Below are positions 1-64,000 of a stretch of 64,000 nucleotides of DNA, piece by piece. A model generated the notes under the pieces. It did not search any database, was not told the DNA's origin, and was given only the letters and a program-made list of their open reading frames with translations. The position numbers and the translations under genes were made by a program. The stretch covers positions 160,001 through 224,000 of the forward strand of contig CAXXET010000007.1 of assembly GCA_963666115.2 (NCBI GenBank), given 5' to 3'. Within the stretch, counting starts at the first letter, position 1. Each line of letters opens with the position of its first letter. This stretch comes from Dehalococcoidia bacterium. GTDB lineage: Bacteria; Chloroflexota; Dehalococcoidia; UBA6926.

Positions 1-1250
1 AGCACTTGCTCCATGTTCGCGTTGGCGACGCGCGTAATGCCCAGGGCGGCCTGTTTTGGCGTCATGCCGAGCTGCCCGCCAATGCCCTCCATCGCCGCCT
101 CCGCAGCATTCCCGTCCAGCGTCAGCCGCCCTGCAAGCGGCCTGTCCGCCGGAAGCCTGCCAAGCGTGATATTCGCGTCCGTCACCGTCGGGCCGCCGCC
201 CCGTCCGTACGCGGCAGGCCCCGGCTCCGCCCCCGCGGACTGCGGCCCCACAGCCAGCGCGCCCCCCGCGTCCACGCTTGCAAGTGATCCGCCGCCCGCC
301 CCCACCGTGTGAATATCGACAATCGGAACACGCAGCGGATATCCGCCGATGCTGCCCTCGGACGTGCGCTGAACCTCCCCGTCGCACAGCGAAACGTCCG
401 TGGACGTGCCGCCCATGTCCAGCGTGATGATCCGGTCGAACCCCGCCGCCCGCGCCACCTCGAACGCCCCGACCACGCCCCCCGCCGGCCCGCTCAGCAG
501 CGTCTCCACCGGGAAGCTGCGCGCCTGCCCAATGGTCATGCTCCCGCCGTTCGACGACATGATCCGCACCGTCGAATCCACTGATTTGTCAATTCGTGAC
601 AGGTACGACTGCATAACGGGCGCGACGTAGGCGTTCAGCACGGTCGTCGTCGTTCGTTCATACTCCCGGAACTCCGGCACGACGTCGCTTGACAGTGAGA
701 TCGGAATATCGGCGTGCAAACGCCGCCGCAGGGCATCCCGAACGGCCTGCTCATGCTCAGGACGCAGGAAGGAGAAGAGCAGCGCAACCGCCACCGACTC
801 CGCTCCGGACGCCGCAATTGCCGCAGCAAGCGCGTCAAGCTCTGCCGCATCCGGCTCCCTTAAAACCTCCCCCTCAGCCGTCACGCGCTCATCCACGTCA
901 AAGCGCAGTTCGCGCGGAACAAGGGGGGCGGGGCGAGTGACGCTCAGGCTGTACAGGTCGTCCCGTGCCTGCCTCCCAATCTCGATCACGCCCGCCATGC
1001 CCCGCGTCGCAACAAGCGCCGTCCGCGCCCCGCGCCGCTCCAGCGCCGCGTTCGTGCCAACGGTGCTGCCGTGAACGACCTCATCGTTCTTTTCGCCGTC
1101 CCCGCCGATCTCCCGCGCGCCGGCAAGAAACGATTGGGCAGGGTTTGCGGGCGTCGACGGAACCTTGATCAGGCGAATGGAGCCGTCGTCATCGAGACGG
1201 ATGATGTCCGTGAACGTCCCGCCCGTGTCGATCCCAATCAGTGGTGCCAT
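1..1250 (-). CDS. Hydantoinase/oxoprolinase family protein (subunit A type), runs off the window start
   Basis: Manual translation from ATG at 1250 gives MAPLIGIDTGGTFTD...KVPSTP...VHGSTVGTNAALERRGARTAL, and later DMGGTSTDV, IHTVGAGGGS and GPACYG. It is absent from the ORF track because there is no stop codon inside the window. Confidence 0.9.
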   Translation of the reverse strand, partial: MAPLIGIDTGGTFTDIIRLDDDGSIRLIKVPSTPANPAQSFLAGAREIGGDGEKNDEVVHGSTVGTNAALERRGARTALVATRGMAGVIEIGRQARDDLYSLSVTRPAPLVPRELRFDVDERVTAEGEVLREPDAAELDALAAAIAASGAESVAVALLFSFLRPEHEQAVRDALRRRLHADIPISLSSDVVPEFREYERTTTTVLNAYVAPVMQSYLSRIDKSVDSTVRIMSSNGGSMTIGQARSFPVETLLSGPAGGVVGAFEVARAAGFDRIITLDMGGTSTDVSLCDGEVQRTSEGSIGGYPLRVPIVDIHTVGAGGGSLASVDAGGALAVGPQSAGAEPGPAAYGRGGGPTVTDANITLGRLPADRPLAGRLTLDGNAAEAAMEGIGGQLGMTPKQAALGITRVANANMEQV

Positions 1251-1633
1251 TCATTATCACCGGACTCCACCAGCAGCGGCGCCTCCTGAGCGATACTCCC
1301 GTCCACCACGGCCTGCACCAGGTACAACCCGTCATTCTCGGCCTGTATGCCGAGGCTCATGAAGAACTGGTGGCCCTGGATCGGCAGCAGGTTCGCCATG
1401 ATCGGCTCGCTGCGGACGATCTCCATGCCGTTCGGATCGAGCACGCGCAGGATGAGTTCATGCGATCCCTCGCCGTGCAGGCGGCAGTAGATGGAGAACT
1501 GGAACGCCATCGGAAACTGTTGCGCCCCAACCGTGTCGAAGATGCCGATGACGTGCGCCCGCCCGCGTTCATCGCGAAAAGAATCCTGCCCCAGCAGCAG
1601 GGCGGTGACGCGGACGGCGGTGGATTCAGTCAT
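1238..1633 (-). CDS. DUF6941-like small beta-sandwich protein
   Basis: LLLGQDSFRDERGRAHVIGIFDTV...FP N-terminal pattern; the stop overlaps the hydantoinase start. Start trimmed to ATG 1633. Confidence 0.6.
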   Translation of the reverse strand: MTESTAVRVTALLLGQDSFRDERGRAHVIGIFDTVGAQQFPMAFQFSIYCRLHGEGSHELILRVLDPNGMEIVRSEPIMANLLPIQGHQFFMSLGIQAENDGLYLVQAVVDGSIAQEAPLLVESGDNEWHH

Positions 1634-1658
1634 CGGCGCAAAAAACCACGGGGAGCGG

Positions 1659-2324
1659 TCACGCCCCGCGCCTGGCCGGGCACCACGCATTGTGTTCCGT
1701 CATCACGTCGTCCCAACTCTCAAAGCCGACGTGCAACTGCAGAAGATGCCCGCACTTCTCGCAGTCCTTGTGCTCAAACGTCTCGAACGGATCAACGTCC
1801 GCCCCCATCATCGCCTGCGAGGCCAACTCCACCAGCGACGACAGCCGCTCGACGGTCAGATCGACCATCCCCTGGAACGTGCCAGGCGGCTTGGGCGCTT
1901 GGATCGTGTCCAGCGAAAACCGTGCCGCCAGCACCAGGTGGTCGTGTCCAAGTCGCGGCAGCACGTTGCCTTGGATTGCCACCCCCTGCGCCGCCCGCGC
2001 CTCGATCGGCGGCTCGATCTCCAACTCCCGCGTCACCGTATTCATCAGCGCGATATACAGCGCGGTGCGTAGGCCGGCCCCGTCCAGCCCCGCCGGCAGC
2101 GCAGCCGCCGCGCCATCCCCGCTAAGCGGCGCGTCCCCGTTGCCGATGGCCGTATACACCGCGTCGCCCAGCGCCAGCAGCGCCCCCTGCTCCATCGGCT
2201 CAATGGCCGAAACAAGCCGCATGTCGTCGTCGGTCATTTCGGCGAGTTCGCCCAGGAACTGCTGAAAGTAGCGCCGCGCGGCGGGCGTCGGCCCCAACAG
2301 CGCCGAACGGGACGATGACGTCAT
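1659..2324 (-). CDS. Hypothetical protein with C-terminal CxxC...H...C putative zinc site
   Basis: Long ORF in the same direction as its neighbours; ends HKDCEKCGHLLQLH...EHNAWC. Start set at ATG 2324. Confidence 0.6.
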   Translation of the reverse strand: MTSSSRSALLGPTPAARRYFQQFLGELAEMTDDDMRLVSAIEPMEQGALLALGDAVYTAIGNGDAPLSGDGAAAALPAGLDGAGLRTALYIALMNTVTRELEIEPPIEARAAQGVAIQGNVLPRLGHDHLVLAARFSLDTIQAPKPPGTFQGMVDLTVERLSSLVELASQAMMGADVDPFETFEHKDCEKCGHLLQLHVGFESWDDVMTEHNAWCPARRGA

Positions 2325-2399
2325 GCACTGAACTCCAAGGACAATCGCTATCGTGATCAGGTTGGTCGTTAGTAGTGTAGCACTGGGGCAGGGCAAAGC

Positions 2400-3647
2400 T
2401 CAGGTTCGCGCCCCCTGCGGCGTGTTCAGCCGCCCCGGCCCCGTCTCCGGCAGCAAGATTCCCGCGATGAACAGCGTGAACGATGTCGCGGCGATGACCC
2501 CAATGCCGATCAGGAAACTCCCCGTCTCATCGATGAGGAATCCCGCGATGATCGGCCCAATGAAGCTGGACGCGTTGCCCGCCGTCAGGATTGCCGCCCA
2601 GATCGCCACCGCGCGCTCCGGCGATGATCCCGGCAGTTCGATGGGGATGGTGAACAGCGACGGCTCATATAACCAGTGCAGGAAGCCGGTCACGATGACG
2701 GCCGTTAGCAGCAGTATCCCGACGGGCGCGTAGATGGTGGTCATTCCCGCCGCGCCCAGTATTAGTCCGGACCAGATGATGACCGGCCGCCTCTTCCCGA
2801 TGAATGTCGCGATGGCCCCTCCAATGACGTTGGCCGGCGCCCCCGCCAGTGAGAAGATGCCCGCCATCAGCCCCGCCATCGCCAGGCTCAGCCCGAGCTC
2901 CTCCTCGTAGAAGGTTGGCAGCCACGTGTTCAGCGTGATGAACTGCGCCCACGGGCCAATCACGGCGAAAGACATCAGCCACGTTTCGCGCCGCCGGAAA
3001 ACGCTCAGAATCGCGCCGATCTTCACCGGCTCCGGCGGCGCGCCGCCCAGCGCCTCCCGCTCCCGCCACAGAAACACGAACAGCACGGCCCCAGCCGCCG
3101 TGATGACCCCCTCCATGCCAATCGCCCACTCCCAGGTTGTCCAGTCCGCCAACACCGGCCCCATGTACTGCGCAACCGCCAGTCCCACGGTTATCGAGGC
3201 GAGCGCGACGGCGTTCGCGATTGGCACTTCTCGCGGCGGCGCCCACCGCATGATGATGGCCGCCGTGAGCGGCGTGATGGCCGCCGCCCCGATTCCCTGC
3301 ACCGAGCGCAGGGCGATGAACCACCAGAATCCCGGCAGAAACGGCGTCAACGCCGTGACCCCCAGCAGCGCCCAGCCGATGCCGTACACCGCGCGGATAT
3401 TCCATCGTGAGAGAATGATTGAGGCCGGGATGGTTCCGAGGGTGAACACCAGCGTGATGCTCGTGACCACAAAGCCGCCCTGCGACTTGCTCAGGTCCCA
3501 CGACTCCGTGATGAGCGGCAGAACCGACGCCGGGGCAAGGAACGCGATCCCCAGCATGAAGTGCATGAGGACGACAAGCGCATAGATGACGAAGCGATAA
3601 GCGGGAGCTTTGCTGGTCTCAGTTCCGGGGGTGTCGGTGTCAAGCAT
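2400..3647 (-). CDS. MFS transporter
   Basis: About 12 hydrophobic segments; LRSVQGIG motif and a WAPPREVPIANA loop. Confidence 0.9.
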   Translation of the reverse strand: MLDTDTPGTETSKAPAYRFVIYALVVLMHFMLGIAFLAPASVLPLITESWDLSKSQGGFVVTSITLVFTLGTIPASIILSRWNIRAVYGIGWALLGVTALTPFLPGFWWFIALRSVQGIGAAAITPLTAAIIMRWAPPREVPIANAVALASITVGLAVAQYMGPVLADWTTWEWAIGMEGVITAAGAVLFVFLWREREALGGAPPEPVKIGAILSVFRRRETWLMSFAVIGPWAQFITLNTWLPTFYEEELGLSLAMAGLMAGIFSLAGAPANVIGGAIATFIGKRRPVIIWSGLILGAAGMTTIYAPVGILLLTAVIVTGFLHWLYEPSLFTIPIELPGSSPERAVAIWAAILTAGNASSFIGPIIAGFLIDETGSFLIGIGVIAATSFTLFIAGILLPETGPGRLNTPQGART

Positions 3648-3715
3648 TAGTGCAACTATAGCGGGTGGACGCGCTGAGTGGACGCCCGCAGGCGGGAGCA
3701 GGGAGCGAATCTGAC

Positions 3716-4186
3716 ATGCAGCCGAACTCGTGGGTATTTGCCACAATCGTCATCCTCGCTGTCTTCATCATCATCCTCACCGGCAACCTCTACATCACGC
3801 TCCTCATCGGGCTGCCGGTCCTCTTCACCGTCGGCCTCATCATCCTCTTTCGCCGTACCCGGCCCGAACCGCCGCCCGCCCCCCTGCCCGCCGGCCCCCT
3901 TCTCGAACCCGCCGAACTGGAAGGCCGCATCGACCGCATGGCCATGGAAGACGTCGAAGCCGAAGATTCCGGCTCGGGACTCTTCTCCAACAAGCCGCGC
4001 TATAACTCAGTCCTCGTCATCATCATCAGCGGAATCCGCTACCGGCTGGACCCCGCCCCCATGCGAAGAGGCGGCTACGATTGGATGAAAGAAGGCATGT
4101 GGGTCAAAGCCACCTTCGACCGCCAAACCCGCGTCATCTATGAAATCCAACAAGCCCCCGGCCCGCGTGGCTACGGAGACCGCTAA
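3716..4186 (+). CDS. Hypothetical membrane protein (2 TM plus small beta domain)
   Basis: Two N-terminal hydrophobic helices and a Pro-rich linker; divergent from the MFS gene. Confidence 0.6.
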   Translation: MQPNSWVFATIVILAVFIIILTGNLYITLLIGLPVLFTVGLIILFRRTRPEPPPAPLPAGPLLEPAELEGRIDRMAMEDVEAEDSGSGLFSNKPRYNSVLVIIISGIRYRLDPAPMRRGGYDWMKEGMWVKATFDRQTRVIYEIQQAPGPRGYGDR

Positions 4187-4197
4187 CGGCGCCCCCC

Positions 4198-5082
4198 TCA
4201 CTCATACCAGCCGGAGCCGAACACGTAGCCATCGTGGTGGATCGCCCACACGTGCTTGACCTCGTCCTCGCCTGTTTCCGGGTTTAGGAAGCGGATCTGT
4301 ATCCACTTGCCTTCTTCGCCGGCGCTCAGCAGATCGTCGCCGTAGAAGTAGCCTGTTGAGTCGATGCGTTCGGATGGGTCGCGCTGGCGTATCTCCGGGC
4401 GGAAATGACCCACCGTCCGCCCCGTGCTCGCGTCGATGATGAACACGTACCACGGCCCGTCCACATTCTCCCGGCTGTTGTAGTAGTCGATCGTCACGTC
4501 GAACCCGGGCGCGTCGTACAGGATCAGCGCCTTCTCCACCAGCCACTGCGTGTACGCCTCATGATTCGACTTGCGCGGCAAATCCTCGTGCCAGCCTGAG
4601 CCGAACAACAGCCCGTCGTGCGTGATCAGCCACGCGTGCTTCATCTGCATCCGGCCGTTGGACGGATTCAGGGACTCATAGCGCACCCACACGCCGTCCT
4701 CGCTTGCCGCATCCAGTACCATCTGCCCGGACGGATACTCGTTGGTGGTTCGAACCTCGGAAAGATGCACCCCCTGGAAATCCACCTCCGGGCTCGGGTG
4801 GGCGATGAGCGTCCCGCCCTCATCCGCGATGAACACGTAATACTGCCCGTCGAAGCTCTCCACAGACCTGTAATGGGCAAGCGTGTCCTCCAGCCCGTCC
4901 GCCTCATAACGGTCAATGGCCCGTTGCACGAACGCCTGCGTGTACGCCGCCTGATCGCTCCGGCGCGCCTCAGCCGACGGCGCCCGCCCATCCTGCCTCT
5001 CCGGCGCCGCGCACGCCAACGCCGCCGCCGCGACCACCGCCACAGCCACCAGAACTGCCGCCGTCACGACACGACCCATCAT
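4198..5082 (-). CDS. Secreted lipoprotein with two Cache-like domains
   Basis: Signal peptide ending in lipobox ALAC; two repeats of YVFI.D..G..(I/V).H and G.W......NP..G....KH.W...HDG..FGSGW. ATG overlaps the stop of the upstream permease. Confidence 0.8.
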   Translation of the reverse strand: MMGRVVTAAVLVAVAVVAAAALACAAPERQDGRAPSAEARRSDQAAYTQAFVQRAIDRYEADGLEDTLAHYRSVESFDGQYYVFIADEGGTLIAHPSPEVDFQGVHLSEVRTTNEYPSGQMVLDAASEDGVWVRYESLNPSNGRMQMKHAWLITHDGLLFGSGWHEDLPRKSNHEAYTQWLVEKALILYDAPGFDVTIDYYNSRENVDGPWYVFIIDASTGRTVGHFRPEIRQRDPSERIDSTGYFYGDDLLSAGEEGKWIQIRFLNPETGEDEVKHVWAIHHDGYVFGSGWYE

Positions 5083-5852
5083 CGAATCAACCGCGCCTTC
5101 ATTCGCGCTACCGCCAGGTAGTAGAAACCCGTGCCCAGCACGACCAGGTACAACAGCGACCACACGCTCGTCATCGTCAGCGTCCCGTTGACGAGCTCCC
5201 TGATCGTTGCCACGTACGGCGTCAGCGGGATGATCCATGCCAGCTCCCGCACGATGTCCGGGTACCGCTCCAGCGGGAAGAAGACGCCGCCGAAGAAATA
5301 CATCGGCATCACGCCCAGCGTGATCGCGTAGTTGAACGTCCAGAACGACGGCGCGTGCGCGGTGACAAGCAGCGCCATCGACGAGAACAGGATTCCCGCG
5401 AAGAACGCGAGCGGCGGGATTAGTATGGCAAACGGCGACTCAACGAATCCCATCACCGCCAGCACGAACATGATCACCGTCGCGCTGAAGAAGGAGCGCG
5501 TCGCGCCCCATAAGACCTCGCCCGTGATCACATCCTCAATCGATAACGGCGTGGCGATCATCGCCTCGTACAGCCCGCGTATGGCCATGCGCGTATAGGA
5601 GCCATAGGTGCACTCGAAGAACGCCCCAAAGAGTGAATACCCGCCGATGATCCCCGGCCCGATGAACTGCACGTAGCTAACCTCGCCGCCCAGCGAGACG
5701 TACGCGCCCAGACCGAGTCCCATCGCCCCCAGCACCACCAGCGGCTCCACGAACAGCGGCCCCACCTCCGCCAGCGCAAAGCGCCTGAAGACCGTCCAAT
5801 TCCGCCGCCAGACGCGGAAGCCGAACGGAACGCGGTCCGGCGTCAGTATCAC
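5079..5852 (-). CDS. ABC-2 type exporter permease (NodJ-like)
   Basis: Six TM segments; YVQFIGPG, YEAMIATPL and FFGGVFFPL motifs. Confidence 0.88.
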   Translation of the reverse strand: MILTPDRVPFGFRVWRRNWTVFRRFALAEVGPLFVEPLVVLGAMGLGLGAYVSLGGEVSYVQFIGPGIIGGYSLFGAFFECTYGSYTRMAIRGLYEAMIATPLSIEDVITGEVLWGATRSFFSATVIMFVLAVMGFVESPFAILIPPLAFFAGILFSSMALLVTAHAPSFWTFNYAITLGVMPMYFFGGVFFPLERYPDIVRELAWIIPLTPYVATIRELVNGTLTMTSVWSLLYLVVLGTGFYYLAVARMKARLIR

Positions 5853-5854
5853 GG

Positions 5855-6775
5855 CTACTCCTCCAGCCCGCGCCCCGTGAGGCGCAGGAAAACGTCTTCA
5901 AGATTGGCGGGGCGTGAATAGATCTGGGCGCCCGGCACGGTGGATTCAGCAACATCAGCGCCGTTGAGGCCGAACGCGTGCACCGTGTCCGGCGTCTGCT
6001 CGATTTCCGCGCCGGCGTCACGCAGATGGTCGGCGATGCGGTCAAGCGCGGCGACGTCCAATGAATGCGCCTCGATGACCGTCTCGCCCGCAATGCGCCG
6101 GATGAGTTCCTGGGGTGTGCCCTCCGCGAGAATCTGTCCTTCGTGCATCACGATGAGCCGGTCACAGAGCGTCGCCGCCTCGTCCATGTAGTGTGTGGTG
6201 AGCAGCATCGTCACACCCTGGTCTTTAAGGCGGCGCAGCGTGCGCCACACGAGGTGCCGCGCCTGCGGGTCCAGCCCCGTCGTCGGCTCGTCCAGCACGA
6301 TGATCGACGGCTCGTTGATCAGCCCCCGCGCAATGAGCAGCCGACGCTTCATCCCGCCCGAAAGCTCATCCACTTTTGAACCCGCCCGATCCATCAACTG
6401 GAAGAGTTCAAGGGCGGTCGTTGCGCGCGCGTTGGCCTCCTCTGCGCCGATGCCGAAATACCCGGCATACAGCCGCAGGTTGTCGATCACGGTGATTTCA
6501 TCATCCAGGTTATCGCCCTGAGGCACGACGCCGATGACGGACTTGACCGCCCGCGCCTCCGTCTGCACAGACAGGCCGTTCACCAGCAGGCTGCCGGACG
6601 TGACGGGCGAGGCGCACGTGATCATGCGCATGGTGCTCGTCTTGCCCGCGCCGTTCGGCCCCAGGAAACCGAAGCACTCCCCCGGCCTCACTTCGAAATC
6701 AATGCCGCGCACAGCGACGAGATCGCCGAATTCCTTGACCAGCTTCTTTGCGACGACGGGCTTAACCTCAACCAT
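5855..6775 (-). CDS. ABC exporter ATP-binding protein (NodI/DrrA-like)
   Basis: Walker A GPNGAGKT, signature LSGGMKRR, Walker B IVLDEPTTGLDP, C-terminal LEDVFLRLTG. Confidence 0.93.
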   Translation of the reverse strand: MVEVKPVVAKKLVKEFGDLVAVRGIDFEVRPGECFGFLGPNGAGKTSTMRMITCASPVTSGSLLVNGLSVQTEARAVKSVIGVVPQGDNLDDEITVIDNLRLYAGYFGIGAEEANARATTALELFQLMDRAGSKVDELSGGMKRRLLIARGLINEPSIIVLDEPTTGLDPQARHLVWRTLRRLKDQGVTMLLTTHYMDEAATLCDRLIVMHEGQILAEGTPQELIRRIAGETVIEAHSLDVAALDRIADHLRDAGAEIEQTPDTVHAFGLNGADVAESTVPGAQIYSRPANLEDVFLRLTGRGLEE

Positions 6776-6819
6776 GTCGCCACAAGCGTAGCATGCGCCC
6801 CTAGGTCATTAAGCGCGGA

Positions 6820-7746
6820 CTAATCCATATCCTCCCGCGCCGCCCCGCGCGCCTTCCCCAACTCCCCCCGGTCATGCGCCCGCACCAGCGCATCGAACTC
6901 CGGCGGGTCCTCATCATCGGATATATCCCGCGCCGGCGGGCCGCCGAGGCCGCTGTCCACCAGTTCATGGCTGCTGCGAACATAGCCCCGAAAATCGGAT
7001 GCGCCTGACGGCGGGAACGATGGCCGCCCCTTCTGCGACGGATGCTGATAAACCTCGCCGATGATCACCTGCACGCCCTCCGCCGGATGATCCCGCAGGA
7101 ACGCGGCCTCATACCGGTTGCCGGCGTCCATGAGCGAGATGATCCGTTGCGCAAGACGCGGGTGGACGCGCCCGACGGGTTCCCCCCGGCAGGAATGAAC
7201 CAGCAGCCTGTTTCCCTCCTGGCTGAGCGTCAACGCCTCGCCGCTGCTCAGGTGCCCGACTGCAGTGCGGTCGGTCGCATCGACCAGGGTTACGATTGTG
7301 CTCTTGCCCGCCTCGCTCATCAGGAGATGCGAGGACAGGACGTTCCGATTCGGCGCCTCGGATTGCGCCGCGTCTCCGGCCGCATACTCGGCGGCCGTCT
7401 CGCCGATTGCTCCGGCGCCGTTGGGAGCGGGCGCGGATGCGGTGATCGTAGCAGCTACCTCCGCCCGTTCCAGCCGGTCGCGATTCCGGCAGGCGATCGT
7501 GTTCGATGAATTAAGCCGCAGCGCGCCGTCAACCGCGTCCCGCGCCTCCGACAGCTCTCCCAGTTCAAGCAGCGCCTTGGCCAGTCGATTCAGCGCCTCG
7601 ATGTTCCTAGGCGCAATCCGCAGGACGGCCCTGTTGGCCGCAACGGCCTTTCCCCAATCCTGGGCCAGCGCGGACGCAATTGCGGCATCCGTCTGGGTCT
7701 TCACCTCACGGGCTTGGTCGCGTTCATCGATCTGTGTCGTCGCCAT
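6820..7746 (-). CDS. Tetratricopeptide repeat protein
   Basis: W..AV.AN, ALNRLAKALLELG and AL.LN..N.IA TPR pattern, followed by a C-terminal beta domain (IIGEVYQHPSQ). Confidence 0.75.
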   Translation of the reverse strand: MATTQIDERDQAREVKTQTDAAIASALAQDWGKAVAANRAVLRIAPRNIEALNRLAKALLELGELSEARDAVDGALRLNSSNTIACRNRDRLERAEVAATITASAPAPNGAGAIGETAAEYAAGDAAQSEAPNRNVLSSHLLMSEAGKSTIVTLVDATDRTAVGHLSSGEALTLSQEGNRLLVHSCRGEPVGRVHPRLAQRIISLMDAGNRYEAAFLRDHPAEGVQVIIGEVYQHPSQKGRPSFPPSGASDFRGYVRSSHELVDSGLGGPPARDISDDEDPPEFDALVRAHDRGELGKARGAAREDMD

Positions 7747-8016
7747 GTCGGATGTCCTGCCTTTGCGGTCTCTCGTCCCTCGCGATACGCCTCTCAGGCG
7801 CGGGGACAACACGCAAAATGCGACACCACCACGACACGGCAGCCCGACCACACGCCCACAACGGCTCCTAATCCCGCCGCAGACGACGACCGGCCACCGA
7901 GCCCCGATCCCTGCCGCCTCCCCGCGCTACCGGACGGCAGTTTTCAAACTCAGTCCAAAACCTATTGTCTAACACATGTCAACCACACGGGGAGAGGCAG
8001 CCGCATTCCTCCCGCC

Positions 8017-8745
8017 CTAACGTGGCGGTATGTTACGGCCCCCCCGCAGCCTAACCCGCACTATCTCTGCCAGCGTCTGGGGGCCGTGGTGCAGGCGCAC
8101 GGTGCTCATTTCGCCGTAGCGCCACGTGACGGGCATCTCCACCACCCGCATTCCCCACCGCCGCGCCAGGTACAGGATTTCCGCGTCAAACGCGAAACCG
8201 TCCACTCGCTGCGCCCCAAACAGCTGCTCCGCCACCGCCGCCCTGAACGCCTTGAACCCGCACTGCGTATCCGTGACCGACAGCCCCAATATGGCCCGAG
8301 TCGCCCCGCTGACCACCTTGCCGCCGATGCGGCGGCTAATCGGCTCCCCCATGCGTTCCGCCCCCTCGATGGAGCGCGAACCGATGACGATGTCCGCATC
8401 CCGCGTCGCCGCAACGAACGGGCCAATCGTCTCTACCGGCACGGCCAGGTCCACATCCATGAACAGCCGGACGTCGCCTTTCGCCTCCAGCATCCCCCGC
8501 CGAACCGCGTGCCCCTTGCCCCGGTGAGGCAGCGAGAGCAGCCGCACACGCGGCGAATGGCCGGCGAACTCCCGCGTGATGGTCTCCGTGTCGTCCGTGC
8601 TGCCGTCGCTCGTGATGATCAGTTCAGCATCCGGGAAATGGGCATCGAGGTAGGCCGTCGTCTCATCCAGGGCGTCCGGCAGCCGCGCCTCCTCGTTATA
8701 GGCGGGGATGATGACGGACAGCGGGGGCGCGGCCTGGTCAGTCAT
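8017..8745 (-). CDS. Glycosyltransferase family 2 (dolichyl-phosphate beta-glucosyltransferase-like)
   Basis: SVIIPAYNE, DGSTD, GKGHAVRRG, FMDVD, DTQCGFK and GFAFDAE motifs. Confidence 0.92.
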   Translation of the reverse strand: MTDQAAPPLSVIIPAYNEEARLPDALDETTAYLDAHFPDAELIITSDGSTDDTETITREFAGHSPRVRLLSLPHRGKGHAVRRGMLEAKGDVRLFMDVDLAVPVETIGPFVAATRDADIVIGSRSIEGAERMGEPISRRIGGKVVSGATRAILGLSVTDTQCGFKAFRAAVAEQLFGAQRVDGFAFDAEILYLARRWGMRVVEMPVTWRYGEMSTVRLHHGPQTLAEIVRVRLRGGRNIPPR

Positions 8746-8766
8746 GGCGAAACGCCTCGCCCCGCG

Positions 8767-9999
8767 CTACAGCGGGATGTCGTCCGGCGTTTCGAGGCTG
8801 AAGGCACGGTGCAGGGCGCGAACGGCGTCCTCCACGCTGTCCTGGTGGACGACGCACGTGAGGCTGATCTCCGCCGTTGTGATCATCTCGATATTCACGT
8901 CCGCGTCGCGCAGCGCGCGGAACATCGCCCCCGCGTAGCCGGGCGAGTTGGTCAGCCCCGCGCCGACGATGCTCACCTTGGCGAGATGGTCGTCCGCCGT
9001 CACGCCCGCCGCGCCAAGCTCGGCCTGTATCGCCCGCGTCCGCTCCAGGGTCTCCGGCAAATCGTCGCGCGTGACAGTAAACGAGAGATCACTGAGGCCG
9101 TGCTGACCCGCGTTCTGGACGATGATGTCCACGCTGATGCCCGCGTCTGCCAGCGGCGAGAAGACGTGCGCGGCAATGCCGGGACGGTCGGGCACGCCCA
9201 GCAGCGTCACCCGCGCAATGCCCGCGTCATGCGCGATCCCGCGCACCTTGTTGCGATTCTCCATGAGTTCTCCTCCGTGTATGCGGGTGCCGCCGGGGTC
9301 ATCCAGCAGGCTTGAGGCGACAAGAATGGGCACGTCGTACACCCAGCCAAGCTCGACGGCGCGGTTGTGCATGACACGCGCCCCCTCGCTCGCCATCTCC
9401 AACATCTCATCGTAGTTGATGTCCACCAGCCGGCGGGCATCGGGAACGATGCGCGGATCGGCGGTGTAGATGCCGTCCACGTCCGTGTAAATCTCGCAGA
9501 TCGGCGCGCGCAACTCCGCAGCCAACGCGACGGCTGTCGTGTCTGATCCGCCACGCCCCAGCGTCGTTATCTCCATATCGTCCGTCGTGCCCTGGAACCC
9601 CGCCACGATGACGATGTTGCCGCGGCCGATCTCATCCTTGAGACGTTTCGGTTCGATCTGGGTAATCCGCGCGCGGGAAAAATCCGTATCCGTGCGGATG
9701 CCCGCCTGGAATCCGCTCAGGCTGACCGCGCCGAGGCCGAGATCGCGCAGCGCCATCGCCAGCAGCGCGCCCGATACGAGCTCGCCCGTTGACAGCAGGA
9801 GGTCCATCTCGCGGGGCGCGGGATTATGGGAAATGCTGCGGCTCAACCCGATAAGCTGATCCGTTGTCTGCCCCATGGCGGATACGACCACCACGAGGTC
9901 ATCGCCGGCCTCGCGTTCCTTCGCCACCCGTGACGCCACGCGCTTGATGTGGTCGGCGGAGGCGACCGAGCTCCCGCCGTACTTCTGGACGCGGAGCAT
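8767..9999 (-). CDS. lysC: Aspartate kinase
   Basis: VQKYGGSSV, VVVVSAMG, TLGRGGSDTTAV and DVDGIYTADP motifs, plus two ACT domains. Confidence 0.96.
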   Translation of the reverse strand: MLRVQKYGGSSVASADHIKRVASRVAKEREAGDDLVVVVSAMGQTTDQLIGLSRSISHNPAPREMDLLLSTGELVSGALLAMALRDLGLGAVSLSGFQAGIRTDTDFSRARITQIEPKRLKDEIGRGNIVIVAGFQGTTDDMEITTLGRGGSDTTAVALAAELRAPICEIYTDVDGIYTADPRIVPDARRLVDINYDEMLEMASEGARVMHNRAVELGWVYDVPILVASSLLDDPGGTRIHGGELMENRNKVRGIAHDAGIARVTLLGVPDRPGIAAHVFSPLADAGISVDIIVQNAGQHGLSDLSFTVTRDDLPETLERTRAIQAELGAAGVTADDHLAKVSIVGAGLTNSPGYAGAMFRALRDADVNIEMITTAEISLTCVVHQDSVEDAVRALHRAFSLETPDDIPL

Positions 10000-10004
10000 T
10001 GAGT

Positions 10005-10940
10005 CTACAACTCCGTAACGACGTGGGCGCCTTGTTCAGACGGCGCAAGGACGAATGCGCGGCCCGCGATGCCCAGCGACTGCGCCGCATCCTGCATGGC
10101 GGCTGAAACGTCGTCCGCCCGCTCAGGCGATGACATGGCGATGATGGTTGGGCCGGCGCCGGACAGGAATGCTGTGTACGCCCCCGCGTCCTTCGCCGCC
10201 CGCGTCAAGGGCGCGAGGCCGGGAACCAGCTCCGCGCGGTATGGTTGATGCAGCCGATCCTCTGTCGCCAGCGCAAGGTCGGCCCAGTGATGCGTCATGA
10301 ACGTGCGGATCAGCAGCGCCGTCCGCGCCACGTTGAATGACGCATCGCCCAGCGGAACGTGGCCCGGCAAGGCCGCCCGCGCCTCTGAGGTCGGCACCTG
10401 CTCATCGGGGGCAAAGGCAATGCAGTCTAGGTCGGACGGAAAATCGAGTTGTCGGGCCACCGGACGGCCCTCCTCGGACATGACCGCCAGGCACGCGCCT
10501 CCCATCAGGGCTGGCGCAACGTTATCGGGATGCCCCTCGATCCGCGTCGCGTCGGCAATCATATCCTCGATGTCGCGCTCACGCCCCAGGACCCTGTTTG
10601 CGATGAGCAGCCCGGCGGCGCACGCAGCCGCGCTGCTGCCAAGGCCGCGCGCCAGCGGAATCTGGTTGGCGGCGGATATGTGGAGCGGGGGCAGTGTTTG
10701 CCTGAGATTCGCCGCGCCGACATAGGCGGCGCGGAACACGAGATTCGCATTCGCCGGCCCGGAGATTTCGTTCTCGCCTTCTCCACTTATTTGGAAGCGG
10801 TTGGCGTCGGCCGACGCCACGCGAAGCTCCAGCCAAAGGTCAAGCGCCATCCCCACGGCATCAAAGGCAGAGCCAAAATTAGCCGTCGAAGCCGGCGCCC
10901 GCACTGTAAACGGAGCGAAACCACTCGTCATAGTAGTCAT
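10005..10940 (-). CDS. thrB: Homoserine kinase
   Basis: PASTANFG..FD, PLARGLGSSAA, EGHPDNVAPA and LSGAGPT motifs. Confidence 0.96.
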   Translation of the reverse strand: MTTMTSGFAPFTVRAPASTANFGSAFDAVGMALDLWLELRVASADANRFQISGEGENEISGPANANLVFRAAYVGAANLRQTLPPLHISAANQIPLARGLGSSAAACAAGLLIANRVLGRERDIEDMIADATRIEGHPDNVAPALMGGACLAVMSEEGRPVARQLDFPSDLDCIAFAPDEQVPTSEARAALPGHVPLGDASFNVARTALLIRTFMTHHWADLALATEDRLHQPYRAELVPGLAPLTRAAKDAGAYTAFLSGAGPTIIAMSSPERADDVSAAMQDAAQSLGIAGRAFVLAPSEQGAHVVTEL

Positions 10941-10979
10941 GCCTTAAGTATAGGGGTATCGACAGCCTGACCCAACGAG

Positions 10980-11789
10980 CTATTGACCCAAAATGACCTC
11001 GCTGTTCCGCCGCGCCACCGCCTCCCACAGTAGCCGCGCCCTCTCCTTGCCCTCCGCCTTAGCCGGATCGATGACGAGTCTGCCCGAGCGCGTATAAGAG
11101 CCGATGGTCTGTAACTCGCTGCGGTTCGCTTTCCACGTCCACGGACGGCCGCGAGCATCCAAGAGTGTCGACTCTGCCAGCGAACGATCAAGCGGCACGG
11201 CTACCGGCAGTCTCAGCGACGCCTCAGGATCGCCCTTCCATACCCAGAACTTGTTGAGCGCCCGCGCGTGATACGCCGCACGCCGGATGTGCGCGTTCGC
11301 GCCAAACACCGTGAAATCCCGCCCCGTTGGATACGTCTCCACGTCCCGCAAGACATCGGCCACGCGAAAGAACCCAATCAGGTAGAAACCCGCCGGCCCC
11401 ATGAATCGATCCTTGCCGTCGTGCCCAACCAGCCGCGCCAGGAAAACGATATAGTCGCCCGGCCCGCACGCCTTCAGGCCCGCCCCCCTGCCCGTCGTCT
11501 GCGGGTTGTCTCCGTAGGTGAACGCGCGAAACTCCGGGTCGTCGTGCAGCCGATCGTTCCACCGTGAGACGGGCGCATAGTCCGCAAGCGTCTTGTCCGG
11601 ATCGTTATAGGCCGCCAGCTTTGGATACGCAGGCAGCGTCGGCGACCACAGCCGCCGTTCCTCCGGGATCGGCAGAAACTCGAATGTGCCGTCGGCAAAG
11701 ACGGGGCTGCGGAGCGCCCCATGCGAGGCATTCACGCCGACGTTGACCATGAAGATGCGGGCGCTGGGGTCAATTCGTGCAACAATCAC
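10980..11789 (-). CDS. Nucleotide modification associated domain 3 (Nmad3)-like protein
   Basis: NVGVN...SPVFADGTFEFLPIPE, HDDPEF..FTYGD, GDYIVF, YLIGFF and NAH motifs. Start is uncertain (11789 or 11750). Confidence 0.65.
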   Translation of the reverse strand: MIVARIDPSARIFMVNVGVNASHGALRSPVFADGTFEFLPIPEERRLWSPTLPAYPKLAAYNDPDKTLADYAPVSRWNDRLHDDPEFRAFTYGDNPQTTGRGAGLKACGPGDYIVFLARLVGHDGKDRFMGPAGFYLIGFFRVADVLRDVETYPTGRDFTVFGANAHIRRAAYHARALNKFWVWKGDPEASLRLPVAVPLDRSLAESTLLDARGRPWTWKANRSELQTIGSYTRSGRLVIDPAKAEGKERARLLWEAVARRNSEVILGQ

Positions 11790-11791
11790 GT

Positions 11792-12977
11792 ATGAATCGT
11801 AGCAGTAATGCCGCAACCCGAACGCAGGCCGTCAAGGATGCCGCCACCCACGCCGGCTTTGACGTCGTCGGCATCGCCTCCGCGGATGTCTTCCGTGAGC
11901 GCGGGGAGACAACGAAAGAGCGCGTCGCCGAGGGACTCATGGACGGCCTGCCCTGGTTCACGCAAGACCGCGTCGAACGCGGAATGGACCCGGCCGCTAT
12001 GCTGCCCGGCGCCCGCTCCATCATCTCCCTCGCCCTCAGCCATCACCATCAGCACGCCGCGGAAGCCCCTGACACGCAGCCCCGAGGACGCATCGCCCGC
12101 TACGCATGGGGCGAAGACTATCACCGTGTCTTTGCTCGCAAGGTCCGCGCATTTATCGAATCTTTGCCGGACGTGACGGGAGAATCTGACATCGGCACGC
12201 GCTGGTACACGGACACGGGGCCGATGCTCGACCGCGCCGTCGCCGAACGCGCCGGCGTCGGCTGGTTCGGCAAGAACACCAATATCCTCACGTCGCAGGG
12301 CTCATGGATGCTATTGGCGCAGATCATCACGACCCTCGAACTCACGCCGGATGAGCCGCTCAAGAAGACGTGCGGCGCGTGCAACATCTGCGTCGATGCC
12401 TGCCCCACCGGCGCAATCGTCGCCCCCTATGTCCTGGACAACAGCAAGTGCATTTCCTACCTGACCATCGAGAATCGTGGCCCGATTCCCATTGAGTTGC
12501 GTGAGCAAATCGGCGACTGGATTTTCGGCTGCGATGTCTGCCAGGATGTCTGCCCCGTCAACCGCAAGGCGCAGGTTGGCAAGGCCTACACGGAACTCAC
12601 GCGAGACGCTGAAAACCGCGCCCGCCCCGAACTCGTCGAACTCCTTGAACTGGACGACGACGGCTTCCGTGACCGATTCCGCGGCAGCGCCGTCCTCCGC
12701 GCCAAGCCGGAGGGAATGCGCCGCAACGTCTGCATCGCCCTCGGCAACATCGCAGACCCTGCAACCGTCGCCCCGCTCGCCCGCGTCCTCCGCGAAGACC
12801 CCTCCCCCACAGTCCGAGGCCACGCCGCCTGGGCCCTAGGCCGCATCAGGACTGAAGACTCCGTTGCGGCACTGAAAGATGCCCACGACGCTGAACCAGA
12901 CCCCAACCGCCCAACAAGAGATTACGTCGGCATTGGCGAGAGTCACTCTCCCACATACACCTCCCCGTCCGGCCTGA
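11792..12977 (+). CDS. queG: tRNA epoxyqueuosine(34) reductase; apparent one-base frameshift near 12905 in the tail
   Basis: IARYAWGEDYH, DTGP, AGVGWFGKN, CGACNICVDACPT, CISYLTIE and FGCDVCQDVCP motifs, then HEAT repeats. Removing one base near 12905 restores DPTAQQEITSALAR and a stop near 12977, avoiding a long overlap with the opposite gene. Confidence 0.92.
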
Positions 12978-14513
12978 ACGACGCATACCCGAACCAGAAC
13001 GCCACGTGGCCTGGGATGCGCGCCAGTGCCTCGTCGCCCGGCCCCCTCAACCCATCCGGCGTCACACGCCACTCCCCGCCATCCCCATCAAACACCCCCC
13101 CGTCCGGCCCCGCCTTGAACGTCCGATCCTCCCGCAGAAACGCCTGCACTCCTCCGCCCTCATCCGTCACCACCACAATCGGAACCCTCGCTCACCATGT
13201 CATTGAGAACAACTCCGGGGCCCAATTCCTCAAGTGTTTCCAATGGATACGCCTTGCTTTCCCCGCTGTCCAGGATCGCCGCGAATACCTGCGATTTTGG
13301 CCGCAGCCGTGAATTCCCCGCGCCCGGACCGCCGGGGAACATCAGGCTGGGGCTGGAGAAATAATCGTAGTATGCCGCCCCCGGCGTGCCCGGCTTCTCA
13401 TACGGCCGCTCATGCCCCGTATCGAGTGACAACACCGTCGTATCGGGGTGCTGCCGGTTCCACTCGCCCCACGTCGTCAGCGTCACCGGCAGGATCGGCA
13501 GCGTGATGTCCTCCCCAACGAGCTCCCCGACAACCGGAACCCCCATGAACTGGTTCCACAGACTCTTAGTGTCAGCGTCATACATGAGCTTGTTCGATCG
13601 ATAAAGCAGCCCCGACGACCCCGAACACATACGGCTCCTGCCCGCCTCCCCGCCGTGTGTCATACAGGATGCCGGAGCCGCACAGCGTGCAATACGCCAG
13701 CGCGAACGGCTGCCCGCCCACCACGTCGTTCGTCATCTCATGCCAATTCATGATCCGCAGCGGATAGGCGCGCGCCTCCCCGTTCAGGTACACGCCGAAC
13801 ACCTGCTCATCCGCCTCAAGATAGCGCGCCTCATGCGCCGGAATCACCGCGGGGTTGTCCAGCGACGGGATGCCGTCTACAACCACCCCGCCCCACACGA
13901 TCTCCTCCAGCCGGATCGTGTGCGCCGCGCCCTCCTCCGGCAGGAATTCGCGGAACCGCTCGTCCACCGTGCTGAGAATCTCGCCCCTTCCACCACGCGT
14001 ACGGCTCGGGCGCATCGTATTCGGGATGGTCCCCCACCCATTCCAGCCATTCGAAACTGTCCGCCCCAGGGATGTACTCCCCCGTCAAATCCCGCAGCGT
14101 ATCCAGCAAGTGCCCCCGATAGATCTGCCCATACGGATACACGGTCAACAGGTCAACCAAAAACGGTGCGTTGCGCGGGTCTTTCGTGAGACGAATACGT
14201 CCTACCCCCGGCGCAAGAAAGCCCGTCAGTGACCCCCCTGTCGATATGTCCGGCTCGTCATACAGGGCGGCGGTCAGCGACTCACGCAACTGCTCCGTGG
14301 TGAGAACTGCGACGCTGGCGAACGTCGGCGGGGGCGTCGGCGCCGGGGAAAAGCATCGGCGACTGCCGTCGGCGACGAAACCGAGAACGGCGCCCCCGCC
14401 GGACGCTCGGGCAGTTCAGTTGGAACCGGCGTCGCCTGCCCTCCGCACGCCCCCGCAAGAACCGCCGTCACTGTCAACAGCAGGGCGATCGTCAAACCGG
14501 CGAGCCGACTCAT
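12943..14513 (-). pseudogene. DUF3179 family lipoprotein (CxxC) broken by four frameshifts (pseudogene or sequencing error)
   Basis: The fragments join into one protein: lipobox LAGAC; WGGVVVDGIPSLDNP; ARAYPLRIMNWHEMTND; YCTLCGSG; FGSSGLLYRSNKLMYD..TKSLWNQ; TWGEW...HPDT; FWFGYASFRPD. Confidence 0.85.
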
Positions 14514-14601
14514 ACGCAGCCCGCTTTGCCTTGACCGCTTTCAAGCTGCCCGCGTATCATCGTCATGCGCGATTCGACGCAACAGAAGCAACTGACGTTC
14601 A

Positions 14602-14874
14602 ATGAGGTTTGCACGGGTGAGTTATCTCAACGCGATGTACCGCTTCTTCATTCCGGGCCTGGAGGCCAAGCTTCGCCTGCTCGCCACTGACGTGAGCATC
14701 CTCGTCGGCACCATGCTCGCTACCATTCTAATCCGACATTACATGTTCAGTTCCCTTGAGGCCGGCGCGGACGTCGTGACGGGGTTCCTCGTTGGATTCA
14801 CCGCCGTCGTCTCCTTCAACTCTATCGTCTATTTCGGCTCGCTGGCAGAGCCCGAGCCTGAGTCCGAGTCGTAG
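14602..14874 (+). CDS. Small hypothetical membrane protein
   Basis: Two hydrophobic segments and an acidic tail; fills the gap before pncB. Confidence 0.5.
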   Translation: MRFARVSYLNAMYRFFIPGLEAKLRLLATDVSILVGTMLATILIRHYMFSSLEAGADVVTGFLVGFTAVVSFNSIVYFGSLAEPEPESES

Positions 14875-14945
14875 CCGAGGGAGCCACTCCTGGCACCGCC
14901 GGCTCCCTGCCGACATGAACATGGCGGCCCTCATCGGGCGGAGCA

Positions 14946-16325
14946 ATGTCCCCGCGCGGCGCGCGCGATTCCTCCGGCCACAGCCTCGCCATCTTCACCG
15001 CCCTCTATGAACTCACCATGTCGCAGGCGTGGTGGCAGAGCGGCAACGCCCACCACGCCGCCTTCAGCCTCTTCATCAGGCGCTTCCCCCCCAACCGCTC
15101 CTACTTCGTCCTCGCCGGCATCCATGACATCCTCGATTACCTAGCCGACTTCCGATTCACCGAGGCGGACATCGCCTACCTCGGCTCGCTTGACCGCTTC
15201 GACGGCGGCTTCCTTGAATACCTGGCTGATCTGCGCTTCACCGGCAACGTCCGCGCAATGCGAGAGGGCCAGATCTTCTTTGCCGATGAGCCGGTCATGG
15301 AAATCTCCGGACCCGTCATCGAGTGCCAGATTCTCGAAAACTACGTCATCAACCGCGTCAGCCTCCAGACCATGCTCGCCACCAAAGCCGCCCGCGTCAT
15401 CCACGCCGCCCGCGGACGCCCCGTCACCTACTACGGCTCCCGGCGCGCCCCTGGCGTCGATGCCGCCGGCCAGATGGCCCGCGTCGGCGCAATGACCGGC
15501 TTTGCGGGCACCGGCAACGTCCTCGCCGCCGCCCAGCACGGCATCGCCCCTATGGGCACCATGGCGCACTCATTCGTCGGCTCATTCCCAACGGAACTCG
15601 ATGCCTTTCGCGCCTTCGCCCGATCCTTCCCGGACGCCTCCACCTTCCTCATTGACACCTATGACCCCATCGAGGGCGCGCGCAACGCCATCACCGTCGC
15701 CCTGGAAATGAAAGCCATCGGCCACAGGCTCGGCGCGGTTCGGCTCGACAGCGGCGATCTGCTCAACCTCTCACGACGCGTGCGCGCCATGCTGGACGGC
15801 GCGGGGCTGGAGGATGTCGATATCGTCGCCAGCGGTGAACTCGATGAGTTCGTCATCGACGGACTGCTGCGTGACGGCGCGCCGATCGCCGGTTTCGGCG
15901 TCGGAACGCGCATCGGCTCCTCCGCCGACGCGCCCTGGACCGACTCCGTCTACAAGCTGGTCGAATACGCCGGCGAACCGGTGCTCAAGCTGAGCGTCGG
16001 CAAGGAAACGCTCCCGGGCCGCAAACAAATCTACCGGTACGAAGACGAAAGCGGCGGCTACGCGCGAGACGTAATCGCCATGGCGGACGAGCCTCCGCCA
16101 AACGGCGCAGCCCCGCTGCTGGAAGACGTCATGCGGGACGGCAGCGCCCTGCGCCCCCACCCAACGCTCGATGAGTCCCGCAGCCTCTTCCAACAAGGTT
16201 TCGCCGCCCTCCCGGAAGACATCAAAACCCTAACCGGCGCGGCAGCCTACCCCGTCGAAATCTCCCCCGCGCTCGCCCAACTCCAACAGCAAATAACCAC
16301 AAACCTCTCCACCCGCAGCGCCTAG
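14946..16325 (+). CDS. pncB: Nicotinate phosphoribosyltransferase
   Basis: LYELTM, GSRRA, GTMAHSFV, LIDTYD, VRLDSGD, FGVGT and VYKLVE motifs. Confidence 0.95.
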   Translation: MSPRGARDSSGHSLAIFTALYELTMSQAWWQSGNAHHAAFSLFIRRFPPNRSYFVLAGIHDILDYLADFRFTEADIAYLGSLDRFDGGFLEYLADLRFTGNVRAMREGQIFFADEPVMEISGPVIECQILENYVINRVSLQTMLATKAARVIHAARGRPVTYYGSRRAPGVDAAGQMARVGAMTGFAGTGNVLAAAQHGIAPMGTMAHSFVGSFPTELDAFRAFARSFPDASTFLIDTYDPIEGARNAITVALEMKAIGHRLGAVRLDSGDLLNLSRRVRAMLDGAGLEDVDIVASGELDEFVIDGLLRDGAPIAGFGVGTRIGSSADAPWTDSVYKLVEYAGEPVLKLSVGKETLPGRKQIYRYEDESGGYARDVIAMADEPPPNGAAPLLEDVMRDGSALRPHPTLDESRSLFQQGFAALPEDIKTLTGAAAYPVEISPALAQLQQQITTNLSTRSA

Positions 16326-16369
16326 AAAAATCCGGCATACTATGTGGGAAGCGCGGAGGGAAAGCGGAT

Positions 16370-16726
16370 ATGAGCATGTTTAGCGTCACGTTTCAGTTGG
16401 AAAGCGGGAACGGCGGGCAGCGCCGCGAGTTTCGGGGCACTGTCGACACCGGGTCCACGTACACGATGGTTCCTGCATCGATCCTGGAGCAGATCGGGAT
16501 TAGGCGGGCCAACAGCTACGTCTTTGAGTATGCGGACGGGCGTACTGAGCGTCAGGACACCGGTCCTGCTGTTGTCATCATTGACGACAACGAAGGAGGA
16601 ACGACGGTCACGTTCGGACCCGAGGACGCTGAGCCGATCCTTGGAGTTCACGCCCTCGAAGCTCTAGGCTTCGTCGTCGATCCGGTCAATGAGCGTCTGG
16701 CACACGTCAGCCGCCTGCGCATCTAG
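16370..16726 (+). CDS. Clan AA (retropepsin-like) aspartyl protease
   Basis: VDTGSTYT catalytic motif, YADG, ILGVHALEALGFVVDP; GGAGG ribosome binding site upstream. Confidence 0.85.
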   Translation: MSMFSVTFQLESGNGGQRREFRGTVDTGSTYTMVPASILEQIGIRRANSYVFEYADGRTERQDTGPAVVIIDDNEGGTTVTFGPEDAEPILGVHALEALGFVVDPVNERLAHVSRLRI

Positions 16727-16748
16727 CACCGCCAGCCCCTACCAACCC

Positions 16749-16773
16749 GTGATTCCTGCGAACGCCGGAATCC
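16749..16773. repeat. Short palindromic (REP-like) element
   Basis: gtgattcctgcgaacgccggaatcc, a variant of GTCATTCCCGCGAAAGCGGGAATCC seen at several other positions. Confidence 0.6.
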
Positions 16774-16850
16774 GTCCCCTCGCCCGCTAGTACCGCTCGG
16801 CATTGGGGTCGTCCACGTCAAGGTGTATCCAGGGGGAGCACAATCACAAA

Positions 16851-17267
16851 TCACACCAACTTGCAGTGAACAAGTGCCTCTCTCAGGGCAGAGGACGCCG
16901 GCGCGATATGATACGAACCCTTCTCCGTCCATGATGCTGAATTCAGCGCAGCGGGATTAGTTTCCGCGAAGATGGCAACCAATTCATCGTGTGCCACCAA
17001 GTACCAATCCGCACCAATTGGAAAGGCCATGTACAGGTTCTTGTCGAGATACTTACGGCCGATAGTCACACGAGCTTTCAATTGAACCTTTAGCGTCTCC
17101 TCACCGTCCTTGTGGTACGCTAGGAAGTCAGCACCCTGCCAGTCATCCGACAACTTGATGCAGTTATACCCGTAATCGGCTAGCTTGGCGGCTACCTTGT
17201 GGAAGTTGTATGCCTCTTTCTGTCGGGCGTTCAGACGCCCATAATCGACACGTCGCAATTCCGCCAT
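16851..17267 (-). CDS. Small PD-(D/E)xK-like nuclease-fold protein
   Basis: E...........L..YG, GADFLA and VQLK arrangement typical of the restriction-endonuclease fold. Confidence 0.55.
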   Translation of the reverse strand: MAELRRVDYGRLNARQKEAYNFHKVAAKLADYGYNCIKLSDDWQGADFLAYHKDGEETLKVQLKARVTIGRKYLDKNLYMAFPIGADWYLVAHDELVAIFAETNPAALNSASWTEKGSYHIAPASSALREALVHCKLV

Positions 17268-17320
17268 TTCCTCACTCCTTTCTCCGCAGGGCGATCTGAG
17301 ACACTATACCCTGAGAAAAG

Positions 17321-17689
17321 CTAAGGCTGATACAACCAGCCGCGTTGGTTTGCGTTTCGCGTGAGGGCGCTTGCGACCCTCTTGGTCTGCCCCGGGGAAA
17401 CGGGCGTGAAGTCAATGACTGCGTGTTCCGGTGAGTCCGGCGTGGGATCGGCGATGGCGGCAAGATCTTGATCGCGCACTTCGGCAACCGTCACTGCCAC
17501 AACTCCTTCGGACGAGTGGCCTTGGCTTGTGTAAGCTCTCCAGGCTTCATCGGGAGTGATGTGGTCCCCATCGTGAACTGATAAGCGGCCTTGATCTTTC
17601 CGTGTTGGCTTGAAGGCTTGAGACGTCGGACGCCCATTACTGATCCAGCTACGGCTAATTTGGCGTAGGAGGAGAGTTTCGGGTTCCAT
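17321..17689 (-). CDS. Hypothetical protein, possible ADP-ribosyltransferase/RES-like toxin
   Basis: LLRQI...SQAFKP...LSV...HAVI pattern; 123 codons, directly downstream of a partner gene. Confidence 0.5.
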   Translation of the reverse strand: MEPETLLLRQISRSWISNGRPTSQAFKPTRKDQGRLSVHDGDHITPDEAWRAYTSQGHSSEGVVAVTVAEVRDQDLAAIADPTPDSPEHAVIDFTPVSPGQTKRVASALTRNANQRGWLYQP

Positions 17690-17693
17690 CCGC

Positions 17694-18095
17694 CTAGTTC
17701 GCGTGATGGCGCAACTGATCGGCAACCCACTGCCAGTCTACAGGGTCATCCAGATTAACGACGCGCTCCTCTAGGAAGTCTGTGCTCAGATCGGTGCAAA
17801 ACCATTCCGCAGTGTGGGCGTCGATGTCAATCTCAAGACTGCTCTCAATATCACCAAGAGACCACTCTGCTTGAACGCCGCCCTCCGGTGTCGGGTACAG
17901 GTAGGGATGAGGCGCGTCATCAGGATAGAAACGCTCAAACTGCGCGGCGAGCCAATCAAGGCCGTCGTGGCTGGGAGCTTTCCCAAAACCGCTGCCCCAG
18001 TCACGGACGTTTTGCATGCCGTCCGCCCAACCGTCTTCCAGATCACGCAACTCCGCGAGCCGACGTTTGATGTCCAAGTGAACCGTGGCAACCAT
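17694..18095 (-). CDS. Hypothetical acidic protein, possible antitoxin partner
   Basis: L..L..LEDGW.DG...GKAP...PYLYPTPEGGVQAEW motif; GGAGAG ribosome binding site; stop 4 bp before the next start. Confidence 0.6.
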   Translation of the reverse strand: MVATVHLDIKRRLAELRDLEDGWADGMQNVRDWGSGFGKAPSHDGLDWLAAQFERFYPDDAPHPYLYPTPEGGVQAEWSLGDIESSLEIDIDAHTAEWFCTDLSTDFLEERVVNLDDPVDWQWVADQLRHHAN

Positions 18096-18203
18096 CAGCC
18101 TCTCCTACGGCAACAGATACACGCTGGTCAGTATACTCCCACAGTCTTGACTCGCAATCGCGGCGTCACGAAGCGCGGCGCGAAAACGCGCTTCGCCGCC
18201 CCG

Positions 18204-18866
18204 TTACTCGTCCAGTGTTCGAATATGCGCCACCAGCATCCACCGCTCTGCCGGTGACAGCAACTGGGCGAAGCCTGGCATGTTTGTCATGTTCTGCCAT
18301 GCGCCGTCATTCGATGTCCACGCCGGTGTTGGGAAATCGCCGTTGCCCCGGCTGATGATGCGGTACAGATCGCCCGCCGTTCGTGCCTGCGTATCGTCCT
18401 CCGTCAGGTTCTTCGGCACGTTCACGCCGGCCGCCTCAAACGCGATGGTGACCTGCAACAGCCCTTCGCCGTCCCCGGTCGCCCCGTGACACATCGCGCA
18501 ATTGCGCTGGAACAGGAAATTTCCGTACTCCAGCACCTCGGGAGTAACGACAATTGGATTGCCGTCAACGCCGTTGAGTTCCTCGTCCGGCATCAAGTCG
18601 AAGTGCTCAAGGCGCAGATCCGCATTCAACTGCTCTTCCGGCCCGCCACCGCTCTTGTACGCCACCGTGCCGGGCCGCAGCGACATGGACGGCCCCTCCT
18701 GCTTGCGAACCGCAGGCGAATAGTGCATTTCCTGGAAATAGTCCACCGGATAGGCGCCCGTCGAGCAGCCCGTCAGCGCGATAACGGCGACGGCGACCAG
18801 GGCAAGCGCCACCAGGCCCACTCGCCGTGCCGGCCAACTCAACGTCCTTTTTGCTGCTCTCTGCAT
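18204..18866 (-). CDS. actE: ACIII monoheme cytochrome c lipoprotein
   Basis: Lipobox LTGC, EMHYSPA, single CAMCH, axial Met in NMPGF, ERW..VAHIRTL. Confidence 0.85.
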   Translation of the reverse strand: MQRAAKRTLSWPARRVGLVALALVAVAVIALTGCSTGAYPVDYFQEMHYSPAVRKQEGPSMSLRPGTVAYKSGGGPEEQLNADLRLEHFDLMPDEELNGVDGNPIVVTPEVLEYGNFLFQRNCAMCHGATGDGEGLLQVTIAFEAAGVNVPKNLTEDDTQARTAGDLYRIISRGNGDFPTPAWTSNDGAWQNMTNMPGFAQLLSPAERWMLVAHIRTLDE

Positions 18867-18915
18867 TATTCTGCGCCTGTTCGCTGTGTCGTCTCTCTAA
18901 GTCGTTGTGCCGCCC

Positions 18916-19434
18916 CTACGACGGCTCGTTGATCACGTCCTCCGCGCCCCCGCTCCGGAGCGCCTGCTGCGCGTCCCCGATCTTCGACTCGTCCACCGTG
19001 ACAAGCAGGCCGATGTAGCCGAGCGTGATCCGCGCGTCGTACAGCGGGCCTACGCCGCCGGGGCGCGGCAGCCGGCTCTCGAAGATAACCCCGATGACCG
19101 TGAAGATCATCGCGACCAGCAGCGTGAACTCGTACATGATGATCATGCTTGCCGGAATCGCGAGGATGGGCTTGCCTCCCGTCACAAGCGGGAACGCCGT
19201 CTGCGTTGCAAAAACGAAGAGGAACGCGGTGATGAACCCAATAAACGCCCCGAACAGGGAGAATCGGAAGAGCTTGTTCTTCTTGATATGCTCCCCGAAC
19301 GCGCCCTCCGGGTACGGGTTGCCGGTCATCACCTCGTAATCGTCGCTGGTGAAACCGGCCCCGCGCAGGTTGCGCGCCCCCTCCGCCGCGGAGTCCGCGT
19401 CGCTGTACAGGCCAAGAACACTCTGGTTCGCCAT
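18916..19434 (-). CDS. actD: ACIII membrane subunit (DUF3341)
   Basis: Two TM segments; PL.TGGKP....PA.....YE.T.L and LYDARIT motifs. Confidence 0.88.
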   Translation of the reverse strand: MANQSVLGLYSDADSAAEGARNLRGAGFTSDDYEVMTGNPYPEGAFGEHIKKNKLFRFSLFGAFIGFITAFLFVFATQTAFPLVTGGKPILAIPASMIIMYEFTLLVAMIFTVIGVIFESRLPRPGGVGPLYDARITLGYIGLLVTVDESKIGDAQQALRSGGAEDVINEPS

Positions 19435-19457
19435 TTCCTTCGCTCCCACTGTGCGGG

Positions 19458-20849
19458 CTACCAGGCCCGCGGCTCCTCTGATTCCCGTACGATGGCGGGC
19501 ACCGTCACCTCACCGATTTGCACCTCGGATCGGAAGACCTGCCCCTCCTTCTGTTCCCACGCCGGCACTAATGGCACCAGCTTGGCGAATATGATGAGCA
19601 GCATCGCCACCATCCCGAACGACGCAAGAACGATCACGCTCTCCGTCAGGCTCGGGACATAGTTCGCCCATAAGAACGTCAACTCCTGTTTCCGTTCGAT
19701 GGCCGGGATGATGAGGAAGAACCTCTCCAACCACATGCCGATGTTGACCAGGATCGACGTCCAGAACATCAACGCGATGTTCCGGCGGACCTTCCGGTTC
19801 AACCATAACGGTATCGGTATCACGTATGAGGTCAGCACCATGATGATCGTGATGGCGTTGAACGGCCACTCCAGCAGCCGTCGCTCCATCACCGCGACCT
19901 CCTGCTCCTCCCGCGTGTAGAAGGAGAAGGCGAAGTCCAGGAAGAAGAAGAACAGCCACGCCGTCGCGATGAAGATCAGCAGACGGCCAACCGCGTCGAA
20001 ATGATCCTCCCAGATGAAGTTTTCAAGCTTGAATATCCAGCGCATGAACGCCATCAGCGTCAGCACCATCGACACGCCGGAATGCACCGCGCCGATGACG
20101 AAGTACGGCGCGTAGACCGTCACGTGCCACGCCGGCACCACGGACGCGGCGAAGTCCCATGACACGATGCTGTGGACGGACACGAACACCGGGAGGATCA
20201 GCGCGGACATCAGGATGCCGAAGATGCCCTGAAGCTGCCACTGCCGCGGCGTGCCGCGCCAGCCCATCGCCAGCATTCCGTAGATCGTCCGCCGCATCCC
20301 CGTGCTCTGGTCGCGGATGATCGCGAAGTCGGGAATCAGCGCCGTGAACACGAACAGGATGCTGCCCGTCAGGTACGTCGTGATGGCGACCGGGTCCCAC
20401 ACCAGCGGCGAGCGAACGTCCGGCCACACGCCCCGCGTAAAGTCGTACGGCAGCAGCCAGTAGATGATGCGCCACGGACGCCCCGCGTGAATCACAGGGT
20501 GAATAAGCGATGTGACGAGCGCGAAGACCGTCATCACCTCCGCCGCGCGCGTGATTGGGCGTTTCCATTCCGCCTGCGTCAACCGCAGGATGGATGAGAT
20601 CATCGTTCCGGCGTGGCTCACGCCGATCCAGAACACGAAGTTGACGATGAAGAATCCCCAGAACGCCGGACGCTGTAGGCCCGTGATCCACAGTCCCTGC
20701 CAGATCAAAATCGTGACGGCGACCGCCCCCGCCATAACGAGGATGAACGGCGGCAGGAAGGCCAGCACGTGCCGCCTCCGCAGTTCGAAAACCGGCCAGA
20801 GCAACTCGTCGTTGATCTGGCTGGCCGTCAGGACCGGTCGATCTCGCAT
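19458..20849 (-). CDS. actC: ACIII quinol-binding NrfD-family subunit
   Basis: WGFFIVNFVFWIGVSHAGTMIS, RAAEVMT, HAGRPW, SPLVWD, VHSIVSWDFA, PYFVIGA and IGMWLERF motifs. Confidence 0.92.
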   Translation of the reverse strand: MRDRPVLTASQINDELLWPVFELRRRHVLAFLPPFILVMAGAVAVTILIWQGLWITGLQRPAFWGFFIVNFVFWIGVSHAGTMISSILRLTQAEWKRPITRAAEVMTVFALVTSLIHPVIHAGRPWRIIYWLLPYDFTRGVWPDVRSPLVWDPVAITTYLTGSILFVFTALIPDFAIIRDQSTGMRRTIYGMLAMGWRGTPRQWQLQGIFGILMSALILPVFVSVHSIVSWDFAASVVPAWHVTVYAPYFVIGAVHSGVSMVLTLMAFMRWIFKLENFIWEDHFDAVGRLLIFIATAWLFFFFLDFAFSFYTREEQEVAVMERRLLEWPFNAITIIMVLTSYVIPIPLWLNRKVRRNIALMFWTSILVNIGMWLERFFLIIPAIERKQELTFLWANYVPSLTESVIVLASFGMVAMLLIIFAKLVPLVPAWEQKEGQVFRSEVQIGEVTVPAIVRESEEPRAW

Positions 20850-20864
20850 TACCTCGTCTCTCCG

Positions 20865-22268
20865 CTAGTCCGGCTTCGCCACAACATGCGCGTGTCCAAC
20901 ACCGAATGGCCTCACCACGCGCAGCAGCAGCGCTTCCCGCGTCTCCCAGAGGGACACGAACGGCGCAACCCGCGAGGCCAACAGGATCATTAGGGCAACC
21001 GCGGACAACATTCCGGCAAACACCAGGATTTCAAGAATGCCCGGGTAGCCGATGTTGTGCGGAATCTCGTGCAGCTCGTGGCCGCCGACTTGCTCGATTG
21101 ACCACGTATTCACGTAGATGCGGAGCCTGTCAAAGAAGTTGCCGATGATGATGATCACGCCCACCACGGCCGGCCCGAGAATACTTCGCCGCACCGGGTT
21201 CCACATGATCAGCAGGAATGCCGTGATGAACGACAGCCCGATGGCGCCCACGAACATCCAGAGCTGTGGACGCGCCAGTAAGTTTTCAACCGCCGGGTCT
21301 CCGAACGCCAGGAGCGCGAGAATCTGCTGCTCATGCGGCAAGCGTCCGTACCAGAACAGGATGAATCCGCTCCAGAAGAAATAGAACCAGAACAGCGTCA
21401 ACGCCAGCAACAGCCGCCCGTACGCCCAGAACTGCTCAAGCTCGAAATAGCGCGCCAGACCGCCCCACTTGCGCAGCGCGTACTGCACGACGATGAACAG
21501 TCCGAGTCCCATCTGCAGGCCGGTCACGGCGTGGAACGCGGGGAAGATCGGATCCTTCCAGCCCGGCGTCAGCACCATCGCGTAATCCGTCGCGAACACC
21601 ATGTGCGTTGTGGCATACGCGGCGATGTACATCGCGCCGAGGATGCCCAGCGCCGACTTGTGCATCGCCCACTGCTGAGCCGTGCCGATCCACCCGTAGG
21701 CGAGCGATGACGCGATGCCGCGCGTGCGCCCGCTGCCATGATCGCGCACAGCCGCCAGATCCGGCAGCACGGAGACGTACAGGAATATCAGCCCGATGCA
21801 GACGAACGTAGTCAGCATCAGCAGGTCCGGGAACCACGGGGCCAGCCGCCAGTCCATCCACAGACTGTTGCGCCCCTCCAGGCCCGGGTGCGCGGCCATG
21901 ATCGGCAGGTAGAACACCAACATGACGGGGCCGGCGAGCGCAAACAGCTCTGCCGCCCTGCTCGTGGGGCGGCGCCACTGCGCCCGGGCGAACCGCAGGC
22001 CAATGGCCGCCATCGGGATGCCCATCACCAGCGAGAACACGTAGAAATATGCGACGGCGTAGTACTTCCACCGCGTATGGTCGTCCAGGCCGCCGAGCAT
22101 CATGAGGATCGCAGCCGCAACCCCCAGGGTTGTGATCGCGGCGAGAATCCACATCGCGCGGCGCATGCGCGGGCCGGTCTCCCGCGCGTCGTGGATGAGC
22201 TCTTGTGTCAGCTCGTCCTGTGTCGCGGGAGGCCCGGGCGCCTCATGACCGTTGTGGGTGTTCTGCAT
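20865..22268 (-). CDS. Second, divergent NrfD-family subunit (ActF-like)
   Basis: WRRPTSRAAEL, LPDLAAVRD, LAYGWIGT and PGW...FP motifs; polytopic paralogue of ActC lacking the HxGRPW motif. Confidence 0.75.
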   Translation of the reverse strand: MQNTHNGHEAPGPPATQDELTQELIHDARETGPRMRRAMWILAAITTLGVAAAILMMLGGLDDHTRWKYYAVAYFYVFSLVMGIPMAAIGLRFARAQWRRPTSRAAELFALAGPVMLVFYLPIMAAHPGLEGRNSLWMDWRLAPWFPDLLMLTTFVCIGLIFLYVSVLPDLAAVRDHGSGRTRGIASSLAYGWIGTAQQWAMHKSALGILGAMYIAAYATTHMVFATDYAMVLTPGWKDPIFPAFHAVTGLQMGLGLFIVVQYALRKWGGLARYFELEQFWAYGRLLLALTLFWFYFFWSGFILFWYGRLPHEQQILALLAFGDPAVENLLARPQLWMFVGAIGLSFITAFLLIMWNPVRRSILGPAVVGVIIIIGNFFDRLRIYVNTWSIEQVGGHELHEIPHNIGYPGILEILVFAGMLSAVALMILLASRVAPFVSLWETREALLLRVVRPFGVGHAHVVAKPD

Positions 22269-22277
22269 CCTCTTCCC

Positions 22278-23015
22278 TCAGTGGGCCGCTTCCGCCATCT
22301 CGTCCGAACCCGCCTTTGACGTGGCGACGCCCTTGAGATAGCGAACGTTCGGCTCCGTCCCGATGGCCCCCTGCAGCGTGTACGCCCTCGCTTCGTCCGC
22401 AAATTTCTGCGAAACGCGGCTATTCGGATCATTCAAATTCCCAAACGTAAGCGCGTCCGTCGGGCACGCCTGCTCGCACGCCGTCATGAAGTGATCCGGC
22501 GCGCTCGTCCCCGTGCGCTTCGCGATGCGAACCGCCGCGTTGATGCGCTGGATGCAGAAGGTGCACTTCTCCATGATTCCGCGCTCGCGCACGGTCACGT
22601 CCGGATTCAGGTAGTTGTGGAACGTCGCCGGCCACGTCGGGCGGCGATAGTTGAAGAAACGGGCATGGTACGGGCAGTTGTTGGCGCAGTAGCGGGTGCC
22701 GACGCAGCGGTTGTACACCTGCACGTTGAGGCCGGCGGGATTGTGGTACGTCGCGTAGACGGGGCACACAGGCTCGCACGGCGCGTTTCCGCAATGCTGG
22801 CAGAGCACCGGCAGGAAGTAGGCGTGGACATTCGGATACTCGCCCTCCCAGTAGCGCTCGATGCGAATCCAGGCAATTGCACGCCGCTCCGTAAAGTCGC
22901 GCTCCAGGTTGATGGGAAGGTTGTTCTCAGCAGCGCAGGCGATCACACACGCCTGGCAACCCGTGCAGGCGTCGATATCGACCGCCATGCCCCACTTGTA
23001 GTCTGACATTGTCAT
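22278..23015 (-). CDS. ACIII/Qrc iron-sulfur subunit (ActB2 / NrfC-like)
   Basis: CTGCQACVIAC, CQHCGNAPCEPVCP, RCVGTRYCANNCPY, MEKCTFC and CEQACP motifs. Confidence 0.93.
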   Translation of the reverse strand: MTMSDYKWGMAVDIDACTGCQACVIACAAENNLPINLERDFTERRAIAWIRIERYWEGEYPNVHAYFLPVLCQHCGNAPCEPVCPVYATYHNPAGLNVQVYNRCVGTRYCANNCPYHARFFNYRRPTWPATFHNYLNPDVTVRERGIMEKCTFCIQRINAAVRIAKRTGTSAPDHFMTACEQACPTDALTFGNLNDPNSRVSQKFADEARAYTLQGAIGTEPNVRYLKGVATSKAGSDEMAEAAH

Positions 23016-23042
23016 CGCGCTATTCTCCGTCGCCCTTCCTGC

Positions 23043-25295
23043 TTAGGTGTACTCCAACTGAATGATATGCGTGCCCTCGAGTTGTTGTCCCGTAAAGCCG
23101 CCCTCCATGCGCGCCATGCGCATGCGGCGGCCGAGCGGCCGGATTGTGACTGTTGTCGCGCCCCAGGCCTGGGAGCCCGTGCCCTTGACTTCAATATCTT
23201 CGAGCACCGTATTCACGTTGCCGTCTGGGTTGTCAGCGTAACGCCCTGAGAATGACCTGCCGCGTCCGAACGGAACGGCAACCACGTTGGGCGGAATGCC
23301 GGGATGGAGATACACCGGAACCTCGACCGCGCCGCTGGCGGATTCCAGGGCAACCAGATCACCGTCACGCAAGCCCAGGCGCGCAGCCTCTCGATTATTC
23401 ACTTCCACCCAACTGTGCCACACCATCGACGTGACGGGGTCGGGAGCGGATTGGATCCAGGGCAGGTGTCCGCTGCTGCCGTCGCCGACGGTGGCGCTGG
23501 CGAACGGAATCAGGTGATAGCGGTCTGTATGCTCGGCTACACGCTCCGGCATGGCGGCCAGGGCAGGGCTCAGGTCAAATGACGGTCGTTCCCAGATCGT
23601 TACGCCGCGGCCGGCGATGTTCCACCAGCCGCCGCGCTGCAGCACGCCCGTCGTAAATGCTGCCAGCGTCGAACCCTGCACGGAACCCCGGCCGCGATTC
23701 ATGGCGTGCAGGTCCGCCAACGCATTCAGCACCACCTGCTCCATGCTGTCGCCGCGCGTCTTCCGGTTCATACCGCGACTCCGCATTAGTGAGATCAACA
23801 CGTCGCCCATCGCTCGAGAGTCGTACACGGCGCGCCGCGAACTGTCCAGGAGGGGCGCGGCAACCGGCTGTTGCACTGTGAGCACCTCATAGCCCGGACC
23901 GGGATTGGGCACATCCGTCCCCCAGGATTCCAGGTAATGCTGATCGGGAAGGATGAGGTCGGCCATTGCCGTCGTCTCGTTCGGTTCGGACGAGAAACTG
24001 ACGACGTTTCGAGCGCGGCTCAGGGCCTGCCCAAACTTGAGGCTGGCCAGCGCATGAACGGGATTCGCTCCATCGACAAGCACAAGGTCAATATCGCCGC
24101 GATCAAGCCGGTCGCGAACCGCCCGCCACTCAGAATATGTCGTCGGACTCGGCAGTCCCTGGAGTTCCGGCAACGACGGCCCTGTATTGAATTGCACGCC
24201 GCCCCGCCGGCCGACACTGCCAAGAACACCATTGAGGATCATGCCTGCTTTGGCGTTGAAAAGGCCGTTCGTTTGGGCTGCGGCGGAACTTCCGACCAGC
24301 ACGACCGTTGGGCCGTGCGCTGCGAGGCCGTGCGCGATGTCCGTGATCTTTTCGCCAGTCAACACGCCGGGCGTTGCGCCCAGTTGATCCGCAATCACGT
24401 CGGGGCGATACGGGGCAAGCGCCACCACGCCCTGGCCATTCGTCATGGCATTGACGGTGGCCTCATCGGCAAGTCCCTCATGGGCGAGAACGTACGCAAT
24501 GCTAAGAGCCAGGATGCCCTCGCGTCCAGGCGCAATAGGCAGCCACGTGTCCGCGTTCGCGGCGGTCATGGAAAAGCGGGGGCTTGCATGGACGTGCGTC
24601 CCCCGGCTCCTGCCCTCTCCACGGCGGAAGTGGCCGTAGGCCTTGTTGTAGTGAACCGGCGCAAGCCATGACTCAAGGAAATCGGCTCCAATTGAGAGCA
24701 CGGAACCGGCATTCGCAATGTCAAAGAAGGGGAGCCTGTCCTGGCCGAACACATCTTTGGCAGCCTGCCGGATGGCGGCGTTTTCAAGCGGCTCCAACTC
24801 CAGGTGCTGGATGCCGGAACCCTCCGCGAATTCGTGGGTCACCGCCCCGAGATGGCCCCGGTTTGGGCGCGTGATCAGGAGGGTGCGAGACGCATTCGCC
24901 TCGTTCAGCAGGGCATCGAGGCGGGCAAGTCCGCCGGCCCACGTCGTCTGCCGACCACTCTCCATGGGGCCGCTGAACCTGTCAGGATGGTAAAGCGATT
25001 GCACGCCGGCCAGGCAGCCGGCCAACAGTCCGCCCCGATTGAGCGGATGATCCGGGTTGCCCTCGATCTTCTTGGCCCGGCCTTCTGCGACACGCACGAG
25101 GATGCCGCAGCCTTCGTTGCAGCACGTGCACGACGTGGCGTACATGTCCTCAAGTCCCTGGGCGAGGTCCTCAGGCAGATCGCGCGGGCTCTGCTTGATG
25201 AGTTCCCGCTCGGGAATGGCGCAACCCGCAAAGAGGACACCGGCCACTGAAGTGGCTCCGGCTACCCTCAGAAAGTCCCGCCTTGTCAGGTCCAT
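23043..25295 (-). CDS. Molybdopterin-oxidoreductase-fold subunit (ActB1 / QrcB-like) with Tat lipoprotein signal
   Basis: TRRDFL Tat motif plus FAGC lipobox; CxxCxxxC, KIEGNPDHP, LYHPDR, PRFSMTAANAD, ADLILP.....ESWG motifs. Confidence 0.9.
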   Translation of the reverse strand: MDLTRRDFLRVAGATSVAGVLFAGCAIPERELIKQSPRDLPEDLAQGLEDMYATSCTCCNEGCGILVRVAEGRAKKIEGNPDHPLNRGGLLAGCLAGVQSLYHPDRFSGPMESGRQTTWAGGLARLDALLNEANASRTLLITRPNRGHLGAVTHEFAEGSGIQHLELEPLENAAIRQAAKDVFGQDRLPFFDIANAGSVLSIGADFLESWLAPVHYNKAYGHFRRGEGRSRGTHVHASPRFSMTAANADTWLPIAPGREGILALSIAYVLAHEGLADEATVNAMTNGQGVVALAPYRPDVIADQLGATPGVLTGEKITDIAHGLAAHGPTVVLVGSSAAAQTNGLFNAKAGMILNGVLGSVGRRGGVQFNTGPSLPELQGLPSPTTYSEWRAVRDRLDRGDIDLVLVDGANPVHALASLKFGQALSRARNVVSFSSEPNETTAMADLILPDQHYLESWGTDVPNPGPGYEVLTVQQPVAAPLLDSSRRAVYDSRAMGDVLISLMRSRGMNRKTRGDSMEQVVLNALADLHAMNRGRGSVQGSTLAAFTTGVLQRGGWWNIAGRGVTIWERPSFDLSPALAAMPERVAEHTDRYHLIPFASATVGDGSSGHLPWIQSAPDPVTSMVWHSWVEVNNREAARLGLRDGDLVALESASGAVEVPVYLHPGIPPNVVAVPFGRGRSFSGRYADNPDGNVNTVLEDIEVKGTGSQAWGATTVTIRPLGRRMRMARMEGGFTGQQLEGTHIIQLEYT

Positions 25296-25330
25296 CTCGC
25301 CTTATCCGTCCGTTTCTCTCGTCAGTTCCC

Positions 25331-25873
25331 TCAAGAGTGACACGTGGAGCACGTGGTCGGCGCGCTGTTTTCCTTGTGGCAGCCGACGCAGTCTCCCATC
25401 TTGAGAATCCTTACCTGTTCAACCTGTCTCATGCTTCCCACGTCGCCGTGACATTCGGAACACTCAAACCCGGCCGTAATGTGGGGCTCATGTCGAAATT
25501 GCGTGTGGTCGGGGAGTCGATGCTGGCGCACCCAATTGAGGGGCTCCCCGGATTCCCACGCGGCGCGCAACGGCTCAAGATTGGGATTGTTGGTCGCGAC
25601 GGTCTTGTGGCAGAACATGCACTGTTCCACCGACGGCACAGTCGCCGTTCGCGACGTGTCTGCTGCCCGGTGGCAAAACTCGCATTCGATGGCAAGGGAG
25701 TTCACGTGCTGGTCATGGGGGAACTCCATTTCGTTCTCCGGCACGGAATAGACGGCGCCAAGCGCGGCGGTTCCGCCGGAAAACGCGATGATTCCGACAA
25801 CGATCAGGGCAAGGGGGATTGCAATGAGCACTCCGATTAGACGGAGTGGCAGGGCCCCTACTCGCTGTCGCAT
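25331..25873 (-). CDS. actA: ACIII pentaheme cytochrome c
   Basis: N-terminal TM anchor and five CxxCH motifs (CEFCH, CMFCH, CSECH, CVGCH, CSTCH); LPDH..F.H..H. Confidence 0.9.
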   Translation of the reverse strand: MRQRVGALPLRLIGVLIAIPLALIVVGIIAFSGGTAALGAVYSVPENEMEFPHDQHVNSLAIECEFCHRAADTSRTATVPSVEQCMFCHKTVATNNPNLEPLRAAWESGEPLNWVRQHRLPDHTQFRHEPHITAGFECSECHGDVGSMRQVEQVRILKMGDCVGCHKENSAPTTCSTCHS

Positions 25874-25892
25874 CTGAACGAACGCCCCGTTC

Positions 25893-26192
<300 letters not shown>

Positions 26193-26219
26193 GGATTAGG
26201 CACTCCCCAGGCAGGATTT

Positions 26220-26271
26220 TTGTGATACGCATCAATACGAAACGGTACACGCCGCCAAGAGTCGGTGTCAA
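26220..26271 (-). promoter_or_regulatory. Probable ACIII promoter (-35 TTGACA) with a downstream Crp/Fnr/Rex-like box
   Basis: TTGACA on the minus strand at 26266-26271; TTGAT-GCGT-ATCAC at 26222-26235. Confidence 0.45.
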
Positions 26272-26374
26272 TCCCCATTTCGGACGCGCCGAGAGCCGTT
26301 AAGCGCGTGCCCACCACGCGGACGGCAGGCGCGGGGAGTTGTGCCAAAATTCACACAGTAGAATCGAAATGGGT

Positions 26375-26743
26375 TCAGACCCAGAACGGGGGGCGGCGCA
26401 CAGACTCGACGTACATGCCGAGCGGCCTCCCGCCCAGGAGATGAAGGTGCGCGTGGGGCTGCGATTGCATGCCGTCCTCGCCGAAATTGGAGAGGATACG
26501 GAATCCGCCCGGCGCGTGCTGCTTGCCAAGCTCGACAGCGAGCGCCGATGCGCGCTCCATGTCCTCCTTCCAGAACTGCTCCTGCGTCTTGTGTTCTTTC
26601 GGGACGATGAGCAGTTGAACCGGCAGCCAGCGCAGGTGGTTGCGAAAGACGATCAGGGTCTCGTCCTCATACCAGATTTCGGCCGGTTCGCGGCCGGCGA
26701 TGATTTCACAGAAAACGCAGTAGGTTGGCGCAGCACCCGTCAT
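26375..26743 (-). CDS. HIT (histidine triad) family protein
   Basis: CVFCEII and Q..PHAHLHLLGGR motifs. Confidence 0.92.
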   Translation of the reverse strand: MTGAAPTYCVFCEIIAGREPAEIWYEDETLIVFRNHLRWLPVQLLIVPKEHKTQEQFWKEDMERASALAVELGKQHAPGGFRILSNFGEDGMQSQPHAHLHLLGGRPLGMYVESVRRPPFWV

Positions 26744-26752
26744 GCGACAAGT

Positions 26753-28174
26753 CTAACCGTGGACGCGCCGCGACCGCGACTCAGACATGGGCTGCGTGAC
26801 GTTGCGCCGCAGCAAGTAGTTGGGCACATCGATGTTAAAGGCGATGCTGAAACGCGGGTCGGCCAAGCGCGACGCTATACGGGGCTCATCCTGCGCCAGT
26901 TCATCGAGGGAGATGTTCATGGTCACGACGGTCGCGAGCCGCGCGTTGTAGCGGTAGTTGATGATCTGATACAGCTTCTCCTGCGCCCATGATGTCGTGG
27001 CATGCGCGCCCAAATCGTCAAGGGTCAGCAGTGGAATCGTCCTGACTCCCTCAAACAGTTCGTCATAGGAAACATCGCTTTGCGGGCCAAATGTGTACCG
27101 CAAGTGATCCAGCAAGTCCGGCACAACGACGAACAGTGTTGCGATCCCATTGGCGCGGCAGTGATTGGCGATGGCGGCGGCAAGGTGCGTCTTGCCCACG
27201 CCGTTGTCGCCGGTGAAAACAAGCCACCCGTCAGGCTGTTCCGCATAGCTCTGCGATGTCTTGATGGCTCCCTCAAGGCTCTGGCGTTGATGGCGGTCCA
27301 GGGAGTCATATTTCCGCGGATCGAAGTTCGCAAAGTCCATATCGGCGAAGCGCGGGAGGTCCAACGCGTCCGTCGCGCGGAGGCGGCTGCTGACTGCGCC
27401 GGTCGCGAGGACAGTCGCCACTCCCGGAGAGGTGAGCCTGCTGAGGAGCTGCGGTTCTATTTCCATGAGGGGTCTGCTGAGCGTAACGACGGTCGGGCGG
27501 CGCTCGATGAATCGCTGGTTCAAGACCTGAAAGAGCTTTTCCCGCGCCCACGGTGTTGCGGATTGAACGCCGAGGTCGTCCAGGATGAGCAGCGGCGCTT
27601 CCTTCACCTGCTCAAAGAGGGAGTCAAACGGTGTCTCAGCGTTCGGGGCGTATGCGGCACGCAGATAGTCAAGGAAATCCGGAACGGATACGAGCAAGGC
27701 AGGCAACCCATGGTGGATGGCGTCATTGGCGACGGCGGCAGCGAGACGGGTCTTTCCGCTGCCGGCGGGGCCGTGGAGGACGAGCCAGCCGTCCAGATCG
27801 GAGGCATATTTTCTGGCCCCGGCCAGCGCATCGGCATACGTGCCATGCCTCTCATTGCCAACCGACCGTTCCACTTCGGACTGCAGGGATTCAAAGGTAA
27901 CGTGGGCAAATGGCTCAAGCTGCCCATAGCGTTGCAGGCGGCGGAATCGCTCACTCTTGAGCTCTTCCGCGCGGCACACGCAGGGAATGAGCTTGCCGAA
28001 GTCCGGGTCGTCAAGGGGCAGTTCCCGGCTGACCCACCCCAAGCCGTCGCAGACGGGGCAGCGTTCGGCGTCCGGGACCGCGTCACGTTTGGGGACGTCA
28101 GCGCCAGCGGACGACCTGGCCGTATTCTCCTCCGCGATAGCGGTCCTTCGCAGGACGTCGCTGAGTCGTTCCAT
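26753..28174 (-). CDS. DnaC/IstB-like helicase loader with tandem AAA+ domains
   Basis: CPVC...CVC zinc motif; two Walker A (GPAGSGKT, GDNGVGKT) and two Walker B (LDDLG) motifs. Confidence 0.88.
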   Translation of the reverse strand: MERLSDVLRRTAIAEENTARSSAGADVPKRDAVPDAERCPVCDGLGWVSRELPLDDPDFGKLIPCVCRAEELKSERFRRLQRYGQLEPFAHVTFESLQSEVERSVGNERHGTYADALAGARKYASDLDGWLVLHGPAGSGKTRLAAAVANDAIHHGLPALLVSVPDFLDYLRAAYAPNAETPFDSLFEQVKEAPLLILDDLGVQSATPWAREKLFQVLNQRFIERRPTVVTLSRPLMEIEPQLLSRLTSPGVATVLATGAVSSRLRATDALDLPRFADMDFANFDPRKYDSLDRHQRQSLEGAIKTSQSYAEQPDGWLVFTGDNGVGKTHLAAAIANHCRANGIATLFVVVPDLLDHLRYTFGPQSDVSYDELFEGVRTIPLLTLDDLGAHATTSWAQEKLYQIINYRYNARLATVVTMNISLDELAQDEPRIASRLADPRFSIAFNIDVPNYLLRRNVTQPMSESRSRRVHG

Positions 28175-28781
28175 CTCCCCTACCCCTGTCTCTCCAGTTG
28201 CGAAGAATCGAGCGCACGTACGCCCAACGCCGCGCGTTCTGCGCTGCCGCTTCCTGAAAGGCCTCACGTATCCAGGCGGCTGGATATTCCTGCTCCGTCT
28301 CCGAAAGTTCCTGCGCGATGCCCGCTCCCGGAATCGGACCGATCGTGTCTTCGTAGAGCCGGAATATCTCGCCGGGCTGCGAGGACGGCTCCTCCGTTCG
28401 GGCTCTCACCCTCTTTGGCGACAATACGGCATCACCGGCCATGACCCGTTCGGCGGCCCGCCGTCCCTCAGAGTCATTCACAAAATACGCCGCGTCTCCA
28501 TCTTCGAGCCCAACTTCGAGGAACACGCCGGCGCGCACAAAGTCGGCCATGACAACAGCGCCGTCTGTCAGTTCCGTGAGTTCAGGCGCACCAGCCAGTT
28601 CACGAGCGGTGACGAAGCGAATTGCGCCCTTGCGGCTGCGGATGCGGCGCAGGACAACGAGGAATAGCTTGATCTCCTCGACGCTTGTCAGGCACGGGAG
28701 AATCTCCGCAAAGAACGCCTCCGGAACCGGAGTGGCCTGTGTGGGTGTGGGAAAGCCCTGAAAGGCGTCAATGTCACGCAT
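28098..28781 (-). CDS. DnaD domain protein
   Basis: IFRLYE..IG, WIREAFQEA and W.YVRSILRNW DnaD signature; lies between dnaB and the loader. Confidence 0.85.
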   Translation of the reverse strand: MRDIDAFQGFPTPTQATPVPEAFFAEILPCLTSVEEIKLFLVVLRRIRSRKGAIRFVTARELAGAPELTELTDGAVVMADFVRAGVFLEVGLEDGDAAYFVNDSEGRRAAERVMAGDAVLSPKRVRARTEEPSSQPGEIFRLYEDTIGPIPGAGIAQELSETEQEYPAAWIREAFQEAAAQNARRWAYVRSILRNWRDRGRGDGTTQRRPAKDRYRGGEYGQVVRWR

Positions 28782-28796
28782 GGCGGCTTGCTCGGC

Positions 28797-30194
28797 TCAC
28801 CCTGTCAAGTAGTAATCGTCCGGGCCGCCGCCGGCGCGGGCAGCATTGCGGAACGTGGTTGTCTGCTCTTCAAAGACGACCTGCATCCGACCCGTCGGTC
28901 CGTTCCGGTGCTTGGCAACGATGACATCTGCAATGCCGCGGGGATATTCCTGGTCGGGGTGCTGCCGCTCCCATTCCTCGCCGGTGAATACCATGTCCGG
29001 GCGGTAGAGGAACAGGACGACGTCCGCATCCTGCTCGATCGCGCCGCTCTCCCGCAGGTCGGACAGGAGCGGCTCATGGCGGGGGCGATTCTCAACCGCG
29101 CGGGAAAGCTGTGAAAGAGCCAGCACCGGGACGTTCAGATCGCGGGCGAGCGCCTTGAGCGAGCGCGAGATTTCGCTGATCTCCTGCACGCGGTTGCCAA
29201 AGAAATTCGCGCCGGACATCAGCTGCATGTAGTCCACCACGATGAGATCAAGCCCCTCTTCAAGGAAAAGCCGCCGCGCCTTGGAGCGAAGCGCGACGAC
29301 GCTCAGGTTGACCGAATCGTCGATGTAGAGGGGCAACTCGGCGAGCCGTCCGACGGCGTTCATGATTGCGCCCTCTTCGTAGTCGGTCCACATATGGGCC
29401 CGAATGCGCGTGGAGTTGATGCCGGACTCGCCTGCCAATAGGCGCTCCACGACCTGATCCGACGCCATTTCGAGGCTGAAGAACGCGACGATGCGGGGGC
29501 GTCCGTCCGGTCTTTGGGTCTGCGCGGCAGCCTTCGCGACGTTGAGGGCAAAGGCGCTCTTGCCGACGCCAGGGCGGGCAGCAAGGATGAGGAGGTCCGC
29601 GGCCTGAAACCCACCGCCAAGCTGGCGGTCAAGGTCGACAAAGCCGCTTTCGACGCCTCCGGCGCGGCCCCCGGCAGTTTGCTCACTATCTTCGACGTAT
29701 CTATCCAGGACATCCCGCAGCGCCTCAAGATCCCGCGTGGTCTGCCCAATCCGCATCCTGTAGAGCAGTTCTTCGGCCTTGCGGAGGGATTCTTCCTCAT
29801 CCTCCTCGGCGCGTGTTCCAATCCCCGCGATTTGGCCTCCCGCATCAATGAGACGGCGGTGGATGGAGAGCCGCCGAACGACGCGGGCATAGCTGTCCGC
29901 GTACACGGAGGTTGGGACAACGGCGATGAGGTGACTCAGGAAGGGGAGTCCGCCGACTTCTTCGAGCCGCTGCCGGCGGGAAAGCTCGTCCGCGACGCTT
30001 ATCTGACTGATGGGCTTGTTTTGCGTGAAAAGGGTTACGCAGGCTTCAAATATCCATGCGTGACGCTGCCGGTAAAAGTCATTCGGCTCCAGGATGATCT
30101 GAAGGCCCGGCACGGCCTCGCCGTCAATGAGCATTGAGCCGAGGACGGCTTCCTCCGCTTCATCGTCGTGTGGCGGCAGTTGTTCTGTGTACAC
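28797..30194 (-). CDS. dnaB: Replicative DNA helicase
   Basis: LPPHD.EAEEAVLG, AARPGVGKS, FFSLEM, VDYMQLM, LSQLSR, DLRESGAIEQDAD and KHRNGPTG motifs. Confidence 0.97.
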   Translation of the reverse strand: MYTEQLPPHDDEAEEAVLGSMLIDGEAVPGLQIILEPNDFYRQRHAWIFEACVTLFTQNKPISQISVADELSRRQRLEEVGGLPFLSHLIAVVPTSVYADSYARVVRRLSIHRRLIDAGGQIAGIGTRAEEDEEESLRKAEELLYRMRIGQTTRDLEALRDVLDRYVEDSEQTAGGRAGGVESGFVDLDRQLGGGFQAADLLILAARPGVGKSAFALNVAKAAAQTQRPDGRPRIVAFFSLEMASDQVVERLLAGESGINSTRIRAHMWTDYEEGAIMNAVGRLAELPLYIDDSVNLSVVALRSKARRLFLEEGLDLIVVDYMQLMSGANFFGNRVQEISEISRSLKALARDLNVPVLALSQLSRAVENRPRHEPLLSDLRESGAIEQDADVVLFLYRPDMVFTGEEWERQHPDQEYPRGIADVIVAKHRNGPTGRMQVVFEEQTTTFRNAARAGGGPDDYYLTG

Positions 30195-30257
30195 AAAGCA
30201 CCCCGGCCCCGTCCCACGCGTCCACGCATGGCAAATCCGGACGGGTTTCCGAGTCCC

Positions 30258-30848
30258 TTACTCCTCTTCTTGACCCTCTTGGGGTTCGTCGTCGCCGTCC
30301 GCGGATTCTTCGGCGGCATCGTCAGAGGCTGGGGTGGTTTCATCGATTGCCGCATCGTCGCCCTCGTCCGCGCCCTCTTCGACGAGGGGAGGCGGCTCCG
30401 TTCCCTCCTGGTAGACGGTGATGGTGACGGAGGGAATCACATCCGGGGCAAGGCGAACAGGGGTCTGGTGGTGCCCGAGTTCGCGGATCGGCTGGGCAAG
30501 CTGGACGGCGCGACGATCAATCTCAACACCCATGGCCTCATTGACGGCGTCCGCAATCTCCGCAGACGTGACGCTGCCGTACAGGCGGCCCCCCGGGCCA
30601 ACACGCACAGGAATCAGCAGGCGCTCCTCAGAAAGCCGTTCACCGACGCTCTCCATCTCAAGGTTGAGCTTGGTGCGACGCTCGATTTCGGCCTTCTTGC
30701 GGGCGTCTGCGCGGGCCAGTTCCTGGGGAGTTGCCAGCACAGCCAAGCCCTTTGGGATGAGGAAGTTGCGGGCGTAGCCATCCTTGACATCGCGGACGTC
30801 CCCCGCGATGCCCAAGCCGGGCGCCTCATCGATCAGGACAACTTTCAT
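30258..30848 (-). CDS. rplI: 50S ribosomal protein L9 (long acidic C-terminal tail)
   Basis: MKVVL...LG..GDV..VKDGYARNFLIP and GRLYGSVT motifs. Confidence 0.96.
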   Translation of the reverse strand: MKVVLIDEAPGLGIAGDVRDVKDGYARNFLIPKGLAVLATPQELARADARKKAEIERRTKLNLEMESVGERLSEERLLIPVRVGPGGRLYGSVTSAEIADAVNEAMGVEIDRRAVQLAQPIRELGHHQTPVRLAPDVIPSVTITVYQEGTEPPPLVEEGADEGDDAAIDETTPASDDAAEESADGDDEPQEGQEEE

Positions 30849-30987
30849 CGGAGTTCCTTTCAACGAATAGTAGTACGTGCGTTCTTATCCGTCAAGCATT
30901 CCACCACGGCCTGATGGCCTGCGAGACGGCACACAAGAGATAAGGGTAGGGAACGGGGGCGGGTGACGGCAAGAGTTTGGCTGCGAG

Positions 30988-33210
30988 TTATCCACCAATT
31001 TGGGAGGCTAAAAGCCCGCTCTCCCATGCGTTTGCGGCCTCTGCGAGCGGCATATCAATGATGCCGGTGACGCGGAGCGCGTCGCCGCCCACTGCGCCGA
31101 TTTCGCGCATGGGCATGCCCCGCTCCTCACAGAGGTCACGGAGTTCCTCCAACTTCTCAGCCGCAGCGGAGATCACGATACGCGCCGGCGCTTCGCCGAA
31201 CAGGGCAGCGTCGATTCGGTCATGGTCATCGAGGACGAGGTCAAGGGACGCGCCGATGCCGCCGATGGCGCAGGATTCCGCCACGGCGACCGCCAGCCCG
31301 CCCTCCGACACGTCATGCGCCGATTTGATCAGTCTGTTGCCGATGGCATCCCGCACGAGGGACTGCACCCTCGCCTCTCCATCAAGATCAACGGTGGGTC
31401 GGCCGGCGACGACACCGTGAATCCGGGAGAGGTACTCGCTGCCCCCTAGCGCGGCAACAGGCAAGTCAGCGCTTGACGTGCCAAGCAGAACGATGCGATC
31501 CCCCTCCCCGACAAATCCCGCCCCGGCTCGCGCGGAGAGGTCGTCCAGCAGGCCGACCATGCCGACTGTCGGCGTGGGATCAATAGGGCCGTCGGCGGAT
31601 TCGTTGTACAGGCTGACGTTGCCGCTGATGACGGGGATGTCCAGGGCGCGGCAGGCATCGGCCATGCCGCGTATGGCCTGCTCAAACTGGTAGGCGATGG
31701 GCTCGCGCTCGGGGTTGCCGAAGTTGAGGCAGTCAGTGATTGCCAGCGGACGCGCGCCAACGCAAGAGAGGTTGCGGGCGGCTTCAATGACGGTAAGCGC
31801 CCCGCCGGCATACGGGTCCAGATAGCAGGCGCGTGGATTGACATCAATCGTAAGGGCAACGCCCTTGTTTGTTCCCTTGATGCGGAGGACGGCGGCGTCC
31901 GCTTGCCCAGGCGCCAGCACGGTATTGTTGCCAACCTGGTGGTCGTATTGGCGGTAGACAGCGCGCTTGCTGGCGAGGGAGGGAGCTGTGAGCATCCCGA
32001 GCAGCGTCGCGTTCCAATCAGACGGCTGGGGTAAATCGGAGAGGTCGCGTTCGCGCAAGTCAGCCATTTCCGGGGCTTCCTTGCCGGACAACTCATAGGC
32101 GGGCGGCTCGGTCAGGGCGGCGATGGGCATGTCTCCGACGATGACATCGTTATCGCGGATGATTGCGCGGCTGCCGTCTGTGACGACGCCGATCTCGTCG
32201 CAGGCTAGCTCCCACTTGTCACAGACAGCACGGGCGGCTGCGACGTTTTCGGGGGGGACGACGAGCAACATCCGCTCCTGGGATTCGGAGAGCATAACTT
32301 CATAAGCAGTCATGCCGTCCTCACGGCGCGGGACGCGGGCGACATCTATATCGACACCATTGTTGGCACGGGCGGCACATTCGATGACGGAACTCGTGAG
32401 GCCTCCCGCGCCGAGATCCTGCATTCCTACGAGCAGTCCGGCCTGGGCAATCTCAAGGCATCCTTCAAGAACGAGCTTTTCAAGGAACGGATTGCCAACC
32501 TGCACGGCGGGGCGTCGCTCGGCGGATTCTTCAGAGAGATCGACGGAGGCGAACGTCGCGCCGTGGATGCCATCGCGTCCCGTGTCCGCGCCGACAAGCA
32601 GCAGCACGTTGCCCGCGCCACCCGTGCTTGCGCGGATGATCTCGTTCTCTTTGGCGATGCCAACGCACATTGCGTTGACGAGCGGGTTCCCTGAATAGGC
32701 GGGCGCGAACGTCACCTGCCCGGCAACGTCCGGGATGCCGATGCAGTTGCCGTAGCCGCCGATGCCCGCCACGACACCCTCAAAGAGGTAGCGATTGCGG
32801 GGCCTTTCGTCCAGCGGGCCGAAGAACAGGGCATTGAGGAGGGCGATTGGCCGCGCGCCCATGCTGAAGATGTCGCGGATGATTCCGCCGACGCCCGTCG
32901 CCGCGCCCTGGTACGGCTCGATCGCAGAGGGGTGGTTGTGCGATTCCACCTTCATGATGACGGCGAGGCCGTCGCCGATTGAGACAGCTCCCGCGTTCTC
33001 TTCACCGGGGCCGATGAGAACCCAGGGAGCTTCGTTTGGGAAGAGCCGCAGGAGCAGGCGGGAGTGCTTGTAGCCGCAGTGCTCGCTCCAGAGGATGCCG
33101 AACATGCCGAGTTCGACGTCGTTTGGCTCCCGTCCCATGCGGGTGACAATCTCGTCGTACTCCTGGCGGGAGAGGGAGAGTTCAGCGAGAGTTTCAGGGG
33201 AGACGGTCAT
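30988..33210 (-). CDS. purL: Phosphoribosylformylglycinamidine synthase subunit PurL
   Basis: WSEHCGYK, KVESHNHPSAIEPYQGAATGVGGIIRD, QDLGAGG, LSESQERM and DCLNFGNP motifs. Confidence 0.97.
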   Translation of the reverse strand: MTVSPETLAELSLSRQEYDEIVTRMGREPNDVELGMFGILWSEHCGYKHSRLLLRLFPNEAPWVLIGPGEENAGAVSIGDGLAVIMKVESHNHPSAIEPYQGAATGVGGIIRDIFSMGARPIALLNALFFGPLDERPRNRYLFEGVVAGIGGYGNCIGIPDVAGQVTFAPAYSGNPLVNAMCVGIAKENEIIRASTGGAGNVLLLVGADTGRDGIHGATFASVDLSEESAERRPAVQVGNPFLEKLVLEGCLEIAQAGLLVGMQDLGAGGLTSSVIECAARANNGVDIDVARVPRREDGMTAYEVMLSESQERMLLVVPPENVAAARAVCDKWELACDEIGVVTDGSRAIIRDNDVIVGDMPIAALTEPPAYELSGKEAPEMADLRERDLSDLPQPSDWNATLLGMLTAPSLASKRAVYRQYDHQVGNNTVLAPGQADAAVLRIKGTNKGVALTIDVNPRACYLDPYAGGALTVIEAARNLSCVGARPLAITDCLNFGNPEREPIAYQFEQAIRGMADACRALDIPVISGNVSLYNESADGPIDPTPTVGMVGLLDDLSARAGAGFVGEGDRIVLLGTSSADLPVAALGGSEYLSRIHGVVAGRPTVDLDGEARVQSLVRDAIGNRLIKSAHDVSEGGLAVAVAESCAIGGIGASLDLVLDDHDRIDAALFGEAPARIVISAAAEKLEELRDLCEERGMPMREIGAVGGDALRVTGIIDMPLAEAANAWESGLLASQIGG

Positions 33211-33264
33211 GCGGCGCTCCCGCGTTATGCTTGAAGGGCATCATGAATTGAGTCTAGCAGTGCG

Positions 33265-34533
33265 ATGGCGCGGGAGGACAGCGGAGTGAAAAATCCAGCC
33301 ACCTGGACGGCCTTGATCGTCATCGCGCTGCTTGCTGCCATCGCCTTCGGCGTCGGCTGCAACGGGGCAACCTCTGAGGAGGAATCCGAGCAGACGCCGC
33401 TGAAACTCGGCCTAATCCTCAATTTCACCGGTTCGCCGGAAACATCGGAGAACAGGGAACGCGCATTCAAGCTGGCCATCCTCCACATCAACGAGGCCGG
33501 CGGCGTGTTTGGGATGCCGGTAACCGGCGTCTCGACGGACGCAACGGGCGACCCCGACACCGCCGCCCGTGAGGCGCAACGTCTGATCGACGAGGAGGGC
33601 GTCCACGCTATCGTTGGTCCGAACGCGAGCTCCGCCTCATTGCCAATCTCCCAGACCGTCTCCGCCACGCGCCGCATCCCGACCGTCAGCCCGTCCGCCA
33701 CCTCGCCGCAGTTGACGAATGCCGACGATGACGGCTACTTCTTCAGGACCGCGCTCTCCGACGTGGCGCAAGGCCCCGTCCTGGCCCGCATCACCCACCA
33801 GCAGGGCTTCGACAACGTCGGACTCATCTACCAGGATGATGCGTACGGCACCGGCCTTGCGCAGGCGTTCGCCGCGTCATGGAACGGCGCGCAGCGCGCC
33901 GTCGCCGTCGATCCGGAGCAACGGGAATTCGCCGCGGCGTTGAGCGACTCCGCAATAGAGAACCCGCAAGCCCTCATCGTCATCGCGTCTGAGCAACTCG
34001 CGCTGGCCCTCGTCAGGCAGGCCATCGACAGCGGAACGTACAACAACTTTGTCTTTGCGGATTCCGCCAAGCGGCTGAGTCTTCCGCAGGAGATCGGCGC
34101 GGACGCGATGGCGGGGATGTACGGCACCGGAAGCGCCCGCGCGCCCCACAGCACCGCGTCTGAGGCTTGGGACAATTCCTACATCGCCGAATACGGCGAA
34201 CTGCCCGTTCTGGCTTACGTGAAGGAAACGTACGACGCGACAATCGCGATTGCGCTTGCGGCGCAGGCGGCGGGAACCGTCGACGGCGAGGCGGTCCGCG
34301 ATCAACTACGCGCCATCGCCGGGCCGCCGGGGCAGAGCATCCCCGGCACTGCCGACGGCGTGGCCGACGCGCTGGCCATGCTGGCGGACGGGGAAGACGT
34401 CGATTACGACGGGACATCCGGCGTGATGGAGTGGGATGAGCACGGGGACCTGGCACGCGGCTACACCGGCGTGTGGCGCTTTACGTCGGACGGCGGAATC
34501 GAGGATCTGGAGAGCATTCCGTACGGGGGTTAG
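33265..34533 (+). CDS. Branched-chain amino acid-type ABC substrate-binding lipoprotein (no permease adjacent)
   Basis: Lipobox GVGC; INEAGGV.G, SPSATSP, FFRTALSD..QG and TYDA motifs. Confidence 0.88.
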   Translation: MAREDSGVKNPATWTALIVIALLAAIAFGVGCNGATSEEESEQTPLKLGLILNFTGSPETSENRERAFKLAILHINEAGGVFGMPVTGVSTDATGDPDTAAREAQRLIDEEGVHAIVGPNASSASLPISQTVSATRRIPTVSPSATSPQLTNADDDGYFFRTALSDVAQGPVLARITHQQGFDNVGLIYQDDAYGTGLAQAFAASWNGAQRAVAVDPEQREFAAALSDSAIENPQALIVIASEQLALALVRQAIDSGTYNNFVFADSAKRLSLPQEIGADAMAGMYGTGSARAPHSTASEAWDNSYIAEYGELPVLAYVKETYDATIAIALAAQAAGTVDGEAVRDQLRAIAGPPGQSIPGTADGVADALAMLADGEDVDYDGTSGVMEWDEHGDLARGYTGVWRFTSDGGIEDLESIPYGG

Positions 34534-35462
34534 GGGAGTTCGGCGTAGTCTTCTTCCCAGTCTTCCGCCAGGCGGATGAGGTCTTTCAGGGGAGCGCCGC
34601 CCTGTTCGCTGTCCAGGCTTGGGGGAGAGAGCCGCGTTGGCGGCTCCGCGTTTTCGCCTATGGCGAGCATGAGGAGTGAATCGACCAGGTTTTCGCGGGC
34701 GTCCCACCGTGCGCCGGGGCGTCGGATGACGACGTTTGGCTCGAGGGCAGCAATGACGGCGGCGCGCAGAACGTCTTCCTGCATCCACAAAGGCTGCTCG
34801 CGGATGTCCGCCTCCTGCGCGTGGTCGCAGTCCTGGCAGTTGAATTGGGCGCGGTCCCAATCGGGATCATAGTCGGTGGAGCCATCAGCCGAACCGCATT
34901 CGCGGCAGGTTGCGCCCGCAAAGGCGAGCGGCTCATCGTCGATCTCAGCCGCCGGGAGTGATTCGCGTACGGCGTCCGCGATCTGGGTTGGAGAGCGGAG
35001 GGCAAGACGGAGCACGGAGAGAAAGCCGGCGTCATTGACGAGTTCCGATGCCCGCACGATCTCCACCTGGGCGGCGCGGGCGGAGTCCTTGAGTTCCTGG
35101 GCATGGGCGTCAAAGAGGGCCTCCCAGTACTGGGCGCGGGACAGATCGGACGCCTCCGGATCCGGCTGGAGGCCGTAGGTCTTGCCGGACGGGGTCAGGT
35201 TGTACGGGCGGCCGGGTTCGAAGGAAGCCTCATCGGTGCCCACGTCCGGCACGACGTAGACGATGCGCAACCGAGCAGACGGATTGCCCCTGAGAACGCG
35301 GCGGGCGAGCGAGCCGGGATAGGCGAGCAGACGGAGACGGTCGGCCTCGGTCAGCGCGGCCATCGGGATTTCTCCGGCCAGCACCGTGTCACCGGGCTCC
35401 AGCCATTCACCGACCTCCGAGAGACCGGCGGCGTTGCGGTAGAGTCGTGCCGTTGTTACCAA
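34530..35462 (-). CDS. Degenerate class I lysyl-tRNA synthetase catalytic-domain paralogue
   Basis: PDP...S.AQYW, VRASEL, CRECG...YDP.....FNCQDCDH..E.DIR and AAL follow the class I LysRS layout; HIGH, GKDH, KMSKS and the anticodon domain are absent. Confidence 0.6.
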   Translation of the reverse strand: MVTTARLYRNAAGLSEVGEWLEPGDTVLAGEIPMAALTEADRLRLLAYPGSLARRVLRGNPSARLRIVYVVPDVGTDEASFEPGRPYNLTPSGKTYGLQPDPEASDLSRAQYWEALFDAHAQELKDSARAAQVEIVRASELVNDAGFLSVLRLALRSPTQIADAVRESLPAAEIDDEPLAFAGATCRECGSADGSTDYDPDWDRAQFNCQDCDHAQEADIREQPLWMQEDVLRAAVIAALEPNVVIRRPGARWDARENLVDSLLMLAIGENAEPPTRLSPPSLDSEQGGAPLKDLIRLAEDWEEDYAELP

Positions 35463-35465
35463 GGG

Positions 35466-36302
35466 TCAGCGTTCGATGGGAAGGCCGACGCCGCTGCCCC
35501 ACTCGGTCCAGGAGCCGTCGTAGTTGCGGATGTTCTCGTAACCGAGCAATTCCTTGAGGACGAACCACGTGTGAGAGGAACGCTCGCCGATGCGGCAGTA
35601 CGCGATGACATCCTTGTCCGCCGTGACGCCGCGCCCGCCATAGATCTCATTGAGTTCGTCGGCGGACTTGAACGTGGCGTCCTCGTTGACGGCCTGCGCC
35701 CAACCGATGTTGACGGCGCCGGGAATGTGGCCGCCGCGCTGGGAGCCCTCCTGCGGGAGATTCTCCGGCGCAAGGAGCTCGCCGCTGAACTCCGCCGGGG
35801 AGCGAACGTCCACCAGGACGGACGTGCCGAGGGCGGCGCGCACATCGTCACGGAGGGCGCGGATGGACGTATCCGGCTCTTGCGCTGTGTAGGACTGCGC
35901 GGCGTGTGAGGGAACGTCAGTCGTCGTTGGACGGCCTTCTGCCAGCCACTTGGCGCGCCCGCCGTTCATGATCTGGACGTTCTCATGCCCGTAGTACTTC
36001 AACTGCCAGTAGGCCCATGCGGCGAACCAGTTGTTGTTGTCGCCGTACAGGATGACGCGCGTGTCGTTGCCGATGCCGGACTGCCCGAGCAATTGCTCGA
36101 AATCGCCCTTTTCGACAACATCGCGCACAACATTCTGCTGGAGCTGGGACCGCCAGTTCCAGCCAACGGCGCCGGGCGCGTGTCCCTGGTCGTACGCTGC
36201 GGTATCGACGTCGACTTCCACAAGCCGGACGCCGGGCGCGTCAAGGTTCTGCGCGACCCATTCCGTGTCCACCAATGCGTTTGGATTTGCGTATTCAGCC
36301 AT
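35466..36302 (-). CDS. Tandem-domain rhodanese / thiosulfate sulfurtransferase
   Basis: [33 protein letters not shown], active site [18 protein letters not shown]. Confidence 0.95.
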
Positions 36303-36460
36303 TGTGTGCCCCCACTCCTTCGCCTCTCACCGGAGAAGCTGTCCTGCGCTAGATTCGCAGTAACGCAATCCATCGTCAAGGGGTACACTCTGCCGCGACG
36401 CCGGCAGGAGGCATCGGTATGATGACAGTATTGGGGTACCAGACGGGAGTGAATGAGACG

Positions 36461-36832
36461 ATGCGGGTTATGGCGCTGATCAAGGCGACAGCCGAGAGCG
36501 AGGCGGGGATCATGCCCTCCGCTGAACTGCTGGAGGCGATGGGCAGGTACAACCAGGAGCTTGTCGAGGCGGGCGTGATGCTTGCCGGCGAGGGGCTGAG
36601 GCCGTCTGAGCACGGCAGGCGTGTTGTTCTTGACGGCGGCGGGAACGCGGTCACGGACGGGCCTTTCGCAGAGACGAATCAACTAATTGCCGGATTCTGG
36701 GTCTGGCAGGTCGCAGACATGGATGAGGCCGTGGCGTGGGTGAAGCGGTGTCCGCAGCCGATGCCCGGGATGGCAGAGATCGAGATTCGTCCTCTCTACG
36801 AAACCGAAGATTTTTCACAGGCTGAAGGCTGA
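36461..36832 (+). CDS. YciI family protein
   Basis: AGV.LAGEGLRPS, DGPFAET..LIAGFW and EIEIRP motifs. Confidence 0.9.
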   Translation: MRVMALIKATAESEAGIMPSAELLEAMGRYNQELVEAGVMLAGEGLRPSEHGRRVVLDGGGNAVTDGPFAETNQLIAGFWVWQVADMDEAVAWVKRCPQPMPGMAEIEIRPLYETEDFSQAEG

Positions 36833-37905
36833 TGTCTCTGCTGCGCACACCCCTCTACGACTCTCACGTTGCGCTTGGCGCGCGGATGGTTGAGTTTGGC
36901 GGGTGGGAGATGCCCATTCAATACGCAAGCGGGGTGCTGGCGGAGCACGCGGCGGTTCGGCGACAGGCAGGTATATTTGACGTTTCGCACATGGGGCGCA
37001 TCGACGTGCAGGGGGACGGCGCGGGCGCGTTCCTGGATCGGCTCATCACGAGCAACGTGGGCAAGCTGCGCATCGGGCGCGGACGATACGGCCTGATCTG
37101 TGACGAATCCGGCGGCATCCTTGATGACGTGGTCGTGTTCCGCCGCGCGGAGTCCGTTTATCTCGTGGTATGCAATGCGTCGCGGTGGGATCGAGTGACG
37201 GCGTGGATAGGCGAGAACGCGGCGGACAGGGTGGAGATAACACACCGGCGCGACGATACGGCGATGCTGGCTGTCCAAGGACCGGAGGCGGTGGCGGCCG
37301 TGGCGCGCCGCTTTCATCCGTCCCCGCTCCAACTGGGGCGTTTCGCGGGCAATGGCGGGAGGATGGCGGGCGTGGGCGCGTTCATCTCACGCACGGGCTA
37401 TACGGGGGAGGACGGGTGCGAACTGATCGTCGCAGCTTCGGACGCCCAGCACGTATGGGACACGCTGGTGGACGAAAGCGGCGTGACCCCATGCGGTCTT
37501 GCGGCCCGCGACGTGCTGCGCCTGGAGGCCGGCCTAATGCTGTATGGGCAGGACATGGATGAGACCGTGACGCCGCCGGAGGCGGGGCTTGATCGATTCG
37601 TCGATCTCAGCAAGGATTTTATCGGCGTGGAGACACTGCGGAGGCAGGCTGAGAATGGGATCGAGAAGCGCATCACCGGCCTTACGGTGGAGGGTCGTTC
37701 CGCGCCGCGCCATGGATATACAGTACACACGGGGGACGGCAGGGAGTCCGTGATTACGAGCGGGGCATATTCACCTTCGCTCAGGCACAGCATCGGACTG
37801 GCGTACCTGCCGATTGACGTATCCGAACCCGGAAACGTCGTTGATGTCGATATCCGCGGCCGAACGGCGCGCGCGACGACGGTATCGCTGCCGTTCACCC
37901 GCTAG
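36832..37905 (+). CDS. gcvT: Glycine cleavage system aminomethyltransferase T
   Basis: RTPLY, FGGWEMP, FDVSHMG, SRTGYTGEDG.E and GLAARD.LRLEAG motifs. Confidence 0.96.
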   Translation: MSLLRTPLYDSHVALGARMVEFGGWEMPIQYASGVLAEHAAVRRQAGIFDVSHMGRIDVQGDGAGAFLDRLITSNVGKLRIGRGRYGLICDESGGILDDVVVFRRAESVYLVVCNASRWDRVTAWIGENAADRVEITHRRDDTAMLAVQGPEAVAAVARRFHPSPLQLGRFAGNGGRMAGVGAFISRTGYTGEDGCELIVAASDAQHVWDTLVDESGVTPCGLAARDVLRLEAGLMLYGQDMDETVTPPEAGLDRFVDLSKDFIGVETLRRQAENGIEKRITGLTVEGRSAPRHGYTVHTGDGRESVITSGAYSPSLRHSIGLAYLPIDVSEPGNVVDVDIRGRTARATTVSLPFTR

Positions 37906-37937
37906 AATGAGTAGGCGCTTTGATTGGGGGACGTGAT

Positions 37938-38345
37938 ATGCCATTTGATCCGGCAGGGCTGCTCTTCAGCCGTGAGCATGAATGGGTGGCGCGCGACGAA
38001 TCCGATGCCAACGCGGCGACCGTTGGCATCACGGACTATGCGCAAGGGGAACTGGGGGACGTCGTCTACGTCGATCTGCCCGCTGCCGGCTCTGCGGTCA
38101 AACAGTTTGAGACATTTGGCGAGGTAGAGTCGGTGAAGTCCGTGTCCGATCTGTTCTCACCGGTGAGCGGGACGGTGGCCGAGGTCAATTCCACCCTCGA
38201 GGACAAGCCGGAGCTGGTGAACGAGGACCCGTACGGGGAGGGGTGGATGCTGCGGGTGACGATTGCGGATGAGCGGGAGCTGCAAAGCCTGCTTTCTCAC
38301 GATGAGTACCAGGAATTTCTGACGGAGTTGAGCGGCGGTGACTGA
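37938..38345 (+). CDS. gcvH: Glycine cleavage system H protein
   Basis: HEWV, GITDYAQ.ELGDVVY, lipoyl site VESVKSVSD, VNEDPYGEGW. Confidence 0.96.
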   Translation: MPFDPAGLLFSREHEWVARDESDANAATVGITDYAQGELGDVVYVDLPAAGSAVKQFETFGEVESVKSVSDLFSPVSGTVAEVNSTLEDKPELVNEDPYGEGWMLRVTIADERELQSLLSHDEYQEFLTELSGGD

Positions 38346-41235
38346 ACAGCGCAACCCTGCCCCCTTTGTTCCCATGACGGCTACCGACAGGCAGCACATG
38401 CTCGATGCCATCGGCGTCGACGCAGTTGACGATCTATTCGCGGATATTCCCGTTGAGTTCAGGAACCCGCAGTTGGACTTGCCGCCGGCGTTGTCCGAGC
38501 ATGACGTCGTCACGCACATGGGCCATTTGTCGGCTATGAACGTGTCCGCAGACGCCGCGCCGTCCTTCCTGGGAGGCGGGTATGCGCGGCATTACGTGCC
38601 GAACGCGGTGGGGGCGATCATCTCCCGCGGCGAGTTCTTGACGCCGTACACGCCATACCAGCCGGAGGCCAGCCAGGGCATCCTGCAAGCGCTGTTCGAG
38701 TATCAGACCGTCGTGTGCGAACTGACAGGGATGGACGCCTCCAACACCGGAATGTACGACGGGGCAAGCGGATTGGCGGAGGCTGCTCTCATGGCGTGCC
38801 GCCTGACACGGCGGCGCACGGTCGCCGTCCACGAAAGCGTCTCACCCATCTATCGCGCCGCCCTGGAGACGTATGCGGGGGCGCAGGAAATCACGGTCGT
38901 CGACGGTCTCGACGCCGCGCCCGATGGCGAACCTGCCTGCCTGATCATCCAGCAGCCTTCATATGACGGCATCATAGATGACGACCCTGATAAGCTTGCC
39001 GACGCGATTCACGAACGGGGCGGGCTGCTGGTTGTGGCCGTGGAGCCGGTGTCGCTCGCGCTAATCAGGCCGCCTGGTGAGTACGGCGCGGACATCGTCG
39101 TGGCTGAGGGGCAGCCGCTGGGAATCGCCTTGGGATTCGGCGGGCCGGGCGTCGGTTTCTTCGCGTCCAGGAATGAGTACCTGCGGCAGATGCCGGGACG
39201 CATCGTGGGGCGGAGCGTGGACACGGACGGGCGCGATGCGTTTGTACTGACGCTCCAGACGCGTGAGCAGCACATTCGCCGCGAAAAGGCGACGTCCAAT
39301 ATCTGCACGGCGGAAACGCTCGCCGCCATCGCGGTGGCAGTCCATACGGCGGCTCTCGGCCCGCAGGGACTCCGGGAGGTGGCGTTCAGCTGCTACCAGG
39401 CCACGCATAACGCGGCGCGGCGCATTGGCAAGCTGCCCGGGTTTTCGATCTACGGCGGCGAGGACGCGCTGTTCATCAAGGAATTCGTGGTCGAGTGCCC
39501 GGCGCCGCCCGCCGAGGTCAACCGGCGGCTGTGGGAGAACCACGGCATCATCGGCGGCATCGACGTATCCGACCGCGTGCCGAACGGTCTCCTGCTCTGC
39601 ATCACGGAAACATCGACCACGTCCGACATCGATCGGCTCGTGGGCGCTCTTGCCCGTATCGCTGGCGTGGACTCACCGGAAAGTGGCGACGGTGACGCGA
39701 CAGCGACAAGCCTCTCGGACTGGCCGGCCATCGAGACACCGGCAGGCGGGGACGCGATCGTGCTGGCCACCGGCGACCCTGAGCAGATGCGCGTGCCGCT
39801 GTTGCTGGATATTTCACGACCGGCGCGGCGCGGCGTGACCACACCCGTTCCCGCGGTTCCGCCAACGGCGCCACCGCTTCCCGAGTCAACGCTACGCAGG
39901 GAACTGCTGTTGCCGGAGATCAGCGAGCTGGACGTGGTGCGGTATTTCACGCGCATCAGCCAGTCGAATTACGCCGTCGATACCACGTTCTACCCGCTCG
40001 GCTCCTGCACGATGAAGTACAACCCGCGGGTGAATGAGACGGTGGCGGGGATGCCGGGGTTCGCGAACGCGCATCCCTACCTGCCGCCGGAGGTCTGCGC
40101 TGGCACGCTGGGAGCGCTCTACAGCCTGCAGGAGATGCTGGCGAGCGTGGTGGGGATGGATGCGACGAGCCTCGCGCCGTCGGCAGGCGCGCACGGCGAG
40201 CTGACGGGGATGCTCCTGTTCCGCGCCTACCATCGGAGCCGGAACGACAGTAAGCGCACGGTCGTCCTCTCGCCGGACTCGTCGCACGGGACGAATCCTG
40301 CGTCGGCGGCGATGGCAGGATTCACGCTCGTGACCGTGCCGACCGATCCGGTCGGCAACGTGGACATGGACGCGCTTCGTCCGCTCCTGGGGCCGGAAGT
40401 GGCGGGCATCATGCTGACGATGCCGACGACGCTGGGGCTGTTCGATCCGAACACCGCCGAGATCTGCCGCCTCATCCATGAGGCCGGGGGGCTGGTGTAC
40501 GGGGACGGGGCGAATCTGAACGCGCTGCTGGGCCGGGCGAGGCTGGGCGACCTGGGCTTTGACATCGTGCATATCAATGTTCACAAGACGTTTTCGACGC
40601 CGCACGGCGGCGGCGGGCCGGGCGCGGGCCCCGTCTGCGTCACGGAGCGGCTGGCGGAGTTCCTGCCGACGCCGCACGTGGAGCGCCGCGATGACGGGAT
40701 GCTGCACCTGGCGGCGCCCGCGCAGTCCGTCGGCCGCATCGGCTCGGCGGCGGGGAACGTCGGGGTGCTGCTGCGCGCGTACACGTATTTCCGGATGCAC
40801 GGGGCGGACGGGCTGAAAGAGGTGAGCGGGGCGGCGGTGCTGAACGCGAACTACATCCGCGCCCGCCTGAAGGAACACTACCATCTGCAATACGACCGCA
40901 TCTGCATGCACGAGGCGGTCTTCTCGGCCACGCGGCAGCGGCGGCAGCACGACGTGCGGGCGGGAGACATCTGCAAGCGGCTGCTTGACCACGGCTTCTA
41001 CGCGCCGACGGTCTATTTCCCGCTGATCGTGGAAGAGGCGCTGATGATCGAGCCAACGGAGACGGAGAGCCGCGAGACGCTGGATGCATTCATCGACGCG
41101 ATGATCTCCATCTCGCAGGAGGCATCGGAGAACCCTGACCTGGTTCGGGGCGCGCCGCACAAAACACCGGTCCGCCGGATTGATGAGGCGCTGGCGGCGC
41201 GGCGGCCGGTGCTAAGGTGGATGGGGCGGGAGTGA
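38338..41235 (+). CDS. gcvP: Glycine dehydrogenase, fused GcvPA-GcvPB polypeptide
   Basis: PA half (TPYQPEASQG, QTREQHIRREKATSNICT) in frame with PB half (YPLGSCTMKYN, HGTNPASA, HKTFSTPHGGGGPG, MIEPTETES) through a low-complexity linker. Confidence 0.93.
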   Translation: MTEQRNPAPFVPMTATDRQHMLDAIGVDAVDDLFADIPVEFRNPQLDLPPALSEHDVVTHMGHLSAMNVSADAAPSFLGGGYARHYVPNAVGAIISRGEFLTPYTPYQPEASQGILQALFEYQTVVCELTGMDASNTGMYDGASGLAEAALMACRLTRRRTVAVHESVSPIYRAALETYAGAQEITVVDGLDAAPDGEPACLIIQQPSYDGIIDDDPDKLADAIHERGGLLVVAVEPVSLALIRPPGEYGADIVVAEGQPLGIALGFGGPGVGFFASRNEYLRQMPGRIVGRSVDTDGRDAFVLTLQTREQHIRREKATSNICTAETLAAIAVAVHTAALGPQGLREVAFSCYQATHNAARRIGKLPGFSIYGGEDALFIKEFVVECPAPPAEVNRRLWENHGIIGGIDVSDRVPNGLLLCITETSTTSDIDRLVGALARIAGVDSPESGDGDATATSLSDWPAIETPAGGDAIVLATGDPEQMRVPLLLDISRPARRGVTTPVPAVPPTAPPLPESTLRRELLLPEISELDVVRYFTRISQSNYAVDTTFYPLGSCTMKYNPRVNETVAGMPGFANAHPYLPPEVCAGTLGALYSLQEMLASVVGMDATSLAPSAGAHGELTGMLLFRAYHRSRNDSKRTVVLSPDSSHGTNPASAAMAGFTLVTVPTDPVGNVDMDALRPLLGPEVAGIMLTMPTTLGLFDPNTAEICRLIHEAGGLVYGDGANLNALLGRARLGDLGFDIVHINVHKTFSTPHGGGGPGAGPVCVTERLAEFLPTPHVERRDDGMLHLAAPAQSVGRIGSAAGNVGVLLRAYTYFRMHGADGLKEVSGAAVLNANYIRARLKEHYHLQYDRICMHEAVFSATRQRRQHDVRAGDICKRLLDHGFYAPTVYFPLIVEEALMIEPTETESRETLDAFIDAMISISQEASENPDLVRGAPHKTPVRRIDEALAARRPVLRWMGRE

Positions 41236-41254
41236 GGTTGTCGGGGGGAAACGC

Positions 41255-43020
41255 ATGGCATCTAAAGCAAGGAATCCCGTCCGGGTGGGACCGACAACGC
41301 AGTCAAGAACTGCTACTGGGCGCCTCTCCGCGTTCCAAGTCGAGGTTTGGCACGATGGCCTGGGTGAACACCGCGTCCTGAAGGATCGTGACCCAGGTGT
41401 CTTGCAGAACAAGCTGGAAGCCCTCCAGCACCGTTGGTCAGAGAAATACGGCATACTTCTTGAGCGCAGAGATCGTGAGGCGCGTCGTCAAGGGGCAAAG
41501 ATACCGCCGAAGAGCTCACAAGGGAGGCTCAAGTAGCGTTACAAGAAAGCCGCGACATATTGCGGCACGCGCTACGAACAGATATTCGTTTTGATTGGGA
41601 ATCGCTCAAGAACCATTCCCCCATGATTCGCAAGTCAAAGGGAACTGCAGGTATAAAGTACGATCCCCAGACAGGCAGACCTGCGGCCTGTATTTCAGTT
41701 GAACCTCGACGAGAAAATCGTCCGACCTATAGGCAACCCAATTTGAGCTTCTGGGATCGCATTGCAGGGAAAAAAGAGGGCAAGGAAGAACTGGCCCGGC
41801 TTGAATTCGACCAGGCACTTCGTGGATGGCAAGAAAGGCAACAAGCTGAATCAGACAGAGTGGAGCGCCTGGATCTGGAACGTCAGCAGATTCTGGTCGC
41901 CGAGCAAGAGGAGTGGGATACTGAACTCGCGGAATACAAGGCGAATCAAGAGGCGACCAATGCCGAGGTTGATGCTCTGCGCCACAAGTACGAGGAGTGG
42001 GCGGGAGACAGTAGCCAGACCATTGAGGAGCACACCGAACTGGTACTGAACGCCTCCGACTATCCAGACTGGATTAAGGTCGACTTTGATCTCGGCTACA
42101 AAGTTGAGACCAGGACGATCATTATCAACTACACGCTGCCGCAGAGAGCATCGATGCCTACAGTCCAGAGTGTTACTTATGTTCAGACCCGTGACGAATT
42201 ACAGCAAAAGGTCATCTCAAAGCGCGAACAGGAGCAATTGTACGAAGGTGCGCTGCACCAGATTGCTCTTCGCACGATGTACGAGCTCTATAGCACAGAC
42301 GATGCCAAGGCCCTCGATGCCATTGTTTTCAACGGTTGGGTCGAGAGCACTAATCCGGCGACTGGGCAGTCCGGCAATAACTGCATCATGTCCATACAAG
42401 CACGTCGTGAAGAGTTTCTCAAGATAAACCTTGAATCAGTCGAACCTCAAGCCTGCTATCGCGCACTAAGGGGCGTGTCAGCGGCGAAATTGGCGACTCT
42501 TACACCTGTCCAGCCGATTTTGCAACTTGACACTGGCGACAGACGGTTTGTCGAGTCCAGGGACGTCACCAGTGATCTGTCAGACGAATCGAACCTAGCA
42601 ACCATGGATTGGGAGGACTTTGAACATTTGGTGCGGGAGATATTCGAAAGAGAGTTTGTGTCTCATGGGGGAGAGGTAAAGGTCACTCAGGCAAGCAGGG
42701 ATGGCGGTGTAGACGCGGTTGCCTACGACCCTGACCCGATTCGCGGTGGAAAATATGTTATACAGGCTAAGCGCTATACCCGGACGGTACCCGTAAGCGC
42801 GGTCAGGGAACTGCACGGCACAGTCACCAAAGAGGGTGCCAACCGTGGCATCTTGGTAACCACGTCAGATTATGGCGCCGATTCGGTCAGTTACGCCAAG
42901 GATCTGCCGATCACGCTGATCAACGGCTCCGAACTCCTGTCACTGCTGGAAAAGCATGGTCACAGCGCCCGGATTGATCTGAATGAGGCGCGGGAACTGA
43001 GGGGCAACGAGAGCGGTTAG
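41255..43020 (+). CDS. Mrr-family restriction endonuclease with long N-terminal region; frameshift at about 41492
   Basis: C-terminal W.DFEHLV, T.ASRDGGVD, IQAKRY, VREL.G, GILVTTS and LING Mrr catalytic motifs. The upstream ORF 41255-41536 joins in frame if one base is added in GGGG 41492-41495. Confidence 0.85.
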
Positions 43021-43103
43021 GCCCACTCGCTAGGCTTCTAGAGGGCAAGAGTAGAATCCTCTTGTCTACGACTGATCCGTTGGGTCGGCAGGGACAACCC
43101 CGA

Positions 43104-43129
43104 TGGATTTCGGCTTTCGCCGGAGTGAG
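43104..43129. repeat. Short palindromic (REP-like) element
   Basis: tggatttcggctttcgccggagtgag, same family as the copies at 16749, 46080, 59382 and 62031. Confidence 0.55.
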
Positions 43130-43152
43130 GGGAGCAGCATGGCGGACTAGCT

Positions 43153-43392
43153 ATGTTGCCACTGTATGCCGGACGGTCAATACTGATTCCAGTGAGAGCA
43201 TCGCAATCATGCGAACTTTCCACACGATTGGAGGTGCCGATGGCCAGCAATACGGAATGCACGAGTGACCATGGCGCGCCGGCCGAGAAACTCGGCACGA
43301 CGATACACGAAATCTTCAAGCCGTTCGGTGGCGTTGAACTGCCAATCCCTCCCCGTGAACCCATGCGTGAGCCGCCTCAGTTTGGCGACTGA
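43153..43392 (+). pseudogene. FitA/StbC-like antitoxin remnant
   Basis: LGTTIHEIFKPFGGVELPIPPREPMREPP.F resembles the C-terminus of plasmid-stability antitoxins; the N-terminal ribbon-helix-helix looks degenerate and no PIN toxin follows. Confidence 0.5.
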
Positions 43393-43443
43393 GCGCAATC
43401 AAATGTATATCGCCGAATTCAACCCCTGCACCTCAAAGCCAGT

Positions 43444-44424
43444 ATGAACAGCGATCAAGGACCGCGCGCCTCGGAAACCCGCCAATTTGGCCCGCCGGAG
43501 CTTGGTGTCTCGATTGCGCCTTTGGGGGTGGGGGCGTGGCCCTGGGGGTCTACGTGGTATTGGGGGTACGGGAAATCGTACGGCGAGGATGACGTGCGCG
43601 GAGCGTTCCGGGCATCGCTCGCGGCGGGCGTGACGCTGTTCGATACGGCGGAGGTGTATGGGCGGCGGGGCAGTTCGGAGAGGATTCTTGGGCGGTTGGC
43701 GGGAGAGTTGGATGAGGAGTCGGCGGGCGGAGAGCGTCCGTTTGTTGCGACGAAGTATATGCCGCTGCCGTGGCGGTGGCGGGCGGGTGACGTGACGCGC
43801 GCGCTACGGGCGAGCCTGCGGCGTCTTGGGCTGGAGCGCGTCGATCTGTACCAGATTCACTGGCCGGTTGTGCCAGCGCGTCCGCGGCTTGGGCAGTGGA
43901 TGGAGGGTTTGGTCCGGGCGCACGGCGAGGGTCTGGTGGCGTCGGTCGGGGTATCCAACTTTGATGCCGAGTTGACCAGGCGGGCGCATGAGCTTCTGTC
44001 TCGCGCGGGCATCCCGCTGGCGTCCAATCAACTGCCCTACAGCCTGCTCGATCGGCACATCGAGCACGAGGGTTTGCTTGACGCGTGCAGGGAACTGGAC
44101 ATGACGGTGATCGCCTACAGCCCGATTGCGGAGGGGCTGCTGACGGGGAAGTACACTCCGGATGATCGTCCTGCCGGCTATCGGGGGTGGCGGCTGCGGA
44201 AAAAGGTGGTGCAGGTTCAGCCGATAGTCGAGGCGCTGCGTGAGATCGGAGAGCGGCATGAGGGCAAGACACCATCGCAGGTGGCGCTACGCTGGCTGAT
44301 CCAGAAGGGAACTCTCCCAATCCCCGGCGCGAAGACAGCACAGCAAGCGACGGACAACGCGGGGGCGCTGGGGTGGGAACTCACGGAGGAGGAGATGGCG
44401 GCGCTGGATGACGTCTCAGCCTGA
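43444..44424 (+). CDS. Aldo/keto reductase
   Basis: FDTAEVYG, ATK, DLYQIHWP, VGVSNF, AYSPIAEGLLTGKY and PIPGAK motifs. Confidence 0.95.
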   Translation: MNSDQGPRASETRQFGPPELGVSIAPLGVGAWPWGSTWYWGYGKSYGEDDVRGAFRASLAAGVTLFDTAEVYGRRGSSERILGRLAGELDEESAGGERPFVATKYMPLPWRWRAGDVTRALRASLRRLGLERVDLYQIHWPVVPARPRLGQWMEGLVRAHGEGLVASVGVSNFDAELTRRAHELLSRAGIPLASNQLPYSLLDRHIEHEGLLDACRELDMTVIAYSPIAEGLLTGKYTPDDRPAGYRGWRLRKKVVQVQPIVEALREIGERHEGKTPSQVALRWLIQKGTLPIPGAKTAQQATDNAGALGWELTEEEMAALDDVSA

Positions 44425-44500
44425 TTAGTCCCCCGCTTTACGTGCGGCGCGCTGTCCGCCTACGATTTGCCCAGACCGTTCGGGGCTTGGGGGGTGATTC

Positions 44501-45277
44501 ATGACGATGCAGTTGGATGACGTCAAGCGAGAAGTGGCCATTGCCAATCGGGTGCTGCCGGATATCGGGCTGGCGTCAGGGGTTCTGGGATCGCTTGGAC
44601 ACGTGAGCATGCGCGTGCCGGACAATCCTGAGACGTTCGTGGTCAAGGGACGCGGCTACGCCATCGACGCGCTCGCCCGCGCGGAGCCGGAGGGGATGGT
44701 CGTGTGCGACCTCGACGGGTTCAAGGTCGGCGGGCCACCCGGCATCACGCAGTGCTTTGAGGTGAAGATTCACTCCGCCATCTTTCGCGCGCGGCCTGAC
44801 GTGCAGTCCATCGTCCACGTCCATCCGCGCTTCGCAATCGTCATGGGCATTCTCGGAGTCACCCTTGTGCCGATGTGCCGCGAGGGGTTGGAGCTTGTGG
44901 AAGAGCCGGTTCCTGTCTTTCCGCATAGCAGGCTGATCCTGACGGAGGAGGACGGCGTTGGCGTGGCTGAGGCGCTGGGCGACGCGACGGTGCTCATGCT
45001 GCAAGGGCATGGGGCGGTGAGCGTGGGCACGTCGACAGGGGACGCCGTGATGAACATGGCGCACCTGGAGGAGCAGGCGCGGATGAACTGGTACGCGTAC
45101 GCGGCGGCGGGGCCCGGCCATGCGCGGATTACGGAGGAGCAGATCGCGGAAAACAACGCTCAGCCGCCGACGGCTGAACTGCCGCACTTCCGGGAGCTGG
45201 TGAGTGGCACGCGGGCGCAGGCGGCGGTTGGCGGCGTGTGGCGGCATTTGGCGGCGAACGCGGCAGAGGGACTATAG
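44501..45277 (+). CDS. Class II aldolase/adducin family protein
   Basis: GHVSMR, E..IH..I.RARPDV..IVHVHP and L.GHGAV motifs. Confidence 0.9.
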   Translation: MTMQLDDVKREVAIANRVLPDIGLASGVLGSLGHVSMRVPDNPETFVVKGRGYAIDALARAEPEGMVVCDLDGFKVGGPPGITQCFEVKIHSAIFRARPDVQSIVHVHPRFAIVMGILGVTLVPMCREGLELVEEPVPVFPHSRLILTEEDGVGVAEALGDATVLMLQGHGAVSVGTSTGDAVMNMAHLEEQARMNWYAYAAAGPGHARITEEQIAENNAQPPTAELPHFRELVSGTRAQAAVGGVWRHLAANAAEGL

Positions 45278-45301
45278 GAAACGGCGGGGAGGCTGTACGG
45301 C

Positions 45302-46078
45302 ATGGACCTGGGAATCGCGGGAAAGGTCGCGCTCGTTACGGGCGGGAGCAGGGGACTGGGACGGCAGGCGGCGTTGAGCCTTGCCGGCGAGGGCGCGAAA
45401 GTCGCTATCTGCGCTCGCACACAGGAGAATCTCGATGTCGTTCTGCCGGAGTTGACGGCGGCGGGCGCGCCCGCCGCCGCTGCGATAGCCGCGGACGTCA
45501 CCGACGCCGCCTCGCTGGAGCAGCTGCGCGAGGCAGTCGTCGAACAGCTTGGGCCGGTGGACATCCTCGTGAACAACGCGGGCGCGAGCCGGCGGGGCGA
45601 CGTGCTGGCGATCGGCGAGGAGGAGTGGTCGGACCTGTGGGCGCTGAACGTCTTGGGGCCGATACGGCTGAGCCGCCTTGTACTGCCGGGGATGCAGGAG
45701 CGGCAGTGGGGGCGCATCGTCAACGTATCGTCCATCTGGGGGCGCGAGCACGGCGGCGGCGTGGCGTATATGACCACCAAGGCGGCGCTCATCGCGTTTA
45801 CCAAGAGCACGGCGTTGAGTTATGCGAAGGACGGGATACTGATCAACTCCGTCGCGCCGGGGTCGGTGGTGTTTCCGACGGGGAGTTGGGATCGGTTCCA
45901 GACGCAGAACGAGCCGGACGTGGTGCGGGACTTCATCGCCAACAACCTGCCGATGGGGCGGTTCGGGTGGCCGGAGCCGGTGGGCGACCTGATTGCGTTT
46001 CTGTGCTCGGAGCGGGCAGGATTCCTGACGGGGACGACAATCAACATTGACGGGGGGCAGTCACGGAGTTTGATCTAG
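45302..46078 (+). CDS. Short-chain dehydrogenase/reductase
   Basis: TGGSRGLG, NNAG and YMTTK motifs. Confidence 0.93.
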   Translation: MDLGIAGKVALVTGGSRGLGRQAALSLAGEGAKVAICARTQENLDVVLPELTAAGAPAAAAIAADVTDAASLEQLREAVVEQLGPVDILVNNAGASRRGDVLAIGEEEWSDLWALNVLGPIRLSRLVLPGMQERQWGRIVNVSSIWGREHGGGVAYMTTKAALIAFTKSTALSYAKDGILINSVAPGSVVFPTGSWDRFQTQNEPDVVRDFIANNLPMGRFGWPEPVGDLIAFLCSERAGFLTGTTINIDGGQSRSLI

Positions 46079-46079
46079 G

Positions 46080-46103
46080 TTCCCGCTTTCGCGGGAATGA
46101 CGG
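46080..46103. repeat. Short palindromic (REP-like) element
   Basis: ttcccgctttcgcgggaatgacgg hairpin directly after the SDR stop codon. Confidence 0.65.
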
Positions 46104-46213
46104 ATGGGGGGTTGGGGTATACTTACGTCAAGAGAGTTTTTTGAAACGGTTCAAAATGGGCTGTTTCGCAGACGAGGAGGTGTCCTACGGCCCCTGACAA
46201 CGCAAGCTCGGCC

Positions 46214-46900
46214 TTGACTGATGAGCTCCGCCCGTGGCGCGAGGGCAACGAGCGCATCGCCATCTTTATCGACGGGAGCAACTTATATCACGCCCTGGAG
46301 GAATCCTGCTCACGGACTGATCTGGATTTCGCAGCGTTCATCCAGTGGATCGCGGGGGAGCGTCCTCTCTTCCGGACGTACTACTACAACATCATCCAGG
46401 ATGAGAAGCGCCGCCCCACGGAATACGCGCAGCAGCAGCGGTTCTTGCAGGCGCTGCACCTGATCCCCTACGTGGAGACGCGGTTCGGCACGACGCGCGT
46501 CCGCGGCGACCAGATCGTCGAGAAGGGCGTGGACATCATGCTCGCAACAGACCTGCTGTACTACGCGTGGCAGGACTATTACGACATGGCGGTGCTGGTG
46601 TCCGGCGACGGTGATTTCGCCTATGCCATCCAGACGCTCAAGAACCTCGGCAAGTACGTGCAGGTTGTGACGTTCGAATCGAACCAGTCGCCTGATCTGT
46701 GGGAGAAGGCCGACCTCCGCACGCTTCTCACGCCGGACCTGCTGACCCAGGAGAACCTGTGGGTGAACAAGGAGCCGGCGCGCAAGAGGCGGCGTCGAAC
46801 GACGAACGGGACGACGCGCCGCACGCCGCGTAAGTCTGCGGCCTCGTCAGCCCCTGCATCCTCAAACGGGCGGGCAGCGGAGCCTGTGGCGGCGCAATAG
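46214..46900 (+). CDS. NYN domain (LabA/DUF88) protein
   Basis: IFIDGSNLY, EKGVDIMLATD and LVSGDGDF motifs; basic C-terminal tail. Confidence 0.92.
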   Translation: MTDELRPWREGNERIAIFIDGSNLYHALEESCSRTDLDFAAFIQWIAGERPLFRTYYYNIIQDEKRRPTEYAQQQRFLQALHLIPYVETRFGTTRVRGDQIVEKGVDIMLATDLLYYAWQDYYDMAVLVSGDGDFAYAIQTLKNLGKYVQVVTFESNQSPDLWEKADLRTLLTPDLLTQENLWVNKEPARKRRRRTTNGTTRRTPRKSAASSAPASSNGRAAEPVAAQ

Positions 46901-46911
46901 GCGCGCCCCGG

Positions 46912-48942
46912 CTAACCCAGGTCGCCCTGATCCCGGCCGCTCGCGTCCTTCCAGGCGGATTCTCGCCATGGGAAGATGTTTGCGGAAGTATCCAGGAGGG
47001 GGAAGTCCTCCCCGGGGTGGAAGACGGCAACGCCGTTTGCCGTGCCAATCCACAGGTTGCCGTTTCGATCCAGCAGGAGTTCATTGACGCGGTTATGGGG
47101 CAGCGGCGTTGACTGTGCCGTGTAGACCATCCACAGTTCGTCGTTCACAAGCCCAATGACGCCGCCGTCCGTGCCCACCCAGTAGCGGCCCGTGGCCGTG
47201 TCTTCGGCGAAGGATCGAACATTGTCGTTGGGGAGGCCTCCATTGGCGCGATTCAGCTTGCTCCACTGCTGGCCGTCAAAGATGGCTGCACCATCGCCGA
47301 TTGTGCCGAACCACATACGGCCCCGGCTGTCCTCGCGGGAGGCGAGGACGAGGTCAGTGCGGATGTCGGCGTTCTCCGTGCGGAGGCTGTTCCAGACGCC
47401 GTTGTCGAGAATGTTGATGCCCTGCCAGTGCGTGAGCCAGACGCGGCCCGCGGAATCTTCCGTGACGACGCTGATGATGTTGGTGTTCAGGCCGTCGCCG
47501 CGGTTATGGAGAGTCCACTCGCCGTCTTCGAGGACGGCGGCACCAAGGCCGGTGGCAAACCACACCCGGTCATTGCTGTCGTAATAGACGTTGAAGAGGG
47601 AATTGCTGGGCAGGCGCTGCTCTCCGTCCGCGTCGCCGAACCTGTCGTATTCAATCCATTCGCCGTGGTTGTAGACGGAGCCGCCGCTCAGGGTGGAAAT
47701 CCATATCCGGCCATACTTGTCTTCCGCGAGGCCGGTCACATAGCGATAGGCGAGGCCGCTGTTTCCCTGCGTAAAGGTCTCCCAGGCGCGCCCGTCGAAC
47801 TTGGCGACCCCCTGGGACGTGCCCACCCAGATGTTGCCCTGGCTGTCTTCCAGGAGGCCGTAGACGTCATTGGCGGGGAGGCCGGTTTCCGTCGGGAAGA
47901 GCCATTCGTAGGTCTCTTCCGCAGGGTCATAAATGTTGACGCCGCCGCCAAAGGTCACGATCCACAACGTTCCGTCTTCGTCGAAGTGGAGGTCTTCAAT
48001 GAAGTGATGCGACAGTTCGCGATAGCGCGTGCTGAGGGGTTCGGAGAACGACCCGCCGTCAAAGCTCGCCAGGCCGACTTCCGTTCCGATCCACAAGAGC
48101 TCCTCATCGTTGACCGTGTCCTCGTCTGGGGGCTGGACGGCAAGGGCCGTCACGAAGTTGGAGGGCATGCCGTTTTGGATGGTATACGCGTCTTCCCGCC
48201 ATTCGCCGTCGGCGCGCAGCACATTCAGGCCGCCGCCGTACGCGCCGATGTACAGATCGCCCTTGGAGTCCTCTAGGAAGACACGGATTTCGTTCGAGGC
48301 AAGAGGGCTGTTGTCCTTTGTGTAAACGGTTCGGCTGCCGTCCACCTCAAACACCACGATGCCGTCCTTCGAACCGACCCAGATACTGCCCTCCGCGTCC
48401 TCGTAAAAAGTCCAGATGCGATCGTCTGGAAGACCGTCGTCTACGCCGAATGATCTCCACCGCCCATCTTCAAAGAGCCGGATGCCCTCGCCCCAGGTGC
48501 CGACCCATATTCGCTCCTGGCTGTCGAGCAGGAGAGCAGAGACAAACACTCCGTCCAGGCCAATACTGTCCGCGTCATCGAGGGGGGACCACTGGCCCTC
48601 GTCCAGCACCACGATGCCGTCCTCCGTGCCGACCCAAACGGAGCCGCCCGGATGGTGGATGAACGAGGTCACGCGCGCGGTGATGCCGCTGTTGTCCGCG
48701 TTATACGTGATGAGCGCCCCGTCGTCATAGAGAGACGCGCCATTGTCGAAGCCCGCGAACCACTTGCGCCCATGGGCGTCTTCGTAGATTTCCGTGAGAT
48801 ACCAGCTTGCGATGCTGGTGTTCTCGACGTTGTACACGGTCCACAGGCCGCGGCCTGAGTTGGTCTGCTCGCCGCCGCCTGCGGCGCCAACGAGGACAAG
48901 CATCACCAGGGATGCCAGCGAGATGCCGCGTACTGCCCTCAA
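46912..48942 (-). CDS. Secreted beta-propeller protein (two-component regulator propeller-type repeats, no kinase domain)
   Basis: Signal peptide after TTG 48942; many L..N.V..L.ED..G..W.GT..G repeats. Confidence 0.85.
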   Translation of the reverse strand: MRAVRGISLASLVMLVLVGAAGGGEQTNSGRGLWTVYNVENTSIASWYLTEIYEDAHGRKWFAGFDNGASLYDDGALITYNADNSGITARVTSFIHHPGGSVWVGTEDGIVVLDEGQWSPLDDADSIGLDGVFVSALLLDSQERIWVGTWGEGIRLFEDGRWRSFGVDDGLPDDRIWTFYEDAEGSIWVGSKDGIVVFEVDGSRTVYTKDNSPLASNEIRVFLEDSKGDLYIGAYGGGLNVLRADGEWREDAYTIQNGMPSNFVTALAVQPPDEDTVNDEELLWIGTEVGLASFDGGSFSEPLSTRYRELSHHFIEDLHFDEDGTLWIVTFGGGVNIYDPAEETYEWLFPTETGLPANDVYGLLEDSQGNIWVGTSQGVAKFDGRAWETFTQGNSGLAYRYVTGLAEDKYGRIWISTLSGGSVYNHGEWIEYDRFGDADGEQRLPSNSLFNVYYDSNDRVWFATGLGAAVLEDGEWTLHNRGDGLNTNIISVVTEDSAGRVWLTHWQGINILDNGVWNSLRTENADIRTDLVLASREDSRGRMWFGTIGDGAAIFDGQQWSKLNRANGGLPNDNVRSFAEDTATGRYWVGTDGGVIGLVNDELWMVYTAQSTPLPHNRVNELLLDRNGNLWIGTANGVAVFHPGEDFPLLDTSANIFPWRESAWKDASGRDQGDLG

Positions 48943-49078
48943 AGTCTCTTCCCCCTTTGACCACACAGTGTAGCGCGGAATGAGGGGTGTGGTACGATAC
49001 CCGTGTCCGAAAATGCCAGGAGCAGCGCGAATCAGTGGTGGGGCCACCTGAGCTGCCTTGCGCAAAAGGGGGTACCAA

Positions 49079-49507
49079 TTGGCGGATGAGGTTCTGGGCG
49101 TGTCCGTGGGGCGCGTCGTGACGTTCACCAAGCAGATTACGGCGCGCGACGTGGAACTCTTTGCCGAGGCGTCCGGAGACGATCAGCCGCTCCATCTCGA
49201 TGACGCAACGGCGGCGCGATCCCGCTTTGGGCAGCGCATCGCGCACGGCATCCTCACTGCGGGCGTCATCTCAGCCGCCATCGGAACGAAGCTCGTGCCC
49301 GACGGCGTCGCCATCTACCTCGGCCAGACGCTCCAGTTCCAGCGGCCCGTGGCGCTCGGCGATACAATCACTGCCACACTTGAGGTGACTGCGCTGGACG
49401 CGGAACGGCGCCGGGCAACCCTCTCCACGACGTGCGCGAACCAGAATGAGGAGACAGTCCTCACCGGCGAGGCGCAGGTGCTGCTCGACACGCTGCGGGA
49501 GGAATGA
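49079..49507 (+). CDS. MaoC / (R)-specific enoyl-CoA hydratase (PhaJ-like)
   Basis: FAEASGDDQPLH and RFGQRIAHG motifs. Confidence 0.9.
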   Translation: MADEVLGVSVGRVVTFTKQITARDVELFAEASGDDQPLHLDDATAARSRFGQRIAHGILTAGVISAAIGTKLVPDGVAIYLGQTLQFQRPVALGDTITATLEVTALDAERRRATLSTTCANQNEETVLTGEAQVLLDTLREE

Positions 49508-49520
49508 CGCAGGAGGCCAG

Positions 49521-50552
49521 ATGTTTGTTCTTGACCAAGGCAGCCGGATCGTCGTTCCGCGAACAGAGATGACGTATCCGGGCCACAACATGCGGATGCA
49601 TGAGAATGCGGCCAACGCGCCCGTCGACCACGTGATGGCGGATCTCGAGGACGCCTGCCCCTACGAGTTCAAGGGCGAGGCGTCCCGGAGCGCCATCATG
49701 GAGGCGTTCAATACGCTCGACTACGGAACCAAGGTCGTTACGTTCCGCCCCAACAACATCCACTCGCGGTTCTTCCTGGGCGACGTTGAGACGATCATGC
49801 GGGGGGCAGTGGACAAGTTCCACGGCATCATCCTGCCCAAAGTCACCGGGCCGGAGGACGTCATCTACGTTTCCCGCCTGCTCGATGCCCTTGAGCTTGA
49901 GGCGGGATGGACGACGAAAGTGGCCATTGAGACCCTGATCGAGACGCCGGAGGCGATGGTCAACGTCAGCAAAATCGCAACGGCGTCGCCGCGGATGGCG
50001 GGGCTGATTTTTGGCATCGCGGACTTTGCGGCGGTGATGGGCGTCGTGGACGTCGTTGAGGATCAGAACAAGAACTTCCACTACGCCAAGCAGCACATGG
50101 CAGTCGCGGCAAAGGCAGCCGAGCTGCACGCCATCGACAATGTGTTTTTCACCCTCGTGAGGCGCGACACGTCAGAGGAGGACGGTGCGAAGATCAACGA
50201 GGCGCTGCTCCAGAAGAACGTCGAAGCCGCGAACCTGGGCATGGACGGCACGTGGATCATCCATCCCCAGCAGGCTCCCATGGCCAACATGGCCTATACG
50301 CCTAGTGATTCTCTCACCGAGTACGCCTCCCGCCTGATTGACAACTACCATGAGCGCGGCGGCGGCGCGTTCGTCTTCGAGGAGACGGGCGAATTCGTGG
50401 ATGAGGCGACGGCCAAGGGCTACCTTGTGCTGCTGGCCAAGGCGGCGCAGGCGGGCAAGGTGGAGGCCGGCTGGCTGTCCGAGCACGCCGCGCGACATGC
50501 GGAAATCACGGGCTATGACGTGCTGCGGCAAGCGGGCCGACACGTCGCCTAG
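49521..50552 (+). CDS. CitE-family CoA ester lyase (malyl-CoA / beta-methylmalyl-CoA lyase-like)
   Basis: DLEDAC, FRPN, LPKV, LIETP, FGIADFAA and G.W.IHP.Q motifs; AGGAGG ribosome binding site before ATG 49521. Confidence 0.85.
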   Translation: MFVLDQGSRIVVPRTEMTYPGHNMRMHENAANAPVDHVMADLEDACPYEFKGEASRSAIMEAFNTLDYGTKVVTFRPNNIHSRFFLGDVETIMRGAVDKFHGIILPKVTGPEDVIYVSRLLDALELEAGWTTKVAIETLIETPEAMVNVSKIATASPRMAGLIFGIADFAAVMGVVDVVEDQNKNFHYAKQHMAVAAKAAELHAIDNVFFTLVRRDTSEEDGAKINEALLQKNVEAANLGMDGTWIIHPQQAPMANMAYTPSDSLTEYASRLIDNYHERGGGAFVFEETGEFVDEATAKGYLVLLAKAAQAGKVEAGWLSEHAARHAEITGYDVLRQAGRHVA

Positions 50553-50575
50553 AGAAGTCGCCGTCCGAGAGCGTC

Positions 50576-51736
50576 ATGCCTGATCCCGTCATCGAACCGC
50601 AGGACGCCATCGCGGCTGAGGTGCGCCGATGGGTTGACCGGGAGGTTGTCCCGGTCGTTGATGAGCTTGAGCACAACAACACCTTCCCGGATCAACTCGT
50701 GCAGGGGATGCGGGAACTCGGCCTCTTCGAGCTGATGATTCCCCAGGAGTACGGCGGCATCGGCGCGACGTACGTCAGCTACTCCGGCGTGGTGGAGGAA
50801 TTGGCGCGGGGGTGGATGAGCCTCGGCGGAATCCTGAACACCCACGTCATCATCACGCATCTCGTTTCGACATACGGCACTGACGACCAGAAGAAGCGCT
50901 ACCTGCCGCAGTTGGCGACGGCGGAACGGCGCGGGGCGCTCACCATCACGGAGCCCAACGCGGGGTCCGACGTACAGGCCATTCAAACGGTTGCAGTAAA
51001 GGACGGCGACGATTACGTGGTGAACGGTTCCAAGCTGTTCGTGAGCAACGGGCGGCGCGGCGGGCTTTTTGCCATGGCCGTCAAGACCGACCCGACCACC
51101 GATCCGCGCTACCGCGGCATCTCCTGCCTGCTCGTTCAGCCCGATTACCCCGGTTTCGTCGTCACACGAGACATCGAGAAGCTCGGCTACAAGGGCATCG
51201 AGGCATCCGAGCTATCGATGGACGATCTCCGTGTGCCGGCAGGCAACCTGCTCGGCGGCGAGGAGGGCCAGGGATTCTTCCAAATACTGAGCGGCGTTGA
51301 GGTGGGGCGCGTGAACACGGCGGCGCGAGCCGTCGGCGTGGCGCGGGCGGCATTCGAGGCCGCGGCGACGTATGCGCAGCAGCGGCAGGCATTCGGCAAG
51401 GCAATCGGCGAGCACCAGGCCATTCAACTCAAGCTCGCTGACATGTACACGAACATCACCGCAGCGCGGCTGTTGGCTCGGTGGGCCGCAGGCGTCAAGG
51501 ACCAGGGGGGGCGCGCCGACACGGAAGTCGGCATGGCCAAGCTGTTTGCGACGGAGGTCGCGACAGAGGCGACGCTGGAATCCATGCGCATCCACGGCGG
51601 GATAGGCTATACGAAGGAGATGCCGGTGGAGCGGTTCTTCCGGGACGCGCCCGGCATGATGATCTATGAAGGGACGAACGAAATCCAGCGGACGATCATC
51701 GCGCGAAGCGTGCTGCAACGGTACGCTGTGAGCTAG
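50576..51736 (+). CDS. Acyl-CoA dehydrogenase (candidate methylsuccinyl-CoA dehydrogenase)
   Basis: IPQEYGG, TEPNAGSD, NGSKLFVSNG, RQAFGK, IHGGIGY and IYEGTNEIQ motifs. Confidence 0.92.
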   Translation: MPDPVIEPQDAIAAEVRRWVDREVVPVVDELEHNNTFPDQLVQGMRELGLFELMIPQEYGGIGATYVSYSGVVEELARGWMSLGGILNTHVIITHLVSTYGTDDQKKRYLPQLATAERRGALTITEPNAGSDVQAIQTVAVKDGDDYVVNGSKLFVSNGRRGGLFAMAVKTDPTTDPRYRGISCLLVQPDYPGFVVTRDIEKLGYKGIEASELSMDDLRVPAGNLLGGEEGQGFFQILSGVEVGRVNTAARAVGVARAAFEAAATYAQQRQAFGKAIGEHQAIQLKLADMYTNITAARLLARWAAGVKDQGGRADTEVGMAKLFATEVATEATLESMRIHGGIGYTKEMPVERFFRDAPGMMIYEGTNEIQRTIIARSVLQRYAVS

Positions 51737-51751
51737 GTGGGAGAGGGTCTT

Positions 51752-52216
51752 ATGCAATTCGGACGGTATCTTGAGGAGTTTGAAGAGGGGGCGGTGTACA
51801 AGCACTGGCCCGGCAGGACGATTACGCAGGCGGACGATATCCAGTTCTGCATGTTGACGATGAACCACCACCCGCTGCATATCGATGAGGAGTTCGGCAG
51901 GAACAGCCAGTTTGGTCAGAACGTGGTCGTCGGCAACCTCGTCGTGGACATCGCCTTTGGCCTCAGCGTGCCGGACGTGTCCGGGCGCGCAATCGCCAAC
52001 CTGGGGCTGGACGAGATTCGATTCCACAAGCCGACGTTCCACGGGGATACTATCTATGCGGAGACCGAGGTGCTGTCCGTCAGGGCCAGTGAGAACCGTC
52101 CTGACCGGGGCGTCGTGACGGTTGAGACGCGGGCGACGAATCAACGCGAAGAGACGGTGATGACGTTCAAGCGGAGCGTGCTGATTCCGCGAAAGCCGGA
52201 TGACAGCGAGGGTTAG
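51752..52216 (+). CDS. MaoC-family dehydratase (candidate mesaconyl-CoA hydratase)
   Basis: GRYLEEF..G..YKHWPGRT and F..LTMNHHPLH.D motifs. Confidence 0.88.
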   Translation: MQFGRYLEEFEEGAVYKHWPGRTITQADDIQFCMLTMNHHPLHIDEEFGRNSQFGQNVVVGNLVVDIAFGLSVPDVSGRAIANLGLDEIRFHKPTFHGDTIYAETEVLSVRASENRPDRGVVTVETRATNQREETVMTFKRSVLIPRKPDDSEG

Positions 52217-52227
52217 GGGGAGCAGGG

Positions 52228-53895
52228 ATGGCAACACCCACCTCTGAGGCGGATATCCGCGCGGCGCAGGCGGCGTGGGAGGAGAAGACGGCAGGCGCGC
52301 GCGAGCGCAAGGAGTCGTTCGGCACCGATTCCGTCGAGGACATCAGCCGAGCCTACTCGCCCCAGAGCGTCCCTGACCTGGACTTCCTGAATGACGTCGG
52401 TTTCCCGGGCGAGTACCCGTTCACACGCGGCGTCCAGCCCACGATGTACCGTGGGCGGCTGTGGTCCATGCGGCAGTACGCTGGGTTCGGCACGCCGACG
52501 GAGTCCAATGAGCGGTTCCGCTACCTGCTGGAGCAGGGGCAGACAGGCTTGTCCGTGGCATTCGACCTGCCAACGCAGCTTGGCTATGACTCCGACGATT
52601 CGCACTCGCTCGGGGAGGTCGGCAAGGTCGGTGTGGCGATTGATTCGCTGCGCGACATGGAGTTGATGTTCCAGGACATCCCGCTGGACAAGGTCAGCAC
52701 GTCGATGACGATCAACGCGCCCGCTGCCCTGCTGGTCGCCATGTACGTGGCGGTTGGCGAGAAGCAGGGTCATGAACCCGCTGCACTCACCGGCACGGCG
52801 CAGAACGACGTGCTCAAGGAATACATTGCGCGCGGGACGTATATCTATCCACCGGGGCCGTCTCTGCGACTGGCGGCGGATTTGGTGGGCTACTGCGCGC
52901 GGGAGATGCCACGATTCAACAGCATCTCGATTAGCGGCTACCACATGCGTGACGCGGGCAGCACTGCGGCGCAGGAGATTGCGTTCACGTTCGCCAACGC
53001 CATTGCGTACGGCGAGGCATTCGTTGAACGCGGTGTCGACGCTGATTCATGGGGCCCGCGCGTTTCATGGATTTTCAATACGCACAACAACTTCCTAGAG
53101 GAGGTCGCCAAGTACCGAGCGCTACGCCGCATGTGGGCGAAGATCATGAAGGAGCGGTTCGGGGCAGAGGATCCGCGTTCATGGATGCTCCGCACGCACA
53201 CGCAGACCGGCGGCTCGACGCTGACGGCGCAGCAGCCGCAGAACAACATCGTCCGCGCGGCCTACCAGGCCATGGCGGCGGTGCTGGGCGGGGTGCAGAG
53301 CCTCGCGCTGTCCTGTTACGACGAGGCGCTGGGAATTCCAACCGATGAGGCGCAGCGCGTCGCGCTGCGCACCCAGCAGATTTTGGCGCACGAAACGGGC
53401 GTGGCGGACACGGTCGATCCCTTGGCGGGTTCCTACTTCGTCGAGTGGATGACCAACAACCTGGAAGAAAAGGCGTGGCAGTACCTGCGGCAAATCGAGG
53501 ACCTGGGCGGCGCGGTGACGGCAATCGAGAATGGCGTCATCCAGAAGGAGATCGCGCAGGCATCGTATGACATGGCCCAGTCCATTGAGAACGGCGATCA
53601 GCTTGTGGTCGGCGTCAACTCGTTCACGGACGGCAACGAAGACCAATCGCTGCAAGTGTTCCGCGTGGACAACCGCGTCGTCGCTGAGCAGCATCAGTCG
53701 TTGGAGCGCGTGCGCGGCGAGCGCAGCGCGGAGGACGTGAACAACGCGCTGGAGGCTCTTCGGGCGGCTGCGCGAGGCAACGATGACCTGATGGCGCCCA
53801 TTTTGGGGGCGGTGCGTGCGTATGCGACGACGGGCGAGATCTGCAGTGCGCTGCGCGACGTGTTTGGGGAATACACGCCGCCGGTGGAGGTGTAG
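52228..53895 (+). CDS. B12-dependent acyl-CoA mutase, substrate-binding large subunit
   Basis: [40 protein letters not shown] and ISISGYH motifs; no C-terminal DxHxxG B12-binding domain. Confidence 0.93.
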
Positions 53896-53961
53896 ACGGC
53901 GGGGTAGGATTACAGGGTTAGTAGGGAAGCTAGGAAGGTTACAGAAGAGGGGGTAAGGACG

Positions 53962-54711
53962 ATGGCAGGACTGTTGGACGGCAAGGTGGCGCTCGTGACG
54001 GGCGGCTCTCGCGGCATTGGCCGCGCAACGGCAATCGAACTGGCAGCGAGCGGCGCGGCAGTTGCCGTGAATTACAACGCGAACGCGGACGCGGCCAATG
54101 AGGTCGTGAGCGAGATTACAGGCGCGGGCGGCAAGGCCGGCGCGTACCAGTTCAATATCGCGGACCGCGCGGCGGTTGATTCGCAGATCGATCAGATTGT
54201 GTCCGATCTCGGACCGGTCACCATCCTGGTGAACAACGCGGGCGCGACGGCGGACAGGACGCTCAGGAACATGTCCGACGAGCAGTGGGACAGCGTCATC
54301 GAGGTCAACCTGACCGGAACGTTCAACGTGACGAAGAAGGTCTGGAACATCATGGGCGAGGCCGGCGGCGGCCATATCGTCAACATCAGTTCCCTCGTTG
54401 GCGAGGCAGGACGGCTTGGCCTGATCAACTACTCGACCGCCAAGGCGGGGCTCCTGGGCTTCACCAAGACAGCGGCGCGGGAGGGCGCGCGGACGAACAT
54501 CCAGGTGAACGCGATCGCGCCCGGGTTCATTGACACGGATATGATTTCCGGCCTGACGCCGGAGATGAAGGAGAACCTCAAGAAGGAGGCCGTTCTTGGC
54601 CGCCTCGGCGAGGTTGAGGAGATCGCGAAGGTCGTGCGTTTCATCGTGAGCGAGGCGAGCTACATGACGGGCGCGACGATCGACGTGAACGGCGGGATGT
54701 ACTACCGCTAG
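53962..54711 (+). CDS. Acetoacetyl-CoA / 3-oxoacyl reductase (PhaB/FabG-like)
   Basis: TGGSRGIG, NNAG, NYSTAKAG and APGFIDTDM motifs; adjacent to a thiolase. Confidence 0.9.
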   Translation: MAGLLDGKVALVTGGSRGIGRATAIELAASGAAVAVNYNANADAANEVVSEITGAGGKAGAYQFNIADRAAVDSQIDQIVSDLGPVTILVNNAGATADRTLRNMSDEQWDSVIEVNLTGTFNVTKKVWNIMGEAGGGHIVNISSLVGEAGRLGLINYSTAKAGLLGFTKTAAREGARTNIQVNAIAPGFIDTDMISGLTPEMKENLKKEAVLGRLGEVEEIAKVVRFIVSEASYMTGATIDVNGGMYYR

Positions 54712-54754
54712 GACTCCGGCGGCAAACGGGATAAACCCAGGGGGGATTGGGACC

Positions 54755-55939
54755 ATGAGCGATGCAGTGATCGTGAGCGCGGTGCGAACCGCGGTGGGGA
54801 CGATGGGCGGCGGCCTTTCCAACGTGGCGGCGCCAAAGCTGGGCGCAGTCACCATCCAGGCGGCCATTGGGCGCGCCGGCATTCCGGACGAGATTCTGCC
54901 GGATGAGGTGCTGATGGGGAATGTCATCCAGGCCGGACTCGGACAGAACCCGGCCCGCCAGTCCGCCATCCAGGGCGGCCTGCCCGTCAGCGTGCCCGCC
55001 ACCACCATCAACAAGGTGTGCGGCTCCGGCCTCAAGACCGTCATCCTGGCCTCGCAGGCCATCCGCGCGGGCGATGCCAGCTACATCGTCGCGGGCGGCA
55101 TGGAGAACATGAGCGCAGGGCCGTACCTGGTGCAGAACGGCCGCTACGGCTATCGTCTCGGCAACGCCGAGCTGGTCGACGCCACGGTGAACGACGGGCT
55201 GTGGTGCGCGATGGAAGACTGCCACATGGGCATCACGGCGGAGAACGTCGCCGCAGAGTACGGCGTCACCCGCGATGACCAGGACGCCTTCTCGGCGGAG
55301 TCGCAGCGGCGCGCCGGCGCGGCGATGAGCAGCGGCCGGTTTGCGGATGAGATCGTCAACGTGGAAATCCCGCAGCGGCGCGGCGACCCGGTCGTGGTGG
55401 ATACCGACGAGTACCCGCGCCCGGACTCCACGTCGGAGACCCTGGGGCGCCTCCGTCCCGCCTTCACGGGCGAGGGCACGGTGACGGCGGGCAACGCCTC
55501 CGGCATCAACGACGGCGCGGCGACGACCATCGTCGTTTCGGAGGAGTTCGCGAATGAGCACGGCTTGAAGCCGTTGGCGAAAGTGCGCGGGTATGCGTCC
55601 GCGGGCGTGGAGCCGCGCATCATGGGCATCGGCCCAATCGGCGCAATGCAGAAGGCCGTCCGCCACGCCGGGCTGTCCATCAGCGACATCGACCTCTTCG
55701 AGTTGAACGAGGCGTTCGCGGCGCAGTCCGTGGCCGTCACGCGCGAGCTTGAGCTTGACTCCGACAGGGTGAACGTGAACGGCGGCGCGATCGCCATCGG
55801 GCACCCCATCGGCGCGTCCGGCACGCGCATCCTCGTGACCCTGCTACACGAGATGCAGAAGCGGGAGGCGCAGTTCGGGATGGCCTCGCTGTGCATCGGC
55901 GGCGGCCAGGGCATCGCGCTGGTGGTTGAGGCCGCGTAG
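54755..55939 (+). CDS. Acetyl-CoA C-acetyltransferase (thiolase, PhaA/AtoB-like)
   Basis: NKVCGSG, ELNEAFA, GHPIGASG and LCIGGGQG motifs. Confidence 0.96.
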   Translation: MSDAVIVSAVRTAVGTMGGGLSNVAAPKLGAVTIQAAIGRAGIPDEILPDEVLMGNVIQAGLGQNPARQSAIQGGLPVSVPATTINKVCGSGLKTVILASQAIRAGDASYIVAGGMENMSAGPYLVQNGRYGYRLGNAELVDATVNDGLWCAMEDCHMGITAENVAAEYGVTRDDQDAFSAESQRRAGAAMSSGRFADEIVNVEIPQRRGDPVVVDTDEYPRPDSTSETLGRLRPAFTGEGTVTAGNASGINDGAATTIVVSEEFANEHGLKPLAKVRGYASAGVEPRIMGIGPIGAMQKAVRHAGLSISDIDLFELNEAFAAQSVAVTRELELDSDRVNVNGGAIAIGHPIGASGTRILVTLLHEMQKREAQFGMASLCIGGGQGIALVVEAA

Positions 55940-55990
55940 GAGAGACGCCGCTGTTGCGCGGGGCGCGAGGATTTGGCTATACTGCGAGTG

Positions 55991-56017
55991 TTAGCACTCT
56001 CACGCCGAGAGTGCTAA
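55991..56017 (+). promoter_or_regulatory. CIRCE element (HrcA operator)
   Basis: Perfect TTAGCACTC-N9-GAGTGCTAA upstream of groES, just after a TATACT -10 box at 55978-55983. Confidence 0.97.
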
Positions 56018-56057
56018 TTGTGCGAAAACAACGGTTACAGGAGGGATAGAGAGAGGT

Positions 56058-56351
56058 ATGGCGCGCACATTTCAGCCGCTGGGGGATCGGATTGTGATCA
56101 AGCCGATTGAGCAGGAGGAGGTCTCCAAGGGGGGCCTGGTTCTGCCGGATACGGCGCGGGAACGCCCGCAGGAGGGCGAGGTCATCGCCGCAGGCCCGGG
56201 ACGGCTCACGGAAGAGGGCAACCGCATTCCGATGGAACTCGTCGTCGGCGACAAGGTCCTGTACGCCAAGTACGCGGGAACCGAACTCAAGGAGGACGAC
56301 GAGGACTACCTGGTGCTCCGGGAGTCCGACATCCTGGCGAAAATCAGCTAG
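56058..56351 (+). CDS. groES: Co-chaperonin GroES
   Basis: PLGDRIV, GG.VLPDTA and KYAGTE motifs. Confidence 0.97.
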
Positions 56352-57995
<1,644 letters not shown>

Positions 57996-58022
57996 GCGAA
58001 CGCGGCTCAATTCAGACGAGAG

Positions 58023-58063
58023 ACGTCCCCGCTCACCGGCCGGTGAGCGGGGACGTTCTTTTT
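58023..58063 (+). terminator. Rho-independent terminator of groESL
   Basis: acgtccccgctcacc-ggcc-ggtgagcggggacgt stem followed by tcttttt. Confidence 0.9.
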
Positions 58064-58120
58064 GGCCGTGATTGGTTGTTTGGCTGAAGCGCCTGTACCA
58101 TCAGTCAGGGGGGTGAACTC

Positions 58121-58840
58121 ATGGGACAACTCGACGGCAAGGTCTGCATCATTACGGGTGGCGGCAGGGGCATCGGGAAGGGGATCGCGCGCGCGTTCGC
58201 CAAGGAGGGCGCGACCCTTGTCCTGGCGTCGCGGCAGCTTGAGCATCTCAACACGACCGCCGAGGAGATGCGCGAGTACGGATCGCCTACCCTCGTGGTC
58301 CAGACGGACGTGACCAGCGAGGAGCAGATCAAGAGCCTCTTTGCGACGACGATGGCGGAATATGGGCGAGTGGACATCCTGGTGAATAACTCCGGGGTGT
58401 TCGACGGCGGGCCGGTGGACGAGCTTTCGCTGGAGACGTGGAACAAGGTCATCAGCATCAACCTCACCGCGGTTTTCATCTGCACACGGGAGGCCATGAA
58501 GATCATGAAGCCGCAGGCAGGCGGGCGGATCATCAACATCGGCAGCATCTCGTCGAGCATCCCCAGGATGAACTCGGCCGCCTACGCATCCACCAAGCAC
58601 GCAATCATCGGGCTCACCAAGTCGACCGCGCTCGAGGGCAGGCCGTTCGGCATCTCGGCGGGCGCGCTTCATCCCGGGAGCGTCACGCTGGAGTGGCGCG
58701 GCCCCGAAGACCCGGACGCGACCATGTCCGTGGACGACGTCGCCATCGCCGCGCTGGCAATGGCCGTCATGCCACCCTACGCCAATATGCTTGACGCGAC
58801 AGTCCTGCCCATCAAACAGCCGTTTTTGGGGCGGGGGTAG
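58121..58840 (+). CDS. Short-chain dehydrogenase/reductase
   Basis: TGGGRGIG, NNSG and YASTK motifs. Confidence 0.92.
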   Translation: MGQLDGKVCIITGGGRGIGKGIARAFAKEGATLVLASRQLEHLNTTAEEMREYGSPTLVVQTDVTSEEQIKSLFATTMAEYGRVDILVNNSGVFDGGPVDELSLETWNKVISINLTAVFICTREAMKIMKPQAGGRIINIGSISSSIPRMNSAAYASTKHAIIGLTKSTALEGRPFGISAGALHPGSVTLEWRGPEDPDATMSVDDVAIAALAMAVMPPYANMLDATVLPIKQPFLGRG

Positions 58841-59381
58841 GCCGCTGATCTCCCCTCATTCCAGGGAGTCATTGGGGTTCTTCTTTCGTGGTGTCCCTTG
58901 TGCTCTCCTTTCGGTTCGTTCCGGTTTGGCGGGTCTTGGGGGGTGCATCGGCGCTGCGGGCCTCCAGCCTTTTGGTTGAGCCGTCATCGGTTCGGCGCAG
59001 TGGGAGCTTTGTTCCATCGCGTCGGCCACCGTTTTAGGCCGCGCTCCGGTCTCCAGATATTCGCGCCAGAAGCTACCCTGGCGCCGGACGACTCTCGCTG
59101 CGCCGCGATTGCCGCCCCCCTATACGCCCCGTCAGCCCACCGTCACTGGCCGCCCGTGGCCACGAGCAAACCCGTCGTGGTTTCCTGGCCGGGAAACCGG
59201 AGGGCCTTGTCGCCGATGCACCCCTCGCAGGGAGCGCCCTCCATTGCGCGCCCCCGGGGATTGTTGTGACGGCCCGGGTGTTAACTTGCCCTCGCCGCCG
59301 TCGAAAAGGCTTGTTTCGATGTGGGGAGGTTAGTACAGGGGTTTTGTTTGGTGCAAGGGGTGGTGGCACATGGGGGGGGCT

Positions 59382-59407
59382 GTCATTCCCGTGCACGGAG
59401 GAATCTA
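59382..59407. repeat. Short palindromic (REP-like) element
   Basis: gtcattcccgtgcacggaggaatcta, an imperfect copy of the family. Confidence 0.55.
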
Positions 59408-59500
59408 GCACTCCCTCCGAATCCCCCGCGTAGGCGGGGGCACCGTATACTGAGTATGGACGGCAAATCGAAGGGATCTGGGGCAGCATTTGGAGGGTAC

Positions 59501-60808
59501 ATGACAGTGACCCAGCGGCCGAGGGTGGGTGCCATAGGTCTGGATGCCTCGCATCTGGATTCTATCAGGCCGCTTTGCGGAGAGCTTAGGCCAGCCGACT
59601 CCTTGGGTGAATATTGCCAGCTCTACAGTTGGACGGAAACGGATATTTTGGTAGCGCGTGACTTCGATTCTTGGGAGAATGATCCTTCTCCTGTCAAAAT
59701 CAATCCTGATGTCAATCTACTCGCTTTTGGTGACTTGTATGTTATGTGGCCGGATACGTATTTTGTAAGGCACGATCACGCTACCGAACACTTCGCATCG
59801 ACTAGCGAGAACACGGAACGTGAACTTACGGTCACGGGCTCTTGTCCTGATTCATACAGAGACCTCGCCAATGAGTTGGTCAGGGAGTTGCCGACAAGGC
59901 AGAGCCCCCCTACAGTGATCGAGACTTCCAGAGGATCGCGTAAGGCCTTGGTTTCAACTACCTCAAAACGTCCCGTCGCCTTGCACATCGATTTGCCATC
60001 CCAGAAAGAAGGGCCGGACAGGAAGTCAGTACAGGCGGTCGCACTCCTCCTCCCTAACGTCTCTAACCTCGCGGCTTGGTTCAGAGCCTTCCTCTCGGGG
60101 GTACATGAAAGGAATCCCCACCAGGTTCCGCATGCCCCGCCTCGTCTGAGCGATCCATCAGATTGGTACACGCCTGATGAGAGGGAGTTGGCTGCTCAAA
60201 TCTCGGAAACCAACGCGGAAATCACCGCTTTAAGGGACAAGCATGACCGTCTGGAAGAACTACTGGCCGCAAAGACGACAGAGGCCGATGCAGGGATTCG
60301 GCGCGCTCTCTGGGCAGACGGAGACGACTTGACTGCTGCGACCATGAAGATTCTTTCCGGCCTAGGCTTTAGAGTCCGGGATATGGATGCCGAATTGGAG
60401 AAGGGGGAGCCCAAGCGCGAAGACCTGCGACTGACACTCCCTGAACGCCCTAAGTGGAATGCCATTGTGGAAGTCAAAGGCTATTCGGGCGGCACAAGGA
60501 CGAACGATGCCCGTCAAATTAGGGAGCATCGCGATCGCTACATGCAGGAGGAAGGTCGGCAGCCTGACTTGACCCTCTGGCTAGCCAACACTCATCGCAA
60601 CTCCGACCCTTCCGGTAGGCCCCTGCCGGACGGAAACGTAAAGGACACCGCTGAGGCGGTCGGCATCGTTCACGCGCAAGTGCATGATCTCCTTCGACAA
60701 TGGCTGTTTGTCCAGGCAGGCATTCATGATGTAGCAATTGTTGTGCAAAGTTTGGTCGATGCCGAACCCGGGCTCTGGACTCCGCCAACCCCTCCTGGCC
60801 ACGCATAG
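59501..60808 (+). CDS. Hypothetical protein with coiled coil and C-terminal PD-(D/E)xK nuclease-like domain
   Basis: GGAGG before ATG 59501; coiled coil ELAAQI...LEELL; LGF.V...EDLRL...IVEVKG...DARQ motif; visibly lower GC than the flanks. Confidence 0.65.
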   Translation: MTVTQRPRVGAIGLDASHLDSIRPLCGELRPADSLGEYCQLYSWTETDILVARDFDSWENDPSPVKINPDVNLLAFGDLYVMWPDTYFVRHDHATEHFASTSENTERELTVTGSCPDSYRDLANELVRELPTRQSPPTVIETSRGSRKALVSTTSKRPVALHIDLPSQKEGPDRKSVQAVALLLPNVSNLAAWFRAFLSGVHERNPHQVPHAPPRLSDPSDWYTPDERELAAQISETNAEITALRDKHDRLEELLAAKTTEADAGIRRALWADGDDLTAATMKILSGLGFRVRDMDAELEKGEPKREDLRLTLPERPKWNAIVEVKGYSGGTRTNDARQIREHRDRYMQEEGRQPDLTLWLANTHRNSDPSGRPLPDGNVKDTAEAVGIVHAQVHDLLRQWLFVQAGIHDVAIVVQSLVDAEPGLWTPPTPPGHA

Positions 60809-60962
60809 CGAACTGCCCTTCTTCCGCAGAGCGCACCGTGTTGTGGTTTCCTGTACGCCCAAGTTAAGTACAGAGACCGATTCCAGTGCGGCCACGGCTT
60901 TAGGGCGACAACTACTTCCGCCTAGGCGGCGAGATTTTGACGAGGCATCCGGTCAGTTTCCC

Positions 60963-61865
60963 TCACTCGCTTTGTTCCAGCACGTCCACCCTAAAGTCCT
61001 CCAGATTTGGCGTGTCGGCCCCCTCGTAGAGAATCTCAAACGGCTTGACATCGCCCTTGAGCGGAGCCCTCGGCATGTAACGCACGACATAGCAATAGGG
61101 TAGGCTATCGCTGGAGTACAGTTGAACAGAAAAGATTAGTTCAGTGGGCGGCAACTGAAATCTTCCACGCTGTGCCCTAGAACCGAAAGCAATTCTCAAC
61201 CCCCTGTTGGACCAGAAACTTAAGACATCCACTTGCGCCTGAGATTGCGGAGCGATAGACCTACTGGTTGGGTACTGCTGCGAGGCGTGGTCGGCCCATG
61301 TCAATTCAACTGGGTAAGGCACGAACTCATATCCGCGGTAGTTGTATGCTGCCCAGTACGCTTGACTAGTTCCAGCAGATGGTGCAGTGCGTTGTCGCGG
61401 CCGCATACCTGTTAGAAGTACTCGGCAGTCTAATGCCCGCGAATTCGACTGATTCGCAACAGTTATGTGCAGGTATTCCGTATCTATCAATGCATCCGCA
61501 AGCTTTTCGTTCAAATCGTCCGATTTGCGGATGTCCACGACACGTAATTTCGGCTTAAGCGCCTCACGCATGGTGGCCAATTCTCGCCGCGCTTCATTGC
61601 GCTGAGCAAAGGGCGCCTTTGCGGACGCAAACAAGAACGGCAACAGAAGGAAAGACAGTAATCCCAGCGTCGCTATCAGCGGTAGTGGCCAACTGACATT
61701 CGATAGAGTTGCTAAAGCAATCAGGAGGGCCAACAACGCGTCGAGAATCAGGAACACAGCGGATCGAAGTAGATTCGTTCCATCCTTCCATGTCCGAACC
61801 AGAATGCCTTGTGAAAGGTCGGTCGTTTGTGTCGACCGACCTTTCGGGCTGTTTGCCAACATCAT
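60963..61865 (-). CDS. Hypothetical protein with two N-terminal TM helices
   Basis: 300-aa ORF with two hydrophobic helices then a soluble domain; visibly lower GC. Confidence 0.6.
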   Translation of the reverse strand: MMLANSPKGRSTQTTDLSQGILVRTWKDGTNLLRSAVFLILDALLALLIALATLSNVSWPLPLIATLGLLSFLLLPFLFASAKAPFAQRNEARRELATMREALKPKLRVVDIRKSDDLNEKLADALIDTEYLHITVANQSNSRALDCRVLLTGMRPRQRTAPSAGTSQAYWAAYNYRGYEFVPYPVELTWADHASQQYPTSRSIAPQSQAQVDVLSFWSNRGLRIAFGSRAQRGRFQLPPTELIFSVQLYSSDSLPYCYVVRYMPRAPLKGDVKPFEILYEGADTPNLEDFRVDVLEQSE

Positions 61866-61924
61866 TGGTCATCTCCTTGTCGTGCGTCCAATGTAGCGTC
61901 TTTGGTTGGGTGGCGCGAGTGAGG

Positions 61925-62120
61925 ATGGATTCCAGGCGGCGACGGAAGAACGGAAAGGTCATCCTTCGACGGGCTCAGGGGGAACGGCGGGCGGCGGGAG
62001 ATTCTTCGCTGCGCTCAGAATGACGCCCGATGGATTCCGGCCTCGTATCGAAGCACGGGGCATGCTTTCGCCGGTATGAGTGGCAGGCAAGGCCGTAGCG
62101 ATCGCGCGGGTCGCCCCTCA
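61925..62120. repeat. Cluster of different short palindromic elements
   Basis: tccttcgacgggctcagg (61962), agattcttcgctgcgctcagaatgac (61999), and tggattccggc...gctttcgccggtatgag with an internal insert (62031-62080). Confidence 0.6.
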
Positions 62121-63629
62121 CTATTCGCAAAGGGACATGCTGCCATAGTAGTCGAACCTCAGAAGCGGAATGTACGGGAAGCACCCAGTCAGGTTGTTGC
62201 GCGCGAGTAGAAACTCCTCCAGGTTGACCAGGTTACCCAGTTGCGGCGGTATCTCACCGCTCAGGTTATTGTCCCGGATGTTCACCCATATCAGATTGGT
62301 CAGATTGCCCAGTTCCGGGGGTATCTCGCCGCTGAGTTCATTACGGTGAATGTACAACCTACGCAGATTGGCCAGGCTGCCGAGTTCCGGGGGTATCGCG
62401 CCACTCAACTGGTTATCCTCAAGACTCAGTTCCTGCAGGCTGGTGAGGTTGCCAAGTTCGGGCGGTATCTCGCCGCTCAGTTGGTTGTCTGCAAGATCCA
62501 GGGATGTGAGGCTGGCAAGGTTGCCGAATTCGAGTGGTATCTCACCGCTCAACTGGTTCTCCTCAAGATTCAAGATGCTGAGGTTGCCGAGGTTGCCAAG
62601 TTCGGGCGGTATCTCGCCCCTCAACTGATTCTCTCCAAGATACAGCTGCCACAGGCTGGTAAGGCTGCCGAGTTCGGGCGGTATCTCTCCGCTCAACTGG
62701 TTACCCAAAAGACTCAAAGACTTCAAGTTAGCTAGCTTTCCAAGTTCCGGTGGTATCTCTCCGCCCAACTGGGTCCACGTAAGGTTCAGGTGTTCCAGGT
62801 TGGCCAGATCGCCGAGTTCAGACGGTATCTCACCACTTAACTGATTCCGCGCGAGACCCAGGTATTCCAAGTTGGCCAGATCGCCGAGTTCAGACGGTAT
62901 CTCACCACTTAACTGATTCCCATGGAGATTCAGGTATTCCAGGTTGGTGAGACCGCCGAGTTCAGGCGGTATCTCACCGCTCAACTGATTCCACTCGAGA
63001 TTCAGGTACTCCAGGCTGGCCAGAGCGCCGAGTTCAGACGGCATCTCGCCGCTCAACTGATTCTGCTGGAGATTCAGATACTCCAGGTTGGCGAGATTGC
63101 CCAGTTCAGGCGGTATCTCGCCAGTCAACCCCTTCCGCGCGAGGTCCAGGAATTTCAGGTTGGCAAGTTTGCCGAGTTCAGGCGGGAACTCGCCAACCAA
63201 TGGGAATTTGGTGAAATCCAGTTTAGTCACACGGCCACCAGCATCGACGGTAACACCGAACCACTCCTCGATAGGATGATCGCTTAGCCACTTGTGATCG
63301 CTCGGCCAAGCGTTGTGGTGGGCGTACACCGACCATTTTGGGCCGCTCGTGGCGTTGTAAAGCGCCACGAGAACATCCCTGTCTGCGGCGGCGAGTTCCT
63401 CGGGGGTGGGTGTTGGCGTGGGAGTGGGGCGCGGCGTTGGCGTGGGAGTGGCCGTCGGCACGCGCGTCGGCGACGCGGTGGGCGTGTGGGTGGGCAGCGC
63501 GGTGGGGGTGGGCGCGGGTGTCGGAGGCGTCGGTTCAGGCGTGTGGGGATTCTCGCTGCACGCAGCGAGGGCGAGCACGAGAACTGCAATGAGGAGCAGG
63601 GGCGCAAAGGCGCGATGGAGGGCAATCAT
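62121..63629 (-). CDS. Leucine-rich repeat lipoprotein (plant receptor-type 24-aa LRRs, Pro/Thr stalk)
   Basis: Lipobox LAAC, PT-rich stalk, DRDVLVALYNATSGP.W cap, and about 15 LxxLxxLxLxxNxLSGEIPxELGx repeats. Confidence 0.93.
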   Translation of the reverse strand: MIALHRAFAPLLLIAVLVLALAACSENPHTPEPTPPTPAPTPTALPTHTPTASPTRVPTATPTPTPRPTPTPTPTPEELAAADRDVLVALYNATSGPKWSVYAHHNAWPSDHKWLSDHPIEEWFGVTVDAGGRVTKLDFTKFPLVGEFPPELGKLANLKFLDLARKGLTGEIPPELGNLANLEYLNLQQNQLSGEMPSELGALASLEYLNLEWNQLSGEIPPELGGLTNLEYLNLHGNQLSGEIPSELGDLANLEYLGLARNQLSGEIPSELGDLANLEHLNLTWTQLGGEIPPELGKLANLKSLSLLGNQLSGEIPPELGSLTSLWQLYLGENQLRGEIPPELGNLGNLSILNLEENQLSGEIPLEFGNLASLTSLDLADNQLSGEIPPELGNLTSLQELSLEDNQLSGAIPPELGSLANLRRLYIHRNELSGEIPPELGNLTNLIWVNIRDNNLSGEIPPQLGNLVNLEEFLLARNNLTGCFPYIPLLRFDYYGSMSLCE

Positions 63630-63881
63630 GCTTCAAGGATAGCCTACTACTCCCCACCCCATCCGGGCCGCGCTGGAGTCGCGCATGGGTGGGAGTGACG
63701 AAGCTCCGCAACATGCGTATGATGGATAAGTGACACGGGAGTTTCGATCCCTGTTGCAGACAGGTGGGGCTGTACGTCGAAGATGGCATCGTGCTGGATG
63801 GGACGCGGCCGGTTTCGCCCAACGGCGATACTGGTCTACAATGACGTGCAGCAAGGAAGAGTATTCGTGGCGAGGTGATCT

Positions 63882-64000
63882 ATGGATCGCGTGATTGTCC
63901 TGCTTGAGCCGTCGTTCTTTGAGCATCAGGAGAACGACCGTTTCGCTGCGCGCTTTCCTCAACTGGGGCTGACTTCCTTTGGCACGACGCGAGACGAAGC
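63882..64000 (+). CDS. Possible HicB-like antitoxin, truncated by the window end
   Basis: GAGGTG then ATG 63882: MDRVIVLLEP...FAARFPQLGLTSFGTTRDEA resembles the HicB pattern A.FP.L....FG.T.EEA. Confidence 0.45.
   Translation, partial: MDRVIVLLEPSFFEHQENDRFAARFPQLGLTSFGTTRDE

Follow-up and report, generated by a model that had tools for sequence, protein, structure and literature searches.

The window, that is, the whole 64-kb stretch of DNA analysed, carries an operon of seven open reading frames, all on the plus strand, which spans positions 49058 or 49079 to 55939. The gene order is PhaJ-like MaoC hydratase (MaoC#1), CitE-family lyase, acyl-CoA dehydrogenase (ACAD), second MaoC hydratase (MaoC#2), acyl-CoA mutase large subunit, SDR and thiolase, with intergenic gaps of 13, 23, 0, 11, 66 and 43 nt. 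The tight co-directional run of the preliminary description was thereby confirmed for all seven genes, with gaps of 0–66 nt. A beta-propeller gene on the minus strand (46912–49131) lies upstream and groES-groEL (56058–57995) downstream; both flanks are unrelated to the operon.

MaoC#1 begins at 49058 (TTG) or at 49079 and ends at 49507. The product is a single hot-dog, PhaJ-like (R)-specific enoyl-CoA hydratase (Pfam MaoC_dehydratas, 81.8 bits). Among solved structures, 5cpg (102.7 bits) and 1iq6 (87.9 bits), both themselves (R)-specific enoyl-CoA hydratases, are closest to it. The SDR (53962–54711; Pfam adh_short, 199.6 bits) is FabG/PhaB-like, scoring 271 bits against TIGR01830 FabG (cut-off 297.75) and 248.4 bits against TIGR01829 acetoacetyl-CoA reductase (cut-off 302.1), and it passes the NCBIfam subfamily NF009466. 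The thiolase (54755–55939) is PhaA-like, with Pfam Thiolase_N at 312 bits and Thiolase_C at 176 bits, and exceeds the cut-off of TIGR01930 (471.8 against 240.55 bits).

The lyase ORF as listed begins at 49446; an in-frame ATG at 49521, following AGGAGG, gives a CitE-superfamily CoA-ester lyase of MCL type of 343 aa (49521–50552; Pfam HpcH_HpaI, 98.5 bits). Its best solved relatives are the malyl-CoA lyases of R. sphaeroides (4l9y, 117.5 bits) and M. extorquens (5ugr, 115.7 bits), and with 95 bits against the Chloroflexus MCLC 4l7z it is nearer MCLR than MCLC. The catalytic and Mg2+ residues compared were MCLR Glu44, Asp45, Arg76, Glu141, Asp168 and Asp299, as given in PMC3832036. These align with E43, D44, R76, E141, D168 and D294 of the lyase, so that all are kept, and the six are invariant in 19 family members. 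Asp is present where malyl-CoA thioesterases are described as having Glu, and the protein covers the MCL-type insertion region. Relatives at 58–64% identity in Binatia adjoin a canonical long Mcd, a MeaA-type mutase and MeaB, and those outside Binatia adjoin Ccr-like reductases or Mtk-like ligases. Across the lyase-family loci a fused mutase and MeaB lie beside the lyase in 20, most of them titled Binatia, a long ACAD is found in 33, a Ccr-like reductase in 11 and an Mtk-like ligase in 20. The fused mutase is 60–64% identical to annotated "protein meaA". Two of the long ACADs were scanned; both carry about 170 extra aa at the N-terminus, and one has the (2S)-methylsuccinyl-CoA dehydrogenase 8ciw (405 bits) as its best solved relative. 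Potential use of the ethylmalonyl-CoA (EMC) pathway has been reported for most Binatota orders (PMC8262859).

The ACAD (50576–51736) is a short protein of 386 aa with three Acyl-CoA_dh domains (Pfam), of the FadE3 / methylsuccinyl-CoA dehydrogenase-like group. FadE3 4iv6 is its best solved relative at 429 bits, with PdMCD 6es9 at 259 bits. Of the PdMCD arginines Arg252, Arg376 and Arg421 (PMC5798300), one of three is retained: the Arg421 equivalent is kept, Arg252 is replaced by His and Arg376 by Lys. The dehydrogenase had been likened to those of streptomycete ccr-meaA clusters, and it indeed shares 48% identity with its counterpart in the S. rimosus cluster (L083); 53% is shared with the dehydrogenase of an Azospirillum lyase/MaoC/PrpD/ACAD/CoA-transferase cluster. 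In the ACAD tree it falls in a clade (support 96/95) with its counterparts from two Streptomyces ccr-meaA clusters and from itaconate/methylsuccinate clusters; these two groups are not separated there, and by identity the window ACAD stands equally close to both (48% and 53%). For the itaconate/methylsuccinate cluster type, the C4-CoA ester is the substrate of the characterised members (PMC12290011).

MaoC#2 (51737–52216) starts at the base right after the ACAD stop codon and encodes a short, 159-aa mesaconyl-CoA hydratase-like hot-dog protein. The Pfam matches are MC_hydratase (76.8 bits, spanning the first half of the profile) and MaoC (71.7 bits); the best NCBIfam match is RipB_Ich at 136 bits, below the cut-off of 340, and the solved relatives are of Mch type (4e3e, 109.6 bits; 8hgn, 107.7 bits). 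Its two top matches among 251 plasmid records were those of S. rimosus (L083) and Streptomyces sp. BHT-5-2 (L088). Here too the proposed streptomycete likeness held, with 54% identity to the S. rimosus ccr-meaA-cluster MaoC and MQFGR...YKHWPG present in both; identity to the MaoC of the Azospirillum cluster is 48%. In the MaoC tree the window clade joins the Streptomyces ccr-meaA hydratases (83/95), and the hydratases of itaconate clusters form a separate group (82/91).

The mutase large subunit (52228–53895; Pfam MM_CoA_mutase, 712 bits) belongs to a split B12 acyl-CoA mutase, and no B12-binding domain was found in the ORF with Pfam. Among solved structures HcmA 4r3u scored best (547.7 bits), and the MCM 1req gave 453.6 bits. 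The protein retains the carboxylate-binding MCM Tyr89 (RQYAGF) and Arg207 (IARGTY), as for a carboxylated substrate, where HcmA has Ile and Gln. Residues 360–362 read ALS, whereas MCM-context and HcmA sequences carry HTN at this point and 5/5 MeaA carry QLP; ALS is shared by 6/6 window-clade mutases and by 119 of the 120 closest homologues. The clade formed with the mutases of L019, L029 and L070 (99/94) is found only beside the set of lyase, ACAD and MaoC, in four cluster layouts. The tree places it sister to MeaA at 85/88, the MeaA branch being very long (2.35), and an AU test did not reject its placement with the HTN mutases (p = 0.131). Identity is 40% to MeaA and 56–60% to split mutases in plain MCM contexts: in Ilyobacter the neighbours are mce, MeaB and methylmalonyl-CoA decarboxylase genes, in Brevibacillus mce. 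At 36 columns separating five MeaA from four MCM-context sequences the window clade is MCM-like in 23, MeaA-like in 2 and different or mixed in 11. The protein is not a MeaA orthologue; it is split and bears ALS in place of QLP. Judged by its sequence, the mutase looks like a previously undescribed type of B12 mutase.

All seven genes occur in identical order in 17 of the 80 related loci that were kept, every one of them from Dehalococcoidia/Chloroflexota MAGs. Three further loci (L019, L020, L023) hold a variant cluster in which a second CitE paralogue replaces MaoC#1, which is thus present in the 17 and absent from these three. Since 17 of 80 loci hold the genes in order and three more are variants, the arrangement is more than chance. 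Lyase identity is 86–98% across the 17 window-like loci and 91–98% to the nearest loci, titled Dehalococcoidia or Chloroflexota MAGs, so that the probable Chloroflexota origin given in the preliminary description stands. The SDR adjoins the mutase in 20 loci, as it does in L029, and the thiolase is the final gene of the cluster in 20 loci. A lack of conservation in relatives had been named as a finding that would count against the pathway reading; the cluster is conserved.

Among the 57 window ORFs scanned with Pfam, NCBIfam or both, there was no Ccr, epimerase, B12-binding subunit, carboxylase or CoA-transferase, which bears out the earlier remark that the first three are missing from the window. 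Neither Ccr, epimerase, B12-binding subunit, MeaB nor propionyl-CoA carboxylase was found in the 64-kb window or within 10 kb in the window-like loci. In L070 and L076 the gene immediately upstream of the lyase encodes a Ccr-like reductase; these loci resemble the window at 54% identity for the ACAD, 58% for MaoC and 63% for the mutase. The reductase scores 281–299 bits against TIGR01751, below the cut-off of 378.55, and its best solved relative is the alcohol dehydrogenase 2eih (251 bits), with Ccr at 170 bits. Of the four KsCcr CO2-pocket residues Asn81 is kept, Phe170 is replaced by Tyr, Glu171 by Asp and His365 by Thr. The homologues P0257 and P0261 of this reductase appear to belong to the genomes of the window-like clusters L017 and L022, judged by their longest-contig values (1,721,455 and 1,987,973), which match the contigs carrying those clusters.

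The seven genes map one-to-one onto EMC steps. The operon may well encode most of a non-canonical EMC-type route, a reading held with moderate confidence; it resembles a pared-down, non-standard form of the pathway that builds cell carbon from acetate. The substrates of all steps, the way in which flux runs, the C1 regiochemistry and the use of ethylmalonyl-CoA by the mutase are our inferences. Thiolase (as acetyl-CoA C-acetyltransferase), SDR (as acetoacetyl-CoA reductase) and MaoC#1 would convert two acetyl-CoA to crotonyl-CoA, MaoC#1 acting on (R)-3-hydroxybutyryl-CoA. A candidate reductive carboxylase encoded elsewhere, the short Ccr-like reductase of related genomes, might then supply ethylmalonyl-CoA. 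Together with a B12 subunit whose gene lies elsewhere, the split ALS-type mutase would convert this to methylsuccinyl-C1-CoA, the ACAD would oxidise the latter to mesaconyl-C1-CoA, and MaoC#2 would hydrate mesaconyl-C1-CoA to beta-methylmalyl-CoA. The lyase would cleave beta-methylmalyl-CoA to propionyl-CoA and glyoxylate, and may also interconvert malyl-CoA with acetyl-CoA and glyoxylate. A C1-type lower module yielding glyoxylate and propionyl-CoA is more likely than not. That the mutase carries the ethylmalonyl-CoA step, whether or not it also serves the methylmalonyl-CoA step, is a tentative assignment from sequence, to which we give slightly less than even weight. The EMC-like reading put forward in the preliminary description is supported by the ACAD and MaoC#2 trees, the gene context of the lyase and the conservation of the cluster, and its caution that the route may be a variant was apt, in that the mutase is no MeaA orthologue, the ACAD is no long Mcd and no canonical Ccr was seen.

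The mutase could instead be an ordinary methylmalonyl-CoA mutase for the final EMC reaction, in which methylmalonyl-CoA derived from propionyl-CoA becomes succinyl-CoA, within an EMC-type operon whose ethylmalonyl-CoA mutase and Ccr are encoded elsewhere or whose C5 intermediates are taken up. Tyr89, Arg207 and their flanking motifs are as in split MCMs, and the higher identity to MCM-context mutases than to MeaA, the 23 MCM-like columns and the AU test all point the same way. We nevertheless consider this unlikely: ALS replaces the HTN found in every MCM-context reference, the mutase clade always stands beside the ACAD, MaoC and lyase set, methylmalonyl-CoA epimerase and propionyl-CoA carboxylase are absent alongside it in the 64-kb window, and the C2-to-C4 steps of the operon would be pointless without an ethylmalonyl-CoA step.

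Less probable again is that lyase, ACAD and MaoC#2 serve catabolism of a C5-dicarboxylate (methylsuccinate, mesaconate or itaconate) by way of C4-CoA esters and then (S)-citramalyl-CoA, ending in acetyl-CoA and pyruvate, as in the Pseudomonas-type cluster, with mutase, SDR and thiolase engaged in other acyl-CoA metabolism. The identities to the Azospirillum proteins, from a cluster that also holds MmgE/PrpD, would fit, as would the His/Lys/Arg pattern at the three Mcd arginine positions, common to the Azospirillum-type ACAD, and the RipB/Ich match of MaoC#2. The Chloroflexus MCL also cleaves citramalyl-CoA. In PMC3832036 (3S)-citramalyl-CoA is listed among MCL substrates and the C. aurantiacus enzyme is described as tri-functional, and PA0879-type ACADs are described as (RS)-methylsuccinyl-C4-CoA dehydrogenases (PMC12290011). 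Against this, CoA-transferase and MmgE/PrpD isomerase are absent from the window and from 20 window-like loci, the lyase is 30% identical to the Azospirillum cluster lyase and longer by the MCL-type insertion and lid, MaoC#2 stands apart from itaconate-cluster hydratases, and ACAD and MaoC#2 are conserved next to a mutase whose product would be a C1 ester.

A generic short-chain beta-oxidation or PHB-turnover operon with an incidental mutase and CitE-like gene would account for the usual beta-oxidation families (thiolase, SDR, MaoC, ACAD) and the generic NCBIfam matches of ACAD, SDR and thiolase, but is very improbable given the carboxylate-binding Arg of an ACAD that groups with dicarboxyl-CoA clusters, the mesaconyl-CoA hydratase profile match of MaoC#2, and a lyase and mutase kept in place across 20 loci, the lyase family travelling with Mcd, MeaA and Ccr-like genes. 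Grouping with generic beta-oxidation clades had been the other outcome expected to speak against the EMC-type route; ACAD and MaoC#2 group instead with the Streptomyces ccr-meaA proteins, and the lyase co-localises with Mcd, MeaA and MeaB in Binatia.

Among known systems, the Pseudomonas-type itaconate/methylsuccinate cluster comprises Ict, Ich, Ccl, Mcd-C4 and Msi (PMC12290011). The window shares with it the short ACAD and short MaoC families and a CitE-type lyase, but lacks CoA-transferase and MmgE/PrpD isomerase and has the extra mutase, thiolase and SDR; its lyase is of another subfamily and its hydratase lies apart in the tree. The split mutase architecture is common to the Ilyobacter and Brevibacillus MCMs and HcmAB (2-hydroxyisobutyryl-CoA mutase), from which the window differs in having ALS, not HTN, and no adjacent B12 subunit, MeaB or epimerase; nor is the mutase HCM-like at the Ile/Gln positions. 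With the Chloroflexus 3-hydroxypropionate bi-cycle the window shares the phylum and the Mcl and Mch families (4l7z, 95 bits; 4e3e, 110 bits), but the hydratase is half-size, Mct and Meh are absent, and the context of ACAD, mutase and thiolase does not suit that cycle. The Streptomyces ccr-meaA clusters (L083, L088) comprise Ccr, MeaA/Ecm, a CitE-type lyase and a short MaoC and ACAD; the last three form a trio beside a B12 mutase, as they do in the window, and the ACADs have a common His/Lys/Arg pattern at the Mcd arginine positions. These clusters differ in gene order and in possessing a canonical Ccr of 445 aa and a QLP-bearing fused MeaA of 670 aa, both absent from the window. Their lyase is only 32% identical to that of the window, which has the extra thiolase, SDR and PhaJ-like MaoC. 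The canonical alphaproteobacterial/Binatia EMC system uses a long Mcd with N-terminal extension, a double hot-dog Mch of about 350 aa, a fused Ecm and Mcl1, whereas the window has a 159-aa single hot-dog hydratase, a split mutase and an ACAD that is 35–36% identical to long Mcd and lacks the extension and two of the three arginines. The chemistry nevertheless runs in the same order in both, and the lyase family is common to the window and the Binatia-type loci.

Seven open reading frames on the plus strand, spanning 49058-55939, make up the cluster, and the families of all were confirmed with Pfam and NCBIfam models. In order they encode a PhaJ-like MaoC hydratase (49058 or 49079 to 49507; 149 residues counted from 49058), a CitE-family lyase (49521-50552; 343 residues), an acyl-CoA dehydrogenase (ACAD; 50576-51736; 386 residues), a second MaoC hydratase (51737-52216; 159 residues), the large subunit of an acyl-CoA mutase (52228-53895; 555 residues), an SDR (53962-54711; 249 residues) and a thiolase (54755-55939; 394 residues), with gaps of 13, 23, 0, 11, 66 and 43 nt between them. 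The lyase ORF was listed from 49446; translation likely begins at the in-frame ATG 49521, which has AGGAGG ahead of it. The preliminary description interpreted these genes as being of ethylmalonyl-CoA (EMC) pathway type, which gene context and homology back, and we give an even chance to a non-canonical EMC-type operon. Its product would convert two acetyl-CoA, by way of crotonyl-, ethylmalonyl-, methylsuccinyl-, mesaconyl- and beta-methylmalyl-CoA, to glyoxylate and propionyl-CoA. The substrate of the mutase is the chief uncertainty of the EMC reading, and the regiochemistry of the ACAD and hydratase is the second.

The flanks of the cluster are unrelated to it, with a minus-strand beta-propeller protein upstream and groES-groEL downstream. 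Crotonyl-CoA carboxylase/reductase (Ccr), the epimerase and the B12-binding subunit had been described as absent from the window, and indeed none of these, nor MeaB, an acyl-CoA carboxylase or a CoA-transferase, was found among the 50 other window ORFs scanned. Epimerase, B12-binding subunit, MeaB and propionyl-CoA carboxylase were found neither in the window nor in the 10-kb flanks of the window-like loci. A consensus scan gave no promoter sites (shuffles gave 1.3) and three terminator-like sites, all within the lyase gene, a number below that of the shuffles (4.7); the Rfam scan returned no matches and the tRNA scan no tRNAs. The groEL gene follows the cluster both in the window (within 56058-57995) and in L019, a relative of 78% identity (within 16522-18538), and synteny therefore reaches beyond the operon. 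groES was confirmed in the window, while L019 shows only an unscanned ORF of fitting size (16522-16818).

Elsewhere in the window, a gcvT-gcvH-gcvP cluster (36832-41235) encodes glycine dehydrogenase as a single 965-residue protein; matches to both GcvPA and GcvPB models mark it as a fusion of the two subunits. The minus strand carries an alternative complex III type set at 18204-25960 (ActD, an NrfD-like membrane subunit, a 4Fe-4S protein, a molybdopterin-family subunit, and multihaem and monohaem cytochromes c) and, within 26753-30194, a 504-residue protein with two IstB/AAA-type ATPase regions, which adjoins dnaB and could represent an atypical helicase loader. An ORF of 486 residues at 41560-43020 has a C-terminal Mrr-type restriction endonuclease domain and lies within a stretch of lower G+C (0.579, 42001-44000). 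Two ORFs at 59321-61865 (495 and 300 residues), in the part of the window with the lowest G+C (0.558, 60001-62000), had no Pfam or NCBIfam match. The leucine-rich-repeat protein at 62121-63629 (minus strand) contains about ten tandem 72-nt units and matches the LRR parts of NCBIfam effector/internalin models, far under their cut-offs.

Related loci were sought in one genome per species using an alignment of 19 lyase relatives as the query. The pattern was matched by 554 stretches, 342 of which encode a relative, and the best 80 of the 342 were kept. The seven proteins of the window and the seed proteins were compared by BLASTP with all ORFs of the 80 loci; on low-GC loci genes were called by ORF length. 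All 80 are from metagenome-assembled genomes (MAGs), titled Dehalococcoidia, Chloroflexota/Chloroflexia, Binatia/Binataceae and others, and the closest homologues of the mutase and lyase are from Chloroflexota or Dehalococcoidia MAGs, where named. The same seven genes in the same order were present in 17 of the best 80 loci (L003-L018 and L022), the lyases being 86-98% identical, and in three others (L019, L020 and L023) a second CitE paralogue replaces the first MaoC. Chromosome-titled contigs carrying these window-like loci measure 1.85-2.45 Mb. Among the same 80, a fused mutase adjoining the lyase, together with MeaB, was present in 20, a long ACAD (at least 500 residues) in 33, a Ccr-like reductase in 11 and a SucC/SucD-like (Mtk-like) CoA ligase in 20; five loci, mostly cut by contig ends, had none of the listed features.

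Among solved structures the lyase is closest to two malyl-CoA/beta-methylmalyl-CoA lyases, that of R. sphaeroides (4l9y, 117.5 bits) and that of M. extorquens (5ugr, 115.7 bits); the Chloroflexus-type malyl-CoA lyase (MCL), CLYBL, RipC and M. tuberculosis CitE score lower. For the R. sphaeroides enzyme (MCLR), PMC3832036 assigns catalysis to Arg76 and Asp299 and Mg2+ coordination to Glu141 and Asp168, and names Glu44 and Asp45 as ligands of water; it also describes a change of Asp299 to Glu in malyl-CoA thioesterases and an extra insertion after strand 6 in MCLs. On alignment to 4l9y, residues E43, D44, R76, E141, D168 and D294 of the lyase correspond to Glu44, Asp45, Arg76, Glu141, Asp168 and Asp299, and all six are invariant across the 19-member lyase alignment. 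The insertion region is covered with small gaps only relative to MCLR and is about 19 residues longer than in Azospirillum Ccl; the lyase thus has the six MCLR-type residues, the Asp in the C-terminal lid and the insertion. It is 31-36% identical to the plasmid-borne lyases topping the matches listed and 32% to its counterpart in the ccr-meaA cluster of S. rimosus, its NCBIfam equivalog scores are far under the cut-offs, and it falls outside close membership of the characterised MCLR cluster. Given this low identity to anything characterised, the lyase represents a separate MCL-like subfamily.

The second CitE paralogue of the three variant loci has 306 residues and heads the cluster (L019, 9060-9980; L020, 202-1122; L023, 9059-9979). 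Pairwise BLASTP of the L019 copy against the main lyase gave 27% identity, in an alignment that ends before the Asp299 column, and the paralogue could be a malyl-CoA thioesterase-like partner. A reading of the window genes as the mycobacterial leucine/itaconate trio (CitE, MaoC, FadE19) was dropped; matches of the lyase to CitE structures from M. tuberculosis reach only about 31-35 bits, and a carboxylase is lacking.

Gene company supports the predicted role of the lyase with malyl-CoA and beta-methylmalyl-CoA. At Binatia-type loci the lyase relatives stand beside a long ACAD with an extension of about 170 residues, for which the closest solved structures are (2S)-methylsuccinyl-CoA dehydrogenase (8ciw) at 405 bits and PdMCD (6es9) at 311 bits. 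The fused mutase of these loci is 60-64% identical to sequences labelled 'protein meaA' in records from Ruegeria, Paracoccus, Methylobacterium and Streptomyces, and identity to other mutases falls to 53% and then to about 40%. The EMC pathway has been predicted for Binatota, with potential use by most of its orders (PMC8262859).

No B12 domain was found in the window mutase with Pfam or NCBIfam models, and its best solved match is HcmA, at 547.7 bits versus 453.6 bits for P. shermanii methylmalonyl-CoA mutase (MCM). Because HcmA is the best match, a 2-hydroxyisobutyryl-CoA mutase acting with PhaB and thiolase was considered. The motifs RQYAGF and IARGTY of the mutase align with Tyr89 and Arg207 of P. 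shermanii MCM, which we take to be the carboxylate pocket, and the MCM pocket is present in this respect. These positions are taken by Ile and Gln in HcmA (4r3u) and in the protein of M. petroleiphilum, and the 2-hydroxyisobutyryl-CoA reading was rejected since the window mutase has Tyr and Arg instead. Residues 360-362 are ALS in all six members of the clade of the window mutase and in 119 of the 120 closest homologues, whereas this site reads HTN in HcmA, in three type III mutases and in five references from MCM contexts, and QLP in five of five MeaA (ethylmalonyl-CoA mutase, Ecm). Tyr/Arg/HTN is the commonest state among wider-family representatives (34 of 150), in an alignment that is rough for distant rows and shows the site to vary widely. 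The Glu four residues downstream (HTN region near Glu370) is assumed by us to contact the adenosyl ribose in MCM, which would put the ALS motif near the active site. Judged by the retained Tyr/Arg pair and the ALS motif, the mutase belongs to a distinct Tyr/Arg acyl-CoA mutase subfamily marked by ALS.

Trees were each built from 21 hand-picked rows rather than from all 80 loci. The mutases of the window, L019, L029 and L070, all beside the lyase set, form one clade (99/94), which is sister to MeaA at 85/88, the MeaA stem being 2.35 long. In an AU test, grouping of the window clade with other Tyr/Arg mutases was not rejected (p = 0.131), and the sister relation to MeaA is not established. At the 36 columns that are invariant within five MeaA and within four MCM-context mutases and differ between the two sets, the window clade is MCM-like in 23, MeaA-like in 2 and other or mixed in 11. 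The mutase differs from the MeaA/Ecm type in being 40% identical to MeaA of S. rimosus and Binatia and in having ALS rather than QLP. A plain MCM within an EMC-type operon is rather unlikely. Among plasmid records, the nearest large subunits are split mutases in plain MCM contexts, 56-60% identical to that of the window, and the pocket pair is that of MCM; the score against the MCM equivalog model NF006944 is 615.7 bits (cut-off 876), ALS stands in place of HTN, and the B12 domain is absent. The MCM contexts themselves consist of a B12 subunit, MeaB, mce and methylmalonyl-CoA decarboxylase genes around the split mutase in Ilyobacter, and of mce and a carboxyltransferase in Brevibacillus.

A Pseudosulfitobacter plasmid, on which a split mutase accompanies an itaconate-type cluster, was rejected as a parallel: the mutase is ICM-like and 37% identical, has Leu/Asn at the pocket positions and lies in a separate operon. 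In the two plasmid records (L086, 5607-11757, and L089) the five-gene itaconate/methylsuccinate-type cluster lies beside this operon, which comprises the split ICM-like mutase, a B12 subunit, MeaB, a thioesterase, carboxylase subunits and an ACAD.

For the Ccr step, two related loci (L070 and L076) have a zinc-ADH-family protein directly upstream of the lyase; identity to the window proteins in these loci is 54% for the ACAD, 58% for the MaoC and 63% for the mutase. Nine further loci have related proteins, placed divergently beside the lyase set. The top NCBIfam model for these Ccr-like reductases is crotonyl-CoA carboxylase/reductase (TIGR01751), at 281-299 bits with a cut-off of 378.55. A search with the L070 protein returned two homologues, P0257 (63% identical) and P0261 (61%), and we infer that these belong to the genomes with the window-like clusters L017 and L022. 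P0257 is 35-36% identical to real Ccrs, and its best solved relative is the alcohol dehydrogenase 2eih, with Ccrs next. The CO2 pocket of KsCcr is described as Asn81, Phe170, Glu171 and His365; a tyrosine ring likewise shields water, and there is partial compensation between His365 and Glu171 (PMC6628652). Relative to KsCcr, P0257 keeps Asn81 and has Tyr for Phe170, Asp for Glu171 and Thr for His365. The EMC gene set is incomplete at Ccr, with none in the window and, in relatives, a reductase below the cut-off and without His365. L070 (6027-17345) and L076 also bring together two family III CoA-transferases, the Ccr-like reductase, the lyase, a SucC/SucD-like ligase, a short ACAD and a short MaoC; of the two loci, L070 alone has a confirmed ALS mutase. 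The presence of the transferases hints that CoA is shifted between C1 and C4 or that free C5 acids are taken up.

The best solved relative of the window ACAD is M. smegmatis FadE3 (4iv6, 429 bits), and PdMCD (6es9) scores 259 bits. The carboxylate cluster of methylsuccinyl-CoA dehydrogenase (Mcd) is given as Arg252, Arg376 and Arg421 in PMC5798300; the ACAD has His, Lys and Arg at the aligned positions. It departs from PdMCD-type Mcd in its length of 386 residues, in lacking the N-terminal extension of about 170 residues and in its incomplete arginine cluster. A C4 route, in which the ACAD and hydratase would lead to acetyl-CoA and pyruvate, is improbable. Itaconate-type clusters (Azospirillum, Pseudosulfitobacter, Caballeronia) contain a lyase, MaoC, MmgE/PrpD, an ACAD and a family III CoA-transferase, their ACADs and MaoCs being 49-53% and 48-54% identical to the window ACAD and second MaoC, and the ACAD of such clusters in C. 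necator and P. aeruginosa is reported as (RS)-methylsuccinyl-C4-CoA dehydrogenase (PMC12290011). No family III CoA-transferase (Ict) and no MmgE/PrpD isomerase was found in the window, nor in any of the 20 window-like loci.

Enzyme trees had been proposed as a check on the EMC-type interpretation, and they favoured it in part. The second MaoC groups with the hydratases of L070/L076 and of Streptomyces ccr-meaA clusters (83/95) and stays separate from the itaconate-type hydratases (82/91). The window ACAD shares a clade (96/95) with those of Streptomyces ccr-meaA clusters, itaconate-type clusters, L070/L076 and L001, within which EMC-context and itaconate-context relatives are not separated; the long Mcd and another type of short ACAD make up the other clade (99/98). 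Since EMC and C4 clusters share these ACAD and MaoC families, homology does not by itself decide between C1 and C4 regiochemistry; C1 is favoured by the hydratase tree and by the adjoining mutase. A generic beta-oxidation operon, with this lyase and mutase among its genes, is highly improbable.

Another layout was seen at L043 (7789-11038) and at L047, L054, L071, L075 and L077, where a short MaoC, a short ACAD, a second short MaoC and the lyase occur together, with a divergent Ccr-like gene in five of the six and none detected in L075. Its ACAD retains Mcd Arg252 and groups with long Mcd (99/98), and the layout looks like a short Mcd with a two-gene mesaconyl-CoA hydratase (Mch).

The EMC pathway is reported from Alphaproteobacteria, Actinobacteria and possibly spirochaetes (PMC5798300), and no description of it in Chloroflexota was found in a literature search of titles and abstracts. 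Should the cluster work as proposed, it would give a large uncultured Dehalococcoidia lineage a route of acetate or C2 assimilation, three EMC steps (Ecm, Mcd and Mch) would be filled by non-orthologous or shortened enzymes, and a new specificity class would be added to the B12 acyl-CoA mutases. Tentatively, the ALS split mutases might have evolved separately as a third family of ethylmalonyl-CoA mutases that possibly also rearrange methylmalonyl-CoA. They would then be part of a streamlined EMC pathway with short Mcd and Mch, the new MCL-type lyase subfamily and a short Ccr-like reductase without His365, widespread in uncultured Dehalococcoidia and letting small-genome aerobes assimilate acetate. 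Compact EMC enzymes would be of interest for designing synthetic CO2-fixation cycles built on the EMC module.

The likeness to streptomycete ccr-meaA clusters, pointed out in the preliminary description, was borne out by the S. rimosus record (L083). ORF calling and BLASTP gave, in a row, Hbd, a TetR regulator, a 445-residue Ccr, a 670-residue MeaA, a lyase, a 176-residue MaoC and an ACAD of about 400 residues. The MaoC is 54% identical to the second MaoC of the window, with MQFGR...YKHWPG common to both, and the ACAD is 48% identical to that of the window and alike in its His/Lys/Arg pattern. With the lyase at 32%, the window thus has adjacent homologues of Mcd, mesaconyl-CoA hydratase and beta-methylmalyl-CoA lyase, encoded together as in the S. 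rimosus trio, with functions predicted from context. Streptomyces sp. BHT-5-2 (L088) has the same layout as S. rimosus.
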